From assembly GCA_044892525.1 (NCBI GenBank), contig CM097885.1, positions 19,780,001 through 19,844,000 of the forward strand: a stretch of 64,000 bases of DNA. The letters are read 5' to 3'. This document shows positions 1 to 64,000 of this stretch, one piece after another. A program made the translations under genes and the position numbers. The stretch's first letter is position 1; the number at the start of each line of letters is the position of its first letter. The notes below the pieces were generated by a model, which worked only from the letters and a program-made list of their open reading frames with translations, searched no databases and was not told the origin of the DNA. Origin of the DNA: Schmidtea polychroa (Eukaryota).

Positions 1-481
1 TTATACGAGACCGATATTTTGATTTCTTCTTTCATTACACTGTTTTCTTCAAATAGATTAAAACGTAATAAATACTCGGTCTCTGTAACAATATTTTTCA
101 ACTTATTGCAACCCATTCGTTTGGCATCTTCAATAGTTTCGAATGTTATTGTAAATGGTTTAAAATCACAACTGATATTTAATCCTTCCTTGTAAAACAT
201 ATAGCAATGCGAATCTAATATTTGATTCGGAATATGATATGTTTTATCATAATTACTGATAACAAAGATACCGCTACATGTTTTCACAATATTCCTTTTG
301 AAATCAATCTTACATTGACTATAAAATGGGAATGTGTTGTACACGAATGTAAAATCTTGCAGTGCAACTTCCCAGTCACCATTTAAAGAAATCGGATTCT
401 GGAGATTGACCATGAATTTACTGGCTTGATTGTCTGGATGAATTAATGGACAACTATTGCTCGGTAAAATAGTATAAAAAT

Positions 482-485
<4 letters not shown>
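1..485 (-). CDS. Polinton minor capsid protein (penton), 5' part, runs off window
   Basis: Manual translation NFYTILPSNSCPLIHPDNQASKFMVNLQNPISLNGDWEVALQDF matches the typical FY.tLPSNS...F...L..PI.L.G.WEVAL penton N-terminus. Its first codon is GTG overlapping the integrase stop (GTGA). Confidence 0.8.
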
Positions 486-1651
<1,166 letters not shown>

Positions 1652-1712
1652 TACAGCAAGAAGATTTAAAATTAAATTTAATGTCGGGCAATGAAGGATT
1701 AGCACCCATTGT

Positions 1713-2258
1713 TTATGATTGATTTCCTACAACTCCACCTAATAATGATAATGCCAGAGGTATCAATGCACCAATAAATCCACCTTGTTGTTTATATATA
1801 ATTTTACTCATTTGCTTACGAATTTTATTATTTACTAAAGATAACAATGGTTTCCTATGTTTGCTCAATAAATGCTTTTTTGATTTACTGATTTTAATTT
1901 TGCCTTTGACTACTTTAAGTATAATATTGAGTAAATCATCGACAACAAAATTTGGGAATGATTGCAATATATTCATTCTTTTCATACTCGGGGCCTTTAA
2001 CAATGCATTAAAAAATGGAAAACTGCGATGATTTTTAACTACTTTTTTACTGATTTTACGTTTACTGGTTTTATGTTTACTGGTTTTACGTTTAGGTTTA
2101 GGATTTTTCGAAATAAGATTCATTGCAGAAAAATTTTCAGTAACAAGTTTTTTAGATGGTGTATAACTAGTTGTTGGTGGAACTTTTGGAACTTTAATAC
2201 TCTTTCTAATACTTTTTCTTAATTTCCTAATATTTTTCACCCTTGCTTTTAGAAACAT
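1713..2258 (-). CDS. Basic virion core protein with pX/cupiennin-like C-terminal peptide
   Basis: Very Lys/Arg-rich; ends QQGG|FIGALIPLALSLLGG, resembling an adenain cleavage site followed by an amphipathic helix as in adenovirus pX. Confidence 0.7.
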   Translation of the reverse strand: MFLKARVKNIRKLRKSIRKSIKVPKVPPTTSYTPSKKLVTENFSAMNLISKNPKPKRKTSKHKTSKRKISKKVVKNHRSFPFFNALLKAPSMKRMNILQSFPNFVVDDLLNIILKVVKGKIKISKSKKHLLSKHRKPLLSLVNNKIRKQMSKIIYKQQGGFIGALIPLALSLLGGVVGNQS

Positions 2259-2276
2259 TATTATTCATAGAGGTTT

Positions 2277-2903
2277 TCAACTTTGTTTATAAACCATGGC
2301 ACCTTTTGGGTTGAAAATATCTGTTTTTACTCGTAAATCATCGGGACATTGTTGTGTGAAATCAAGAAATATATATCCATGAGGTATTTTTGTAGCATCT
2401 TGAAATGCACTGATAAGAAAATTACGATTGTTAGGGTATGCTTGACGTGCAAGAAAATCAATCACTGTTGCATCTCTAGGATTCTTGAAAATAACTAAAT
2501 ATTGTATATTTAAATTACGTGTTCGATGTGCACCACCTTGATGAAATAGATTTTGTGTTATGAAAATAACTGTTACACCAACATGTCTGCTGATTTTAGT
2601 AAATAAATTATTAAAATCCTTTTCTTTATTAGCTTCTTGATACAAATCATCGATAATAATGACATCACCTTTCTTTAATCGGCTGGACCAGTTTTTATCG
2701 AATCCCTTTACTATTTTCATGTTTTTTAATTTACAGAAACTTGATTGAGTTAATCCATGTTCTTCATCAGCACCCCTATGCCAATAAATCCTGTTGAATT
2801 TTGATTTGAATAAATTTGATTTTAGTAATTTACAAACAAATAATGTTTTTCCACTACCACTCGGACCAACGATTTGGTATACTGCATCATTTCTTAATTC
2901 CAT
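2277..2903 (-). CDS. Polinton A32/FtsK-like packaging ATPase
   Basis: Walker A GPSGSGKT, Walker B IIIDD, SRH, ITQNLF, FKNPRD, PHGYIFLD motifs. Confidence 0.93.
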   Translation of the reverse strand: MELRNDAVYQIVGPSGSGKTLFVCKLLKSNLFKSKFNRIYWHRGADEEHGLTQSSFCKLKNMKIVKGFDKNWSSRLKKGDVIIIDDLYQEANKEKDFNNLFTKISRHVGVTVIFITQNLFHQGGAHRTRNLNIQYLVIFKNPRDATVIDFLARQAYPNNRNFLISAFQDATKIPHGYIFLDFTQQCPDDLRVKTDIFNPKGAMVYKQS

Positions 2904-3002
2904 TTCAAAAATTTTATAAATGTGTATTTGTTTATATTCGATGATTTAATGAACTCGTGCTCAATTTGTATATAAAGACTAACTTTCATAAATGATTTAA
3001 TA

Positions 3003-3440
3003 ATGTTAGCAAATATAAATTATCGAGGAAATTTTGATGTATCGAATATGAGGTTTCCACCAGGGAAACCTCAGCAAATTATCGATAGAAGCGGGAAATA
3101 CCCGATAATATTTTTCAAGACTGGTAAATGTAGAATCATGGGATGTAAGAAACCCTTGGATATTAATAAATTACAATATCGAATAAATAATATTAAAATC
3201 CAATCAATTACCATTACTATGGATATGGGACATAGTATCAATCTATATAACATGTCGAAAAAATGTGATTGTATGTTTGAACCGGAATTGTTTCCGGCAC
3301 TAAGACTAATAAAATATAACCCTATATGTGTCAACGTGTTTGCTAGTGGAAAGGTTGTCATGCTGGGGTTGAGAAATTTGGAGTATAGGGAATTTGTTGA
3401 CAATGTTCGAAATGAGATAATTTCATTGGTCAATTTCTAA
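3003..3440 (+). CDS. TATA-binding-protein-like protein
   Basis: Two TBP repeats: IIFFKTGKCRIMGCK and FEPELFPAL...VNVFASGKVVMLG (compare TBP YEPELFPGL...LIFVSGKVVLTG). TATATAAA at 2969-2976. Confidence 0.85.
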   Translation: MLANINYRGNFDVSNMRFPPGKPQQIIDRSGKYPIIFFKTGKCRIMGCKKPLDINKLQYRINNIKIQSITITMDMGHSINLYNMSKKCDCMFEPELFPALRLIKYNPICVNVFASGKVVMLGLRNLEYREFVDNVRNEIISLVNF

Positions 3441-3515
3441 TTGGTTAATTTCTAATTGGTTAATGATTGTTTTAAACAATATGTTTTCTGTTTAGAAATC
3501 ATTTATTCAACAAAA

Positions 3516-3922
3516 ATGTACAACATACAAAGTTCCGCAATCACCTCAATGAAAGAGCATGCAAATTATGGTAATTTCAAATTTTTATTATTACATTAAT
3601 ATATATTTTTACAGATGAATGTCAATCAATTATCCTGCAAAGATTATGCTTCTATTATCCAGAATTAAATGAAATTCTACAAGATAGAGATCCAGCTATC
3701 ATTCCGGATTTGGTATACAACCAAACACGAATCTGGATATTCGATATAATAAACACCTTTCTATGGGATGTCAAGATAGGAAGGGTGATGAAAGAAATGA
3801 AACCAGAGGCTCCTTGCATTTTCGGATGTAGCTGCTGCAATTTCCGTTATCAACAATATGTTGAATGGTGTTTGGTGAAGACTCTGAGAAATCACCACTC
3901 GAGTCAGATTGTATCAAAATAA
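3516..3922 (+). CDS. Spliced Polinton accessory gene of unknown function (FLWDVK...CxxC...HH family)
   Basis: Exon 3516-3570, GT-AG intron 3571-3614, exon 3615-3922 in frame. Homologous to ORFs at 29698 and 33444. Confidence 0.75.
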
Positions 3923-3936
3923 ATTTTTATGTTGAA

Positions 3937-4676
3937 TTGTTTTGTTTTTGTAAATCGAAAAAATAGAAATAGAAATAATAATAGAAATAGTAATAATATA
4001 AGTAATAATAGTAATATTAGAAATAATAATAATAAAAACAATATTTATAATAAAAACATTAATGCAACATTAATGCAAATGACATACAATTTAAACAAAG
4101 ACATGCAGCAATCTGATTGGTTGATAAACATTAGTCATAGGTATAAAATCCCTTTAACATTTCATTTTAATCATAATTCACGATGACAAAGAAAATTTCA
4201 AGCACTGAAAAGCCGAAAGTTGTTCCAGAACTTGTACAACCTGTTCAAATGTTCCACAACTATAAAATGTATTTTTTAAAAGAAGAAATCAATATTGTTT
4301 TGTTTTTGTAAATCGAAATAATAGAAATAGAAATGATAATAGTAATAGAAATAGTAATAATAGTAATAATATTAGAAATATAAATAATAATAGTAATAAC
4401 AATATTAGAAATAATAATAATAAAAACAATATTTATAATAATAAAAACACTAATGCAACATTAATGCAAATGACATGCAATTTAAACAAAGACATGCTAT
4501 AATCTGATTGGTTGATAGGCATGAGTCAAAGGTATATAAACCCTGTAACATTTCAATTTATTCATTATTCACGATGACCAAGAAAATTTCAAGCACCGAA
4601 AAACCTAAAGAAATGGTACAACCAGTTCAAATGTTCCACAACTACAAAATGTATTTTTTGAAAGAAGAAATCAATA
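3937..4676 (+). repeat. Tandem duplication (~360-380 bp unit) of the promoter and 5' end of the 4574 gene
   Basis: ATTGTTTTGTTTTTGTAAATCGAAA at ~3937 and ~4294; MTKKISSTEKPK encoded at 4183 (truncated copy) and 4574. Confidence 0.9.
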
Positions 4677-4984
4677 TGAAATTGGTTGCACCCGTCAAGC
4701 TAATTCCAACTAAATTTCAATTCTTTTCCGGCACGCTTTCAATGATAGATGTTAAAACTATTGATGATGTTTTTAAACGGATAGATTCGAATCTATCGTG
4801 TAATCAACATGCCTGGTTCAACAACAGATACGCAAGATTTTACGATGCTTTTGATGAAATCGGTTTCAAAGAAAATGAAAATTGGTATATAACAATTGCA
4901 ATCCAGGGATATAAAGTTGATAATAATGATGTATATTCCCCTATTTGGAAAATTATGTCTGCTAGACTATCACAAATATTTTAA
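4574..4984 (+). CDS. Polinton accessory hypothetical protein
   Basis: ATG at 4574 downstream of CCAAT and TATA motifs; open to 4984; AATAAA follows. Confidence 0.65.
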   Translation: MTKKISSTEKPKEMVQPVQMFHNYKMYFLKEEINMKLVAPVKLIPTKFQFFSGTLSMIDVKTIDDVFKRIDSNLSCNQHAWFNNRYARFYDAFDEIGFKENENWYITIAIQGYKVDNNDVYSPIWKIMSARLSQIF

Positions 4985-5116
4985 TGTTATATTTAATAAA
5001 TGTATTAGTCATATTTGTTTTTTTTCTTCTATTTATTAATTGCAACATAAATGCAAATGCCATGCAAATTTAACAAAGAAAATCTATAAACAAACTTAAA
5101 ATATAGCTTTAAAGTG

Positions 5117-5484
5117 ATGAAAATGACTGCAGAAAAAGGTTAACATGATTAATTAAATACCGAATTATTTATTATTTAGAATTATTAATCAACTTTTTGT
5201 TGGAAAAATTAGCAGAAATAGCTGGTGTAAAAATTGAGGGCATATTATCTGTTACAAATGCATTAAATATCGGCTGGGTAGTTGAGAGTCAAGATTCAGG
5301 ATTTGACGATCAGGAAGAAACTCAAGAAACCGATACTCAAGAAATTGATGACGAAATCTATGAACCTATAGATGAACCTATAGAGGAACCTAAAGATAAT
5401 ATTACGAATGATTGTATTGATCATGTCGTTGAAAATATAATGAAATGTGGAGATGACGACTGCGAATGTGTTAATAAATTTTAG
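5117..5484 (+). CDS. Spliced acidic accessory protein
   Basis: Exon 5117-5138, GT-AG intron 5139-5179, in-frame exon to 5484 giving MKMTAEKELLINFLLEKLAE...DSGFDDQEE... Confidence 0.6.
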
Positions 5485-5602
5485 TTAATTATTGTTTGTA
5501 AATTTATTTAAAATAACTATATTAATTTTATTTAAAAAAAAAATCAAAATAACTAGATTAATTTTTTATTTAAAAATCTATTTAAAAAACAAAATAACTA
5601 CA

Positions 5603-6123
5603 TTAATTTTTATTTAAAATTCGAGATATAACATACAAAATAGCAACACCTGTTGCAAGTTTTACATAGGTTTTAAACTTCATTTTATGCTCGTCGATTT
5701 CTTTTGCATTTCGAGCGAGTTGGTTCAATACACCCCATCCGCCATTGGCTTCTATCTATGGTGTAAACTTGGACTTGATTATCTAGAAAATAAATATTAT
5801 TAAAATATAGATTATAAAAGTATTACTTCTTGAGACCACTGATAATAGTGCTCGGAGTCCCATAAACTTTTTTCTATGATGATTTTAATATAAGCAAACA
5901 CTACTATTATTCGGGTCCACTTCATCTCGTCATCACATAGACAATTAAATATCCGGTGAAAAAAAAACTTTTTTGTTTCTAGGCAATCTGACTTGAGCAT
6001 ATCTTCGTAATTGATGTGATTCCCTTCGATAATTTTTTCTGTCCGATCGACCAAGTAACTGAGGCTTTCCATGATGTTCTTGTTGATAACTTCGCTTAAA
6101 ATATTTTCAATAAAATGAGACAT
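5603..6123 (-). pseudogene. Bcl-2-family protein, spliced, with one nonsense codon
   Basis: BH1-like LCDDEMKWTRIIVVFAY; intron 5783-5826; BH2-like P*IEANGGWG (TAG at 5756-5758 where Trp is expected); C-terminal hydrophobic anchor VKLATGVAILYVISRILNK. Confidence 0.8.
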
Positions 6124-6348
6124 TTCTAAAATAATTTAAAATATAATGTTTTATTTATACTAATACCGTATGATTCTGATTGGTTGATAGACTATAAATG
6201 TAAAAGAAAGGTTTTGATTTGATACACCAGGAAAACTATATTCATATTGCTAATTATTATAACAAGTGTGTGCTAACACAATACTATAAATTTTATAATA
6301 TTCGACTATGTTTTTAGTTAACCATGATTTGTGATAGAAATTTGAAAT

Positions 6349-6459
<111 letters not shown>

Positions 6460-6540
6460 TTTGTTAATGATGAGATTCGTGTGGATCCTGATGACAGAAC
6501 TTTTGAAAGAATTTTGTTAGAAATTTTATATTTTTATTGT

Positions 6541-6589
<49 letters not shown>

Positions 6590-6689
6590 CCTTGTGAGTT
6601 GTTGAGCGTGAGCAGTACCCTTTTGAGCATTACCCATAGGGGGACAGAATATTTTGTCGGATAAACTCGGAGTATATAGATTAATAGTC

Positions 6690-6722
<33 letters not shown>

Positions 6723-6859
6723 TTCGCTTCAAAATAAGCTATGGATCGATGAAATAAGTTGATGGGGACGATAACTTTTGGCAGGCCAAATAGTAGGTCA
6801 CCGCGAGCACAAAGACATTAGAAATAATAATATTTTTAAAAATAATAATAATTATATAT

Positions 6860-7094
6860 CATTGATGAGTCATATGTATTTGTTCTCAAGTCGACCTTGA
6901 ATGCTTGATGAGTCATATGTCTTTGTTCTCAAGTCGACCTTGAATGCTTGATGAGTCATCGGATGAGTCATATGTCTTTGTTCTCAAGTTGAAAAAAAAA
7001 ATTTTTTTAATTTTTTCCGGCGGGGGGGGAGGTGTTGTAAAAAATGTCTTTGTGCTGGCGGTGACCTGTTTTCGCGGTGACCAATCCATCTACT
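6860..7094. repeat. Polinton terminal region with repeated GATGAGTCAT units and two GCGGTGACC repeats
   Basis: ~43-bp tandem unit at 6864-6990; TTTTTTCCGG-G-run; GCGGTGACC twice before the terminal TCTACT. Confidence 0.75.
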
Positions 7095-9570
7095 GACTTT
7101 CTATAACGTTTTTGCCTCTTCGGTATTCGCTCTAAAATTTATCACCCGGATGCTAGCGATTACATCCACCATCAATGTACTTCTGAAAATCGAACCATCG
7201 TCCTCAAGTCACAGACACTAGTGATAGATAATCTCTCTCTGACGGGTGGGTAAACATTTTACAACAAATTTACCAGTAGTACTCACTTTGAGCTCTAGAC
7301 AATTATCGCCAACGATAACAGTACGCGACGACCTGTAGTAGCCAGCTCATCATCAGCCGACGGGAATAGCCGATAATGTTAAAAATGAAATGATAACTTA
7401 TCGTTTCGTTGATAGGAAATGTCGAATGAATGAGTTAACAATCATTGTCCTGAGTCAACATCTTGAAAAGAAATTAGATAACAAAGTCAACTTACCCAGT
7501 GCTCTACCATGTTGTCAGTCACTTGAGATGATAAACCTGATTTCGATCTGTCTACTGCTGCTTGTCGGAAAAATCAGTTACGTAATCTATCCTACCCTGT
7601 CATAATACACACACACACTTCAGCCACTCATACATAATGCCGGTGTACAAATGAACCCACGAACTGGGCAGAACATGTTGGTGATACAACGATCACGTGA
7701 GACATGCATGTCTTCAGAAATGGTGATACGATAAGTAGGAGCGAGGAATCGGAGTTCCTCAACTCAACTAGCTACATAATCTCTTTCCATCGTACAGACA
7801 GTTACTCGAGATAACAGTTAATTCATAATTACAACTGCGACCAGTAGGATTAACACCCCCAACTAGCTAATCATAACATACAACCACGAATGAATATCTC
7901 TATGACAACCAAATACAGCGCGTAATTCAAATTAATTAGAACTCTAATTTGGTATTCAATTTTCTAACATCAATTTTACTTGTTTTATTTTATTGGCGTA
8001 GATGAAAATATGAGTGGCCATGGGTCGCCAGGGATTATAATTTCGTTTTGAAATTTTATGTATATTTATCTCGATAAAAAATCCGAGACAGTGACGGGGA
8101 AGGGGAGAGTAAAGATCTGATGAGGGGGTGAGGCCTAGATAGGGGGTATTTCTTAAGTACATCCCCCGTTCTCTTTTCACAAACGATCACATGAAGGAAT
8201 TGGAATGTTTGTAATGGAATGACTGTGAATGAGGATGGATGATGAAGTCTGTGGGTTGTTGTTGAGCGAATGATGGATGAATGGCCAACATTGTGTTCTA
8301 AAAATCGACTAACCCATTCTAACAAATGTTTCTGAATCGATATAAAACTAATTTGACTTTTTAGATGACGACATCGTCCAACCATACTAAAGAACTCCGT
8401 CCTTGCTTCTCCTGCGCCGATAAAAACGCGGACATCGCGCAGCTCCATCTGTATATCGGGGCTCTAAAGAAGCTAATTGACCTTTACGAAGGGACGTGGT
8501 TCTCCCCACCACAAATGAAGGAGGAGAGAAGCAAAATACTGCGACTAGAGCATTGCAGGGATAGCCTGCTGGAGGAGAGTCGTTGCCAACGACTCACAAT
8601 CAAAGCCCAGTCGGAAGCCCTCCACAAGGTCTATACGGAGGTAGAATCAGCCAAGCGGGTACGGGAATTTCCCGTCGTGGATGGGACAAACGTTTTCCCA
8701 CTCCACCACCAGTTATCCCGACCGTCTGCCACGAGTTGCCAAGGACATAGCTCTCATTTACCACCCGTACCAGCCCCAATCTTGTCAGGTTATTTGCCAA
8801 TGGCCGGCGGCTCGTCTGATCCCATTCTGGCCCCAGTTCTTGTGGCCTCGGTCAATACCCCGGTAGTGGAAGCTAATCAGCCATCCCGGAAACGAAGACG
8901 CCCAACTCGAGCGGCAAAGAACCAAAAGCGCAGAGAGGCGATGGCAGCCCTAGAAGCGTCGCTATCGGCGGCGAAGTCGACGATCCAGGAAATCTCTTCT
9001 ACTCATACTGTCCCCTCCAAGGAAGTTTTTCGAGTGGTACCGGCCGAAGGTATCAAATTCGTCTCAGACCACCGTCTACCGGTAGATATCGATGAAATAC
9101 TCGCGGAAGGAGACGTTTTCTAATAATACGACTTGCATCGATCCCGATTCTTTCGATCAAATGACAAATCCACCTGTACATTTAGACTAGCTAATTTTAC
9201 ATTCGTATATGTGCATTTGACTTGCATGCTGACAGTTTATGACTATAGAGTATCATTTTTGTGTTGAGCTTAATATAATTGAGTGATTTTCTTCGTTGGA
9301 TACTAATAGTTGTCGACAGGTATGACTGAGTGATGTGAGTGGATAATGAACGTGATGTAGAGTGTAGACAAATCTTATCGATGGTCGTTCCCTTGGACCA
9401 GGATCGGACCAAGTTACCTATGGGAATACGGGTAAGTCCTTCTGAGGCACCTTAGAACCTGAACCGTGAAGGGGTTAGGAGTAGTCTTAAGGCAGAGGCT
9501 CACCTGCTAACCTATTCCGACCCGTGTGGGCAGTACCAACGTGAAACATCACCACGGGCTCATGCGTGGG
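7095..9570 (-). mobile_element. Diverged, truncated relative of the giant-LTR family (copy D); boundaries approximate
   Basis: Contains the EGTWFSP ORF and a diverged terminal module (CCGTGAA, GCTCAC, CAGTACCAACGT, ACGGG) at ~9445-9570. Confidence 0.55.
8365..9123 (+). CDS. Coiled-coil/basic hypothetical protein of the giant-LTR family
   Basis: 252-aa ORF; EGTWFSP motif shared with the ORF at 49752-50147; NLS-like RKRRRP. Confidence 0.6.
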   Translation: MTTSSNHTKELRPCFSCADKNADIAQLHLYIGALKKLIDLYEGTWFSPPQMKEERSKILRLEHCRDSLLEESRCQRLTIKAQSEALHKVYTEVESAKRVREFPVVDGTNVFPLHHQLSRPSATSCQGHSSHLPPVPAPILSGYLPMAGGSSDPILAPVLVASVNTPVVEANQPSRKRRRPTRAAKNQKRREAMAALEASLSAAKSTIQEISSTHTVPSKEVFRVVPAEGIKFVSDHRLPVDIDEILAEGDVF

Positions 9571-9579
9571 AATATTCGG

Positions 9580-11992
9580 ATAATCATTATATCATATTTT
9601 GTGACAATTATTCATTTTTAGTGAACTTGTTGTGCATATCAAAGCTTCAATTATAGCATTTGTCACGACTGAGATAATGAGGCCATCCCCATGGAAGGCC
9701 GAACCGGTCAATTTGACCGGTATCTTGAAACACACAAGAAAGTCACACATAATCATCTTATATACTAGAAAATATAAAACCAAATATAATTTACACACAA
9801 CCGAAGCATTTAACAGTCATTTGGGAATGTTTTCCACAGTAAACTTTACTACATACATGGCATATAGCTCCGGATTTGTTATCACAATGAGGAGCAGAAC
9901 AAGTTTTTCGCTTCTTTAATTTTGGTTGTTCAGAACAGAGTTCAACAGAGATGGGACTTGCTGTTCGACGGCTTTTGAACTCCTCACAAAGAGATGTAGC
10001 TAATTCAAAAATAAAATCCCTTCTTTTTATAGTTGATCCCGTAGCATCTTTGAAAATAACATGAGCGTTGAGAGCTGCTTTATCAAGCAAATCATAGAAA
10101 GTAGCGACTGGCCATCTTGCTGTTGCGGCTTTACTGCTGTATAAACGCAACATGCTATCCATGGTATCTACAGCTGTCTTATCTTTGTTATAAAAGTGTA
10201 TCATTTCAGGCTTTCTCTTTTCGTCAGATCTCACACTAGCAGTAGAATGGAATGTTGACATGACAATGTCTTTCTTGTCCGATTTGCCTTGATAGGAAAC
10301 AGTGACAGTGTTTTGACACGATAAATGAGTCGATTCAAAAAGAGGCTTTTTCTCCAAGTGAGCTGATGATAAAAAGCGTGAATTTAATCTTACAGTACCA
10401 ACCAATGTTGTTCGATTTACAAGGAGATGTTCAGCTAGTGAGAGACTTGTAAAGAAATTGTCAGTGCAGACATTGTATCCTTTATTGAAAAATGGCTCCA
10501 TTAGTTTCCTTACTACAAAATCACCCAGTCGTAATCCACAGCGTTCGTTTCTATCGTGAGCCCCTAAATATGGCATTTGATTGATTACAAATTTGGTTTT
10601 GACATCACTGAGAATCCAGTATTTGATACCGAATTTATCAGGCTTATTTGGCATAAATTGGATGAAGCAACACCTATTTTTAGCGGCAAAAGTTGCTCGT
10701 CGACAGTAAGGAAGGGATTAGGAGTATAAACTTGAAGACAGTTTGAAACAAACAAGTCAAATATTTCACGAAAATGGGCATATTTATCTTGTTCTACTCT
10801 TTGACGTCGAGAACATTGTTCATCAAAACGAAGAAAGCGCAGTATCTCACGGAAACGGTTCCGAGACATGACTTCTCTGAAGTAAGGAGATCCAAATTGA
10901 GATGACCAGATTGAATTGATAGAATGTCGGCGAAAGCCTAACACACCACGGAGATACAGCAATCCAAGAAAAGCATCTAATTCTTGTAGACTGATACACC
11001 AGTCTGACGAAGCTTCTTTTCCTTTCATAATTGTGTATTTTTGAATTAACTTCAGCATTCCCTCAGAGACTATCAAGCGCCAAGCGCTCAGGAGTGAGTC
11101 AATTTTGCGCTTTGCAAAAGCTTTCACACCAGGTGTTCCACTAAAAATATTGTGCGCAGGGAATCTACCAACACTAATAGCGTGATTGTTTTCTACTCGA
11201 TTCCAAAGAGTGCCATCCCTGCTAGATAAAAGCTGATTTTCTAATGAAGAAATTGAGCTATTGACTGACTCATTGTCACTTTCTAACGAACTTCGATTAT
11301 CATCAGAGTTCCATTCATGTAACTCTTCGTCAGAATCATTTCTTTCGGGCTCATCATCACTTCCCATAGGCTGATCTTCATCTTCGGAGAGAGCAGCGTC
11401 AATATTCCATAGCTTCTGTAAAGCACGTTGAGCAGCAATTCTTTTAGTTGGCATATTTGATTCTAAAATAATGATAAAAACTCCGTCAGTAAAATAAGAA
11501 ACGTCAAATTTATTATTGGATTCTAATGAAAACACGGTTTTATAATGTTTGTTATCCCAAGAAGTTCAAAGATTTTCTATAACAATTATTAGATATTGTC
11601 TTATGACATTTCGTTAAGTTTTTCGTTTGATTCTTTTAATTTACCAAATTTCAAAACTTAGAACTCTTAATGCTTGCTTAATTACACTTTTAATAAGCAC
11701 TATCTTTGAATAAAAGCAAGAGAATATTTATAAACAAGAAATGTTTAAAATAGTGTAGCTTTGTGTCAGCTAAACAAATATTTTTATTTCATTGTTGTAA
11801 GTAGTTTAATAAATTAACTACTGTTAGAATAAAAATAGTTAAATTTTGAAAGCGTGTTAGTAGCACAAAGAAAGTATTGCTAGATGAGTTGCATCATAGA
11901 AATCTCAGCATGAAAATAAGGAGCATATGTGCACCGGTCAAATTGACCGGTTTGGCCTTCCAAGGTATAAAATATTTCCGGCCGTCCTAGTG
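9580..11992 (-). mobile_element. piggyBac DNA transposon 1, left end missing
   Basis: Ends CCTAGTG-TTAA (11993-11996). Internal palindromic repeat ACCGGTCAA(A/T)TTGACCGGT at ~9703 and ~11933. No matching TTAA-CACTAG found on the left. Confidence 0.85.
9791..11454 (-). pseudogene. piggyBac transposase (PGBD4-like), frameshift near 10680
   Basis: MSRNRF, TVDEQL, MPNKPDKFGIK, TDNFFTS, AVDTMD and C-terminal Cys-rich domain, split over two frames. Confidence 0.92.
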
Positions 11993-12222
11993 TTAAGATG
12001 AGTCCACTTATGTTTTTCTCTCGTCCAATTTATTACCCTCATTTCTCCCGTGATATTTTTGACGGCCAGTACGTTGAAGTTCTTAGTCAATCGGCCGTCG
12101 TTACTAATTAACTTTATGGTCACTGGAGTAGCCATCATTTGTTGGACATTACCGCCGATAACCCCTATCGGTGTCCTCTTTTCAACCCCTTTTAAACCAA
12201 GCTCCTTTAAAATTCTTAAATT

Positions 12223-13895
12223 TATTGGGCTAGAACTGATTTCTAAACCCAAAGTTAGGAATGGGACGAAATGTGCCAATACACAACACGCATACCCAGC
12301 ATTAAGTTTACTTAAATAAAAATATATAAAACACCAAGTAAACAATGATAATAGAGAGATAATATACCCAAAAATAAAACATCTGAATTAAAAATAAAAT
12401 AAAACACGAGCAAGAAGTTACATGAAAACTTACTCAAATATAACCGAAAGACATAAAACAACAAAAAACAAGTTCGAATAAAGGGATTAGTAAAAATTAA
12501 AAAAGAAAATTTAAGAAAATCTCCATAAAATCTTACGTAAAGAAAATTACATCGATATTTTGAATAAAAATCCAGAACAATTCAAAAAAAAAGGCGAAAT
12601 CCATCATGACCGCCAAACGACCCCATAAAATTTATAAAAAATAAATATTTTAGTTTAAAAAATAAATATTTTAGAAAAGAAATCATAAAAAACAATTTAA
12701 AAATAAGAAATAGATTAAATTTAGCATGGAATGTTCTGGAAATGCTGAAATCCATCATGGAGGCAACTTTAATAAAAAATAATTTAAAATTAAATTTCAA
12801 AAATAAAAACAAAAATTCTTACTGAAAAATCACCATCAAAATCGATAAAAATTAAAAATCGAATGTTCGAGAATTAAAATAATCCGAATTTGTTTTACTG
12901 CATTATAGAAAAATTTGTGAAAATAAATATAACAATATAAATTACCTAACTGAACGAGTGGAAATGTGGATTGTGCCGCTGATGACTACCGCAACTGAGG
13001 AAGAAGCAAGCATTGCGAAAACAAAGTTCGACGCTAATGCTTCTTTCTCAGCGAGGTCGAATACAGTGACAATTTCATAAATAATTACTTAAAAATTGAA
13101 ATTACAAATAAATATTAAAATTTGAATTCACCGCTTTGGGGTGATAAATAAATGACTGTTACATCATCATTTAAAACAAGTATTTAAGTCAAAGATATAC
13201 TAATTTAATTTATTAATTTAAGTTAAAGATTTATTACTTTAATTTATTATAAAATTTAAATTTTTCCGATGGATTTTTCATTTCCATGATTAAAGAACTA
13301 AAATAAATCCTGGTTTTACGCTAAATTAATATAAGATTAAAATTTAGACTAGTTGGAAATTCTTGTGGAATGGTGAGATAAGGCGGTCTAAGTATTTTGT
13401 CAGGATAGGTTGGCAGAGTGGACCAGACGCGATGAGCATTTAAACCAGAATTAAGTAGGGCAATGGGGCAACTTTAGGTAACAAATCTCATTTAGATGTC
13501 AGACGCAAGGAGATCCAAGAAAGACGGAAAAGTCGGCCCATCTTCAGGGAAGATAGGACAGATTGATCCATGAATAATGATGATCGATACGAATGGTGGG
13601 GTGAGCTGACACAGTGGGAGAATACAAGATACGTTAACAAGTTATCGGGAGCACTATTTGACGACAGGGACCGTATAAAACGGACACAAACCTTCTAACG
13701 GTAGTCCGTGAACCCAAAGGAGTGCCCAGCAATTATAGTGCGGATAGCGCGCTCACTTTTTGCGAGCACTCACCCTCTTGATACATTACCAACGTTGATC
13801 ACTCAACGGGTATTAAGTGGTAAAACAAGATTGTATTCTGGGTTACGCTGGAAACAGCACGAATAGGTAAAATGTATGCTTACTGTAACCCACCA
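12223..13895 (-). mobile_element. Probable solo LTR of giant-LTR family, copy A (1.67 kb, internally deleted)
   Basis: Minus strand TGGTGGG...CCCAATA; flanks AATT/GATT (4-bp TSD with one mismatch); splits the BEL protease frame. Confidence 0.8.
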
Positions 13896-15369
13896 GATTG
13901 ATGTAGCTTACTGAGCTTTCATCATCTAACAGTGCATTTACTTTTATTTTCTTGTTCCCATTTTCCAGGTAAATTGGAATTGTTCTTAAACTAAGGTAAG
14001 GTCTTAGGTTTTTCTCGTTCATCACTTTCTAGGTCAACATCGTGTTGTTACCTTTTTCACTCTCCTCACTGAGTTGTCTTTCATGTAATAATTCGTTGTG
14101 TCTTTGCTTACATCCGGTAACCTTGCAGAAAGATTCTTTACGACATTCCTTGGCCATTTGATTTCTTTTGAAACAATTCCTGCACAGTTTCTTTTCTTCG
14201 ATGACTTTCTTCCTTTTTGAAATTGTGAGTTGCTTGAACTTGTCACATTGGTCTAGGTAATGTTGACCACCACATTTTACATACTCTAAGCTAAAGAGGT
14301 TAGAGTTATTCGCCTGTATGACCGTTCCACTTTTAAATCTGCCATCTGGTTGCCTTGTAAAATGCGTCCGACCTCCTGGATTGAAGCTTTCTCTTCCTCT
14401 AGACACACCTTCTACTCTTGGCCCATCATAAGTCCTGGTGCTTGGTTGAATCCCATACACGACCTCGTAAGTAGATCTTAGGATCTCCGCTTCTTGTTGT
14501 ATCCATCTTCTCAAATCCTCTATTGTCTCCCGCAATTCCTTTTCTATTTTGTCTTTCTTCCATTTATAAACAAGATTTGTAGTTAACTTGCCTAAACACT
14601 TTTAAAAAAGACATCCAGTCTTTAACTCGGATTCTTTCCCAGTGGATTTAAATCGAACGGTGACTGTTTCTAATAATCCAACAAATAAGTCTAAATCCTT
14701 CAAATCTCCTTCTCGAATTGACCTGAACTTGTCCATCTCCTCTAACATTGATAAATATATCCTTTCATCCCCACCATATCGCCTATCCAACTTCTCTTTT
14801 GCCATTTATTAGATCTTTGCCGAATATCCTAGATTTTCAATTAACTTTAATGGCTCTCCGTGAAGGTACTTGTGCAGGTGAAACATCTTTTCAAACTCAT
14901 CACCTTCCGCTTCGTCAACACACGCAGTAAAAGCTGATTTCCATGGTTCGTACTCTTTCATCTTGCCTTCAAAAACAGGTATTGTAACTTTTTGTAGACT
15001 TTCTAGTTTTCTTTTACGCACTGAATTATTTTTCTTGATTGTATCATCATTCTCATTTTCTTTCTCTTCCTTAAAAGATTGATTTGCTTTCTTTTCCATC
15101 AGTGCCCCAATTATTTGATGTTTTTCCTCAATCTCTTGCAGGTCTTTATCTAAGATTGCAGTGATATCCAATCTTTGCAATTTTTTACTAATCGTTCTTA
15201 GATCCCCTAATTCTTCATCTAGACTCTCCTTTTGATCTTCATATTCATCCAACCATTCACTGACTTCTTTCCCATTTATATCATTGAGAATCTTGTTTCT
15301 CAATCTCGTTAATTTTCCTTTTTTCATTCTCTTTTTCCACAGTCCTTCTTCTAAAATCTTTTCGTCATT

Positions 15370-15597
15370 GCCACCGCACAACCTGAGTGACAAATGAGGT
15401 GTCGAACCTACTTGTATGCTATAGTCGTTCAATATTCTTTTATTTTCTAATTACTTTCCTGCGTAGACTAACATTTGATAATTTACCGGAATTCCTTCTT
15501 TGTCTTGAATTTTTTCTTTTACATTTTCAATCGTGTCATTCAATTCAACGTCAAGAGTAATTGTCTTACCAGTAAGAGTTTTGATAAATATTTGCTT
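15370..15597 (-). pseudogene. Ubiquitin-like domain in frame with BEL Gag
   Basis: 76 codons (K)[17 protein letters not shown]...KIQDKEGIP...AGK*LENKRILNDYSIQ..S..HL.LRLCGG continuing directly into Gag. Confidence 0.9.
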
Positions 15598-15930
15598 CCT
15601 ACTTCTCAATCGAAACTCTCCTTCTTCCCCTATTCGACAACAACAAGCCTCAAAACCCATTACTCCGCTCGCCCTCAACCTTGACTTAGCTCGCAAAAAC
15701 GCTGAGCTTCTTATTTTATTTTTATTTAAACGGTTCCCCTGGCTACCCACTTTAAAAAAGTGCTGGGTCCCATAGCAGCACTTTTTCACGCTTGATAGGG
15801 AAGGGAGGATGGTTAATTTTACATATATAAATTCAAAATAAAATGAAAATAGTTTAAAGGAAACCATAATTCACCATTGATCAGCCAAGGCTGTCTCGAC
15901 TGCACCATTGGTGCGTAGCCCCCTAAAGGG

Positions 15931-15948
15931 AACCACACTCTTCTACCA
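15931..15948 (-). promoter_or_regulatory. Primer binding site (initiator-Met tRNA-like) of the BEL element
   Basis: Minus strand ...AACA|TGGTAGAAGAGTGTGGTT, close to the TGGTAGCAGAG..TGGTT PBS. Confidence 0.7.
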
Positions 15949-15970
15949 TGTTTAAATATTGAATGGAACA

Positions 15971-16434
15971 TGTTGGCTCAGATAAACTCGCACTTGTATT
16001 GAGCATCATCTTCTTTCGAAACATCAGCTAAAGGCCATTTACTTGATTCCTCATATAGTAATAACTTATGTTCGGGGATAACGGCAAGCATAAAGACCGA
16101 TTTATAGAGATTCGTGTCCAAATTTCCATGCGTCTGTTCCAGTTTTATTGTTCGAATATATAGAAATTCATATCAAAACTATCCGCTTAAAGTCAATCAT
16201 TTCTGAACCTTCAACTGATTTGAATTTATTCAACTTCATTTGATCAAGATTTAATTTCCATACGATTATATAATCACATAAATCCACACTTACAAAGAAT
16301 GAGTTAGTTTCATTGATTAATTTCGCTATTGATTCTGAATGTCCATATAATATATCACTCTGTTGGCCATCTTCTAAACTCCATATAATTATAATATCAT
16401 TTTCCATTTCGAAATACATTAAACCAATTAACAA
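15971..16434 (-). pseudogene. WD40-repeat gene fragment
   Basis: IIIWSL...LYGHSESI...FVSVD.CDYIIVWKL pattern; stops downstream. Confidence 0.5.
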
Positions 16435-16549
16435 AAATCTTTATATTCAAAATTTACCAAAACTCACAATATTTAAACAAGTGATATAAAATCCAAAATA
16501 AAAATTGAAAACCGATTAATCCAAAACTTTGGTAACAACTCGACAATTG

Positions 16550-16905
<356 letters not shown>

Positions 16906-18404
16906 GTTGTTGTTATTTTTATATTATTATTATTGATGAAAAAATTGATTAATTAGGCGGTTGCCAAAAATTTTTGATTATGAATTAAAAAATAGTTGAA
17001 ATTAATATGGACTCAACAAATGTTGCGTGGAGCTGTAACCAGATACATAAAATCAACTAAATTAATTATAATTCATATGTACAGTGCCATGACCAAGGGG
17101 AAATGTTAAATAGGTCAATGTCGGCACAGGCTAAATGGAATTTTTCTTTTTATCAACTCACTTCGGATGAAACATCAAGTTGTCGTCCATCTATAGAATA
17201 TGTGAAACTGTTTTTGAACCATCTTCTTACAGACTTAGCAAAAGAAAGATGTGACCTGGTCTCGTTTAAAAACCAAAGAAATACATATCTTGTTCGATTG
17301 AATGGTAAATGGTTTGGGGGATTTGCAAAAGTAACGTAGATAACCATTCCCAATGTGAAACAAATAAAGTACAAATACAAGTACAAATAGCAGAACAACA
17401 TATAAACTTTGAGAAGGCCTTCCATATAAATACAAACGTAGAGAAATTTAATCCTATTGATTCGTATGCTAATATTGACAATAATCTGCTCAACTTAACA
17501 GAGGGATATATTAAGAAATTGCTTACCTTAATTTTAATTATGAAAGTAAGGTCACCTCTAAAGCAAATCATTCGTCGAAGACTCAATGTCATCTAAGGAA
17601 AAGGACTGTTCAATTGAAAACAATAGTCGAATCCACGAGTTATCTAGGTTGGTTAACCATTACTATGCAATTGAAGCTGAAATTATCTTTTATGAAGACT
17701 GCCAGAAAGGTAGGTTGGTTGACAATAGTATTTCTATGGTAAAAACTGTTACAAAATAAAATTGGAAGCGTCACTAATACCTTGAACAATAATAATAATA
17801 ATAATAAAAATATTATAAGAAATTTTTTTCCATTTCACCACTGATTTTTTTCCCATTGTATTTATAGTCTTCAAATTCTTTTGAATAATAAAAATAATTA
17901 TAATAATAATGATAATAATAATAGAGTTTTAAGGTATGATTAATAAAGACATGTGCAATACTGGTGCATGAATAATAAAGATGATCAGTAAAAATGCTTG
18001 ATAAACAAAACACATGACTAATAATGACATTAAAATGTATACATGCCTTTATTAATTCAAATTAGAGATATAGTTCCTTAATGAAAAATATTCGTTTTAT
18101 GATAGTCTAACATATACAAACTTGATTTTTTCTAATATTTATTTTTGAAATTTTTTAAAAATTTGAATTTCAATATCTTGTTCAATTTATATAATGATAC
18201 ATTGAATAATATGTCATTCGATAGATATTTGTTTGCTCTTTTCAACGATAAATAACTTTACATGATTTGAATGCTTTGTCAAGTTTTTTAAATTGGAAAA
18301 ATTTTCAATATTTTTTTAAATTTTAAAATTTGAATATATTTTTAAATATAAATAACAATATATTGATTTATATGTGGTTTATCGGCATTGATCGTCATAA
18401 CAAC

Positions 18405-18449
<45 letters not shown>

Positions 18450-18913
18450 CAGCGCCGTGCTGTAACTTTTGGGGGCCCTGTGCAGAAACTAAAAAAATTT
18501 TTTTTTAAATTTGAATTAATTTTTTATTGATTGTATTTAAAAAAATAATAGCAATTATAAAGTAATTTTTCTAGCTCTTTTGCTGGCAAATTCATCAATT
18601 ATAACTTCTTTTTATAACTTTGAAATAATATTACTTTTCACTAATAAGACGATATAATAAACAAACAGAAGATAACAATTTGAAGCAAAAAACAACTGAA
18701 TTATTAGGTATATTTGTTTCAAATTAAATCGTTGCCAACTAGATTTTTTTGAAAGGTAAACGAATTTTGAATTTTCAAATTTTTTTTTCCTTTCAATTCG
18801 TAGTAATTTATGGTATTGGAGAAGTTTTTCTAATGTATTTAATATTTGGGGCCCCTCAAAAATAGGGGGCCCAGTGCGATTGCACTTGTTGCACTTGCGA
18901 TAGTACGGCGCTG
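18450..18913. mobile_element. hAT-like MITE
   Basis: TIR CAGCGCCGTGCT / AGTACGGCGCTG; 8-bp flanks ATAATAAT (within a microsatellite); subterminal GGGGCCC motifs. Confidence 0.85.
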
Positions 18914-18959
<46 letters not shown>

Positions 18960-19894
18960 TAATAATAATATTGAATGTACTAACGTACTTAATTTTAAAA
19001 TTTATCACTTAATTTACCTATTTAACCAATAATTGCACGTGGTCATTGATAAATTCACAAAAATTTGAATCTAAAATTGAAATTGAAAAATATTTGATAG
19101 AAATTTCAATCTGAATTGTTATTAAAAATTATTTCATAAAAATTTTCATTTCATAAAAGCCGACTATTATTCAAACTTTTTGATAATAAATTTAAAAATT
19201 TACACGTAAATTTAATTGTTTAAGCCTTTAATTTACTTTAATTTTAAAATTTAGCCCATAATTTACTTTAATTTACTTATTTTGGACCAGTAATTACTTA
19301 ATTTAAAAATTTAGACCTTTGATTCCTAAATACAGCAATTGATTTACTTTGATTTCCTTTCTTAGCCCTTAACTTACTTCAATTTACAAATTAAGACCAT
19401 AATTTTTACTTTGATTCAATTTTTTGACCCTTAATTTACCATGCCTTTTTTTAATGAGGAGGACCCTTTTTGTATAGAAAATCCCAGAACCGAGGAGACC
19501 CACCTTAATAATACTTAGAATATTAGCAATTTATAATTACTAAATATTAGGAAAATAGAATTATAATAATTAATTACTAATATTAATATAAATTGATATA
19601 AAATTATTTAATATAAATAAAAGGTCAAATTATTGACCTGGGATCAGAAAAATTATTTTGTAGAAATATGTGTTTAATTGTCTACTACTATTAGACTTCA
19701 AAGATTGTATGTATGCATATATCAGACTTGAATTTATGAATTTCATTGTACTTAATTGCAGATCCCCTACAATAATACAATAACGCAATTAAAATGAGAA
19801 AAAAAAACGTGTACCATCCACTCTGAAATAATGAAATAGAAATTCTAATAATTTTCTATTTGTACATGCCGCTTTCACCAAATCATTTCTTATA

Positions 19895-19997
19895 CGACAA
19901 CAGATACACAAACAGATACGCCCCGACAATTAAACCCCGACAGATACGCCCCGACAGATACACACCGAAAAATGCACACCAACAGATACGCCCGATA
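19895..19997 (+). repeat. Short tandem CAGATACGCCCCGA-type repeats
   Basis: ACAGATAC occurs about five times. Confidence 0.7.
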
Positions 19998-20096
19998 GTG
20001 CACACATTCACAATGTCAATTCCTGGTTGGTGTATAAATTGTAAGCGTATTGATTATTATTTAAATCCTTAACATTGAAATGGACTCTCTGTAAAC

Positions 20097-22136
20097 ATGA
20101 ACCTTTCTGATTTTCAGTTCACCAGCTCATTGGAAGCTCCTGTTTATTTGTTAACTGCTTTAAACGAATTGTATGGAATATTTCAAAATGTTTCTACCAC
20201 TTATAGTGAAGACGGACACTTAGTTGAAAATGGTATAAAACTGAATTGTAGTCGAAAGTCTCCAGCCACAGAATATGCTGAATATGCCATTGGTACATAT
20301 TATGTTATTTGTATTATTATATTCTCCATGATGGTCAAACGAGTATCTTATAGACGGAATCAGTGTAACGGCAAGCCAGGACTTGTATTGCCAATGAACA
20401 TGTTAAACAGTCACAATTACATCGTCGAATATACGTTGATTTTTCTCTCTCTATCCGAAGCAATTTACGCTTACATTTTCGGATCGAAGGTAGAAGTTGG
20501 TCAAATAATTCCAATTGGTAATTTTTTTATTAAACTATTTATTGTTATCGTAATTTCAATTCTTTCTTATCCAATTTTTGCCGCCATTACAAGTCGCCAT
20601 TTGTTCGGCTATATTACTGTTATGCTGGCGTCAGTTGCTACTTTTTTTGTCGGGGTTTCAGCAACATATACCTATTGTTTCTGTTTAGTTGGCGTGAAAA
20701 TCGTTCCGTTTTTATTTGCAGCCGTCCTCTACAGTTCGATAGAAATATCTATTGTTGGGATGTTTGTTTGGAAAACTTTTTGTCACATACGAGAAAACGG
20801 ATTTAGAAATCGGGAATTAAACTGCAAATTGTCACCAGATAAGGAAAATTCGAAAATTTATGTTAGAAAATTGTTGAATGAAAATTTAGACTTGAAGTCA
20901 TTGAAAACAGAAAATCCGACAGAAGAAAAAGAAGAAGAATTGAAATTTATTGTCAGCCATTTTAAATGCGACGAATTGAAAAGTAAAATGAAAGAAAAGA
21001 TTTATAGACCGATTCCTGGATTCCGGTTACCACCACGATTGATGATTGGGATGTTTGTGGGGTTGTATTTTGCCTATAGGATTTTCATAGATAATATTTT
21101 GGGGCTGACTCCAATCGCGTGGAAGCTGCTAGATGTAATTAATAAAAAATATTTAACTACACAAACAAATATTAGTCGATCTTTTTACTTAATTTGGAGC
21201 AACTATTCTCTTTATTCAAAGTTGGAAATGCAAAATTCCTTTCGATATCTAACTTTCTCTTACACTCATCTTTTGATTTCCTGTCTTCTTGCAGCAATTT
21301 TTATCGCATTTATTAATTCCATTATTCAGTCCTTATTACTGTTGAGAAATTACCGACTTCATTTTCATCGAATAACGAGAAAGGGGTTCTCAACTTTCAT
21401 GGACATCAAACAAGCCCCTCCTATCTACGATTTGGTACTCGGATATGTTCGATTCAGTGGTTATCAGGCAGCGTATACTTTGTGGGGAATTTTAGTCGTG
21501 ACGTTTTTTATGTTTATAGTTCTTTTTATTGTAATTGGTATAGTTCTGTGGCCTTTATTTTATATTGAAAATTCTTGGCCTAGGACACTTCTGATTAACT
21601 ATGGTCCGGTATTAGTCGTGACGATTATTTTTAATATTATTCAAACAACGATTGTGAAATATTTATTTATCATGGAGAAAGGAACGATTATGGAAGTGAA
21701 CAATCGAAGATCATTTATAATTTATACGCATTGTGCATTTTTTCTAAATGCTATGATGGGAATTTTCAATTCTGTCAAACGTGTCATCATCTGGGTATTT
21801 TCTGGAGTGTTTTGCTTTTCTAGAATAGATTTTAGTTCTTTGCCTGAATACTTGCACGGATTCGACAGTGGATACATGGCATATGTAGGATTTGTTTACA
21901 CAGAACAATATCATTTTAATCCTATTTTACTATGCTTTACGGATCTTCTTGTGGAAACGAAAAAAGAAAAATATATTAATACAAATGAAGATCAACTCGA
22001 CTTATTAAATAATGACAAAGGACGCACGAGGTTTAGAAATTTGTGGCGTGTCGCTGTTACTTTAATAAACAACCACCAGTTGTTATTAGAGAGGAAAAAT
22101 ATTTTGAAAAATAATGTTGTTTGTGATGGAGAATGA
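20097..22136 (+). CDS. STRA6-like / RBP-receptor family multi-pass membrane protein
   Basis: 679-aa uninterrupted ORF with many hydrophobic segments. RID..LP.....D.GY..Y.G...E..H.NP.L..F and R.RN.W..A.TL.NN..L...RK motifs of the STRA6 family. Confidence 0.88.
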   Translation: MNLSDFQFTSSLEAPVYLLTALNELYGIFQNVSTTYSEDGHLVENGIKLNCSRKSPATEYAEYAIGTYYVICIIIFSMMVKRVSYRRNQCNGKPGLVLPMNMLNSHNYIVEYTLIFLSLSEAIYAYIFGSKVEVGQIIPIGNFFIKLFIVIVISILSYPIFAAITSRHLFGYITVMLASVATFFVGVSATYTYCFCLVGVKIVPFLFAAVLYSSIEISIVGMFVWKTFCHIRENGFRNRELNCKLSPDKENSKIYVRKLLNENLDLKSLKTENPTEEKEEELKFIVSHFKCDELKSKMKEKIYRPIPGFRLPPRLMIGMFVGLYFAYRIFIDNILGLTPIAWKLLDVINKKYLTTQTNISRSFYLIWSNYSLYSKLEMQNSFRYLTFSYTHLLISCLLAAIFIAFINSIIQSLLLLRNYRLHFHRITRKGFSTFMDIKQAPPIYDLVLGYVRFSGYQAAYTLWGILVVTFFMFIVLFIVIGIVLWPLFYIENSWPRTLLINYGPVLVVTIIFNIIQTTIVKYLFIMEKGTIMEVNNRRSFIIYTHCAFFLNAMMGIFNSVKRVIIWVFSGVFCFSRIDFSSLPEYLHGFDSGYMAYVGFVYTEQYHFNPILLCFTDLLVETKKEKYINTNEDQLDLLNNDKGRTRFRNLWRVAVTLINNHQLLLERKNILKNNVVCDGE

Positions 22137-22299
22137 ACAATTTGAATTAATTTTATCTAATAAATTTTCAATTAAAAATATTTTTTTTAATTATAGTTAA
22201 GTAATATTATTTTTCAAATAAATTCAATATACTATTAAAATTGGTTAGTTGCATAAAGATTATATTGTGATAGAAATTCACGGGCTGCTTGATTTGTGA

Positions 22300-22950
22300 C
22301 TAAAATGCGTCGGTATATATAGTCTGATTTTGGTGTGCGAGTATGTGTGCGTGCATTTATTCAGTTAAACAAATTTGAATTCTTTTAATTCTACTAATTT
22401 TCTTCAAGTTTGATGGCAATTTTTTATAAATTATTATTAATTGTATGCTATAAATTATATATTTTATTTATTTTTAATTAAATTATCAGCCGTGATGGAT
22501 ATGGTCTCTTTCTAGAATATTATATATTGTTTTATGCATTTTAATATATAATTCTAATTTCTTTTAATTTTTATGTTCATTTTGACTTTTTGCTAATTTA
22601 GTTATTAAATTTTTAGTTAACTTTGATCAAATTATTGGCGGTCGTGATGGATTAAGCCGTTTTTGTCAAATATTCTAGTTTTCTTTTCATTTTTATAATT
22701 TCTATCCGCAATTTATTTTCTGAATATATTTATTGGAAATCTTTCTAATTTCCATCCATACTTCATCTTGCTTGCTTCGATTATATGTCTATGTTATATT
22801 TGAGTTTGTTTCATTTTATTTTACTTTTGTGTTTATCATATTGGAGTTGAGTGAATTCTGTTTAGTGGTTTTGAGTTTCTGCGTGCTATGTTTTGACGCC
22901 TTTCAGTCACGTTTCAGTTACTTGAGCTCAAAATCGATTCTAGCCAAACA
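22300..22950 (+). mobile_element. Degenerate 3' fragment of the giant-LTR family (copy E)
   Basis: Similar to 53900-54573, including CGGTATATATA and terminal ...TTCTAGCCAAACA. Confidence 0.7.
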
Positions 22951-23679
22951 ACAGAATCTACATCTTAAAGGACGAGTTAATTTTGAAGGATCTATAAAAC
23001 AACATAATCCTCTGGAAATGTCAATCTTGATCTTTCTACATATTCATAATGTATACAAATAATTTTATCTACATTTTATTCACGTTAACTGATTTATCCT
23101 GGAGCTCAATATGAAAGACGGTTCTTTATATTAGGGAACAACTTTTCCATCTTCAATTGTATGGTTTGAAAGACATGTACTTCTTTATCAACAATCAGAT
23201 AACCAAGTACTTACAACTAGGTACCAACACTACTAGCAACTTCATTCACTACACAACCCTTTCTATTCACTAATCATCACATCTATACATTAAATCCTGT
23301 ACACAATAACAAATTAACCAACTAAAAATATTATCTCTATAGTATATTTTATCAAATGTTTTTTTAAATAAATAAATATTTTTTATTTGTGTTAGTAATC
23401 AAAAATATTTTTTACTAAAATACAATCAGCAGTTACGAAAATTTTTTCTAATTAAATAAAATGTATAGTCTAAATTTAACAAAAATGGTAAGTTTTAAAT
23501 GAAAATAATTATCAACTCAGCCACTTTAAAATAATAAAACGCCACGTGGAAATGATTAGTGGAAATTAAGTAAGATAATTTAAATATTTCAAAATTACAA
23601 TGAAAGAGATATTGTTCAAATATAGAATTCTAAATTTTATTCACAAAATATCTGCTTAACTTCCTTTGAAATGATTACG

Positions 23680-23870
23680 AACAACCAGCTAACAACTAAA
23701 TATCAAACAACTAGGTACTAACAAATAAGTACAACAACCAGCTATCACCAACAACCAAGTACCAACAACCAAGTACCAACAACCTGCTACCAACTAAATA
23801 TCAACAACCAGGTACCAATTACTAAGTACTTACAACTAGTTACTAATAACTAGGTACTAATAACCAGATA
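23680..23870 (+). repeat. ~14-bp CAACAACCAAGTAC-type minisatellite, continuing at 38988-39090
   Basis: Degenerate units on both sides of the nested insertions. Confidence 0.75.
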
Positions 23871-24109
23871 CACTCATACCTCGCTATACGGCTGCTCTTT
23901 ATACGGCTTTTCGCTATAACGGCCTACTTTAATTACGGCACTTTTTCGATTTACGGCCTAAAATGTTTCGTTATACGGCCAAAAAAAGTGTGGAATTGTA
24001 TATGGAATTGTATCAAAATACTTGATTCGTTATGAGTAGTATGATGTGAGCTCCCCAGATCATGAGCTCCCCGCATCACATATACCCCCTCCCCCCCCGG
24101 AAAAAAAAA

Positions 24110-25210
24110 TTTTTAGAACGATGCCACATATTTTTAGAACTATTACGTAACCAATGCCTAATATTTTTAGAACTATTACGTAATTTTTTAAAATTAAGTG
24201 ATCTGGCGGGCTCACACTTTTTTTCATCCCAAAAATTAATGTTCCCATTATCCGAATTTATTGGACGATACCTCATCTTAAAGCTCAGTCCAAGACCTTT
24301 CGAATGAGCCATAGAAGGTATCATCATTATTATTAACAAAGAGAATGACTCACCCAACGATGTCTAATATTTTTAGAACGATGCCTAATATTTTTCGAAC
24401 TATTGCGTAATCGATGCCTAATATTTTTAGAACGATGTCTAATATTTTTAGAATGGTGCCTCTTATTTTTAGAACTATTACGTAACCGACGCCTAATATT
24501 TTTAGAACTATTACGTAATTTTTTTAAATTAAGTGATCTGGCGGGCTCACACTTTTTTTCATCCCAAAAATTAATGTTCTCGTCAACAAATTTTATTAAC
24601 CGATACCTCATCTTAAAGCTCAGTCCAAGACCTTTCGAATGAGCTATAGGTATCTTATATATCTTTAATAGTTTTAATGTTATTAACATTTGATGACCAC
24701 CATCTTTTCAAAGTTAAATTATTATTATTTTCCAAAATATTATTAAGTGATCTGGCGGGCTCACACTTTTTTTCATCCCAAAAATTAATGTTCCCATTAT
24801 CCGAATTTATTGGACGATACCTCAACTTAAAGCTCAGTCCAAGACCTTTCGAATGATCCATAGAAGGTATCATCATCATTATTATTAACAAAGAGAATGA
24901 CTCACCCAATGACTCACCCAACGATGTCTAATATTTTTAGAACGATGCCTAATATTTTTAGAACGATGCCTAATATTTTAGAACGATGCCTAATATTTTT
25001 AGAACGATGCCTAATATTTTTAGAACTATTACGTAACCAATGTCACATATTTTTAGAACGATTATGTCATATTTTTAGAACGATGCCACATATTTTTAGA
25101 ATGATTACGTCATAATTTTAGAACGATGCCTAATATTTTTAGAATGATTACGTCATAATTTTAGAACGATGCCTAATATTTTTAGAATGGTGCCTCTTAA
25201 TTTTAGAACT
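24110..25210. repeat. Terminal arrays: ~21-bp TTTTAGAACGATGCCTAATATT units and three larger units with AAGTGATCTGGCGGGCTCACAC; mirrored at ~37655-38845
   Basis: Direct reading; accounts for the repetitive HRSKNIR ORFs. Confidence 0.9.
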
Positions 25211-25909
25211 AATAATTTTTGTTTTAATTATCGATTACATAATAATTTAATTTGTTTAAATCGTTGATTATTATTATTATTATTATAATTATAATTATTA
25301 TTATTATATACTCCTAGTCTATCCGACAAAATATTCTGTCCCCCTATGGGTACTGCACACAAGGGTACTACTCACACTCAACAAGTCACAAGGGTACTGT
25401 TCACAAAAGACAAAACTTTCTAAATTCTAAATATTATTCTTTAAATATACACTAAAATTTATTAACACATTCACATTCATCATCTCCACAGTTCATAACA
25501 TTTTCAACAACATGATCTATACAATCCCTATATACACACGGTTCAGTATCCGTAAATTCCTCCATAGGTTCATCAATTTCTTGAATGCTTTCCTCATCAT
25601 CTTGAGTGTTTTCTTCATCTGCTTCATCAAGGTCATTTATTTTTCAAAATATTATTATTTCCAAGGTCATTTATTTTTTCAAGGTCATTTATTTTTTCAA
25701 GGTCATTCCCAAGGTCATTTATTTTTCAAATTCATTTATTTTTTCAAGGTCGCGTGACTCATAAAGGTCATTTTTTTTCAAGGTCATTTTTTAATTTAAT
25801 TTTTTGTTTTAATTAAGTGATCATTAAATTTTTCAAGGTCATTTATTTTTTCAAAATATTATTTTTTCAAGGTCATTTATTTTTCAAGGTCATTTATTAT
25901 TATTATTAA

Positions 25910-25956
<47 letters not shown>

Positions 25957-26470
25957 CTCTTAGTCTATTCGACAAGATATTTTGTCCCCCTAAGGGTATT
26001 GCTCACAAGGGCACTACTCACATGGGTAATTGTCACAAGGGTACTACTCACATTCAACATGTCGTAAATTATTTTCAAATACAAGTTCAAAGTATTATTA
26101 TTTATTTTAACACGCACGGGAGTTATTATTATTATTATCATATATAGTCAGAGTTTATCCGACAAGATATTCTGCCCCCCTATGTGTACTGCTTACATAG
26201 GTAATGGTTACAAGGGTACTTCTCACATTCAACATGTCTCAAAGGGTATAATATAATTATTATTAAATTCTGACCAACTTAAATCAATGAAGGGGTAGAA
26301 CAAAAATATATTAAGTTGCGGTATTTTAAATTTAAAAATATTTTAAAAACTTATTTTGACACTAAAGTTTACTTAATTAACAAAGACATAATTATTGCAC
26401 ATGCTTTGCATAAATATTATTATTTTTTAAATTTTCAATATTTTCTTTTAAAGTATTAACACGCGCGGGA

Positions 26471-26509
<39 letters not shown>

Positions 26510-26956
26510 GTTAATGAAAAAATCTAAAATATGGTTTACACACACAACCCCTCAACCATTATTATTACTATCAATATTAAAAACCTAAAATATTTTCTAC
26601 ACACACACACATGCACAACTCATTAACCATTATTATTATCATTATTAGTGAAAACCTAAAATAAATTTTTACACACACACACAACCCATTAACCATTATT
26701 ATTATTATTATCAATATTAAAAACCTAAAATATTTTTACACACACACATACAACTCATTAAACTTATTATTATTATTATTATTATTGCAAATATTAGTCA
26801 AAAACCTAAAATATTATTTACACTCACACAACCCATTAACCTATATTATTATTGCAAATATTAGTCAAAAACATAAAAACACTCATAAACCATTATTATT
26901 ATTATCAATATTAAAAACCTAAAATATTTTTTACACACATATACAACCCATTAAAC

Positions 26957-26998
<42 letters not shown>

Positions 26999-29393
26999 AT
27001 TATTATTATTATTAGTGAAAAAACCTTAAATAATTTTTACACACTAAGTTATGGGGTAGAGTATTATTATGTTTGCAGTATTCTGTGTTTGCCTTCACAG
27101 GAAGTTGTCAATAAGGAGCGATAATTTTACACACACATTCTATATACACATACATTGTTTAACATGGGTGTATATACTCCTAGTCTATCCGACAAAATAT
27201 TCTGTCCCCCTATGGGTATTGCTCACAAAGGTACTGGTCACACTCAACATGTCGCAAGGGTATATTAATTAGGGTTAGTAAATAAAACTTATCACACACA
27301 CTATTTAAACGATAAAAATCAAGACAAGAGAGGACAAGGCAAAGTGTATGCAGTTATTATTGCCAGGCCTAATGAGCAGTGACCAAATATCTGTGCCTGA
27401 AAGACACGGTGGATATTTGTTCGCGTCCACAAGGGTCGTCTGTGCCTCCCCCAAGTGGGGTCAGAAGAACCTGGGCATTATAGTTTTCCGTACGGAACAT
27501 TACGCCTAGCATGGGTAGTCAACTACCAGCACATTCGAAACGTATAATTTCAAAATACATGCGTCATTGGCACTATAACCAAATTAATTATTGTTTTCAC
27601 TAACACAAATATATATTTACAGAGGCCTCCCACTAGTTGGATTACAACCGCCCACCACGACGATCAGCTTGTAAATGTATATTAATTAAGGGATAAAGAG
27701 GACCTACCCAACCCTATTATATTTAATTTACAAATTTTTCTCGCTCTTCTGCTGGTATTCTATCTCATCTCTATATATCATCTCTATCGGGCCATTTGGA
27801 ATACATCTTGCAAATTGGACGTATTTCTTAGTTTCTGATGCGGCGTCCACTATCATTGCTAAAATTTATATTGATTTAAAAGCAATTAACTTACATTATC
27901 TAGCATTTTATCGTCACAAATTAAATTCTGTCTGACTATTAGGCAACTGTTATTTGTGGTATACTTTTTCAATGTCATTTCCCACCATAAAACACAGATA
28001 CCTAAATATAATATATATATTTTAAAGAATTAATTCATGTCTTACATTAATAATAATATTCTTCAGGTAGTACTTTACTTAATTGATAAAACATCGGTTT
28101 TTCCCATTTTTCTTGACAATCGTTGAAAGTTTACATAATTTAAGTCTGATAATTCATGTTGAAGGACAACCACAATCAGCTAATTCATTTAAGAAATCCG
28201 GAACTATAACTCCTTTAGTGTTTCACCATTTTGTCTGATTCATCTTCTTCATAATCCTATAATTCAGGTTTAAATAAGAATCTCTAAATCTCTATAACAC
28301 ATAAATCCTTTGGTGTTTCACCATTGGTACGGTTCATCTTCTTCATAATCCAATAATTCATTTTCTGTTGGTGGTCTGAGCGGTCGATTTAATTAGAAAT
28401 AGATATATTAAAGATATTTAAGATACCATTCAGTAAATGAATTCTTAGTTAATATAGTATTTTTGAGTATTTTTTAGTTAATTTTTTAAATAACAGTATT
28501 TTGATATATCAATAAAGACCATATACTGCGAGTTTATCCGACAGGATATTCTGTCCCCCTATGGGTACTGCTAGCAAAGGTACTACTCACACTCAACATG
28601 TCGCAAGGGTATATTAATTAAGGTTAGCAAATAAAACCTATCACACATACTTTAATATTTAAACGATAAAAATCAAGACAAGAGAGGACAAGGTAAAGTT
28701 TATGCATTTAGTATTGTCATACCTGATGAGCAGTGACCAAATATCTGTGCATGTTAATAATTAATTATTATTTAAAGGTTTAAAAATACTGATAAATAAA
28801 ATTCTTCAATTTTACTTTGTGTAACATATGACTTTTATCATTTTCTTATCATTGTTTTATTTTGTTTAAATCTTTTAAAGCAAAAATAAAACATTTTTGT
28901 TTTGATTTAATTATTCTAAAAGTTCTCAAATTCAAAATTTATCTAATAATTAATTGTAATTGACATCTTTACACTATTCTAGAATTTTAGATTACTAAAG
29001 AAAGTATAATTATAATTATAACTTTCTTTCTTTACTAGAAGAAATTTATGATCTATCAGAGTATAAGAAAGTAAATCATTTGTTATTTAAATTTCGGTTT
29101 TATTTATAGATTTCAGGTTGAAAATAAATTAATGCAATGCAGTATCGATATCATAGAAAATTATTTTGAATATAATTTCCAGGTGAAATGTATTTAATTT
29201 TTAAATGTAAATAATTAAATATTTATTGTAAATAATTAAATAATTAATAATTAATTAAACCGGTCCTTAAATATATTTTAATCTACATAATTTCTCAAAT
29301 ATATTCCTCATTTCTTCAATAAAGCACAAATGACTTTAAAAAATTATAAAACTCTTGTTGCTTCGTATACCATGTAAAAAGTGTGATAATTTA

Positions 29394-29457
<64 letters not shown>

Positions 29458-29461
29458 TTAA

Positions 29462-29493
<32 letters not shown>

Positions 29494-29496
29494 TTA

Positions 29497-29587
<91 letters not shown>

Positions 29588-29697
29588 ATCATTTTTAAAC
29601 ATTTTATAATTAAACATTTTTTAAAATTAATACCAGAAATTTATATAAGAATATTTAAGATCATAAAAAAAAAAAAAACAACACGTATTAACAAAAT

Positions 29698-30030
29698 TTA
29701 TTTTCTAAATCCACCCATCGTAGAATAATGGTGGATTCTAAGGGCTTTCGCTATAGCACATTCAATGTATCGGTTATACCGAAATATACATTCATCACAA
29801 CTTTTATTAGCGAGGACCTCGGTTTCCACATTCGTCGGTACCCTGTTCAGCTTCACGTCCCAAAGAAACCTTTGGTATATATCTGATATCCATATATCAG
29901 TTGCTGAATACACGAGTTCGTGGATCTTCTCAGCAGCATGATTTTGAATAACCGGTTCTAGTTCCGGATAAAAGCTCTTCAGTTTATTGAGTATAATATA
30001 TAAATATTCTTCAGGGATGTTTGAATACAT
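29698..30030 (-). CDS. Polinton accessory protein, left-arm copy
   Basis: 110 aa; homologous to the spliced gene at 3516-3922. Confidence 0.75.
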   Translation of the reverse strand: MYSNIPEEYLYIILNKLKSFYPELEPVIQNHAAEKIHELVYSATDIWISDIYQRFLWDVKLNRVPTNVETEVLANKSCDECIFRYNRYIECAIAKALRIHHYSTMGGFRK

Positions 30031-33000
30031 CTAAATAAAAACATTAATTTAAATAAAATAAATAATAAAGTACTTACTTTAAAATAATGAGAATGATATT
30101 AAATAAATTAAAAAACTATTTATACCATTTCCTCAAACACACCATATGTTCAACCTCTCGACTGTCTCTGGTTGATTTCCATAGGGAAACATCTGTTTAT
30201 CTGTTATCTCTGGGGGGGGATTTCTTTGCTCATCCATTGAAAACATCTGTTGCCAACTCTGGTTGCTGCCACTGATTACATATTCGATTATGTAGAATTT
30301 ATTAAGTAATTATTTTATGTGTTATTTTATAAATAGTTTATTTAATGTGATGCATTTGATTTTCAAATAGATATTTATTACTTTGTAAAATTATGTTATA
30401 TAACTATATGAAAATATGTATTCCCAACTTAACCGAACCCTCACTAAATCCAACCGACTCTAATTTCACCACTTGAACCCTTTAATATATATTTCTACAT
30501 AACCGATCCCTCACCAAATAATTCTACCCACTTGAACCCTTTAATATATATTTCTACATAACCGATCCCTCACCAATTAATTCTACCCGCTTGAAATCAA
30601 TTCTTTAAAAACCCTTAGAAAATGTGAAAAATCTTTAAAAATATGAATTTTCATTAGTTGTTATCGCCACATAACATACATTTATGAAATATCTAAATAG
30701 ATATATAATAAGAGCATCCTTGTTCAAAATTTACTAAAATCAATATTTTCTACAAATATTTCACCGCATTTACCATCAAATACCTAACTAGAGATGAAAT
30801 ATATTGATTGATCATAATTCTTCATCGATTCAGCTAATTATATAGCAATTATAACGTGATATATCTTTCAAAATCACAAATTTCAGTATATTTTACAATA
30901 ATTTTTACAAAAATTAAATAATAACTTGATTATTGTAAAAACTCTAATTATTAACCTAACTGTCATTAAAAATAATTTTTATTTAAAAGTAAATTTAAAA
31001 ACAAGTCAATAAAATATAGCAAATTATCAAGAAATTAATTAAATTTGTCTTAGAATTAACACTAAAACGTTAAATTTCAAAATATTCTTTCAATTATTCA
31101 CAAAAAATGTTGGTAAAATCCCGCTAACTCTAAAAATTACCAATGAATTTAATTCCAAATAATAACCAAATATTTGCCTAAATAAAACACATCAGTACCT
31201 TTGCGATCAGTACCCTTACGACCATTACCAATTGTGAAAAGTACCCATAGAGGGAGAAAATATCTTGTCGGATAAACTCAGAGTATATATAATAAAACGA
31301 ATTAACAATAACTCCATCAAATTGAATCAGTCAAATTATCACAAATTTTAATAAAAAATCTTATTCTAAAGTGGTAAGCAGCCATAGGTGGTAAGAATAT
31401 TTTATTTTTGGGTCTGTTATCCCTCTATTATCATTGTTTACTTGGTGTTTTCATATATTTATGTAAAGTTAATGCTGGGTATATGTTCTGACACACTTTG
31501 TTTCCTTCTTAACTTTGAGAGATCATTTTGATTAAAAAGAGTAATGTATCTTAAATTATCTTTTATAATATCTGTTTTTGAAATATTTAATGTAAAATAG
31601 TAAATCTCATAATTACTAATTCAATATTAAAGCAGTTAATCAAAATTTAAAATATAAAGTTAACATAATTGCTTAGTCAATGCCATTTGTTATGTATGTT
31701 TGTCATTTTTGGATTAAATACTTTATCAAAATAAATGTTTATCACATTATTATTATTCGTTAGTCACTCATATATTAGAAATAATTTATAAATTCTCATC
31801 ACTTATAGCCCCCCATTTTCCACTAATCCTCCAACAACTATTTCTTTGAAAATTTTATTAACTATTTTTTATTAAAGTGATCATTTTTATAAATTTTTAT
31901 GAATTTCATGAAATAATTTTAAATAAATGCAATTAATATATTTCCATCTTATCTATGCCACTTCTCGGTATATTTACATTTATTTTCCATTAATGAATAA
32001 TTCAAACACTTATTTTCAATTATTTTTTTTTTTTTGAATTTCATTATTAATGATGATTCTTACCACCTGAGAATAATATTGTTAATTTTATCTCTGTGTT
32101 ACCTTTCGATTTTACGATGCTTACCACTTTAGAATAAGATTTTTTATTAAAATTTGTGATAATTTGACTGATTCAATTTGATGGAGTTATTGTTAATTCG
32201 TTTTATTATATATACTCTGAGTTTATCCGACAAGATATTTTCTCCCTCTATGGGTACTTTTCACAATTGGTAATGGTCGTAAGGGTACTGATCGTAAAGG
32301 TACTGATGTGTTTTATTTAGGCAAATATTTGGTTATTATTTGGAATTAAATTCATTGGTAATTTTTAGAGTTAGCGGGATTTTACCAACATTTTTTGTGA
32401 ATAATTGAAAGAATATTTTGAAATTTAACGTTTTAGTGTTAATTCTAAGACAAATTTAATTAATTTCTTGATAATTTGCTATATTTTATTGACTTGTTTT
32501 TAAATTTACTTTTAAATAAAAATTATTTTTAATGACAGTTAGGTTAATAATTAGAGTTTTTACAATAATCAAGTTATTATTATTTAATTTTTGTAAAAAT
32601 TATTGTAAAATATACTGAAATTTGTGATTTTGAAAGATATATCACGTTATAATTGCTATATAATTAGCTGAATCGATGAAGAATTATGATCAATCAATAT
32701 ATTTCATCTCTAGTTAGGTATTTGATGGTAAATGCGGTGAAATATTTGTAGAAAATATTGATTTTAGTAAATTTTGAACAAGGATGCTCTTATTATATAT
32801 CTATTTAGATATTTCATAAATGTATGTTATGTGGCGATAACAACTAATGAAAATTCATATTTTTAAAGATTTTTCACATTTTCTAAGGGTTTTTAAAGAA
32901 TTGATTTCAAGCGGGTAGAATTAATTGGTGAGGGATCGGTTATGTAGAAATATATATTAAAGGGTTCAAGTGGGTAGAATTATTTGGTGAGGGATCGGTT

Positions 33001-33443
33001 ATGTAGAAATATATATTAAAGGGTTCAAGTGGGTGAAATTAGAGTCGGTTGGATTTAGTGAGGGTTCGGTTAAGTTGGGAATACATATTTTCATATAGTT
33101 ATATAACATAATTTTACAAAGTAATAAATATCTATTTGAAAATCAAAATAACACATAAAATAATTACTTAATAAATTCTACATAATCGAATATGTAATCA
33201 GTGGCAGCAACCAGAGTTGGCAACAGATGTTTTCAATGGATGAGCAAAGAAATCCCCCCCCCAGAGATAACAGATAAACAGATGTTTCCCTATGGAAATC
33301 AACCAGAGACAGTCGAGAGGTTGAACATATGGTGTGTTTGAGGAAATGGTATAAATAGTTTTTTAATTTATTTAATATCATTCTCATTATTTTAAAGTAA
33401 GTACTTTATTATTTATTTTATTTAAATTAATGTTTTTATTTAG

Positions 33444-33776
33444 ATGTATTCAAACATCCTTGAAGAATATTTATATATTATACTCAATAAACTGAAGAGC
33501 TTTTATCCGGAACTAGAACCGGTTATTCAAAATCATGCTGCTGAGAAGATCCACGAACTCGTGTATTCAGCAACTGATATATGGATATCAGATATATACC
33601 AAAGGTTTCTTTGGGACGTGAAGCTGAACAGGGTACCGACGAATGTGGAAACCGAGGTCCTCGCTAATAAAAGTTGTGATGAATGTATATTTCGGTATAA
33701 CCGATACATTGAATGTGCTATAGCGAAAGCCCTTAGAATCCACCATTATTCTACGATGGGTGGATTTAGAAAATAA
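33444..33776 (+). CDS. Polinton accessory protein, right-arm copy
   Basis: Differs from the left copy at residue 6 (L versus P). Preceded by TATAAATA (~33350) and a GTAAGT...TTTAG 5'UTR intron (33397-33443). Confidence 0.75.
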   Translation: MYSNILEEYLYIILNKLKSFYPELEPVIQNHAAEKIHELVYSATDIWISDIYQRFLWDVKLNRVPTNVETEVLANKSCDECIFRYNRYIECAIAKALRIHHYSTMGGFRK

Positions 33777-33889
33777 ATTTTGTTAATACGTGTTGTTTTT
33801 TTTTTTTTTTTTATGATCTTAAATATTCTTATATAAATTTCTGGTATTAATTTTAAAAAATGTTTAATTATAAAATGTTTAAAAATGAT

Positions 33890-33999
<110 letters not shown>

Positions 34000-34003
34000 T
34001 TAA

Positions 34004-34073
<70 letters not shown>

Positions 34074-36787
34074 TAAATTATCACACTTTTTACATGGTAT
34101 ACGAAGCAACAAGAGTTTTATAATTTTTTAAAGTCATTTGTGCTTTATTGAAGAAATGAGGAATATATTTGAGAAATTATGTAGATTAAAATATATTTAA
34201 GGACCGGTTTAATTAATTATTAATTATTTAATTATTTACAATAAATATTTAATTATTTACATTTAAAAATTAAATACATTTCACCTGGAAATTATATTCA
34301 AAATAATTTTCTATGATATCGATACTGCATTGCATTAATTTATTTTCAACCTGAAATCTATAAATAAAACCGAAATTTAAATAACAAATGATTTACTTTC
34401 TTATACTCTGATAGATCATAAATTTCTTCTAGTAAAGAAAGAAAGTTATAATTATAATTATACTTTCTTTAGTAATCTAAAATTCTAGAATAGTGTAAAG
34501 ATGTCAATTACAATTAATTATTAGATAAATTTTGAATTTGAGAACTTTTAGAATAATTAAATCAAAACAAAAATGTTTTATTTTTGCTTTAAAAGATTTA
34601 AACAAAATAAAACAATGATAAGAAAATGATAAAAGTCATATGTTACACAAAGTAAAATTGAAGAATTTTATTTATCAGTATTTTTAAACCTTTAAATAAT
34701 AATTAATTATTAACATGCACAGATATTTGGTCACTGCTCATCAGGTATGACAATACTAAATGCATAAACTTTACCTTGTCCTCTCTTGTCTTGATTTTTA
34801 TCGTTTAAATATTAAAGTATGTGTGATAGGTTTTATTTGCTAACCTTAATTAATATACCCTTGCGACATGTTGAGTGTGAGTAGTACCTTTGCTAGCAGT
34901 ACCCATAGGGGGACAGAATATCCTGTCGGATAAACTCGCAGTATATGGTCTTTATTGATATATCAAAATACTGTTATTTAAAAAATTAACTAAAAAATAC
35001 TCAAAAATACTATATTAACTAAGAATTCATTTACTGAATGGTATCTTAAATATCTTTAATATATCTATTTCTAATTAAATCGACCGCTCAGACCACCAAC
35101 AGAAAATGAATTATTGGATTATGAAGAAGATGAACCGTACCAATGGTGAAACACCAAAGGATTTATGTGTTATAGAGATTTAGAGATTCTTATTTAAACC
35201 TGAATTATAGGATTATGAAGAAGATGAATCAGACAAAATGGTGAAACACTAAAGGAGTTATAGTTCCGGATTTCTTAAATGAATTAGCTGATTGTGGTTG
35301 TCCTTCAACATGAATTATCAGACTTAAATTATGTAAACTTTCAACGATTGTCAAGAAAAATGGGAAAAACCGATGTTTTATCAATTAAGTAAAGTACTAC
35401 CTGAAGAATATTATTATTAATGTAAGACATGAATTAATTCTTTAAAATATATATATTATATTTAGGTATCTGTGTTTTATGGTGGGAAATGACATTGAAA
35501 AAGTATACCACAAATAACAGTTGCCTAATAGTCAGACAGAATTTAATTTGTGACGATAAAATGCTAGATAATGTAAGTTAATTGCTTTTAAATCAATATA
35601 AATTTTAGCAATGATAGTGGACGCCGCATCAGAAACTAAGAAATACGTCCAATTTGCAAGATGTATTCCAAATGGCCCGATAGAGATGATATATAGAGAT
35701 GAGATAGAATACCAGCAGAAGAGCGAGAAAAATTTGTAAATTAAATATAATAGGGTTGGGTAGGTCCTCTTTATCCCTTAATTAATATACATTTACAAGC
35801 TGATCGTCGTGGTGGGCGGTTGTAATCCAACTAGTGGGAGGCCTCTGTAAATATATATTTGTGTTAGTGAAAACAATAATTAATTTGGTTATAGTGCCAA
35901 TGACGCATGTATTTTGAAATTATACGTTTCGAATGTGCTGGTAGTTGACTACCCATGCTAGGCGTAATGTTCCGTACGGAAAACTATAATGCCCAGGTTC
36001 TTCTGACCCCACTTGGGGGAGGCACAGACGACCCTTGTGGACGCGAACAAATATCCACCGTGTCTTTCAGGCACAGATATTTGATCACTGCTCATTAGGC
36101 CTGGCAATACTAAATGCATAAACTTTGCCTTGTCCTCTCTTGTCTTGATTTTTTTCGTTTAAATAGTATGTGTGATAGGTTTTATTTACTAACCTTAATT
36201 AATATACCCTTGCGATATGTTGAATGTGAGTAGTACCCTTGTGAGCATTACCCATAGGGGGACAGAATATTTTGTCGGATAGACTAGGAGTATATACACC
36301 CATGTTAAACAAGGTATGTGTATATAGAATGTATGTGTAAAATTATCGCTCCTTATTGACAACTTCATGTAAAGGCAAACACAGAATATTGCAAACATAT
36401 AATAATTCTCTACCCCATAACTTAGTGTGTAAAAATATTTTAGGTTTTCACTAATAGTGATAATAATAATTGTTAATGGGTTGTGTGTGTGTGTAAAAAT
36501 ATTTTAGGTTTTCACTAATATTGATAATAATAATGGTTTATGAGTGTTTTTATGTTTTTGACTAATATTTGCAATAATAATAATGGTTAATGGGTTGTGT
36601 GTGTGTGTGTGTAGAAAATATTTTAGGTTTTCACTAATATTGATAATAATAATTGTTAATGGGTTGGGTGTGTGTAAAAAAAAAAAAATTTTAAGTTTTT
36701 GACTAGTATTTGCAATAATAATAATATTGATAATAATAATTGTTAATTGGTTGAGTGTGTGTTTTTATGTTTTTGACTAATATTTGC

Positions 36788-36853
<66 letters not shown>

Positions 36854-36969
36854 GTTTAATGGGTTGTATATGTGTGTAGAAGATATTTTAGGTTTTCACT
36901 AATATTGATACAAATAATTGTTAATGGGTCGTGTGTGTGTGTGTGTAAACCATATTTTAGATTTTTTTG

Positions 36970-37020
<51 letters not shown>

Positions 37021-37385
37021 TGAAATTGTATTTGAAAATAATTTACGACATGTTGATTGTGAGCAGTACCTTTGTGACCATTACCCTTAGGGGGACAGAA
37101 TATCTTGTCGGATAGACTAGGAGTATATATAATAATAATCATAATAATAATATTAATAATAATAATAATATTGATTAAAACTTTGAAAATAATTCTTTGA
37201 AAATAATACTTTGAACAATATTTGATGTAAAAGTTCCTGAAATAATCATGAAAATGTTGAAAATCGTGAAAATATTGAAAATGTAGAAAATTATGAAAAT
37301 ATTGATAATTATTAAAAAATGCAAATGATGAAAATGTTGAAAATCATGAAATTGATGTAGAAATTAAGTTTTATGAATAATTGCA

Positions 37386-37436
<51 letters not shown>

Positions 37437-40283
37437 TTTGAAAATAACATCTTCCACACGGGCGTTAATATTTTAAAAGAAAATATTGAAAATTAAAAAA
37501 TAATAATATGTAATCAACGATTTAAACAAATTATATTATTTCGTATTCGATAATTAAAACAAAAAATTATATAATCAATCATTTAAACAAATTATATAAT
37601 CAACGATTTAAACAAAATTAAATTATTATATAATCGATAATTAAAACAAAATTATTAGTTCTAAAAATAAGAGGCATCGTTCTAAAAATATGACGTAATC
37701 ATTCTAAAAATAAGAGGCACCATTCTAAAAATATTTGGCATCGTTCTAAAAATATTAGACATCGATTACGTAATAGTTCTAAAAATATTAGGCATCATTC
37801 TAAAATTAAAAGGCATCGTTCTAAAAATATTAGACATCGTTCTAAAATTATGACGTAATCATTCTAAAAATATTAGGCATCATTCTAGAAATATTAGGCA
37901 TCGTTCTAAAAATAAGAGGCATCGTTCTAAAAATATTAGACATCGTTCTAAAAATATTAGGCATCATTCTAAAAATTATTACGTAATCATTCTAAAAATA
38001 TTAGACATCGTTGGGTGAGTCATTGGGTGAGTCATTCTCTTTGTTAATAATAATGATGATGATACCTTCTATGGATCATTCGAAAGGTCTTGGACTGAGC
38101 TTTAAGTTGAGGTATCGTCCAATAAATTCGGATAATGGGAACATTAATTTTTGGGATGAAAAAAAGTGTGAGCCCGCCAGATCACTTAATAATATTTTGG
38201 AAAATAATAATAATTTAACGTTGAAAAGATGGTGGTCATCAATTGTTAATAACATTAAAACTATTAAAGATATATAAGATACCTATAGCTCATTCGAAAG
38301 GTCTTGGACTGAGCTTTAAGATGAGGTATCGGTTAATAAAATTTGTTAACGAGAACATTAATTTTTGGGATGAAAAAAAGTGTGAGCCCGCCAGATCACT
38401 TAATTTAAAAAAATTATGTAATAGTTCTAAAAATATTAGGCTTTGGTTACGTAATAGTTCTAAAAATAAGAGGCACCATTCTAAAAATATTAGACATCGT
38501 TCTAAAAATATTAGACATCGTTCTAAAAATATTAGGCATCGATTACATAATAGTTCGAAAAATATTAGGCATCGTTCTAAAAATATTAGACATCGTTGGG
38601 TGAGTCATTCTCTTTGTTAATAATAATGATGATGATACCTTCTATGGCTCATTCGAAAGGTCTTGCACTGAGCTTTAAGATGAGGTATCGTCCAATAAAT
38701 TCGGATAATGGGAACATTAATTTTTGGGATGAAAAAAAGTGTGAGCCCGCCAGATCACTTAATTTAAAAAAATTACGTAATAGTTCTAAAAATATTAGGC
38801 ATTGGTTACGTAATAGTTCTAAAAATATGTGGCATCGTTCTAAAAAATTTTTTTTTCCGGGGGGTGGGGTATGTGATGCGGGGAGCTCATGATCTGGGGA
38901 GCTCACATCATACTACTGTTATGCGGCGTTTCGGTTTGCGGCCAACTTTCCTGGAACGTATCTAGGCCATAAAGCGAGGTATGAGTGTACCAACAATCAA
39001 GTTCCAGCAACCGGCTAACAACGAGGTACTACCAACTAACTAGCAATTACTAAGTACTTACAATCAGCTAACAACTAGATACCAACAACAGAATGGAGAA
39101 TAATATTAAATATATGTTATTTATCTACTGTTAAGAGTTATGTTGTAAGTATTTGAATAAAAATTGATTTATCTTTAAAATAAAATCTTCTTCATTGAAG
39201 AAAATGATACTCATTGGATAAAAATTTAATAAAAATGCAACTGATTGACTTAACTCAAGGCACTACTTGTAAGATGTTCTGAAAAGTAGATAAAGATTAT
39301 ACATTGAATTAAAATACAAAAAAATAATGTAAAAATAACGAGTAAAAATTTGAAATAATTCGAAACATAGTAAATAAATATCATAAAAATGTAATTAAAG
39401 GATAAAAAAAGAACTTTAAATTCTAGTCAATAATAAGCCAGTAAATATTTATCTTAAATACTGATCATTCAAGTTATTAATTAATTTAAATATGAATCAT
39501 TTAAGATCTTCATTCAAGTAACTTACTTCAAGTAATTACCATTGTTATTTTGGAAAATAATATTTGACGAGCTTCGAAGAGCTAAATTTTGTTTAGCGAG
39601 ATATTTTATTATTTCAACAATTCGTTCTAACACACCGCGCCAATGTCGTTTTTCTCTTTCATATACTTTTTCAAGTACCCTATCTATTGTGCTAAACTTT
39701 TCTAATCGTTTTTTTACATCAAAAAACTTTATAAATGATGTACAACGGGATTTAGCTATTTCATGACTACTCAGAGTTTTTGATAAATTTTGCCAATTTG
39801 AGTAACCATCTGTGGTTAAAGAACTTGTTCCACCTGCAAATAATTTGCAACATGAACAAAAAACACAATTTATGTAACATGAATATATAAGCCATGTTCG
39901 CTATCTTTATTTGCTATCTTTATTTGCTATCTTAGGATAGTAATAGTTATTACTAAAACTACTACCACAATCGTCTTGAGGATATAATTTTTGTTCTATC
40001 GGTATCATCGAACCTTGCTCAATAATAATTTTCCGAAGTTTGTCATTTATAACTTTGGGCCAAGTAGCTGGATCATTTGATTTAAATGAAATCAATACTT
40101 CATTTTCCCTCACTGTTTCACTTACTGTTCCTGAAGTTGTTTGGGGTGATAAATGTAAATTAGATTGACATTCTGTGGTCGACGTGGTAGCGATATTGTT
40201 ATGTCCTTCGTGTTGATGTGGTAAAGTTAAGGAAGGTGAATCAATAACTTTCTGGACTGTGAATGAATGTAATTCTTTCGGTT

Positions 40284-45232
<4,949 letters not shown>

Positions 45233-45952
45233 GGTTCATTACTGTTTGCAGAAATTTCATCCGTTTTTTTAAAGAATTTGTTTATTTGACCTGTTAACTT
45301 CTTTTGTTCCGTATACCTTATCGCTTTTCTTTTGCGGCACTCTGCTCCAGATAATTTTTTTTCTCCATTTTTATTTATACTGAAAAGAATTTAAAATTAA
45401 ATATAAAAGTGGTGGTGAGGGTAAAGCCATGTGCTATGATGAAAGTAAAAAGTAGTACTATTAGTGATACTTACTTTCACCATTCCTCAATTAATATTTA
45501 AGATACTTCATTGAAAAAATAATAAACTCTAAGTAAAAATAAAAAAATCACTATAATATACTTACATTCACAAAAATTTTGTTATTCAAAAAATTACACT
45601 TTTTTAACTTCTTTATTAAATATTTCAAACAACAAATTTATATTTTGTTAATTCATAAAATTCATTTACAAATTATAAAAGTCAACAAATTTACCTTAGA
45701 AATATCTAAATAATTATTATTAAATTCCAAAGGTGACTGATATAATAATGATAACTAATGATAACATCGAATAAATAAGTAACTTCATTTAAATCGTAGG
45801 TGCTTAATCTTTTGCAACACCTGGGTCACATAGTATAATTTTTGAAAGTTTAGTTTCATTATGAAAATGAAAAATACATTGTATATAATATGTATGCAAA
45901 ATTCAGAAAGTTGAGCATAAGAAAGAAATATTCGCTATTTGAATGACAATAT

Positions 45953-47238
45953 AAATACTGACTATTTCCTTAAGGTATTGTAATTTCCCTTAAAATATTC
46001 ATATTTTACCAATGGGAACTCTCTAGAATATTATCCATTTAAATATGGATATGCAACCAACAAAATCTCGATTTTTTATATCCAAGTGATTGATTGATTT
46101 CCTCAAAAATCATCTAAAATGCATCAAATTTCCTTAAAATATCTACCCATTTTTAAAAATTCGTATTTTAGGGATAAGTACCTGTAACAGATCATATATC
46201 CCCTCTTAATATCAAACCAATAAGATTCCTTAAAATCATTTTAAATGACTATATCTCTATTCTGCCCCTTTAACTTTGATCTTAATTCTTATTATATAAA
46301 TATCACAAATATTTCACTATAAATCATCTAAAATTAAGTAAATTAAATTGGTTATTAACCCAAAATAATTTATAAAAATCAATTGAAACTCATTTAAGTT
46401 CAATAAAAGCAGTTATAATTAAAAATAATTGAACTATGTTTCTAAATCACTCCTCGAAATTTAAAACTAAATGACTCTTTTATATTTCGCGATAAGTACT
46501 CGTAAAAGAATCACCGCCAAATACCAACATCCATCTCTCTATATTCCATTCTTAACTGTTATTCAACCGATTTAATCTCTAGAAATCTAATTAAAGAGCA
46601 TATGATAAATCAGGAATTTCCCCCAATAAACATCAATTTTCATTAGTTGTTGTCGATGTCCAACATTAATCTTTTAAGTCAATATTTCTCAACTTTTGTC
46701 ATCGATATCCTCATAATCATTGCCTGCTTATAACATCTTAAATAAAGGTAAAATAATTTAAAGCATTTCCCATGTGATATCAATTCCAATTATCTCTAAA
46801 GATCTCAAATATTAATAATCTATGTTCTAAACCACTGCTTTTTAGATATCTAAAAATTTAGAGAAGTTTAGATAAAGTTATTCTGTGTTGGGTTTCGATT
46901 CATTTGTTTAAATAAGAACACGAGGAGTCAGAGAAAACCGGAATGCAAAATAATAACCAAAAAAAACAAAAACTTATAAAAATTCAGAATTAATTAACAA
47001 TATCGTATCAAATCTTTTTGAATTTTAATAAAATGTTTTGAGATGGGTATTATTTTGATAATAAAAACAGATCATGTGAAGTCAATGCCACCAACACATT
47101 CAATGAACCAATAATGAATCATTGCTAAATACTGACTATTTCCTTGAGGTATTGTAATTTCCCTTAAAATATTGATATTTTACCAATGGGAATTCTCTAG
47201 AACATTACCCATTTAAATATGGATATTCAACCAACAAC
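45953..47238 (+). repeat. ~110-bp direct repeat pair (45953-46063, 47127-47238)
   Basis: AAATACTGACTATTTCCTT.AGGTATTGTAATTTCCCTTAAAATATT...CAACCAACAA occurs twice. Confidence 0.85.
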
Positions 47239-49751
47239 ATTTCTCTTAATAGATTCCAAACTTAACCGATCCCTCACCAAATGACCATAATTCTACCACT
47301 TTAAACATTAATATCCAACCGACTATATCCCCTTTAAATTTTTATATATTCTTTCAATCAACATAAAATTCACAAAAAATTATAGAAATCTACTTGAATA
47401 TTTCCTAAAACCAGCTAACATCAACTTTAAGCAATAAACAGTGAATTTAGGTACCCAATTTGACTAAATAATCATACAAATAAAATTATTAAAACTGAAG
47501 ACAACTCCATCAAATTCATAATTAAATTAATTTTAAAATATACAAATCAGTCAAATTATCACAAATCAAGATAAGAACTTTGATAAAAAATTATTTTAGT
47601 GGTAAGAATTATCATTGCAGCGTAAAATGGAAAGATAATTATTCTCTAAACAAGGAAATGGAGATAAAATTAACAATGAAATTATTAATCGCAAGTGGTA
47701 AGAATCTTCATTAAAATTTTGAGGTGTTTTCATTTGAGAATTGAATATTTCAATGATTTATTAAGATAATTTTAAATGATAAATAATAGACTATTAAAAT
47801 AAGTTTTAAAATAATTTTTAAATTAAAAAGACAAAAAAGGATAAATTTTAAATAAATAAGTTTTTAAAATAAGTTTTATTAGTAAATAATGTTTAAATAA
47901 ATACATTTTAAATATCGAAAATGTTAATAAATTGTTTTGAAAATATTTTATTCAAGGCTGAAAATTTGTTTGAAAATTATTATACAATATTTAATTAAAT
48001 AAATATTTGGAATTATGACGTTATATCTTGAACCTTATTTAAAAAATAATTTAGAAGATGTTCTAGCAGCATCTAATAAAGGTGAGGAAATAGAAACAGA
48101 ATTATTCATTGAACTTATTTATGAAAAAATGATAAATTAATAAACTCAAAAGAGTTACAATTTTCATTGAAAATTAATTCTTTACTTATTTAAAATTCTC
48201 ACTGGCCATATAATAGACCTTAAAATACTTTGGCTTTTTTAGCGAGAGTAGGATTCTATGTACAAAAACCTCTATGGTCAAAGACACCCCCTGACGATAG
48301 TGAGAATCCAAAAACCCCTCTACAGTAATGGTTTTTAAACGAGATTTGGATTTAATGTATAAAAAATCTTGGGACCAAAAATACTCCCTGACTATAGTGT
48401 GAATCCCATTCACCAACCAATTGACTCTAATTCTTGTCGAGTAATCTATATTAGGATGACAATTCATTAAACGCTACAAGTTAAAAATGGCGGTATAATG
48501 ATAATTATCACCATCTTCAAGGAGTAAAAAGTACACAGGTATACCATTTTTACCACCAATAACTTTCTATCTATGTATGATATCAAGATAAGGATGATGT
48601 GGCACATAATCACCATCATTATTATTGTCATCATCTATAATAATTATATCCTTGTATGAAAACACATTTATAGCAAGATTTAGAATTATTTTCCTCTCAA
48701 ATTTCGAAATGTTACACAGCTTCATGGAGCAATTAGCCATAGGGTAATAATAAATCTCACTCAAGAAACTAGTATACTTGCTCACTCTATTCCAATGATT
48801 TCTAATCTGGTCATGTTTTAATACATAAGGTACACTAAATATAAATCACATGTTGTCTGTATTCTTAATGTTCACTATGACAGTTTTATGCTTGGTATAT
48901 ATGTATGGCCCAATAATTGATTAATTGGACAAATTTTGTTCAAAATAAACCCAATTTCTTTAATTTTATTGATTCACCACACGCTGCCAAGATATGTAAA
49001 TTTAACAATTTTCTCGTTTAATTTTGCCACTATTTAATAAATAAAACGTCCGAGAAAACCTGTGCAATATTTGAAAAATATTTGTCCCTAATTTCCTCAG
49101 CGAGTCCGGTGGTTTAGATCTACAGATTATAGCCACAGGTCAACTGGTGCCTGGCGCGTGACTAGAGTGGTGATAATGGGGTTCTGAGAGATGCTAGCGG
49201 TCGTGTGAGGTATAGTGTTCAAATCTTTATGAGCTCTCTTTGGGGAGCCTCGCCATCCAAGTGGTGTGACGGAATGATGTCCAACTCCATCATAGCTGCG
49301 CATTGTGAAATCTGGACTACTAACTCTCAATTCGTGTACCATTGGTGGCGGATCACTAGTGGTGGGTTACTGATGGTTAAAGGTTTATTAGTTAGTGCTG
49401 TTACCAGCGTAACCCAGAATACAACATTCTTCTCCCGCTTGGTACCCGTTGAGTAATCAACGTTGGTACTGTACCAAGGGGTTGAGTACTCGCAAGAAGT
49501 GAGCGCATCAAGGCACTATAATTGTCGAGCACTCTATGGGTTCACGGACTACCGTTAGAAGGTGTGTGTCCGATTTCTCAGGTCCCTTATCAAAATTGTT
49601 CTCCCAAACTCTCGCGCAAACTCTCACTTCTCAGTCAATCACAAAATATCTTGGATATTATTTTAATACTACAAAATATTTATTATTTTCATACTACAAC
49701 AATTATACAAATCATACTACAAATATATATAGATCAACATTTCGCAACAGT

Positions 49752-50222
49752 TCAGATCGGCTTGTTGGTGGGGCAAACCGGTCCCGTCGTAGACACTTGC
49801 GCTGAAATTGTTTGCCGTTCGTACTCGGCCAACCTGGCCTTCTTCAGTTTCTCCCGAATGTTCCGTCCAAGCCGCTTTCGCTTAAGCTTACTTTCAGCAG
49901 CTGGGGGATATATGGTTGCGAGTTCAACGGCCAGTGGCCGTATTTGTCTTGCCACGGCCTCGTGCACCAACTGCTCATTTCGCTCGGTTTCCAGCGCCCG
50001 CACCTGCAATTTCAGGGCGCGGATCTCCATCTGGTCTTGTGCGGCCTGTGTCTTCAGCTGGAGGATCTGGGTTGTTTTCCTCTTCATTGCTTCGGGACTA
50101 AACCAGGTCCCCTCGAAATCCCGACATTTTCCATTCAACTTGTCCACCCGGATTCAGAGTTCGTCGGTTTGCTGCTGGGCCTGCTCACGATCCTTGCGTA
50201 GGTTTTCCATCAATTTATACAC
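49752..50222 (-). pseudogene. EGTWFSP coiled-coil ORF in copy C (one in-frame TGA upstream of the motif)
   Basis: Acceptor-like TTTTAG then ..LMENLRKDREQAQQQTDEL*IRVDKLNGKCRDFEGTWFSP. Confidence 0.6.
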
Positions 50223-50494
50223 TAAAAGGAAAAAGCATTAGTTTCCATTACACCCAAACAGAAAGTTAAAACCAATGAATAGTAAAATTAATGAGTTGAT
50301 GTTAGCATTTCTACCGAAGTATCTTTATACTCCTCCATTTATCAAGTAATGCACAAAATAAAAGGAAAACACTTTATTTGAGAGTAAACACTCGACGTTT
50401 ACTAATATACACAAAAGTTTAAATCAAACACAACAACTGCCAATAGTGAGTTCATAAAAACAGGAGTTGTACAAGTTAACTGAATTGTCCACGA

Positions 50495-50794
50495 TCACAA
50501 TGGTTGTTTGCGGGGCCTCCCTCTCTTCCGCGGAGTTATCTCGGCGTCTTCGAGCTCCTCTAGGGATACCCCCTCTCGCTTGGCTCGAAGTTGCAGTTCC
50601 AGTTTCTTCAGCCGGCTCTGAGCGATTTCCACATCAACGGCCGCTTGATCTCTGGCCTCTCGGAGTACATTGTTCTCCGGCTCCGTTTTCACCCACGCCG
50701 GGGCATCCGGTTCCGGACCGCTTCTGATAACCGGACTAAAGTTGTCAAGGTCCAATCCACGATTCCAGTTAAGTAAGTTAAGTGCTTTTAACAC
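50495..50794 (-). CDS. Small coiled-coil protein with AT-hook in copy C
   Basis: TPRKRGRPRK AT-hook and a heptad-like region; start uncertain. Confidence 0.55.
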   Translation of the reverse strand: MLKALNLLNWNRGLDLDNFSPVIRSGPEPDAPAWVKTEPENNVLREARDQAAVDVEIAQSRLKKLELQLRAKREGVSLEELEDAEITPRKRGRPRKQPL

Positions 50795-52126
50795 GAAGAT
50801 TGAATTTAACTTAGCGATAATTTTTAATCAATTAAATTAAGAAGAAAAATTTTTTTATCTAATAGAAAAAATTAGTAACTAATAATTTAAATAAAGCCAT
50901 GGAATCTTGCTTTTTTAGTACTTTTTGTTTTGTTATAGTCATTTAACAGTATCTAAATTTTTCGTTGTTTTGTTGATGTAATTATAATTAATGATAAATA
51001 ATGAATTTCGAATCAATTTGTACTTTTGGTTAATTTTGCTATGATAAGGTAAAAAATTGAAAATATTAAATATTGATATCGTAAACTTGTTAATAACATT
51101 TCAGTAATATCAGTAGTCGGCCGCACTCCCACAACAATCACCATTGACCAACAACCTACCATGACATCCCGTCTGAGCAAGGATTGCTTGACAGCACCAA
51201 TGAGAAAATTCAAAGGTTTGCTTAGCAATCAAGTTTATTACCATTCAATGAGGTATGAAGGCTTGGTCGTCCCAAGGTCGGTTCCGCCCACTAATCGTCC
51301 TGGCGGAATTACCGACAATGATTACGTAGAAGAGACACAAGAAGTATAGTCGGCTATCCAACATTATTACATCAAAGCCATATGCAAGTCGTTGAACCAA
51401 TAAAAAAAACTGAAGGAATCATCCCGAGGCTTTCCCACCCCAGGGGATACATTTCATTACCTGTGCCCGCAGGACTTTGGCATGAATATGATTCGAAGAA
51501 ACCATGATGCTAATATATGGGGTGATTGGATTAATAAATGTAGTTTACAATTGAGTTCTTAGTCCTTTGATTTGATAATTTTGTCAGAATTTTAGTGATT
51601 AATAAATTTAGACTTCTTTTGATTTGGTTTTGAAATAATTTTAATAACTTTAACCAATTAGTAAATAATTTTAATAAATTGTTTCAGTAATTTTTTCTCT
51701 TCATACTATTACCCTAAAGGGTTGTGGTCATGGTACCGCATTGGGATCCGGACAGCTATTTTGTAGATTTATGGGGATATATCCAGAATCACGCATGTAT
51801 ACTTGTACCTTCACACACGCACACACACTTATATTATCCATATATACATATATATTCCCACATCAGTAATATAGAGTTCATTTTCCGGGGGGGGGTGTTA
51901 CTAAAAATAGAATTTAGTGATTTTCCGTACTTTTATTGGAAGATAGGGTCCCCGAAACTAAATTTAGAGATAAGGGAATCCCAAAATCAATAAGTTGTTT
52001 TATAATTTTATTTTTATGAAATAATTATTTAAAAATATAATAATAGTAATAACAATGGTAATAGTAATAATAATAGTAAGAATGATCATGGTACTAATAA
52101 CAATGCTAATATTAATAATAATAATG

Positions 52127-52247
<121 letters not shown>

Positions 52248-55200
52248 CGACCATACTAATAATAATATTAATAATAATGATGATAATAATAATAATGATA
52301 ACGATTATAATAGCAATAAGAAATATAATTATCTTCAATTTATAATTTATAATTTCAACAAAATATATGTTTTATTTCTAATTTTTAATGTCGTGTACTT
52401 AAAGGCAAGCTATTCTAGCTATTTACACTTTATATATTTATAGTTAAATATTAGTTGTAATCATTTTTAACTGGTATTGATGCTTCTTTATAGATTATAT
52501 TTATAATGCCGATTTACCTGGCATTATTTATATTCCCTACGATATAGTTAGAACTTATAATTACTTATAGTTTACATCCATAAACCTTTTATATATAACT
52601 AATTATAGTTTATAATTTTCAGAATTAATATACATATATAGTTAATAATTATGAGTTATATTTGTGATCAAGATTCATATACCACTATTTCTAATTTATA
52701 TTCTATAAAGTAAAATTTTACTATGACTATCGATATACTTCATATATAACATTTATAAGTTTGAGAATTTATGTTTTGAGAATTTATAACTTTAAGCTCG
52801 ATACGATTTATGTACAACGTTTATGATCTTTATAATTTATGGTTTTAAGATTAAAAAAGATTCTTTCATAATTAATTATGATTTAGATTTTTAGGCCCCA
52901 AAATTCATACCGAAATTTTATAAGATACATCTTCAAAGCCTATCTACCATTATTACTGGGTTACCTTTTCAAAGTTAACTACATATACCATCTATACATA
53001 ACTAGATTCATATTTTCTGATCCATATACACCTAAATTTGGTTTATTTCATAGTTAAGATTTATTCACATTGTTCATAGCTGAGGTTTTTAAGTTGGGAT
53101 AATTACACATTTATCGTTTATCTAATTATTTTCGATGTAGAAACCCTGAATTTTGTACTTAATTTTGAAGAGTTAAGTTTATCATATCTACATTTATATT
53201 TGAATTAGCCTGTTAAATTATACTTGAAATTACTTTTATGGGTCAACCAGCTACATGAGTGTGAGTGCAGAATTGTGTAAGTTTAGGTATGAGTTCTACT
53301 CAGATTAATATCTTAGTGTAGAGATGTTGTTCATGATTTTAAGTGTTGAAATTAATTGTGTATTAAGCAAAGGTCGGGAAGAATATTGCTTCCATGGCCC
53401 CACTGTGACCACTTTCACAACCTTAATGTTATGTGCTAAGTCAACCATTTACGGCTGACCTTTAATAAAAACAAAGAGTCAGACGGAGGGTTTCCTCGAC
53501 CTAACTCCATGGCGGGACCATGAAGTAGTTCGACCTCCGAAGGACCCGAACAAAAAGAGGACGATATAATAATAGATCGATATAATATTCATAATGCATG
53601 TACTATAAATTTTAAATAAATTGGATGCAGGACTGAACAACGACGCAGGAATACCAGTACGCCGTTGAACATTCGTACATCACTGGAGAAAATCAAAAGT
53701 AAGAAACATCAAAATATGCAATTACTTTAATTTTTCCTAAATAAACCATTACTACAATAAAAATAAAAAATAGATCCTCAATACAATAACAATGAAAAAT
53801 TAATCCATCAATGCAATTAAAAAAAAATTAAATCAACAATCCTTACTATTTGTGTCGGCAAGATTTTTCTCAAAAATTGGCATAAAATGGTGATTGATTA
53901 TGACCGAAACGTGTCGGTATATATACCTATTTTGTACACGTGTATGTATTGATGCATTAAAACAAACTCGAATTCTTTTTATTCCAGAATTTTCTATTTT
54001 GCGATTTTGCTATTTTTAATGGCAATTTTTGTGCCATAATTTTTGTTATTTTTAAATTTTTATTTTTTAATTATTTTTTGTTAATTCGACGTCCATGGTG
54101 GATTTGGAACGGTTCCAGAACATTCCATGTTAATTTTAATTTTATTTTTATTTTAACTGATGTTTTATGAATTTCTTTTTAAGATTTTTTATTTTTAATA
54201 CTAATTTATTTATTTTTTCTAACTTTGGTTGTTCTAGATGGCTTTTGTGATGGTCATCGCCATTTTATGGAATGTTCTGGGTTTTTCTGGAATTTTTTAC
54301 TGTTTTTACCGTCTTTAAGTTATTCGAGTCTGTTTTTTGTAACTCTGTGTTTATTTGGTTATTTTTGAGTTCTATTTTGCATAACTTCTTGCTTTTTGTA
54401 TAATTTTATTTAATTTCTGTGTTTATTATTTGTTGTTTTTTCCTTTAATTACTATTGTTTATTTGGTGTAGTTTTTAATATTTAGCTATACTTTTTGCTT
54501 TTTGCATGTTGTGTACCTACACCTTTCAGTCATAATTAGAAGTTTGGGTCTAGAAATCAGTTCTAGCCCAACACTAGTCATTGGGCTCTTCTTTCTGTGA
54601 TTATCTAATCACGATTTCTTTCTATCCGAGTGACACGTTGATAGAGTACCCGTGCTTTCTTCGGAGACACCAGATTGCTTCCATTAGGTTTATCCGCGCC
54701 TGCCGACGACTTATTTTACCGCGAAGGTTACGATTTTACTCCTCTAGCCGCGTGTCAACGGTCACCAAAGATGATATGTTAAAAACTGGTGCTGATCCTA
54801 TCTTTGGTTGTATTCTTAAAGAAAAGAGGCTCGAGTTATTATCGTTATCTTTCGATAAAACTTAACATTGGTTGATATCGATTATTTATGGTTATCGTCT
54901 TGTGTAGATTATTGGAAGGGGTTTTTTTATTTATTACCGTTTATAAATTTCATATGATCGTTTGTTCTTATGACTATCTATAGACTATTGTAATTATTAA
55001 TCATTTACTATTCTCGTCCATTCATTATTCGGACCTATTGTTATTATTTCCTAATTTTTCTGTTGCTCTTTATTTAGCTTTTCACTTAATGTCATTCAGT
55101 TTTCCTCGGGTTAAGAATGTTACTGAAAATATGGACTTTTGTTAATCTGGTGAAACCGTGGATTTAGTTTGCGACTGAGTCGGGTGTAATGAATTATTTT

Positions 55201-55559
55201 AGTCTCCTGTGAGGCATTTTCTGTTTTGTGCATGTTAATGGTCTTTCAATCTTGATCTAGACGATCGCGTAAAATTCGGACAATCCCTACTTCTTGTTCC
55301 AAATTTTAAATACAGTGATGTGAGCAATTAGATCCAGCATTTGTCACTTATATCTTAGGACGGTTTGTATAACCGATTATCTTTCCTTCAAATCAATTAG
55401 CAGCATTTTTGGGAAACTCAATTGTATATTTTTATTTGTGCATAATCAATAAACTCTTTCGTATTCAAGTCTTGTTTAATCCATATTAAATTATTTATAT
55501 TTACACGCCCATATTTGGTATTTATATCTTTGGAGTCAGATATAATCTGTGTTAGGACA

Positions 55560-55995
55560 AATCAATCCACCTGATCAGAAGATAAAGTTGTGGAATCGCA
55601 GACAACGTAGGTGTTGAGAACTTTGAAAAAGACAAACCAGCAGCAGCAGGAAAGCTGACATTCGCAGAAGCATTTAATATTATTCAAACTGTTGAAGGGA
55701 AATATAATCGACAAAAAGAAAACGTGATAATGTACAAAAGATCAATGGACTTCTGGAATTAACGGAAATCGAAATTAAACCAATTCGTGAAGAGAAACTG
55801 ACAAATGCTCTTAGTGAACTACATGACTTGAAAAATGTCTGGAATGAATTCAAAAGCACCTGGGGAAAGATTCAAGACATAAAAGAAATTCCTTGTCTTT
55901 TTGTTCAACCTCGAACATTACGACAAGATATCGAAAATTTAACAAAACAATTGGAAGAATTATCGGAAGAATTATTAAAAATCCTAAAGATCCAT
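55560..55995 (+). pseudogene. Cytoplasmic dynein heavy chain fragment
   Basis: EDKVVES, EKDKP..GKL...EA......EGKY.R.K, L.ELHDLK.VW.E....W..I...KE.P...VQPR.LRQ match my recollection of the dynein-1 heavy chain stem; frameshifted. Confidence 0.75.
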
Positions 55996-56525
55996 GTTTC
56001 AGGAAATCTGGTGTGATTTTGTTGAGGCATATGAGTCTGATGAGTTAAATAAATTAAATAGTGTGAGCAAGGTTGATGAGCCTAAATTTGTGTTAGTATT
56101 GCCGTACTCAGAAGGTTTTAAGGATTATAAAGTGAAAATAAGAAAGCAGTTAGGGAATTTAAACTATAAGATAGAGTCAACTTCATGGAAAGTATGCAAT
56201 ATGTTTATTAATAAGTCTAAAACTCGGGTCGAATTGTGTTCCGATCTCGTTTATCAGTTTAGATGTAATGGGTGCAATGCCACATACATTGGAGAGACTT
56301 CCCGTCATCTCTGTATTCGAGCTCGAGAGCATTGTAGACCGAAGGCATTGACCAATATTAGTTAGCACAATAAGGGCTGTAAGAGTAAAATAGGTGTCTG
56401 ATTTTAAAATTTTATTAAAAAATTTCGATAATTATTGGGAACGTATAATTTGTGAGGAGTTGAATCCGAAGCTGAATCCGAAAATTAATGTGTAGATCCA
56501 ATGAATACTTGTGTTTTAAATGTTT
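55996..56525 (+). mobile_element. Penelope-like element 3' fragment (GIY-YIG endonuclease); continues after piggyBac 2 to ~59500
   Basis: LPY...LVYQFRCNGCNATYIGETSRHL.IR.REH. Confidence 0.85.
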
Positions 56526-56529
56526 TTAA

Positions 56530-56884
56530 CCCTTTGACGTTCTGTGGTATATATATGTACCACGTCTTCAACAAAATAGTTCACCAATAAATAAACATAA
56601 TTTGGTTTCGCCCTTTGATAAAAATACTCTCATATGCCTAATGATAATCATTGGAATCTTTGGTGTCTATAAAAACATTGTTTTAGTTAATACGATCTCG
56701 TTAAATATTTGAAATTTTCAGAATTTTGAGACATTATCTTCTACTCAGATTATTTTAGGTAATCTTTTGTTTTTGAAAAGGTTTTTCATATTATATTATT
56801 TCACAATGATTTAACTAACATAATGACTATTAAAATAACTTAAATACTATTTTTTTGTACTTCAGAGAACTGAAATAACATGGT

Positions 56885-56936
<52 letters not shown>

Positions 56937-59211
56937 ACAGAACGGTAAACATAAATTTAGCGTATTATATAGTTCATTATTAAATTACTAAATTGATAGT
57001 ACTTAGTGATAGCACAGAAATATAATTAAAATGAAAATACATATTTTAACACTTGCTATTTATTTTTTATGATTTTTATTATAGGATATGTCAAAAGAAA
57101 AAAGAATTGTTCACTCAAGAAGAGCCTGTGCTCAAAAAGCAATTTCACTTTTATGGGCGGATAATTCTGAGGACGAAATGGAAAACCTTGATGAGGAAGA
57201 TGTTACCCTGATTGAAAATGACATTGAAATAGGTATCGACGAAACAATAATAGAAGGTATATAAGCTAGCTACAAATTAAAATCAGCATTTATGGTGACC
57301 AAAGTTTTATTTTTATGTTTTTAGACATAGATGTTGATGAGGAATCTAAAGACTTATCTGATGAGTCAGGTACATTATTTCAATTTCCTAATATATTTCA
57401 ATCGAATTCGTATATTTGTTTCTGTTCCCATTTCAGAACGTGATTCAGATGTGTTGCATTCAACGGCTTTAAATATAAAATGGCAAAAGAAACGGAGATT
57501 GTTGGAATTCCCTACACCTACAAAACTAGTAGATTTCGGAAAAGTGAAAGTGGATATTGAACCTGCAACTGCCTACTCTTCATTTGAAATCACAACAAAT
57601 TTTGAAGATCTTGTAACACTCATTATTGAACAAACTAAATTGTATGCTCAACAACAGGGAATTATATTCGATGTAACAAGTGAAGAGATAAAAGCATTTC
57701 TGGGTATATGCATAATTATGGGCTATAACAGATTACCAAATCTCCGTGACTATTGGTCAACTGACAGAGATCTCCATGTAGATGCAATTGCCGATGTGAT
57801 GACAGTGAAAAGATTTGAATTTATCCTAAAGAATTTGCACTTTAGTGATAATGCTCTTCAGCCACATAAAGACAATCCGGAATACGACAGAGCGTACAAA
57901 GTACGTCCACTAATAAATCATTTCAACAAAGCGTTTCAAGCTGCAATGGAAATGGAAAATGAAATGTCAATTGATGAACACATGATTAAGTTCAATGGGA
58001 AAAGTGCAATGAAACAGTACGTCAAAGGAAAACCCATACCCTGGGGATTCAAAATGTGGGTCCGAGTATCATCACACTCTGGATATGTTCATGAACTTGA
58101 CATGTATCAAGGCAAAGTTTATAATGAAGGTCGCCAATTTGGTCTAGGTGGAAGTGTGGTAATGCATTTGGCAAAAAGTCTTCACAACACAAACTGTATC
58201 CTGGCAATGGATAATTTCTTCTCCTCGGTAGAGCTGTTTTTCTATTTACGTGAAAACGGTGTTCAAGCTATTGGTACTATCAGAACATCACGAAAATACT
58301 TTCCAGATGATGTACGTGCTAACAAGCGTATGAAAGAGGTTAGCACTGATGGCAGTATCTCATCAATAAAGTGGATGGACAAACGTCCTGTCACTATTCT
58401 ATCCAATTATGAGACTCCTTTTGAAACCACGACCGTTATGAGAAGACGAAGAGGTACGGCTGGTAAAATGCCTAAAACTGTTCCAAAAATGGTTTCGACG
58501 TATAATTCAATTATGGGAGTTGTTGACATTGCAGATCAACGAAAAGAGGCATATGGAATCGACCGAAGGTAAGCAAAAATTTACAGCCTCTGTGCACATT
58601 ATAACTCTACATACATTGTTTGTTTTGATTTTTTTACTTAAAGGTCAAAAGTGAAGTTTTACTTACGCATTTTCTTTGACCTACTGGATATTGGTGTGTG
58701 TAATTTCTATGTCATTTTCAAGAAACTAAATGAGAGCAACCTAATGAAGGCTCTTGACTTTCGCAGATCTGTGGCGCTATCTCTCACTGGTCGTTACAGT
58801 AGTCGTCAGAGAGCGACATCCGCCAATCCTCCTTCAAAGAAAATTCGACCGAGTAATGCTGCTTGTCCTACACCACAACATTTACCAGTATTCACAGAAG
58901 ACAGAAAGCGATGCACATACTGCAGCACCCGAAGACATGATTGCCGCAGCAACATTAAATGCCGTTCATGTGATGTTCACCTCTGTCTGAATGCTCAACG
59001 TCAGTGTTATTCACTTTATCATATAATTGACTGATTGGATATTTTGCATATTATCGCTTAGTGGTGTATTTATGTACCACCCCAGGTAGTGTCTAAAAAA
59101 TAAAGAATAAATTATTTTTTGAAAATAATACTCACAAATGGACTAAAATCTGTCGATTGATTAATATTTCAAGCGATAAAAATGCCGGCAACGCTTATGA
59201 GCGTCAAAGGG
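56530..59211 (+). mobile_element. piggyBac DNA transposon 2, full length
   Basis: TTAA-CCCTTTGACGTTC ... GAGCGTCAAAGGG-TTAA. Confidence 0.95.
57088..59034 (+). CDS. piggyBac transposase, four exons (57088-57256, 57325-57369, 57437-58568, 58644-59034)
   Basis: Three GT-AG introns keep the frame. IDEHM, MDNFF and VDIADQ catalytic Asp motifs plus a C-terminal Cys-rich domain. Confidence 0.88.
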
Positions 59212-59437
59212 TTAAATAAATTATTGTATGTATTGATTGTTGTTAAATTAAATAATTAATAACATTTTTAAATTATTAAATTAAATTCTAAATGCTCGAA
59301 TTAAAAATATATATATTATTTTAATTATAATTTTTAAAAAGAATAAAATGTTTTTATTAAATAAAAAAATGTTTTTATATAATTAATAAAATTAATAAAT
59401 TTGTTTAAAATTCTTAATTTATATAATTATTATATCC

Positions 59438-59476
59438 TACCTGATGATGACAGGAAAACTGTGGAAATATATCGTG
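59438..59476 (+). ncRNA. Minimal type I hammerhead ribozyme-like motif (Penelope-associated), possibly degenerate
   Basis: TAC-CTGATGA-TG-ACAG-GAAAA-CTGT-G-GAAA-TATA-TC-GTG. Confidence 0.6.
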
Positions 59477-59633
59477 AAAAGAATGTTTGATTGGTCTTAT
59501 CTTATAATTATTGTTATTAATATTATTATTTTATTATTATTTTATTATTATTATTATTTTATTATTATTATTATTATTTTATTATTATTATTATTATTTT
59601 ATTATTATTATTTTATTATTTTTATTATTATTA

Positions 59634-59685
<52 letters not shown>

Positions 59686-59959
59686 ATTATTTATTATTAT
59701 TGGTAAATTATTAGTTTGTCGCGTCTGTGTGCGTTTTTGTTTGGGTTGTGTGCGCACACAGACGCGTAAAATGGTCGGGTTGTTGGTTTGTCTCGCGTCT
59801 GTGTGCGCTTTTTTCTTTGTTTTTGGCTTGTGTGCGCACACAGACGCGTAAGAAAATTGTGAAGATTTAGGAATTATGATTTTGAATAATGGTTTTCTTC
59901 AGATAAAATATGGCTGCTTTTAATGAAGAAATTTATGAATCAAGCAATATAATTGAGGA

Positions 59960-60186
59960 TAAATGGTCTTTTGAATCTGATAACTCAATGGAAATTGGAA
60001 ATATCAAATGTTCTTTTGAATTGAATAACTCAATGGAAATGGGAAATACCAAATGGTCTTTTGAATCTGATAACTCAATGGAAATGGGAAATACCAAATG
60101 GTCTTTTGAAACTGATAACTCAATGGAAATGGGAAATATCAAATGTTCTTTTGAATCTGATAACTCAATGGAAATGGGAAATACTA
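59960..60186 (+). repeat. 42-bp tandem repeat, about five copies (KWSFESDNSMEMGN)
   Basis: AAATGGTCTTTTGAATCTGATAACTCAATGGAAATGGGAAATA units. Confidence 0.9.
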
Positions 60187-60270
60187 CCAACGAAACTGAT
60201 GGTTCCTTTTTTATGATCCCAAGAGATCCTGATAACGCTAATGGTGTTTTTGGCCAACTAATATCAAATT

Positions 60271-60650
60271 TATTTGGTGGATGGATTTCCGTTGGTATTC
60301 GAGGCAATAATTGTGATGTAGTAGCTACACAAAGAAAAGTTCCAGATAAAATGATTGAGAAGAGTTCAGCTACAAGATTGTTTAATATTACTGAAAGTAC
60401 TGGAGGTGTTATGACTGGTATGATCCCTGATTGTCGCACAAATGGAAGCAGCTCGATTTAAATATAAAAATGGAATTGAAATGCCTTGTGACATAATATG
60501 TCGTTGAATTGCGGATATTAATCAGCTTTACACCCAATCGGCTGAGATGCGACCATTAGGTTGTTCAATGATAGCATTATCTTACGATATTGAAATGGAC
60601 AAACCGTTTTTATTCAAAACTGATCCCAGTGGCTCTGTAGCTGGACATGT
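60271..60650 (+). pseudogene. Proteasome alpha-1 (PSMA6-like) intronless fragment
   Basis: GG..SVGIRG..C.VVATQRKVPDK...LF.ITE..G.VMTGM..D.R, then after a frameshift ADI.Q.YTQ.AEMRPLGC.MI...FKTDPSG. Confidence 0.85.
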
Positions 60651-60763
60651 TGATGACAATAAAATTGATCTTATGTATCTTGAATTTAAAAAATTATTAT
60701 TATTATTATTATTATTTGATTATTATTATTTTATTTTTATTATTATTATCATTATTATTATTA

Positions 60764-60877
<114 letters not shown>

Positions 60878-61584
60878 CATCATCATAATTCATCATGATT
60901 ACACCAAAAATCAAAAGAAATCACACAAATGATAAATTCAAATAGATGTAGTCAAATATATTCAAATATAATATTTAAGAACATCTGGAATCAAATAAAA
61001 GAGTTCAAAAATTTTTCTAAAATGTTTCAAAGGTGTAAGAATCCTGTAGCACAGCAACACATTTGCTGAGATATGTTTGATAATCTGTTATTTGTAATCA
61101 TAAATGTAGATATAAATAAGAATATGACTACATGATATCGTATATTATATATTATATATATTTTAATATTACTAAAAACCACAGCTTCAAATGATATATA
61201 AAATATAAATCGAAGATATGTGAAAGATGATAAAAAGTATTTGTAAAGGTGGTTTTATCGGGACGGATGCAGAATTGATCTAAATTGATTAAAGACGGAT
61301 CAAATTGTTAAAATTAGTTTTATAAAGTATAAAGAAATTATCGATTTATTTAGAATGTGTGCTGCCGGCACTTGTTTGGCGGCTACTTGTACGGCTGCCA
61401 CCTGCACTATCTACCCTTGTTTTTTCATGCATTTCCTTAGCAACACCGTACATATAACCGATATCTGGACGGGAATTTGGATCCTTATTTATACATTGAC
61501 TGACCAAAGTTCGTAACTAGAAATGATATGCATATTTAACAATGACTCTTATTATTATTAAAAATATTAAAAATAATAAAAATA

Positions 61585-61658
<74 letters not shown>

Positions 61659-61659
<1 letters not shown>

Positions 61660-62184
61660 CTCTCTATATATATAAAAGCTAAGGGTTCCTCCATCCGAAT
61701 TTTACTTTTTTTATTTATTTTTTTAATTTTTTTTATTATTTATTTTATTTTTTTTTAAATTTTTTTACATATTCTTTTTTTTTATTTTTTTTTTAATTAT
61801 TTTTTTTTCTTATTCTTTTTTTTTTATTTTTTTTTAAATTTTTTTTTATTATTCTTTATTTTTATTTTTTTTTGGTTTTTTATTATTATTATTTTTTTTT
61901 TATTATTTTTTTGCTTTTAATCTTGGTCTTGGCATCTTGATATGGGAATTATTTTTTTATATTAATCTTATTTCTGCAAAATCATTAAACAATTACAATT
62001 ATTTTAATATCTTAATACGATAAACTTCCCATACACTATAGATGGGTTGAAACATCACCTAGGGTGTGGAAGAACGTTTTTTCGAGATTTTTTAATTTAT
62101 TAATTTAATTTAAATAAAAATTATTATTAACCCCACGTTCTAACGGGGTTGGTGAAGCGAAGCGAACAGGGGCGGAGCCCCTAG
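61659..62184 (+). mobile_element. Non-autonomous Helitron
   Basis: A|TCTCTCTATATATATAAAAG 5' end; 3' hairpin AGGGGC-GGA-GCCCCT ending CTAG|T; inserted in (AAT)n without TSD. Confidence 0.8.
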
Positions 62185-62219
62185 TAATATTAATAATGAT
62201 AATAATAATAATAATAATA

Positions 62220-62384
<165 letters not shown>

Positions 62385-63169
62385 TTATGGTGAAAAATAT
62401 TTTTTTACGGATGTCTAACATTAAAATAATATATAAAAATTACAAGCTTTGTGATACCCAATGCAAATCCCAATAGTATACTAGTTCTTTTGGCTTTCAT
62501 CAGTGCTATTCAGGAGACGCGAAGATTTCTCTTTGCTTTAAGTAAATATACAATATTGCTGATTCGACTCTATTGCATATTTTCCCTGGTACACTGGTAT
62601 ATTGCAAAAAAAATGTTTTTGATACTCACGAATTTTCAGCACTGCATTTTTCAAGTGAATTTCCGTTCAAGAAAAATGGAACTCATATATTTAAACCAAA
62701 AGAAATTAAATTTAAAAAATCACTTCATTTAAACAAAAAATTAAAATTTTTAAAAATGTCAAGTAATCTTGTCTTATGCATTTTTTTCGGGTCATTGTTT
62801 TATGATGTCAATCCTATCATATTTAGATTTATTACATTTTATTTTTTATTTAAAAAAATTCAAATAATATTTTTAAACAAATTTTTTGAGAATAACTTTC
62901 ATGCAAATATTAAATTTTCATATAATTTTACAATTAAAATATTCCAGAAATATTTCATTTTGAGATTTCATATATTTTACAAATAATGTAATTTTAAATC
63001 TTTTGCAATCAAATTGTCAATTTTTATACAAAAACAATCAGTTGGACATCATAAATAGCGGAAATTTTGGCCTGAATCGACTAAATTAGTTTCGAAATCA
63101 AAGACTTTGTAAAGAATATCAGGTTCATAAAACATTAAATAATTGAGTTTAAGAATAGTTTATCTAGAT

Positions 63170-64000
63170 CAGTGGTTCTCAAGTGTGGCCACGGTGGCCA
63201 CATGCAGCCACCAAAAAATATTTCATAGTAAATATTGATATTTAAAACAAATACAAATTAATTTATAAATTTTAAATTTATTGAATTCACAAGATTTTTC
63301 CAGAATTTTGTCTAGTTGTTTAAATTTTGTAATCGGGTTAATTTTATGGCGAGGGACTATTCAAACATATTCGGTTAAGAGAGTAAGTAAAGTTTTGACT
63401 GTTTTTTTTGATAATATTTGGAAGCATGTGTATATTATTGTATTTTGTATTTTTCTAATTTTAAAGGTAAATTGATATAACCCTGTCAAAATGGATATAA
63501 GATTTTTTTATCAAAAAAGAAAAAAAAAGGATGAAAGTGAAGCAGGACCCAGCAAAGATGTTAACACCAGTGATGCGAATACTTTGAAAATATTAAATCT
63601 AACTAAGCGAAGTCGTACTTTTCGGGAAGAGAAAAGAAAGTTTCATAAAGAATGGGAAGATATGTATTTGATTGTGCAAAATGAGAATGTACAAGACCAC
63701 ATAGTTGCCGTTTGCGTGATTTGCAAAACTGAAATTAATCAAATTAAATAATATGCTATGGAACGGGCATTATAAGAATCATAAAGATGAAGTACAACAA
63801 AAATGGCCCACCCCAAGTTTACGAAGAAATTTAATAGAAAAATTTAGCACTGAACTTATTTTACAAAGAAAAGTAATAAGTACTTTTTAACACAAAATGA
63901 TTATTTCTATCTGGGATCTCTCAAAGTTAGTTATTTAATCGGAAAACATCGAAAGCCTTTCACAGAAGGTGAATTTATAAAATCTGTAGTTTTGGGAGTT
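63170..64000 (+). mobile_element. hAT Buster/Charlie/SPIN-type transposon, 5' part with degenerate transposase (from 63491)
   Basis: TIR CAGTGGTTCTCAA after ATCTAGAT; RKF..EWE..Y...C.IC, then after a stop/frameshift SYLIGKHRKPFTEGEFIK. Confidence 0.85.

Follow-up and report, generated by a model that had tools for sequence, protein, structure and literature searches.

A Polinton in the window (the whole stretch of 64,000 nucleotides of Schmidtea polychroa DNA that was analysed) encodes a conserved miniature TATA-binding protein (TBP). We consider it likely that this protein is an early-to-late switch acting through a box of its own, host TFIIB and Pol II. Host factors would first transcribe the TBP-like gene (3003..3440, plus strand) from a canonical TATA box. 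Its product would then bind (T/C)ATAAACA boxes before the packaging and putative capsid genes and, once bound, recruit host TFIIB and Pol II with no need of TFIIA or TAFs, turning the virion module on.

The TBP-like protein and its family

An earlier note on this DNA had proposed an intact 145-aa ORF with both TBP repeats, and this has been corroborated. The ORF list gives 145 codons without a stop, and the Pfam TBP family (PF00352) matches in two stretches (E 1.3e-15, 57.4 bits against a cut-off of 22.9). Every PDB sequence match is a TBP-containing chain (best E 7.5e-11), and the ESM Atlas returns TBP clusters. The AlphaFold model, built from an 88-row alignment, has a mean pLDDT of 95.9. 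With this model Foldseek finds 44 matches at E<=0.001 (best E 1.8e-9), all TBP among the matches listed. VIA-align superimposes 145/145 residues on yeast TBP 66-240 (Z 13.2, rmsd 2.4), whereas the best non-TBP fold reaches Z 6.7. The protein has the two-lobed saddle fold of the TBP family.

The C-lobe is near complete and the N-lobe is without helices H1 and H2. The protein is about 35 residues shorter than the TBP core. The first repeat is indeed shortened, as had been noted: residues 1-61 of the model contain no helix of four or more residues. In the accessible text of PMC7221094, the N-lobe is the binding place of TFIIA, TAF1, Brf1 and Mot1. The helix H2 surface for these factors is absent and replaced by a 13-residue gap with no helix. 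Deeper family members (L084, L102) retain part of H2, so the loss looks stepwise.

For the residue mapping we assumed the yeast TBP numbers E186 and V203. The register comes from the VIA-align superposition together with the alignment, and the yeast numbering from a table in the accessible part of PMC12529657. Like cellular TBP (PF00352), the protein has a full-length saddle, the EPELFP stirrup of the C-lobe, and three kinking phenylalanines plus the proline: F38, F97, F113 and P98 correspond to yeast F116, F190, F207 and P191 and are conserved in 98, 100, 100 and 92% of the family alignment. The TFIIB-stirrup glutamates E93 and E95 are conserved at 97% and 99%. Unlike cellular TBP, it lacks H1, H2 and the F99 equivalent, leaving three of the four DNA-intercalating phenylalanines, and its DNA face is re-specified. 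N6, R44, M46, S68, T70 and N111 stand in place of V71, V122, T124, N159, V161 and L205, and are 90-100% conserved.

The gene belongs to a sizeable family. At least 191 non-redundant relatives (<90% identity) were obtained from 231 aligned, with a median length of 153 aa, and 110 of 113 candidate public proteins match at E<=0.001. From 181 metagenome loci 80 were kept, most of them short. A Polinton core gene is found in 38 of these 80, and in 18 of the 21 loci of at least 4 kb. An IMG/VR scan with the family alignment gave one distant TBP, and a scan of the same resource with the ATPase gave no matches. Within the genome a first look returned 4171 candidates, a rough figure; all 150 that were scored are intact and at least 97% identical, in what is a query-biased set. 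When copies are picked by their ATPase instead, the TBP-like gene adjoins in 30/30, including the window's own copy, and is broken in five (three frameshifted, two with stops). Neither of the two conditions that the earlier note had named as refuting its reading holds: the fold is that of TBP, and in sister and distant elements, where the note had proposed to look, the gene is present, mostly intact and under purifying selection. Other subfamilies in the same genome carry TBP-like versions only 54-63% identical, beside ATPases that are up to 96% identical. L125 and L173 are examples, each with an ATPase 96% identical to the window's and a TBP-like gene in the 54-63% range. This disparity points to module exchange at the ATPase/TBP boundary.

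Selection and phylogeny had also been suggested earlier as checks. The median dN/dS is 0.19 over 27 non-independent pairs, with 8 of 83 ORFs left out of the pair test as cut or broken. Among 27 ungapped copies in the genome pN/pS comes to 0.31. The variants that copies share comprise 14 synonymous and 11 non-synonymous ones; the 3 frameshifted copies were left out of this codon count. A 55-row tree (37 rows from Polintons, 11 from archaea, 6 from the host, which alone stands for eukaryotic TBPs, and 1 from a virus) places the 37 Polinton rows on one side of a long branch at 100/100, apart from the host and archaeal rows, to which the protein is 19-26% identical. The Polinton sequences had been retrieved through their similarity to the query, and three of the host rows are single exons. 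The tree speaks to the separation of the Polinton family from host TBPs, not to the donor.

What if the gene were a recently captured, neutral host TBP pseudogene? The host does have several divergent TBP paralogues, some of them intronless. However, identity to three host rows is 19-24% over 89-143 columns, the clade stands on its long branch at 100/100 apart from all six host rows, dN/dS is about 0.2, and the ORF is closed and intact in 75 of 83 loci. The selection test and the tree rule this reading out, and we give it practically no credence. The TBP-like gene is real, conserved and under purifying selection.

The host has basal factors of its own in some number. Its TBP family counts at least six genes, of which several are divergent and some have no introns (L115-L124; G000:C1:244.96 Mb, C1:41.96-42.00 Mb, C1:195.75 Mb, C2:182.64 Mb and C2:132.29 Mb). 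There are also at least 13 TFIIB-like ORFs, intronless, divergent, about 300 aa long and partly in tandem (L189-L191; G000:C3:38.2-39.1 Mb and C1:23.85-24.19 Mb). A Polinton polymerase fragment lies within about 4 kb of such ORFs in two of the three regions read. Two further host genes we take to be Brf1-like.

The surrounding Polinton

The element had been called a Polinton, and it is one, of a high-copy family. The packaging ATPase is of A32 type (208 aa, 2277..2903, minus strand; Pox_A32 E 2.1e-7) and stands head to head with the TBP-like gene across 99 bp, as had been described. Next on the minus strand come a basic 181-aa protein (1713..2258), a putative virion core protein to judge by position and composition, and a 75-aa ORF with a Met-Gly start (1482..1709), the family of which occurs in 11 loci. 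The rve integrase (737..1651, minus) is broken; it contains a long TAA microsatellite and its frame ends at 304 aa, versus 362 aa in a sister copy. The 5' half of a conserved 357-aa Polinton gene (3..536, minus), presumably PZ or minor-capsid-like, has no family match and runs past the window start. The stretch before the window adds a 122-aa gene (p122), a truncated putative capsid gene and a split polymerase. The latter is a family B DNA polymerase in split ORFs (L031:2510-6021), with an intact relative (L042) matching PHROG DNA polymerase at E 4.8e-20. An adenovirus-type cysteine protease is missing from the window's copy; it is found in a sister copy 19 kb away (L032) and in relatives, so that the integrase, packaging ATPase and protease of Polintons are all accounted for.

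The capsid assignment is putative. A conserved ORF of about 410 aa sits at the usual place, with only a weak profile match (E 0.007) to a DJR-positive protein and no match in Pfam or PHROG; its single-sequence model (pLDDT 30) is too low to use. A search of the neighbouring stretches for terminal inverted repeats and a target-site duplication gave no matching end for the window's copy. This copy is defective, with its integrase cut short, its polymerase split, its capsid gene truncated and its protease missing. Altogether the element resembles Polintons, Mavericks and adintoviruses as the accessible text of PMC8502044 and 10.1101/697771 presents them: a pPolB-like polymerase, rve integrase, packaging ATPase, adenain-like protease, putative capsid genes and a Bcl-2-like accessory gene. 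In the window, the Bcl-2-like ORF (5812..6123, minus) is a weak match (E 0.0022, below the curated cut-off) with a same-strand canonical TATA at 6159.

Several other features of the element deserve mention. The TAA microsatellite (1110-1262) lies at the same integrase place in several copies, where the frame is kept as a poly-Ile run, and is absent in relatives; it may lie in an intron. Behind the TBP-like ORF, 3516-3922 (plus) is a probable two-exon gene with a predicted 44-nt GT-AG intron (3571-3614) and a Cys/His-rich second exon. Four runs that we guessed to be RNA yielded only contigs spanning the gene; these show no splice joint where the intron is predicted and are uninformative on expression. 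Further on is a 136-aa ORF of no known family (4574..4984, plus), which adjoins the TBP-like gene in 21/80 metagenome loci and has no match in the ESM Atlas. It is preceded by an octamer (4464), a reverse CCAAT (4507) and TATATAAA (4533). The octamer ATGCAAAT marks three promoter-like cassettes (4063-4150, 4454-4545 and 5041-5095). The first two continue into a reverse CCAAT and a TATA-like word, an arrangement that resembles histone H2B promoters. Behind the first lies a truncated duplicate of the 136-aa ORF. Near the element's probable right end (6860-6975) are tandem 43-nt repeats with TGAGTCA, an AP-1-like word. In 23 loci (e.g., L110:2851-3330) a conserved ORF of 160 aa lies close to the TBP-like gene. 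Its family has no Pfam or PHROG match; we take its acidic motifs to resemble those of a DEDD exonuclease. Elsewhere in the window, a piggyBac-like transposase (DDE_Tnp_1_7) is split over two ORFs at 9791-11454 (minus).

Two promoter classes

The spacer between the ATPase and the TBP-like gene contains the canonical TATA box TATATAAA (2969..2976, plus), 34 nt before the TBP-like ATG. The earlier note had pointed to this sequence; it is present as stated, but as a target of the protein the candidate is ATAAAC on the other strand. On its own TATATAAA is weak evidence, since it occurs in 4.2% of 2000 spacer shuffles and TATAWAWR in 16.9%. Across relatives the signal is firmer: TATAWAWR precedes the TBP-like gene in 23/55, versus 5.3 (maximum 13) in shuffles, and is frequently accompanied by CCAAT and, 30-32 nt on, by a TCA initiator-like word; ATAAACA precedes the gene in 0/55. 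TATATAAA is probably the gene's own promoter, read by the host, and presumably early. TATAWAW is absent from 27 of the 55 upstream regions. TBP-like genes with no canonical TATA (L036, L040, L050, L056, L075, L078, L080, L082, L086, L092 and L095) often have TGTTTTA or TGTTTAA about 45-65 nt upstream. This is a reverse relative of the box described below, and either autoregulation or another factor is possible. The divergent layout itself was considered as a functional feature and rejected, being found in only 2 of 26 metagenome loci that hold both genes.

The second promoter class is defined by the ATAAAC box. The window has five, all on the minus strand (2935, 2290, 1795, 1716 and 555), one ahead of each module gene. 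TATAAACA at 2929..2936 lies 32 nt before the ATPase ATG and is the candidate target of the TBP-like protein. The same word recurs at 2284..2291, where it is spelled by YKQ codons at the end of the ATPase and stands 32 nt ahead of the following ATG, and at 1789..1796, within the basic gene 86 nt before the small Met-Gly ORF. CATAAACA (1710..1717) is 65 nt before the integrase ATG, and GATAAACA (549..556) precedes the gene after that, 19 nt from its first ATG and 43 nt from its second.

Is the box a general feature of these elements? Motifs were counted in upstream regions from related loci, with near-copies thinned by shared 10-mers; because the box-bearing loci are kin, all fetched through the TBP-like gene, the counts are not independent. 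ATAAAC lies within 80 nt upstream of the ATPase start in 24 of 25 elements, versus none antisense and a shuffle mean of 2.0 (maximum 6). The distance is 31-37 nt in 17/25 and never below 31. Upstream of other genes the box is found for the putative MCP (8/9), the conserved 357-aa gene (8/10), the basic gene (6/8) and the protease (4/6). It is patchy before the integrase (7/16), p122 (2/7) and the polymerase (1/4), and is also seen before the 136-aa ORF (4/17). Over 14 modules ATAAAC occurs 130 times in sense and 17 times in antisense.

Many boxes fall inside the end of the preceding gene. ATAAAC is spelled in 21 of 23 ATPase tails, by YKQ, HKR or NKH codons, and in 8/8 p122 tails in another frame. 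Ile-Asn pairs are written ATAAAC in 18 of 25 cases in gene tails (2.9 expected), versus 8 of 132 in gene bodies. The corresponding test on xKQ-type words is weaker (31/39 with 20.5 expected, versus 15/44). Within coding sequence, then, the box is constrained at the DNA level, as synonymous constraint.

The same genome holds another Polinton family, with no TBP-like gene in the three regions read, and here the box is found at 0 of 17 starts. This control is one distant family only (ATPase 23% identical), not a set of independent losses. The family (G000:C3:134882735-134897551, L170-L172, and L173-L176) has its own peculiarities. Most of its ORFs start right behind an A/T run ending in TAAA or similar, and one integrase ORF has a phospholipase A2-like domain. 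An A/T run with a TAAATG start is poxvirus-late-like. Perhaps the second family depends on a different transcription system.

The proposed switch and its alternatives

The likely explanation is that the box is a core promoter some 30 nt before the start site and that the TBP-like protein reads it. The protein would bind TATAAACA in preference to TATAAAAG. The C that distinguishes the box falls in its 3' half, the half read by the N-lobe in solved TBP-DNA complexes, and would be explained by the rebuilt DNA face of that lobe. Loss of the N-lobe helices would free the protein from control by TFIIA, TAF1, Brf1 and Mot1. We infer that the TFIIB partner is the host's and that the two promoter classes are timed early and late. 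No TFIIB gene was found near the TBP-like gene in 93 loci scanned (best E 0.39), many of them short. A complex prediction of the protein with a TFIIB core 92% identical to a host exon scored 0.49, versus 0.00 for the best of three controls, with at least 95% of contacts agreeing between runs and a partner pLDDT of 85-86. This lends weak support: of 78 solved pairs only 5 passed at a score of 0.60 or less, the range in which all 4 passing mismatches fell, and passes this low are wrong more often than right unless the pair is likely beforehand. TBP-TFIIB is a solved pair, so the pass may come from likeness.

The earlier note had left a choice between redirection of Pol II and a decoy. Redirection fits better, because a matching element-specific box has been found, and the decoy is less favoured, both functions being judged from comparison. 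As a decoy, the element protein would titrate TFIIB or damp host or early transcription, and a host TBP or paralogue would read ATAAAC. In its favour, the TFIIB stirrup is intact on a protein minus one kinking phenylalanine and two helices, the host has six or more TBP-family genes that might recognise ATAAAC, and the Foldseek matches include wild-type TBP solved on a C(-25) TATA variant. However, the DNA face is re-specified rather than decayed, with six new residues 90-100% conserved and three phenylalanines kept. Nor does the idea explain why the box is missing from the gene's own promoter (0/55) and from the TBP-less family (0/17). We regard it as unlikely. Less likely still is a role at the box as a repressor, or as a DNA bender for purposes other than transcription (latency, replication or packaging). 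The protein lacks the N-lobe surface that binds TFIIA and TAF1 in the accessible part of PMC7221094, and so might fail to form a productive complex. Three features nevertheless agree with a functioning core promoter: a distance to the ATG with a fixed minimum of 31 nt, strict orientation of the box, and retention of the TFIIB glutamates.

Two further readings concern the box itself. The Forkhead consensus is RYAAAYA, which the heptamer ATAAACA fits, and a reverse TGTTTTA-type word precedes some TBP-like genes. It is nevertheless very improbable that the box is a host Forkhead site with the TBP-like gene unrelated: 81 upstream windows hold ATAAAC 61 times, GTAAAC 4 times and reverse words once, and locking of strand and distance is unexpected of such sites. 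TATAAA, CATAAA and GATAAA are minor poly(A) signals, and stop codons are close to many of the boxes. Even so, it is scarcely credible that the box serves the gene upstream of it as a variant poly(A) signal. The canonical AATAAA is avoided (the AATAAAC form is 2 of the 61), there are cases (window, L125, L126, L043, L081) in which the box stands before the ATPase although no gene on that strand ends there, and the p122 box is 11-26 codons ahead of the stop.

The switch reading can now be set beside known systems, of which the herpesvirus vTBP/TATT system comes closest. As far as the accessible text of PMC12529657 goes, both have a viral TBP fold with polar DNA-face swaps at V122, V161 and L205, a TATA-like but non-canonical box in front of structural genes, promoters of host type for the early genes, and host Pol II. 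KSHV ORF24, the vTBP in that text, has 752 aa, works in a six-protein complex, has four phenylalanines and no TFIIB glutamates, and is a predicted non-binder of TFIIB. In contrast, the Polinton protein has 145 aa (one fifth), three phenylalanines, both glutamates and no partner genes seen, and its box is (T/C)ATAAACA rather than TATT. It is a TBP fold only, without herpes-type Pol II- or ORF34-binding domains, and apart from Polinton core genes no partner family co-occurs with the TBP-like gene across all clades. The herpesvirus system has been demonstrated experimentally, on the same accessible text, whereas we infer the Polinton switch. By analogy, then, the Polinton system would work like vTBP/TATT without being a member of it. 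Large-DNA-virus TBPs (BFVD matches and the accessible text of PMC7221094) have likewise lost the N-lobe regulator surface. In that text, nearly all such viruses also encode TFIIB and the stirrup glutamates are variable; unlike them, the Polintons keep the glutamates (97-99%) and have no TFIIB gene in the 93 loci.

Has any of this been described before? In the accessible text of Starrett et al. (PMC8502044, 10.1101/697771), TBP is only a label in the legend of a MELD-virus figure, in the section on non-animal datasets. That text contains no TBP family, residue analysis or promoter box. Neither TBP nor such a box occurs in the accessible parts of PMC10748475, PMC11296320, PMC12220804 and 10.64898/2026.10.13.758929; Repbase, subscription papers and preprint supplements may hold earlier annotation. 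What appears new is the Polinton TBP family with its private box, as a variant of a known viral transcription switch whose function here is suggested by comparative signals.

The finding bears on whether animal Polintons make virions and how their genes switch on. Sequence evidence for a regulated late phase comes from the pairing of a dedicated factor with a matching box in front of the packaging and putative capsid genes. For TBP the case amounts to a natural experiment, in the parts of the saddle that are dispensable and the residues that change the sequence read. If specific, the pair (145 aa and an 8-bp box) would provide a Pol II promoter system that is both orthogonal and compact. Since candidate copies number in the thousands in the genome, on a rough count, any expression could touch host promoters too. 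The boldest statement, which in our view could equally be right or wrong, is that in a lineage of animal Polintons a single gene acts as a transcription switch that is in part orthogonal. Its product, smaller than any other TBP in this analysis and without the host docking surface, would read TATAAAC, use host TFIIB and activate the virion genes. If true, these 'transposons' would have a programmed early/late nuclear viral cycle, independent of herpesviruses, and the box would mark late genes across the lineage.

What the first reader, a model, noticed from the sequence alone, without database searches (positions are those of the whole stretch)
5603..6123. Hidden spliced Bcl-2 homologue in the Polinton
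Seen: the ORF track shows only exon 1. Splicing the 44-nt intron adds a BH2-like xIEANGGW and a tail anchor. The BH1 reads KWTR rather than NWGR, and the BH2 Trp is a TAG here. Established: adenovirus E1B-19K and herpes/pox vBcl-2 proteins block apoptosis. Inference: the element had a virus-like lifestyle with anti-apoptotic cargo.
Basis: partly seen in the sequence, partly recalled or inferred. Interest (0 to 1): 0.82.

Follow-up and report, generated by a model that had tools for sequence, protein, structure and literature searches.

The report
Spliced Bcl-2 gene of Polinton family
A virus-like jumping element with over a thousand copies in this animal genome carries a small two-exon gene of the Bcl-2 cell-death family (broken in this copy), which was likely captured from a host gene, likely gained an intron of its own, and likely helps cells survive while the element multiplies.

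Summary
On the minus strand, a 99-codon exon (6123-5827), a 44-nt GT-AG intron and a 59-codon exon (5782-5603) encode a Bcl-2-fold protein with a tail anchor. This copy has a premature stop in BH2; 29 of 29 closest sisters are open there. At least 1,209 copies carry the intron and none lacks it. One contig of a probable RNA run joins the exons at the predicted sites in a sister subfamily. Both exons are under purifying selection between subfamilies. The closest host gene is single-copy, also lacks the BH1 glycine and has its intron elsewhere; a second Polinton family carries an intronless version. The likely history is capture as mRNA, then intron gain inside the element. Anti-apoptotic activity is untested, and the missing BH1 glycine argues for caution. 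Bcl-2 cargo is already reported for adintoviruses and intron-bearing cargo for nematode Mavericks; I found no paper on this gene or its new intron. The scan noted the same gene on another copy in this genome. Verdict: new variant of a known kind, interest 0.45.

The parts
5827..6123 (-). Exon 1 of the Bcl-2-like gene, 99 codons (predicted helices 1 to 6 in part; degenerate BH3 region; BH1)
   Evidence: Pfam PF00452 E=0.0022, 18.9 bits, under cut-off; purifying selection between subfamilies
5911..5922 (-). BH1 core, KWTR; no glycine at the third place
   Evidence: KWTR in 70 of 75 copies, 1 of 14 element rows has glycine there, host gene reads RWSR
5783..5826 (-). 44-nt GT-AG spliceosomal-type intron, phase 0, inside predicted helix 6
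   Evidence: 1,209 genomic matches with the gap, none without; junction contig in run X6 for a sister subfamily
5603..5782 (-). Exon 2, 59 codons: BH2, linker, tail anchor, stop
   Evidence: purifying selection between subfamilies
5756..5758 (-). Premature stop inside BH2; this copy is a pseudogene
   Evidence: absent from 29 of 29 closest sisters; present in 3 of 75 loci overall
5615..5665 (-). Predicted C-terminal membrane anchor, 17 residues, followed by a 3-residue basic tail
   Evidence: mean hydropathy 1.74; 1.25 to 2.11 in six other families and 1.53 in the host gene
5595..5614 (-). Polyadenylation signal (5614-5609) overlapping the last codons, and likely cleavage site near 5595
   Evidence: sequence; one X6 contig aligns 5595-5659 with 1 difference and carries a poly(A) end
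3..536 (-). Start of the putative minor capsid gene of the carrying Polinton (continues upstream of the window)
   Evidence: position between integrase and major capsid gene in three elements; no Pfam hit; name inferred from gene order
482..1651 (-). Integrase with C-terminal chromodomain; broken here by a microsatellite insertion and an in-frame stop
   Evidence: rve E=1e-5 and Chromo E=6e-5, both under cut-off; contiguous 389-aa frame in the neighbouring copy
1713..2258 (-). Basic 181-aa ORF, likely core-protein-like (name inferred)
   Evidence: no Pfam hit
2277..2903 (-). Packaging ATPase
   Evidence: Pox_A32 E=2e-7, over cut-off
3003..3440 (+). Short TBP-like gene of the accessory block
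   Evidence: PF00352 E=1e-15
3516..3922 (+). Accessory gene with a predicted 44-nt GT-AG intron at 3571-3614
   Evidence: same-phase gap of 44, 41 and 52 nt in three other copies; no RNA test
4574..4984 (+). 136-aa accessory gene shared with the intronless-Bcl-2 family
   Evidence: poly(A) end behind 5011 in X6
5117..5484 (+). Acidic accessory gene convergent with the Bcl-2 gene, predicted 41-nt GT-AG intron at 5139-5179
   Evidence: acceptor read by eye, the script's register was one codon off; no RNA test
6124..7094 (.). Upstream region, microsatellites and right terminal repeat region; element end at 7094
   Evidence: terminal pentamer at 7090-7094 like those of whole sister elements

Best explanation
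This is a broken copy of a two-exon Bcl-2-family gene carried by a high-copy Polinton/Maverick family; the gene was likely captured as mRNA from a host Bcl-2 paralogue, likely gained a new intron inside the element, and in working copies likely acts as a membrane-anchored inhibitor of host cell death. Shown: gene structure, copy number, Polinton setting, Bcl-2 sequence match, selection on both exons between subfamilies, a spliced contig for a sister subfamily, a closest host gene with a different intron. Predicted: Bcl-2 fold and tail anchor. Inferred: after splicing, the 158-aa protein would insert by its tail into mitochondrial or ER membrane and restrain host Bax/Bak-like effectors, by a remodelled groove or by its membrane helix, so that stem or germ cells survive the DNA-damage signal of linear DNA replication and integration. 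Unspliced RNA would give a 103-aa product without BH2 or anchor.
For: Fold: AlphaFold model of a sister read-through, pLDDT 85.3, eight helices; the top 30 of 48,161 chains are all Bcl-2 family, best Z 12.3, rmsd 2.5 over 124 residues, first unrelated row 5.8; Foldseek top hits Bcl-xL. Selection: between subfamilies dN/dS 0.02-0.23 in exon 2 and 0.03-0.13 in exon 1 where estimable; L002 against L113, second codon positions 130 of 132 identical, third 89 of 132. Intron: fixed sites with lengths of 38 to 60 nt across families whose exon 1 is as little as 32-45% identical to the window's. Origin: the single-copy host gene at C1:268,544,056 is the best host match for 14 of 14 element rows, 54-93 bits against at most 40; it has a donor right after GGW and a tail exon about 3 kb on; 9 of 9 host-type genes read are open across the helix-6 site; a second Polinton family is intronless at both sites. 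Intron-bearing rows form one clade, 99/96. The BH3 region lacks the Gly-Asp pair (that Bax/Bak-type effectors need it is recalled), which argues against an effector. Viral Bcl-2 proteins inhibit Bax and Bak (PMC11209288, passages).
Against: No functional or binding test. The BH1 glycine is missing in 13 of 14 element rows, and its loss abolishes pro-survival activity in Bcl-2, KSHV Bcl-2 and F1L (PMC2836074, passages). The model was built on an alignment holding many Bcl-2 relatives and includes 15 intron-derived residues, so it leans to that fold. The junction rests on one contig of depth 18 in a run only guessed to be RNA, with 30 of 57 loose letters shown, and in a sister subfamily; X6 also holds contigs that run into the intron. 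Among the 27 closest copies there is no purifying signal: shared exon-1 differences are 14 non-synonymous to 1 synonymous. Tree support for grouping with the host gene falls to 21/23 when three long rows are kept, and without them the clade also holds four unnamed short Bcl-2 proteins. One capture or two is unresolved (AU p=0.15), and the direction host-to-element is inferred from intron position only. Other host rows were partial, which favours the fuller row in the bit-score comparison.
Confidence: 0.55

Rival explanations
1. Same gene and history, but the protein does not block apoptosis. It keeps a non-canonical job of its host parent at a membrane, such as control of autophagy, ER calcium or innate signalling.
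For: BH1 glycine and BH3 Gly-Asp are absent in both element and host parent. Viral Bcl-2 proteins also act on Beclin 1 and autophagy (PMC11209288, passages).
Against: BH1 tryptophan and arginine, BH2 and the tail are kept; the closest solved folds are pro-survival members, though a shared fold shows no function.
Confidence: 0.22
2. The protein is pro-death or a decoy: it titrates the host's own pro-survival Bcl-2 proteins or permeabilises membranes late in an infection cycle, or serves as one half of a selfish killer system.
For: A BH1 without glycine could give a dominant-negative form (inference from PMC2836074). Nematode Maverick cargo gave rise to a toxin-antidote element (10.1101/2022.07.12.499685, abstract start and passages).
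Against: No effector-type BH3; more than 1,200 copies, many open, and a polyadenylated transcript end are hard to square with a constitutive killer.
Confidence: 0.1
3. The direction is reversed or the intron is older: the gene family lived in Polintons first and the single-copy host gene is a domesticated copy, or the helix-6 intron came from a lost host paralogue.
For: The tree does not root the host gene against the element genes; the element families differ more among themselves (exon 1 of A against D about 22-25%) than D does from the host gene (39-48%).
Against: The host gene has its intron straight after GGW like the other host-type genes read, lies among host genes with no Polinton protein in 30 kb, and has a 50-60% identical full-length relative in another data set (P0006).
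Confidence: 0.1
4. The gene is neutral baggage and the 44-nt gap is a frameshifting insertion, not an intron.
For: This copy is broken, and young copies show no purifying signal.
Against: Selection on both exons between subfamilies, fixed GT-AG sites at variable non-triplet lengths, an exon-exon contig, no gap-free DNA copy.
Confidence: 0.03

Closest known systems
Adintovirus (animal Polinton/Maverick) Bcl2 accessory genes, Starrett et al. 2021, PMC8502044 (passages and the text of Supplementary Fig. S2 read; Fig. S1 slides not readable)
   Same: Bcl-2 homologue in the accessory region of an integrase- and PolB-bearing element with capsid, ATPase and protease genes.
   Different: The paper names them in one sentence and in map labels; no planarian, no donor gene and no splicing is mentioned in the text searched. 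Here the gene is spliced, traced to a likely host donor, and present in over 1,200 copies.
Intron-bearing Maverick cargo of nematodes (wasp/msft-1, krma), 10.1101/2022.07.12.499685 (passages)
   Same: Cargo near a terminal repeat, with introns, beside intronless core genes.
   Different: There the introns are read as host sequence taken up with the gene. Here the host intron is absent and a different intron is shared by many element families.
Intact vertebrate Mavericks, PMC8097293 (passages)
   Same: Same core module, 6-bp target duplication, similar termini.
   Different: That paper reports no introns in genes of intact elements; here one accessory gene has RNA support for splicing and two more have predicted introns.
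Viral Bcl-2 proteins: adenovirus E1B-19K, herpesvirus, poxvirus and iridovirus members (PMC11209288, PMC2836074, passages)
   Same: Short Bcl-2 fold with tail anchor and no long loop; structural matches to A179L, CNP058, GIV66, M11, KsBcl-2, BHRF1 at Z 8.7-11.8.
   Different: No close kin: best BFVD match E=0.014, E1B small T-antigen E=2.0. No BH1 glycine. Function untested.
Burro giant LTR retroelements of planarians with a BCL2-like domain (PMC6431247, passages)
   Same: A mobile element with a Bcl-2-like domain; a like element is in this genome.
   Different: There the domain is part of a polyprotein, scores 31 bits to the host donor against 54-93 for Polinton rows; a separate capture is likely but a shared origin was not rejected (AU p=0.20).

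Membership tests
Bcl-2 family (Pfam PF00452) | Score over the curated Pfam cut-off | tested here: met
   Sister read-throughs with X: 34.4, 34.6 bits, 32.2 bits for a close sister, cut-off 31.4. This copy's exon 1 alone: 18.9.
Bcl-2 family (Pfam PF00452) | Helical bundle around a central hydrophobic helix | tested here: met
   Predicted model, pLDDT 85.3; top 30 structural matches all Bcl-2 family, best Z 12.3. Model of a sister copy, built with family members in the alignment.
Bcl-2 family (Pfam PF00452) | BH2 motif and C-terminal tail anchor | tested here: met
   Present in sisters; interrupted by a stop in this copy.
Canonical pro-survival Bcl-2 proteins | NWGR-type BH1 with its glycine | tested here: not met
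   KWTR in 70 of 75 copies; glycine in 1 of 14 element rows; 33 of 40 external rows with a readable motif have it.
Canonical pro-survival Bcl-2 proteins | Binds BH3 motifs and blocks mitochondrial permeabilisation | not tested
   No binding prediction was run and no assay is possible with these tools.
Bax/Bak-type effectors | BH3 with Leu-x-x-x-Gly-Asp (motif recalled) | tested here: not met
   The matching helix has valine at the glycine place, and aspartate only in some copies.
Polinton/Maverick (adintovirus) | Protein-primed PolB and retroviral-type integrase | tested here: met
   PF03175 E=4e-31 on a related element's ORF, 50-60% identical ORFs in the neighbouring copy and in whole family B; rve E=1e-5. 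No PolB could be tied to this truncated copy itself.
Polinton/Maverick (adintovirus) | Packaging ATPase, adenovirus-type protease, double jelly-roll capsid | tested here: met
   Pox_A32, Peptidase_C5; capsid call rests on Atlas neighbours at 0.98 with PF21738 on 24-30% of members, recognition 2120 under the 2300 mark, so it is the weakest of the three.
Polinton/Maverick (adintovirus) | [quoted passage not shown] | tested here: met
   Met in 2 of 2 whole sister elements examined. This copy shows only its right end at 7094.
Polinton/Maverick (adintovirus) | Forms virions | not testable with these tools
   No particle data; one viral-contig scan with a distant relative found nothing.
Spliceosomal intron | GT-AG ends, pyrimidine-rich 3' part, removal seen in RNA, absent gap-free DNA copy | tested here: met
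   67 of 75 GT-AG by register, the other 8 shifted by indels beside the intron; one junction contig in a probable RNA run; 0 gap-free matches against 1,209.

The most novel reading that the evidence does not exclude
A Polinton lineage turned a captured host Bcl-2 into a spliced gene by gaining its own intron, and has kept that intron across many diverged families because it is a control element: it gates a membrane-anchored survival protein by splicing and, on the other strand, serves as the polyadenylation signal of the convergent gene. With over a thousand copies, the element would then supply a survival factor to the host's own stem cells, testable by family-wide RNAi.
Probability: 0.15. 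Interest if true: 0.8.

Novelty: new variant of a known kind. Interest (0 to 1): 0.45.

Why it matters
No Polinton accessory protein of this kind was shown to work in the papers I read, and intact vertebrate Mavericks are described as intronless. This family offers a traceable case: likely donor gene, an intronless sister lineage, an intron-bearing clade and more than 1,200 copies in one genome of what is likely a planarian, an animal where RNAi is routine (recalled). It makes two questions testable: whether Polintons manipulate host cell death as adenoviruses do, and how new spliceosomal introns arise and persist in virus-like elements. It also warns that ORF-only annotation misses spliced Polinton cargo; the three database matches to this family (P0003-P0005) end just past the donor site.

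Tried and rejected
Exon 2 alone: no Pfam hit. No RNA holder listed on record for the stretch; run X7 laid nothing. The 44-nt joint was not among the joints listed; the junction showed up only as a loose end. X1 contigs that stop exactly at 5782 and 5827 were taken as a weak hint only. Searches of 5.8 billion proteins found only three exon-1 read-through products. Viral contigs: nothing for P0008; alignment A1 gave no usable pattern. Metagenome contigs: one 32% match, not followed up. BFVD gave no match at E<=0.001. A processed intronless DNA copy as source of the junction was tested and not found in this assembly; the run may come from another individual. Loss of the intron in family D from within the H/I group was weakly rejected (AU p=0.033; group named after seeing earlier trees). 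Grouping the element genes with host gene L031 or with Bcl-xL-like rows was rejected (AU p=5e-5 and 5e-11). The careful mixture tree of 74 rows did not finish; smaller trees used 31 and 28 of the 74 rows. Of 12 distant copies checked for neighbours within 10 kb, 6 had Polinton proteins (F174, F173, F175, H177, H182, a PolB piece at I179), H180 only a 24-residue piece of an accessory gene, and 5 none, so families I and J are not shown to be Polinton-borne. The other end of this copy was not found in 40 kb upstream. No complex prediction was run: a BH3-groove pair tends to pass by likeness, and no unbroken natural reading of this gene covers BH2. Literature searches listed no paper on a planarian Polinton Bcl-2 or on intron gain in it; subscription journals, Repbase and unread supplements may hold one.

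Full report
1. What is there. On the minus strand an ATG at 6123 opens 99 codons to a GT donor at 5826. An AG acceptor ends at 5783, 44 nt on, phase 0. The next 59 codons hold the BH2-like GGW segment and a hydrophobic tail and end at 5603. This copy has a premature stop at exon-2 codon 9. BH1 reads KWTR. An AATAAA overlaps the last codons, and one contig of run X6 aligns 5595-5659 with one difference and ends in poly(A).

2. It is one of very many copies. The window lies at C1:19,780,001 of a 781-Mb assembly with four large contigs. A DNA search gave 1,816 first-look candidates, 40 scored, 96-100% identical. Of the 29 sisters fetched, 29 are open at the stop codon and 23 are open in both exons with a start. 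A tight pattern of exon end, GT, gap, AG, exon start matched 1,209 places, control 0. The same flanks with a gap of 0-30 nt matched 6 places, all with 25-30 nt left, none gap-free. The host is likely a planarian flatworm; this is my inference from genome size, base composition and Burro-like LTR elements (PMC6431247), not a label from any call.

3. The gap is an intron. Among 75 loci with both exons the gap is 39 to 60 nt apart from one copy with an exon deletion; 67 are GT-AG by register and 8 are shifted by indels beside the intron. In 16 distant loci, 14 have GT at the same place, and the script found the matching acceptor in 8, at 38-54 nt; the other 8 are decayed or cut short. Exons abut without a gap against relatives that lack the intron. 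One X6 contig (132 nt, depth 18) aligns to the first 56 nt of exon 2 and goes on with 57 letters, of which the 30 shown equal the end of exon 1 of subfamily B in six loci. X6 is only guessed to be RNA, though its poly(A) ends fit that. No joint was listed for the window's own subfamily, and X6 also has contigs that run into the intron.

4. The product is a Bcl-2-family protein. Exon 1 alone is under the Pfam cut-off. Natural read-throughs of sisters whose intron keeps the frame, with X at the acceptor stop, pass it: 34.4 and 34.6 bits against 31.4. One of them alone finds only Bcl-2-family chains among the 60 PDB sequences shown, best E=0.008; a profile that includes the host gene reaches E=4e-9. 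An AlphaFold model of a sister read-through has pLDDT 85.3 and eight helices, and its 30 best structural matches are all Bcl-2 family, best Z 12.3 at 2.5 A over 124 residues, first unrelated row 5.8 (Foldseek agrees). The alignment behind the model held many Bcl-2 relatives, so the fold result is not independent of the sequence result. The tail has mean hydropathy 1.74 over 17 residues.

5. Selection. Between subfamilies dN/dS is 0.02-0.23 in exon 2 and 0.03-0.13 in exon 1 where dS is not saturated; two close pairs are not significant. The simple method inflates dS in AT-rich codons, so raw counts are safer: L002 against L113 keeps 130 of 132 second positions and 89 of 132 third positions. Among the 27 closest copies there is no purifying signal (exon-1 shared differences 14 non-synonymous, 1 synonymous). 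This fits selection on the active lineages and decay of inserted copies. The intron itself is 39 of 40 identical across the same comparison, which is unexplained; copies are mosaic, so recombination may contribute.

6. The carrier. The window holds the putative minor capsid start, a broken integrase, a basic ORF, a packaging ATPase, a TBP-like gene and three more accessory genes before the Bcl-2 gene, then an element end at 7094. Upstream, the copy is cut inside the major capsid gene by the end of another copy. Two whole sister elements of about 16.5 kb have PolB, protease, capsid, integrase and ATPase genes, terminal repeats and 6-bp duplications. One carries the spliced gene, the other an intronless one. 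Distant families F and H lie beside Polinton genes in 5 of 7 loci checked; I, J and G are not shown to.

7. Origin. A single-copy gene at C1:268,544,056 is the best host match for 14 of 14 element rows. It sits among host genes, has a donor straight after GGW and a tail exon about 3 kb on that is 60% identical to the tail of an unnamed full-length relative, P0006. Its BH1 reads RWSR, so the missing glycine was inherited. None of 9 host-type genes read is interrupted at the helix-6 site, and the element genes read run on past GGW. Intron-bearing rows form a clade at 99/96 when three long rows are left out, at 54/95 when they are kept, and at SH-aLRT 96 in the quick tree of all 74 rows. The link to the host gene is well supported only as a wider clade that also holds four unnamed short Bcl-2 proteins (100/99). 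One capture or two is open. The simplest reading is capture without the host intron, likely through mRNA, then one intron gain in the element; a lost host paralogue or a reversed direction is not excluded.

8. How it likely works. Splicing gives a 158-aa tail-anchored Bcl-2 protein; without splicing a 103-aa product lacks BH2 and anchor. By analogy with E1B-19K and other viral Bcl-2 proteins (PMC11209288, passages) it would restrain Bax/Bak-like effectors and keep cells alive while linear DNA is copied and integrated. I put this at 0.55. Against it, the BH1 glycine whose loss abolishes pro-survival activity in Bcl-2, KSHV Bcl-2 and F1L (PMC2836074, passages) is missing. A non-apoptotic role (0.22), a pro-death or decoy role (0.1), a different history (0.1) and neutral baggage (0.03) are the rivals. 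The cargo alone does not prove a virion stage.

9. What is known. Starrett et al. note adintovirus Bcl2 homologues in one sentence and in map labels (PMC8502044; the slides of Fig. S1 could not be read and may bear on this). Nematode Mavericks carry intron-bearing cargo read as host-derived (10.1101/2022.07.12.499685). Intact vertebrate Mavericks are reported intronless (PMC8097293). Introners are found in dinoflagellate Polinton-like elements (PMC12166617). Planarian Burro retroelements carry a BCL2-like domain (PMC6431247). PMC11071296 mentions anti-apoptotic homologues in adintoviruses; PMC10748475 has nothing on this. I read passages of these papers, not whole texts. Nine searches listed no paper on this gene. 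The scan itself noted the same gene on another copy of this genome (e1-7879924) and Bcl-2 cargo of Mavericks in other genomes; these are not independent evidence.

10. Verdict. A real, spliced, selected Bcl-2 cargo gene, seen here in a dead copy. The kind is known; the likely host donor, the intronless sister lineage and the likely intron gain are the new parts. New variant of a known kind, interest 0.45. The boldest reading not excluded, a regulatory intron and an element-supplied survival factor for host stem cells, has probability about 0.15 and would merit 0.8.

Noticed in passing
window 5783-5826 and sister loci L002, L113, L116, L121: The intron is far better conserved than third codon positions between subfamilies: 39 of 40 inner bases against 85-89 of 132; the 160 nt upstream are also about 95% identical. 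Differences come in blocks, so recombination may explain part. One X6 contig has a plus-strand poly(A) end behind 5805, just after an AATAAA at 5789-5794 that is the antisense of the intron's pyrimidine tract.
   Followed up: partly
window 3571-3614 and 5139-5179: Two more short GT-AG gaps in accessory genes of the same element, kept in phase in three other copies each. No RNA test.
   Followed up: partly
window 3003-3440: Short TBP-like gene in the Polinton, also in the intronless-Bcl-2 family at 55% identity. Already noted by earlier findings of the scan.
   Followed up: partly
G000:C2:50,146,176-50,162,686 (L078-L080): Whole 16.5-kb Polinton of a second family with an intronless 144-aa Bcl-2 gene closer to the host gene than to the window's gene; terminal repeats and 6-bp duplication present.
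   Followed up: yes
L221:4687-9999, L222:3-3842: Giant LTR element frame with a Bcl-2-like domain, fusion glycoprotein, protease, then RT, RNase H and integrase, like Burro; dozens of such matches.
   Followed up: partly
G000:C1:19,761,500-19,787,094: The window's copy is cut inside the major capsid gene where the end of another, oppositely oriented copy abuts it; the two are 99.5% identical in the middle and 79% at the Bcl-2 genes.
   Followed up: partly
window 24087-38869: Very large nested inverted repeat, arms up to 2.4 kb at 99%, with few long ORFs; may be one of the gene-less palindromic elements that earlier findings describe.
   Followed up: no
window 20097-22136 (+): Single 679-aa frame matching the retinol-binding-protein receptor family PF14752, E=1e-59; likely a host gene.
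   Followed up: no
window 9791-11565 (-) and 57331-58572 (+): piggyBac-type transposase pieces, PF13843.
   Followed up: no
window 14029-15870 (-): Ubiquitin-like domain (PF00240, E=6e-15) in line with a coiled, gag-like frame and a zinc-knuckle-like frame; the gag reading is by eye.
   Followed up: no
window 8365-9123 (+): 252-aa ORF with no Pfam hit in a GC-richer block; similar ORFs recur near several unrelated loci, so it is likely borne by another repeat.
   Followed up: no
window 59910-60461 (+): Proteasome-subunit match (PF00227) preceded in frame by 45-nt tandem repeats.
   Followed up: no
P0008 cluster: Unnamed 161-aa full-length Bcl-2 with tail on contigs of up to 11-14 kb, grouping near the Polinton genes; could be cargo of another element. 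Context could not be fetched.
   Followed up: partly

Follow-up and report, generated by a model that had tools for sequence, protein, structure and literature searches.

The window analyzed here, a 64,000 nt stretch of Schmidtea polychroa contig CM097885.1, carries three solo LTRs, A, B and C, each of which ends in a copy of the same module. LTR A (12223..13895, + strand) spans 1.67 kb from TATTGGG to CCCACCA, is much shorter than LTRs B, C and E1, and is flanked by AATT and GATT, a near-TSD. LTR B (40284..45232, + strand; 4.95 kb) and LTR C (49360..54573, − strand; 5.2 kb) are bordered by the TSDs GGTT and CTAG, respectively. The modules lie at 13678-13895 (+) in A, 45011-45232 (+) in B and 49360-49577 (−) in C, where an earlier sequence-only reading had placed them, and align over ~218 nt with pairwise identities of 79% (A/B), 84% (A/C) and 81% (B/C). 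When LTRs A, B, C and E1 are compared, identity averages 0.13-0.48 upstream and rises to mostly 0.7-0.9 (range 0.55-1.0) from 13680 on. The paired segments singled out in that reading were found as quoted: the outer stem is CTTGATAC/GTATCAAG in B, CTTGGTAC/GTACCAAG in C and TGGGC/GCTCA in D; it encloses the segment AGTACCAAC/ATTACCAAC and a CGTTGA/TCAACG hairpin with a single mismatch in B, and GGGTTAC/GTAACCC surrounds GCTG-GAAA-CAGC or GCTG-GTAA-CAGC. The copy A version of the outer stem is GTATTAAG, with one G-U pair. Compared with shuffled sequences, the folding of copy A scored z=-3.59 on the + strand and z=-2.15 on the − strand.

A diverged fourth copy, D, had also been listed. A module is indeed present there (9383..9588, + strand), with a family-specific upstream hairpin at 9383-9410 and a three-domain core at ~9428-9568, but it is part of a sister LTR family and breaks off at 9588, short of the terminal hairpin. 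The upstream hairpin of the D family shows compensatory changes, and a GGACC word upstream of the core is also found in the A/B/C and F123 families. A genome search with the module returned 4,047 first-look candidates, of which 40 were scored and 30 loci fetched. Similarity in the 30 loci ends at ...GTAACCCACCA, beyond which the flanking sequences are unrelated. A second module copy lies at most ~1.6 kb from the first in 4 of the 30 loci (L009, L010, L016, L025 and L005 are concerned); in L005 an LTR is inserted into a module, which hints at insertion of the elements into their own LTRs.

The module ends exactly at the LTR end, both in solo LTRs with 4-bp TSDs and in the two LTRs of full elements, as the proposed position at the end of a giant-LTR family implied. 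In two full elements it closes both 5.27-kb LTRs (TGTTGGG...CCCACCA), again with 4-bp TSDs. The module is the last ~218 nt, the 3′ end, of the LTRs of Burro-like giant Gypsy elements. These elements are 30-36 kb long overall with LTRs of 3.7-5.3 kb. The full element of the A/B/C family measures 35.8 kb, with LTRs of 5.17 kb, the TSD ATAA and a long polyprotein, and that of the F122 family 29.8 kb; the TSD of an F127 element is TAAT. Five LTR pairs are 99.8-100% identical, indicating that the families are young. In F122, Pfam detected Retrotrans_gag, zf-CCHC, Monjiviricetes_fusion (2e-71), RVP, RVT_1, RNase H and integrase domains, together with the accessory domains ankyrin and MATH, while BIR and BCL2 had no Pfam match in the six F122 pieces scanned. 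F122, from a sister family, has env in frame between gag and PR-RT-RH-IN, and the A/B/C element is 57% identical to F122 over the gag-env-PR-RT-RH-IN region. E1 has a gag-containing ORF and retains the module without env and pol; E1 is a deletion form of the 35.8-kb A/B/C-family element.

This layout matches the planarian Burro/GYPSM1 giant Gypsy-like elements described in part of PMC6431247, which share the giant size, the multi-kb LTRs, the order gag-CCHC, fusion-type env, PR, RT, RH, IN and ankyrin, and a MATH/TRAF ORF; the likeness is one of size and domain layout, compared by description only. The section on these elements in PMC6431247 gives no LTR RNA structure, PBS or PPT. A pattern of the module core matched 6,360 times in the genome, against 64 matches of the reversed control, and is a sensitive marker for these LTRs. 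The pattern of domains 1 and 2 matched 3,415 times (control, 0).

The module had been placed downstream of an antisense ORF, which turned out otherwise: the conserved ORF, recognized by a TWFSP motif, is sense and lies upstream of the module. A/B/C-type, D, F122, F127 and F151 LTRs all carry it in the same orientation as the module. In the D family it lies at 8365..9123 (+), encodes 252 aa with a basic stretch, RKRRRPTR, is preceded by a 3′ splice-acceptor-like sequence and has no Pfam match; a homologous piece with the TWFSP motif lies in copy C (49752..50153, −). The antisense frame of copy C contains stops in 20 of 30 matching loci, compared with 7 of 29 for the sense frame. The D-family ORF is 77% identical to that of the D-type F151 LTR and 34-40% identical to those of F122, F127 and C. 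No homologue was found in LTRs A, B, E1 and F123, 4 of the 10 LTRs compared, all of which keep the module.

The core shared among families consists of three domains, one of which was described in the sequence-only reading. Domain 1 (13680..13709, +) is formed by stem P1, a 4x1 internal loop, stem P2 and a 7-nt loop, TTCTAAC (13693-13699), which we take to be T-loop-like; across copies, P2 has 2-3 bp and the loop reads UUCUA(U/A)C. Domain 2 (13720..13771, +) is a stem, P3/P4, long and variable across copies, with near-invariant AG/CT pairs and a CAC bulge (13754-13756) that is presumably C-loop-like. Domain 3 (13774..13820, +) comprises stems P5 and P6 around an 8x1 internal loop (13785-13792), in which CCAA (13789-13792) is near-invariant. 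In total, ~25 near-invariant bases lie in compact loops, and conservation has a sharp 5′ edge at P1. The GGGTTAC/GNRA part is real but confined to the A/B/C family, and other families carry unrelated terminal hairpins.

For 36 cluster medoids aligned with MAFFT, the RNAalifold prediction contains 18 pairs, and 15 of these show two-sided changes. In the unadjusted MAFFT alignment, 90.1% of the cells of 20 named pairs can pair, compared with 68.9% after shuffling and 31-46% when the partners were slid. For covariation, we used our own script, a tree-aware G-test with two nulls (uniform and rate-preserving) in place of R-scape, on a 75-row alignment made from 199 matches at <95% identity, in which 26 rows were moved by one column to align GAC. 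Eleven of the 39 proposed pairs reached E<0.05 under both tree-based nulls, in a test where the structure was derived from the same sequences and all data come from one genome. The summed covariation score was 1036, whereas the null maxima were 234 and 173. Significant pairs fall in P1, P3, P4, P5 and P6; among the 39 pairs, those of P2, P3b and outer P5 did not covary significantly. A blind scan of all pairs gave no pair with E<0.05 in the 36 rows (best, 0.06). In the 75 rows, three pairs passed this threshold with the uniform null and one with the rate-preserving null, and all six top-ranking pairs lie inside the proposed helices. In this larger alignment, covariation between families is seen in each of the three domains.

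In comparisons of distant families, identity is 38-53% at four-fold sites in RT and 52-63% for stem letters; of the 12-16 pairs that changed, 9-12 can still form, and loop bases are better kept than stem bases. The proposed pairs contain 289 G-U cells and 119 A-C cells, an excess that points to the PBS/gag strand, although the + strand folds better than the − strand in only 25 of 36 representatives. The RNA structure proposed on the strand with the GNRA loop is supported, by covariation and strand bias, as a selected structure.

Behind each 5′ LTR, a spacer of 7-8 nt is followed by an 18-nt primer-binding site (PBS), TGGGGGCTCAGCCGGGAT, which has 1,044 exact matches in the genome (control, 0) and is exactly complementary to the 3′-terminal 15 nt of a genomic tRNA-Pro(TGG) gene with CCA added. 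When loci were picked by the PBS alone (70 loci, the first ones listed among the 1,044, from at least five LTR families), 64, 69 and 67 of them carried the motifs of domains 1, 2 and 3, respectively. At its last base, the PBS has T in 1,044 copies and A in 19, and never C or G; the corresponding tRNA position is T in the one CGG gene read and A in the UGG gene and the two AGG genes read. As the last base matches isoacceptor genes in this way, the PBS appears, from these sequences, to be copied from the primer tRNA. The letters just 3′ of the PBS vary strongly among near-identical copies. The genes for tRNA-Pro form long tandem arrays with one isoacceptor per array and hundreds of copies each (C1:130.90-130.95 Mb, C3:142.5 Mb and C4:90.1-91.3 Mb), and the tRNA-Pro(CGG) array alternates with tRNA-Arg(CCT).

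The 3′ end of the module differs by family. In the A/B/C family, the terminal domain (13831..13895, +) consists of TTGTAT, a TGGGTTAC/GTAACCCA stem, the GNRA hairpin at 13847-13858 and the LTR end CCA. The GNRA loop is kept in 79 of 84 fetched copies with an intact GCTG/CAGC stem, overlapping loci being counted more than once. TTGTAT is predicted to pair with the spacer behind a 5′ LTR. More generally, in all 69 foldable 5′ LTR ends (from 70 loci, one of which has no core), 4-7 spacer bases are predicted to pair with the LTR, and the predicted terminal helix stops 0-3 nt before the PBS. A spacer of the own type gains 3.8-7.8 kcal/mol and one of the other type 0-2.8, and 1-6.5% of shuffled spacers gain as much as the own spacer. 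Folding thus predicts a conserved helix that spans the LTR end up to the PBS, a U5 helix of the kind for which we take U5-IR stem to be the retroviral name. Since the spacer exists only behind the 5′ LTR, the terminal helix can form only in the 5′ leader. Within a family, the distance of the core from the PBS-linked helix, which it adjoins, hardly varies. The start of the core is 220-290 nt away from the PBS on the upstream side, and the core could also be a separate element.

We consider it likely that the module is a 5′-leader fold of the genomic RNA that positions the primer and starts reverse transcription. The module, at the presumed U5 end directly upstream of the PBS, would fold in the 5′ leader, where the terminal helix would hold the PBS at its base, next to domain 3. 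We infer that the invariant loops contact partners that are unchanged between families, which may be tRNA-Pro, RT or a host factor; the CCAA loop is a candidate anticodon contact, and Gag recognition for packaging may use the same surface. In support, RT is 89-99% identical between families and the LTR ORF 34-40%, while loop bases are kept better than stems. The retention of the module in pol-less E1 likewise counts in favor of this reading. A packaging or replication signal is the closest of the functions that the sequence-only reading had offered, but the adjoining PBS for tRNA-Pro went unnoticed there. A 3′-end stabilizer, another of its options, is not favored, as the partners of the terminal helix occur only behind the 5′ LTR; the three core domains may still act in this way and could also lie at the RNA 3′ end.

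Several other functions of the core were considered. It is unlikely that the core is a Rex-response-like element that binds a basic LTR-ORF protein or a host factor for RNA export or 3′-end formation, with only the terminal hairpin engaged in priming. The HTLV RxREs, according to parts of PMC3504254, are stem-loops of 226-254 nt that lie in U3/R or R/U5 and are recognized by an arginine-rich protein. In five families, the module is preceded by a sense ORF with a basic stretch, with an acceptor-like sequence before the ATG in D and F151, and no AATAAA or ATTAAA position is shared among 28 loci, which also suits such an element. However, between distant families this ORF shows no more than 34-40% identity, in contrast to the almost constant loop bases, LTRs A, B, E1 and F123 carry the module without an ORF homologue (supply in trans being possible), and the core keeps its near-fixed distance from the PBS-linked helix within each family.

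Still less probable is a core that serves mainly as a packaging or dimerization signal read by Gag, without a direct priming role. Gag-only derivatives that need helper proteins do keep the module, and Ty1 Gag binds a structured 5′ end, as reported in part of PMC4974528. Nevertheless, Gag of the A/B/C family is only 43-45% identical to that of other families and fits the invariant loops worse than RT or tRNA, and no conserved palindromic loop was seen by eye in the core alignments.

We regard as very improbable a self-cleaving ribozyme of unknown class that defines the RNA ends, comparable to the hammerheads in retrozyme LTRs. The compact near-invariant loops and the sharp conservation edge at P1 would suit a ribozyme, and LTR-borne hammerheads are on record. 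Against this, the comparison with Rfam that had been suggested gave no match in the module up to E=5 in the window or up to E=10 in 16 loci of other families, and descriptors of the hammerhead, twister, pistol, hairpin and HDV cores matched none of the 70 loci, so that the ribozyme option of the earlier reading finds no Rfam or descriptor match. No pseudoknot or cross-domain pair is among the significant pairs, and the elements carry a normal tRNA PBS. As for an HDV-like fold in particular, the P3/L3 look-alike in domain 1 leaves, by eye, no room for J1/2 and P2. Finally, it is hardly credible that conservation acts on the DNA, at a promoter or integrase site, with incidental hairpins, for although the domain 3 bases CCAAC recur in CCAACA, with which the LTRs of most families end, and are complementary to TGTTGG at the LTR start, the core shows compensatory changes, many G-U pairs and a strand bias, and stem letters differ between families at ~40% of positions, yet 9-12 of 12-16 changed pairs stay paired.

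The CCA end raised the idea of a tRNA-like 3′ end, by which we mean the mascRNA type, presumably a cloverleaf-like fold ending in CCA. This was rejected: ARAGORN found no gene in the window, the CCA end is limited to the A/B/C family and belongs to the LTR terminal inverted repeat, and 45 of 70 LTR ends are ACA on long hairpins. A loop E beside CCAA was also discarded, as AGTA is not invariant (71 of 105 loops) and the opposite strand is a single G.

By analogy, the structure is more probably than otherwise retroviral U5-PBS-like in its working, without a match to any Rfam family. It does not represent a new, independent RNA gene, and some structure in U5 is to be expected. The PBS segments of HIV-1 and MLV (PMC11181671, in part) and the Ty1 5′ structure (PMC4974528, in part) are precedents; MLV U5-PBS uses the same primer, tRNA-Pro. 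As in the retroviral leaders (HIV-1 A-rich loop, PAS and TLE; MLV), a structured U5 stands beside an 18-nt PBS, a helix, here predicted, includes the integrase site, and an unpaired loop is complementary to the primer anticodon loop. In contrast to them, the module has upstream three compact domains whose internal loops are invariant and which resemble nothing there in sequence or in Rfam, the LTR-PBS spacer is 7-8 nt, and the terminal hairpin would be needed to bring the candidate loop close from its place 110-170 nt upstream. The HTLV-1/2 Rex-response elements (PMC3504254, in part) resemble the module as LTR-borne structures of similar length with a basic protein encoded nearby, whereas the putative partner ORF here is poorly conserved and absent from several LTRs. 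Ty1 and Ty3, with 5′ structures, CYC pairing and a bipartite PBS, share structured cis elements near the PBS according to parts of PMC4974528 and PMC5371799; unlike the PBS of Ty3, that found here is a contiguous 18-mer apparently copied from the primer. They also differ in that no purine tract precedes the 3′ LTR here and end-to-end pairing is not significant. No description of this structure was found in the literature searched or in the parts of PMC8532177, PMC5371799 and PMC2664473 that we covered, although supplements of the Burro papers might describe LTR features. Detailed knowledge of structured primer-binding leaders exists for a few retroviruses and for the Ty elements of yeast; here, thousands of copies from many diverged families of a giant env-bearing element suffice for covariation to define such a leader and to pick out its least variable bases.

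As the core search pattern contained AGYWCCAAC, CCAA was recounted in 109 loci found without that pattern (70 with PBS-T, 19 with PBS-A and 20 by domains 1 and 2, most of the latter picked as unlisted by the core-pattern search). CCAA is present in 104 of 105 callable domain 3 loops. In sequence, it complements U33-G36 of tRNA-Pro(UGG), CCA being the cognate codon; this match is post hoc, and two other loop 4-mers also match tRNA-Pro elsewhere. The HIV-1 A-rich loop pairs with the anticodon of its primer, and this pairing supports primer selection, as described in part of PMC11181671. That CCAA reads the tRNA-Pro(UGG) anticodon as the HIV A-rich loop reads tRNA-Lys3 is a tentative idea, suggested by sequence complementarity, to which we give a one-in-several chance. 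A rival explanation for the conservation of CCAAC is that it mirrors the LTR end. A matching CCGA loop was looked for in the 19 copies whose PBS is of the CGG type and was not found; 18 have CCAA and one has no clear loop. By wobble rules, CCA is readable by UGG and IGG and not by CGG. The CGG-isoacceptor mark is rare, being found in 19 of 1,063 PBSs (1.8%), which fits the anticodon-reading idea; scarce tRNA-Pro(CGG) would account for the bias equally well. In the genome, a broad pattern of tRNA-Pro 3′ ends has 2,164 matches and a non-TGG pattern 614, all of them CGG among the 100 matches listed.

T-box Stem I presents a codon and a purine in an internal loop, and has a T-loop-like hairpin and pairing with the tRNA 3′ end. 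On sequence grounds, the module shares these traits: CCA-A in the internal loop of domain 3 is a codon plus a 3′ purine and fits the cognate anticodon, the domain 1 hairpin is T-loop-like, and the PBS would pair with the 3′ end of the tRNA, whereas no Rfam match, loop-E partner strand or antiterminator is found here. It is conceivable, at a similarly modest probability, that the module is a T-box-like tRNA-capture device of an animal retroelement, by which the RNA picks its own primer and disfavors tRNA-Pro(CGG). Domain 3 would offer the proline codon CCA-A to tRNA-Pro(UGG/IGG) for pairing with its anticodon, while domain 2 and the T-loop-like domain 1 would hold on to the body of the tRNA, whose 3′ end would reach the PBS by way of the terminal helix. 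The system allows us to ask whether primer choice by anticodon reading, as described for HIV-1, is also found in a Gypsy lineage of invertebrates.

Five families lack a purine tract before the 3′ LTR; their longest purine run in the last 60 nt is 3-6 nt. In place of a PPT, there is a conserved hairpin, AATTGCG-GGW-CGCAATT, with a GC near-palindrome, for instance 40 nt before L052:4079; the motif has 1,067 exact matches in the genome. Given its position, plus-strand priming in these elements may likewise depart from the usual scheme. Pairing of the PBS with this motif was not supported (p=0.05-0.16 per family vs shuffles), and neither was pairing of tRNA-Pro with it (p=0.16-0.81). One viral match to the motif looks like chance coding sequence, and no Gag relative was found in viral contigs. 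The core pattern had no match in viral contigs and 35 in metagenomes, none of them with the helices (mean 6.4 of 11 domain 3 pairs, maximum 9), compared with a mean of 10.7 of 11 for 199 genome matches, overlaps included.

Contigs from runs guessed to be RNA cover the module, and one spans the LTR end into the PBS; strand, ends and level are not given by contigs. The U3 of an E1/E2 subfamily LTR (L052:7400-8330, − strand) contains a decayed, intron-containing copy of the host gene MANF/ARMET in antisense (Pfam ARMET_N and ARMET_C). Spliced contigs at this region, present in three runs guessed to be RNA and absent from a fourth run, probably come from the host MANF gene and not from the LTR.

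Other features of the window include two piggyBac-type transposons (DDE_Tnp_1_7) at 9689-11965 and 57331-58572, the first with 33-nt terminal inverted repeats and a broken ORF. ORFs at 737-3440 match an integrase core, a Pox A32-like ATPase and TBP, a set that we take to suggest a Polinton/Maverick-like element. Broken ORFs with a ubiquitin domain adjoin LTR A (14029-15870, −). A nested inverted duplication of ~14 kb lies at 24184-38772 (27020-29190 vs 34277-36448, 96%), both arms of which have weak SRP-RNA-like Rfam matches (E=3e-4, far below the gathering score). An uninterrupted ORF of 685 aa at 20079-22136 (+) belongs to the retinol-binding protein receptor (STRA6-like) family.

Follow-up and report, generated by a model that had tools for sequence, protein, structure and literature searches.

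A decayed BEL/Pao retrotransposon copy of Schmidtea polychroa and its family, in which ubiquitin is a probable cleavable linker between LTR-encoded host fragments and Gag

The window considered in this study is a stretch of 64,000 nt from Schmidtea polychroa, whose AT-rich genome of 781 Mb includes four large contigs, and a decayed LTR retrotransposon with a ubiquitin (Ub) unit directly before Gag occupies part of its minus strand (Table 1).

Table 1. Features of the Ub-Gag element and of its surroundings in the window
Feature	Position	Strand	Remarks
BEL/Pao Ub-Gag element, decayed copy		-	minus strand of the window
5' LTR, WD40-cargo type	15949..16634	-	upstream edge approximate, 16634-16644
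Host-like coding fragment within the LTR, WD40/beta-propeller-like	15951..16440	-	two frames and a stop in the window copy
Primer binding site (PBS)	15931..15948	-	complementary to the tRNA-Met 3' end
Leader	15598..15930	-	out of register in the window copy; in most sisters stop-free and a multiple of three
Captured ubiquitin, 76 codons, ending L-R-L-C-G-G	15370..15597	-	Pfam PF00240, E=6e-22
BEL/Pao Gag (helical N terminus, DUF1759 region, Cys-His knuckles)	14029..15369	-	in the Ub frame
Aspartic protease region, start	13895..14028	-	interrupted by the insertion
Unrelated insertion, about 1.67 kb	12226..13894	.	element similarity ends at 13895 and restarts at 12225
Protease region, continuation	11993..12225	-	followed by no pol and no 3' LTR
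piggyBac-like DNA transposon where the retroelement ends	9689..11965	-	33-nt terminal inverted repeats; Pfam DDE_Tnp_1_7

The initial annotation, made from the DNA alone, had recognized a 76-codon ubiquitin-like unit between the PBS and Gag, in the Gag frame, and this was confirmed by Pfam, by the coordinates and by comparison with the PDB, in which the best sequence matches are all ubiquitin. The GG dipeptide is encoded at 15375-15370, and the single TAA reported inside the unit was found at 15453-15451; stops within Gag occur at 14811, 14808, 14604 and 14031. The window copy is dead, given its five in-frame stops, the insertion in the protease region and the truncation at the piggyBac-like element. 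The leader contains a hairpin at 15735-15806 and an in-frame ATG at 15660-15658. What had been missed at first is the host fragment encoded in the LTR upstream, which in intact relatives lies in the same frame. In the window, the LTR cargo is represented by two ORF pieces (16440-16168 and 16172-15978), and the LTR shows 83-93% identity to other copies of the WD40-cargo type across 15949 to about 16634-16689; this type was matched by 40/40 scored candidates, out of 328 candidates. The WD40-like cargo is unbroken and in the PBS frame in L026, and unbroken up to the LTR end in L163, L164, L166 and L167, even though the WD40 label itself is weak (Pfam E of 0.012-0.027; Atlas features of 0.95-0.96 with low recognition). 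Its parent gene was not found in the genome search, where the LTR copies masked any match.

Elsewhere in the window, the transposase of the piggyBac-like transposon is divided over two frames, an unbroken ORF of 685 codons (20079-22136, plus strand) belongs to the retinol-binding-protein receptor (STRA6-like) family (Pfam 1.5e-59), and a large near-perfect inverted duplication, with arms 99-100% complementary, spans 27068-36399 and may be either a fold-back element or an artefact of assembly.

Two relatives of the window copy, L046 and L048, preserve the complete layout of the element. Each contains one stop-free ORF of 2189 codons, which opens inside the 5' LTR and extends to the 3' LTR (LTR pairs 99.6-99.7% identical), and which encodes, in order, the LTR cargo, the PBS read as H-G-S-R-A-W, the leader, the Ub, DUF1759, the protease, the reverse transcriptase (RT), the Pao RNase H region and the integrase. 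In P0002, the polyprotein of an intact relative, Pfam located DUF1759 (563-702), a weakly matched protease (902-1020), RVT_1 (1240-1343) and Peptidase_A17 (1411-1570), with the integrase Zn domain (1802-1853) and DUF5641 (2075-2166) in the C-terminal part; neither an envelope domain in P0002 nor a deubiquitinase domain in the element's own polyprotein was detected by Pfam. The family is a BEL/Pao LTR retrotransposon by its Gag-PR-RT-RNase H-IN order and its Pao-type domains, and the same assignment, made earlier for the window copy, holds, the latter being 89.5% identical in DNA to L046 across Ub, Gag and protease. The 21 LTR pairs listed are 96.6-99.9% identical, and among them target-site duplications of 5 bp occur in L043, L052, L067, L070 and L072 and one of 6 bp in L054. 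The family PBS, which matches tRNA-Met(CAT) genes of the host genome, has 328 exact genomic matches, against 0 for the control. The tRNA-Met(CAT) genes also occur as tandem arrays with a 454-bp unit, from G000:C1:79326093 (L210), with 1228 exact pattern matches genome-wide.

The Ub is a constant part of this family. It was present in 19/19 other loci returned for the Ub-Gag stretch and in 18/20 loci chosen by RT alone, the remaining two also lacking a PBS, and in family A the unit is 71% identical to canonical Ub (the reference being taken from the polyubiquitins of the homologue search), with GG in 61/69 distinct copies. A single-sequence AlphaFold prediction of the Ub with the start of Gag gave pLDDT below 50 over the Ub. 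We assign next to no probability to a one-off insertion of a ubiquitin pseudogene, or to a neutral hitch-hiker, which might be suggested by the dead state of the window copy, with its five in-frame stops and nested insertions; the Ub is family-wide, under purifying selection and found throughout a clade whose pol identity is 37-48%, and the one-off pseudogene is thereby refuted. The result that would have told against a functional captured Ub, sister elements devoid of the domain, did not materialize. Likewise, the AAG at the first position of the window Ub had been read as a damaged Met codon, but Met is absent from this position in all 77 distinct copies, which have S (35), N (20), K (16), Y (5) or I (1) instead, and upstream of it the frame remains open. 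A damaged start codon is ruled out, since the Ub is internal, and the family members follow, instead of an ATG-Ub-GG-Gag layout, the order LTR cargo-PBS-leader-Ub-GG-Gag-Pol.

The open frame upstream of the Ub was examined in a PBS-anchored set of 88 loci of contig 1, drawn from the 100 listed among the 328 matches, most of the remaining 12 being loci covered elsewhere in the analysis. The PBS of sister copies translates as G-S-R-A-W, and its frame is open for at least 100 codons upstream, in the LTR, at 61/88 loci, compared with 1 and 0 for the other frames, one of which is interrupted by a stop codon within the conserved end of the LTR, and with 0/264 antisense controls having 100 or more open codons. 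Furthermore, the longest stop-free run in the last 600 nt upstream of the PBS is in the PBS frame at 70/88 loci, and all nine multi-copy LTR types have members open for 100 or more codons in this frame; copies and LTR types are non-independent, the types being mosaic and the largest cluster comprising 42 of the 88 mosaic LTRs. The distance from PBS to Ub is a multiple of three in 59 of the 78 loci with a Ub, the leader being stop-free in 52 of those 59, and 11/13 recurring lengths are multiples of three. Cargo, leader and Ub are all open in 38/78 loci. An AATAAA was found within the last 80 nt of the LTR at 75/88 loci, against 3-10 in control windows, which suggests that U5 is very short and that the cargo would lie in R, at the front of the RNA. 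In contigs from runs guessed to be RNA, no GT..AG joint was listed across the leader, and the 5' part of the LTR showed a GT..AG-type skip that could simply be a variant at the DNA level; such contigs cannot show starts or strand and are not counted here as evidence.

Two further features of the 5' region may be recorded here. The translated leaders of families A and B and of the Gypsy-type family described below are often hydrophobic (best 19-residue Kyte-Doolittle window of 1.0-2.6 in 52 open leaders) and may represent a membrane anchor or just T-rich sequence. In L046 and its sisters, in both families, an AAG/GTA motif resembling a splice donor lies downstream of the PBS, roughly 40 nt inside the internal region, and, by analogy with HIV-1, a motif of this kind could suppress the poly(A) signal of the 5' LTR.

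On these grounds we consider it probable (roughly 0.7) that the frame of the family, of which the window holds a decayed BEL/Pao copy, opens in the 5' LTR on fragments of host mRNAs, and that the Ub acts as a cleavable linker before Gag, cut by host deubiquitinases. Transcription would start in the 5' part of the LTR, making most of the LTR R and placing the cargo at the RNA front, and ribosomes would start on the cargo ATG, so that only in-frame captures would keep making Gag-Pol. Host deubiquitinases would then cut after GG and give Gag and Gag-Pol a fixed N terminus whatever precedes it; it would follow that the LTR can serve as an exchangeable cassette in which any in-frame capture is tolerated, the cargo peptide being mostly a tolerated passenger. 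The captures themselves may have arisen when reverse transcription switched its template to a co-packaged mRNA. A start on the cargo ATG by simple scanning has against it the out-of-frame ATGs that occur upstream of it in many LTRs.

As regards the cargos, Pfam matches above cut-off were obtained for proteasome alpha, EAP30/Vps22, dual-specificity phosphatase, adaptin, and CCT plus Ras, and weak matches for vinculin, RING, cofilin and WD40. In the one cargo type tested for its origin, that of L048, a first exon with its ATG comes from one host gene (L062, 96.5% identity), which we take to be RPB6, and is joined to four exons of another (L061), with 94-100% identity and the introns missing; this cargo derives from spliced host mRNA. 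The cargos are mosaics of partial domains, differ among LTR types and are common to families A and B, and a single type may reach 1522 candidates. The dN/dS between cargo and parent ranged from 0.43 to 1.87 in six in-frame comparisons, each with few changes, three further copies being out of frame.

The main rival to the cleavable linker is that the cargo itself is functional, with host-protein fragments acting as decoys or effectors, or host-like sequence escaping piRNA silencing, and with Ub cleavage releasing them. The pieces involved (proteasome alpha, Vps22, CCT, DUSP, ASF1, HSP70/90, DnaJ) come repeatedly from proteostasis and trafficking genes, some types are very abundant, and the lowest dN/dS value, in one comparison, would agree with such a role, which is compatible with the linker but would require selection to act on the cargo. 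However, the remaining parent comparisons gave 0.6-1.9, the mosaics are arbitrary in their content, differing by type while being shared by A and B, and proteostasis and trafficking genes are also simply abundant mRNAs; we regard cargo function as unlikely.

Dozens of near-identical proteasome-alpha fragments (L175-L179 and many PF10584 matches), dispersed over the genome, resemble LTR cargo and inflate the apparent gene copy number. Seven PF10584 loci were compared with the proteasome-alpha cargo, and its parent gene was not among them.

To return to the Ub as a linker, selection on the unit was estimated by comparing dN/dS for changes shared by at least three distinct copies with that for private changes, copies with gaps or with less than 72% identity being dropped. 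In family A, the Ub gave 0.25 for shared changes versus 0.97 for private ones (n=69, Fisher p=2.7e-4), and by the same count Gag gave 0.28 and 0.14, the Ub of family A resembling the Gag value of 0.28; the leader gave 0.98. Family B, whose Gag is 32% identical to that of family A and which has LTR types in common with it, carries two Ubs (di-Ub): the one adjacent to Gag has a dN/dS of 0.09 and GG in 24/24, and the upstream one has a dN/dS of 0.89, with GG lost in 4/20. Purifying selection acts on the Gag-adjacent Ub and its GG, and leader, cargo and the second, upstream Ub look near neutral in this sequence comparison. A third family, C, represented by one decayed locus with a 5' end (L225:1921-3341), combines an LTR-borne piece of ASF1 with a piece of HSP70 in the leader and carries, before Gag, a Ub remnant ending in ALKGG. 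A Ub-less BEL family that could serve as a control was not found among 20 DUF5641 loci of this genome.

The residues of Ub needed for conjugation and signalling (the I44 patch, R42, K63, R74) are not intact in the element Ub. In particular, family A commonly has M42, V44, V63, S70 and C74, and Ub2 of family B has N44, G72 and A74; the drift of R42, I44, K63, V70 and R74 fits a unit that would be kept for cleavage, not for signalling. This bears on the three roles that had been proposed for a captured Ub, namely Gag processing, an N-degron or ESCRT recruitment, of which only the first stands, as inferred cleavage. An N-degron would expose a destabilizing residue and so tune Gag, and the residue after GG is in fact Asn in most family A copies, Asn being a tertiary destabilizing residue; in other lineages, however, it is S, M or G, and this variation between lineages disfavours the role. 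Recruitment of ESCRT for particle release has a precedent, as Ub fused to Gag can drive budding in the experiments of PMC2958808, but there the GG was deleted, and ESCRT-associated factors no longer bound once I44A was introduced. In the retrotransposon, the GG is retained, the I44 surface carries changes (I44V/V70S in family A, I44N in Ub2 of family B) and no envelope domain was detected in the polyprotein by Pfam, which disfavours ESCRT recruitment. We therefore rejected both as the main role and judge either of them very improbable.

Including the three BEL families of this genome, a Ub directly before Gag was found in these and in seven database proteins. In the first relative set, 2 of 45 Gag relatives carry it (P0123, P0124); in a representative search it occurs in 5 of the best 150 Gag relatives, one more starting with a Ub-like tail, and a third homologue search returned no further Ub-bearing relative. 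P0123 has a DNAJA1-like piece (E=6e-5 against the PDB), followed by the PBS peptide GSRAWFP and by a Ub 32% identical to canonical Ub, with the tail MRLLGG, and P0124 has an HSP90 piece and the Ub tail LRLQGG. In a quick pol tree of 32 rows, a branch with an SH-aLRT of 98 separates the Ub-bearing families from the rest; the label of three of the seven Ub rows was taken from the family and not from a Ub of the row itself. The Gag tree joins A, B and P0123 (96/91), P0124 being placed without support and a single origin appearing in only 9% of bootstrap trees.

All seven outside Ub tails end in L-x-G-G, the other tail positions vary, and the next residue is N, S, M or G across lineages. Some tails depart from LRLRGG (LRLCGG, LGLAGG, MRLLGG, LNLYGG), which may slow cleavage, and the replacement of R74 or R72 in several lineages can be taken to favour another explanation, in which the Ub remains attached and assists in folding, solubility or assembly, or else is cleaved by the aspartic protease of the element. 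Gag would then be translated from an ATG shortly before the Ub, the LTR frame being open only to avoid nonsense-mediated decay, and in fact 66/77 family-A copies have an in-frame ATG at most 30 codons upstream of the Ub that could be the main start. Nevertheless, L-x-G-G is constant even though the remainder of the Ub retains as little as 32% identity with its canonical form, the sole invariant GG of family B is the Gag-adjacent one, and any upstream frame open into Gag would be translated as well, for which reasons we hold this explanation to have only a slim chance, below that of a functional cargo.

The cleavable linker has its closest counterpart in cytopathogenic pestiviruses (BVDV CP Rit, Osloss; PMC8310069, PMC13517609), where a host Ub without its own start likewise lies in frame before a viral protein and host hydrolases make the N terminus of the latter; such Ub insertions, single or double, are often placed behind other host or mosaic sequence. 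In BVDV CP Rit, a host fragment precedes a Ub that is truncated at its N terminus, and cutting of this Ub by UCHs yields the NS3 N terminus (PMC8310069). The features of the pestivirus-type signal are present in the retrotransposon, with an internal host-derived Ub in frame, GG directly before the protein to be released and no proline after GG. Nonetheless, the pestivirus cases are sporadic RNA-virus recombinants, whereas here the Ub is fixed and selected across a retrotransposon clade, before Gag, with the variable part in the LTR; and cleavage, demonstrated in pestiviruses, is inferred for the retrotransposon Ub.

With BEL/Pao elements as described in the main text of PMC3118150 the family shares the single Gag-Pol ORF, with DUF1759, protease, RT, Pao RNase H region, integrase and DUF5641, as well as the tRNA primer site and the 5-bp target duplications, but in this family the reading frame already begins in the LTR, continues across the PBS and takes in a Ub; the main texts of PMC3118150 and PMC13524379 have 0 occurrences of the word ubiquitin. 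BEL/Pao families named Flow have been reported from Schmidtea. The GAG ORF of yeast Ty1 likewise opens within the 5' LTR and continues across the primer binding site, with only a few element-encoded codons at its start, no captured cargo and no ubiquitin. LTR-mediated retrocopies and Bs1 (PMC5131818) similarly consist of spliced host mRNA pieces, sometimes from several genes, acquired by template switching and copied with the element; unlike those captures, which are internal and typically leave the element non-autonomous, the ones considered here are in both LTRs of autonomous elements, Ub-fused in frame to Gag-Pol. Among planarian LTR elements, the giant Gypsy elements Burro/GYPSM1 also have a ubiquitin/SUMO-like domain in the polyprotein, but according to PMC6431247 it lies inside the polyprotein after Gag, and is not a GG-ended unit before Gag behind LTR cargo.

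A Gypsy-type family of this genome (L183:7615-9846 and L184:892-3312; G000:C1, about 190 kb before the window) has a Ub-like domain directly before Gag. Its order is a long open frame, a hydrophobic stretch, a divergent Ub-like domain (Pfam 4.6e-8) ending in PFFGG, and Gag, and it was matched by 40/40 scored candidates at 98% or more; convergence with the BEL Ub-Gag design is possible on this arrangement. It is tempting to go further and to hypothesize that the LTR is a translated, exchangeable host-gene cassette enabled by the Ub cleavage site, that the Gypsy family converged on it independently, and that released fragments or the host-like LTR are used against silencing or proteostasis, but we offer this broader proposal only tentatively and hold it to be doubtful as a whole.

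In the literature searched, neither a Ub preceding Gag nor a translated cargo in the LTR was described for BEL/Pao elements, although accounts of these families may exist in Repbase Reports, subscription journals and supplements. The apparent novelty would be a BEL/Pao clade joining a pestivirus-like Ub linker with translated, exchangeable LTR cargo. We know of no earlier retrotransposon lineage using host deubiquitinases for polyprotein processing, and, if the linker reading is true, this would be the first one known; it would also explain how host sequences can be swapped in the LTR without loss of Gag-Pol expression. Moreover, the element family offers, in many copies, a record that can be dated of how mRNAs are captured and exons shuffled, with the di-Ub family and the neutral leader as internal controls, and it carries a warning that hundreds of loci in this genome with the appearance of host-gene paralogues or ubiquitin genes are passengers of LTRs.

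Finally, non-autonomous copies of families A and B (L031, L038, L185) share a similar C-terminal tail that replaces pol, their Gags being only 32% identical, and head-to-tail tandem arrays of non-autonomous elements of about 4.5 kb occur at L039, L040 and L187, with units 99.9% identical in L039 and L040.

What the first reader, a model, noticed from the sequence alone, without database searches (positions are those of the whole stretch)
29698..33776. The only clear gene kept in the palindrome is a homologue of an unknown Polinton accessory gene
Seen: the 3516-3922 spliced product (IILQRL.FYYPEL...LVY..T.IWI.DI...FLWDVK..RV...C..C.FRY..Y.E....K.LR.HH) aligns by eye along its length with the two 110-aa arm ORFs. 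Both arm copies are open, and a TATA box plus 5'UTR intron is retained. Inference: an uncharacterised family with CxxC...HH potential zinc ligands that may help the non-autonomous element, for example in replication or silencing evasion.
Basis: partly seen in the sequence, partly recalled or inferred. Interest (0 to 1): 0.78.

Follow-up and report, generated by a model that had tools for sequence, protein, structure and literature searches.

The report
Orphan Polinton gene in palindromic derivative
A small gene with no recognisable family, shared with a neighbouring virus-like Polinton transposon, sits intact in both halves of a 15-kb mirror-image Polinton derivative, likely because one recent fold-back copied it, so it is likely a passenger and not a gene the derivative needs.

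Summary
The homology is real. The 110-aa arm ORFs and the gene at 3516-3922 of a neighbouring Polinton are 42% identical (z=34 against 5000 shuffles). Pfam, NCBIfam, PHROGs, PDB sequences and 1.84 billion protein representatives gave no credible relative. The host element (24035-38917) has Maverick ends, a 6-bp target duplication and no core genes. The functional inference is weak. The inner arms differ at 2 of about 3750 bases, so 'both open' is one observation. A truncated second Polinton gene survives in the left arm, in the same order and orientation as in the neighbour. In public runs the gene lies at far lower summed contig depth than the scaffold around it (a rough hint). Variant copies show purifying selection (pN/pS about 0.33), but one deep contig loses a CxxC cysteine, and both models place CxxC and HH about 28 A apart on one helix. 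Best reading: a lineage-restricted Polinton accessory gene, likely a small helical nuclear regulator, carried as a passenger and doubled by fold-back. The scan already reported gene-less palindromes of this kind elsewhere in this genome, but not this gene.

The parts
24035..38917 (.). Non-autonomous, palindromic Polinton/Maverick derivative, 14,883 bp; begins AGTAGT, ends ACTACT
   Evidence: Sequence; self-blast arms 24035-25208/37702-38917 and 26999-31380/32118-36467; 0 of 50 Polinton protein queries (INT, ATPase, PZ-like, TBP-like, pPolB-sized and other long ORFs of close relatives) hit it
24029..24034 (+). Left copy of the 6-bp target-site duplication GTTATG
38918..38923 (+). Right copy of the 6-bp target-site duplication GTTATG
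29698..30030 (-). Gene X, left-arm copy, 110 aa, points towards the left end
30031..30124 (-). Predicted promoter and 5'UTR intron of the left copy (mirror of 33350-33443)
   Evidence: same letters as the right arm
33350..33443 (+). Predicted TATA box (33350-33357), initiator-like TCATTC (33378-33383) and 47-nt 5'UTR intron (33397-33443) of the right copy
   Evidence: sequence only
33444..33776 (+). Gene X, right-arm copy, 110 aa, points towards the right end
27401..31380 (.). Left inner arm, near-identical to the right inner arm (2 substitutions in about 3750 nt outside the TAA tract; a few indels, one of 29 nt)
32118..36067 (.). Right inner arm
31381..32117 (.). 737-bp central spacer (loop)
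25452..25643 (-). 3' remnant of a second Polinton accessory gene (acidic, Cys-rich tail), left arm only, no start; its 5' side is occupied by TCAAGGTCA repeats
3516..3922 (+). Gene X homologue in the neighbouring Polinton A (predicted exons 3516-3570 and 3615-3922), directly downstream of a TBP-like gene
5149..5484 (+). Acidic accessory ORF of Polinton A, homologue of the left-arm remnant
1..7094 (.). One end of Polinton A: integrase (interrupted by a TAA tract and a stop), PZ-like, packaging ATPase, TBP-like, gene X, further accessory ORFs, Bcl-2-like, terminus

Best explanation
Gene X is a real, lineage-restricted Polinton accessory gene that sits in a core-gene-less palindromic Polinton derivative, likely as a passenger: a piece of a parent Polinton's terminal accessory region was likely kept, and one recent fold-back likely copied it into both arms. 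Shown: homology to the gene of Polinton A; Maverick-type ends with a 6-bp duplication; no core genes; the same order and orientation as in Polinton A (gene X, then the acidic gene, then the end); near-identity of the inner arms; past purifying selection on the protein. Inferred: the parent is a second Polinton family, not Polinton A (42% protein identity, no alignable DNA, different ends). The element would be replicated and integrated in trans by a helper's polymerase and integrase. The switch from 94% to about 100% arm identity falls at the inner edge of a repeated 230-bp block, where a template switch would resume. Predicted function, the weakest step (about 0.3 on its own): a 13-kDa soluble all-helical protein, transcribed by host RNA polymerase II from its own TATA/initiator promoter, which would act in the nucleus as a protein-binding regulator of transcription for the parent Polinton. 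Metal binding by CxxC/HH within one chain is unlikely on the models.
Against: Gene X and its promoter are intact while the genes that lie between it and the end in Polinton A are absent and the acidic gene is truncated, which is also what selection for X would leave. Variant copies show purifying selection (14 synonymous, 18 non-synonymous among 32 listed rows; pN/pS 0.33, p=0.002), and contigs cannot tell whether those copies sit in autonomous or non-autonomous elements. The parent Polinton was not seen (no genome held). Depth is not copy number, and reads fitting both arms are split. The fold lead is weak: mean pLDDT 64 and 69 from an alignment of only two distinct sequences, and the two models share that alignment.
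Confidence: 0.6

Rival explanations
1. Selected cargo: a subfamily of palindromic satellites keeps gene X because the protein raises its own spread, for example by tuning the helper's or the host's transcription or by countering piRNA silencing.
For: It is the only intact gene, with promoter and intron signals kept. Variants show pN/pS 0.33, and non-synonymous rows are scarce in columns shared with Polinton A (3 of 18, p=0.046). At least two sequence types about 10% apart exist in the runs (records 9 and 10). Planarian Polintons are piRNA-silenced (PMC8532177, passages), so a counter-silencing gene would pay; that this host is a planarian rests on earlier notes.
Against: The arms are one recent copy. 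The cassette is at roughly 100- to 1000-fold lower depth than the scaffold (rough). Five earlier notes describe gene-less palindromes as the large family (unverified). The only difference between the arm ORFs is non-synonymous. One deep contig lacks the first cysteine.
Confidence: 0.22
2. Zinc-binding regulator of the small-DNA-virus oncoprotein type (Oncoid, E7- or E1A-like), using CxxC and HH as ligands, possibly across an antiparallel dimer.
For: C78, C81, H100 and H101 are shared at 42% overall identity. Adintoviruses encode small CxxC 'Oncoid' proteins (PMC8502044 section 8). The neighbourhood holds a Bcl-2-like gene (E 0.002, below the family cut-off).
Against: No LxCxE, no CR1 motif and only one CxxC. 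CxxC and HH are 19 residues apart on one predicted helix. Adjacent histidines rarely bind one zinc (recalled). One deep contig changes C78.
Confidence: 0.13
3. The doubled copy is an assembly fold-back artefact and the locus holds a single gene.
For: Inner arms about 99.9% identical; no contig listed bridges an arm-spacer-arm junction.
Against: A perfect 6-bp target duplication around both ends; outer arms differ by 1.5-1.7% with asymmetric blocks at 25300-27000 versus 36467-37500; a 29-nt indel and two substitutions between the inner arms; a clean switch back to a diverged arm at about 27400/36067.
Confidence: 0.05

Closest known systems
Maverick/Polinton accessory-region ORFs (Barreat and Katzourakis, PMC8097293, passages read) and the unnamed 'Adintoc' proteins of adintoviruses (Starrett et al., PMC8502044, passages and section 8 read; supplements not seen)
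   Same: Small ORF of unknown function in the variable region between the core module and the terminal repeat; the host element has (AGT)2//(ACT)2 ends and a 6-bp duplication.
   Different: It carries introns (intact vertebrate Mavericks are described with intronless core ORFs). It was found in none of the 80 related loci. Here it survives in a core-less palindrome. Whether it equals a numbered Adintoc family could not be tested.
'Oncoid' proteins of adintoviruses (PMC8502044 section 8)
   Same: Small accessory protein with cysteines in a CxxC; neighbourhood with a Bcl-2-like gene.
   Different: No LxCxE, no CR1, no paired CxxC.
Sigma-factor domain 2 and Set2 SRI helical bundles
Snap-back (hairpin) defective viral genomes (PMC6140465, search listing only; duplicated-end adenovirus defectives recalled)
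   Same: Both ends in inverted orientation, self-complementary body, dependence on a helper.
   Different: An integrated DNA element with a target duplication, near full Polinton length, and with outer arms more diverged than inner arms.

Membership tests
Polinton/Maverick (host element 24035-38917) | Terminal inverted repeats with 5'-(AGT)2//(ACT)2-3' end motif | tested here: met
   motif as in PMC8097293
Polinton/Maverick (host element 24035-38917) | 6-bp target-site duplication | tested here: met
   GTTATG at 24029-24034 and 38918-38923
Polinton/Maverick, autonomous | Encodes pPolB, integrase, ATPase, protease and capsid proteins | tested here: not met
   0 of 50 queries hit the element, so it is a non-autonomous derivative and not an autonomous member
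Polinton accessory gene | Homologue in the accessory region of a Polinton that carries core genes | tested here: met
   3516-3922 lies between the ATPase/integrase module and the terminus of Polinton A
Polinton accessory gene | Present in the autonomous parent that shares the palindrome's ends | not testable with these tools
   no genome held; end pattern absent from viral contigs
Oncoid | LxCxE and/or CR1 motif next to paired CxxC | tested here: not met
C2H2-type zinc finger | Two Cys and two His close in space in one chain, jointly conserved | tested here: inconclusive
   Residues shared by the window proteins, but about 28 A apart in low-confidence models; C78 changed in one contig; no Pfam zinc-finger match at E<=1
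Sigma domain 2 / SRI-like bundle | Structural match clearly above unrelated helical bundles | tested here: inconclusive
Adintoc families | Sequence match to a numbered Adintoc group | not testable with these tools
   The groups are only named in the main text; supplements were not examined

The most novel reading that the evidence does not exclude
Gene X is a sigma-2-like helical transcription factor that works in the Polinton's own TBP-based promoter system. A subfamily of palindromic satellites keeps it as selected cargo, in two outward-facing copies, to steer or interfere with the helper, which would make it a eukaryotic virus satellite that carries its own helper-hijacking regulator.
Probability: 0.08. 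Interest if true: 0.78.

Novelty: new member of a known kind. Interest (0 to 1): 0.32.

Why it matters
As a passenger, the gene is a useful marker. It ties this palindrome to a second Polinton family, and with the truncated acidic gene it shows that the palindrome descends from a Polinton's terminal accessory region and was doubled by a recent fold-back. The protein family appears undescribed and may be a new small fold, but orphan accessory genes are common in Polintons. It would matter much more if core-less copies keep it under selection, because that would be a regulator carried by a Polinton satellite, and it would give a handle on how such satellites exploit their helpers.

Full report
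OBSERVATION. The two 110-aa ORFs are at the stated places and differ by a single, non-synonymous base in codon 6. The stretch 3516-3922 gives an open 120-aa product if a 44-nt GT-AG intron (3571-3614) is removed. An 83-nt alternative (3532-3614) gives 107 aa, with an N-terminus closer in length to the arm protein; sequence alone does not decide between them. The arm protein and the Polinton protein align without gaps over about 97 residues at 42% identity (tblastn E 5e-22). The score of 205 compares with a shuffle mean of 28 and a maximum of 56 in 5000 shuffles. The DNA is hardly alignable (best blastn E 0.01). Identity by codon position is 0.61/0.62/0.40 over 96 codons, and 23 of 42 identical residues use different codons. 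This is an old protein-coding homology kept by selection. A TATA box (33350-33357), an initiator-like TCATTC (33378-33383) and a 47-nt intron ending directly before the ATG (33397-33443) are present and mirrored in the left arm; they are predictions.

THE HOST ELEMENT. The palindrome runs from 24035 to 38917. It starts with AGTAGT, ends with ACTACT and is flanked by GTTATG on both sides. These are the end motif and 6-bp duplication given for Mavericks in PMC8097293 (passages). None of 50 protein queries from Polinton A and from five related loci hits it, so it is non-autonomous. Its ends differ from the end of Polinton A at 7094, though both carry a ~90-nt motif found at 10 places in the palindrome, once in Polinton A and nowhere else in the window. 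Arm identity is uneven: 1.7% and 1.5% substitutions in two outer blocks, 5.7% in 27068-27400, then 0 in 1990 and 2 in 1762 aligned bases in the inner arms around a 737-bp spacer. The two gene copies therefore stem from one recent duplication or homogenisation. At 0.1% divergence this ORF stays open in 98% of 4000 neutral simulations, and at 1.6% in 75%. 'Both copies are open' says nothing about selection.

NOT THE ONLY GENE. The left arm holds the 3' part of a second gene at 25452-25643(-): 63 open codons without a start, matching the acidic ORF 5149-5484 of Polinton A at 21 of 27 terminal residues and at 74% DNA identity over 160 nt. It is absent from the right arm. Read from the centre outward, the left arm has gene X, the acidic gene and the end, in the same order and orientation as Polinton A. 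The genes that lie between them in Polinton A are missing. I read this as a decayed terminal accessory region of a second Polinton family.

OTHER COPIES. Twenty listed runs hold the stretch or part of it, mostly at small shares; the best holders are of one coded organism. Laying contigs of four runs on 29000-36500 shows summed depth of 115-903 over the right-arm gene in the three deep runs, against 69,000-247,000 at 32012-32262 and 275,000-936,000 at 35777-36278. The tool warns that this is no copy number, so I take it only as a hint that most relatives of the scaffold lack the cassette. It agrees with five earlier, unverified notes on gene-less palindromes of 14-17.5 kb in this genome. On the gene itself, 40 difference rows were shown and 22 were not. 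I used the 32 rows inside the ORF and dropped 8 upstream: 14 are synonymous, 18 non-synonymous and none is a stop; pN/pS is 0.33 and p=0.002 against 20% synonymous sites. The one indel listed inside the ORF is in frame. Caveats: sites were classed one at a time, transition bias was not modelled (it would weaken the p-value), and contigs cannot place these copies in autonomous or core-less elements. Three of the 18 non-synonymous rows fall in columns shared with Polinton A. One of them changes C78 in a single deep contig of run X3 (depth 1032 of 1752), not seen in X5.

MECHANISM. Shown: homology, Polinton-type ends, lack of core genes, collinearity with a Polinton end, near-identical inner arms, and purifying selection among copies. 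Inferred: the element would be copied and inserted in trans by a helper Polinton. A recent fold-back at the spacer would have copied the inner 4 kb, with gene X, and resumed on another template at the repeated 230-bp block; the fold-back idea also appears in earlier notes e1-9997940 and e1-7908331, which I did not test. Gene X is then likely a passenger (about 0.6), with selected cargo as the main rival (about 0.2). For the protein I commit, weakly, to a small nuclear helical regulator of transcription that binds proteins. The basis is its host-type promoter, its place beside a TBP-like gene in Polinton A and the weak fold lead.

LITERATURE. Nine searches listed no paper that, by title and abstract start, describes this protein or palindromic Polinton derivatives. 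I read passages of PMC6431247, PMC8097293, PMC8532177, PMC11414722 and bioRxiv 10.1101/2023.08.22.554363, and passages plus section 8 of PMC8502044. PMC6140465 was seen in a listing only; Kapitonov and Jurka 2006 is recalled. The supplements of PMC8502044 (Adintoc groups) and Repbase were not seen and could hold a named homologue. That the host is a planarian comes from earlier notes, not from my calls.

VERDICT. A real, apparently undescribed Polinton accessory gene; the claim that it serves the palindrome is unproven and on present evidence less likely than passive carriage. New member of a known kind; interest 0.32.

Noticed in passing
window 25305-25396, 25951-26067, 26141-26248, 27167-27262, 28521-28611, 31232-31289, 32209-32266, 34856-34946, 36205-36300, 37043-37129 and 6587-6678: A ~90-nt motif, containing the end word AGTAGT in some copies, at 10 places in the palindrome and once near the end of Polinton A, nowhere else in the window. 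Most copies point outward; the pair next to the spacer points inward. No unusual folding. Candidate cis signal for replication or packaging, or a small insert.
   Followed up: partly
window 25452-25900 (-): The truncated acidic Polinton gene is fused at its 5' side to repeated TCAAGGTCA words (nuclear-receptor-type half-sites; label recalled). TGACTCA words (AP-1-type; recalled) cluster in the ends of both elements.
   Followed up: partly
window 24035-27400 versus 36068-38917: Arm identity is uneven: 1.5-1.7% divergence in the outer repeats, asymmetric blocks, 5.7% in 27068-27400, then about 0.05% inside. The switch sits at the edge of a 230-bp block that is repeated within each arm.
   Followed up: partly
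window 3003-3440: TBP-like gene in Polinton A (PF00352, E 1e-15), with homologues in 10 of the 80 fetched Polinton loci. Already reported by earlier notes of this scan.
   Followed up: partly
window 5812-6123 (-): Bcl-2-like ORF in Polinton A (PF00452, E 0.002, below the cut-off).
   Followed up: no
window 4100-4300 and 4490-4984: Tandem duplication of a promoter and gene start in Polinton A (86% identity); the first copy is truncated. Both carry a CCAAT-type box and GGTATA.
   Followed up: no
window 737-1651 (-): The Polinton A integrase carries an in-frame TAA microsatellite (a run of Ile) and a premature stop, so this copy is degraded.
   Followed up: no
window 35080-35330 (mirror at about 28140-28390): A tandemly duplicated, decayed acidic coding-like piece in the high-depth scaffold; it has the second-highest depth bin in run X7, which is only guessed to be RNA.
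   Followed up: no
L001:178-3325, L005:225-722, L013:663-1260: Related Polinton contigs carry other accessory cargo: dual-specificity-phosphatase-like, TRAF-like, RING (IAP-type tail) and ubiquitin-conjugating-enzyme-like ORFs (read by eye; no family scan).
   Followed up: no
window 48384-48917 (-): Fragment with similarity to the long pPolB-sized ORFs of L005 and L014 (31% identity, E 8e-16): another Polinton remnant.
   Followed up: no
window 20097-22136 (+): Intronless 679-aa retinol-binding-protein-receptor (STRA6-like) ORF (PF14752, E 1e-59); indicates an animal host.
   Followed up: no
window 9791-11454 (-) and 57331-59034 (+): Two piggyBac-like transposase genes in pieces (read by eye).
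   Followed up: no
window 27570-27668 (-) and 35799-35897 (+): Weak Rfam match to Metazoa_SRP (30.9 bits, gathering 70); probably chance.
   Followed up: no
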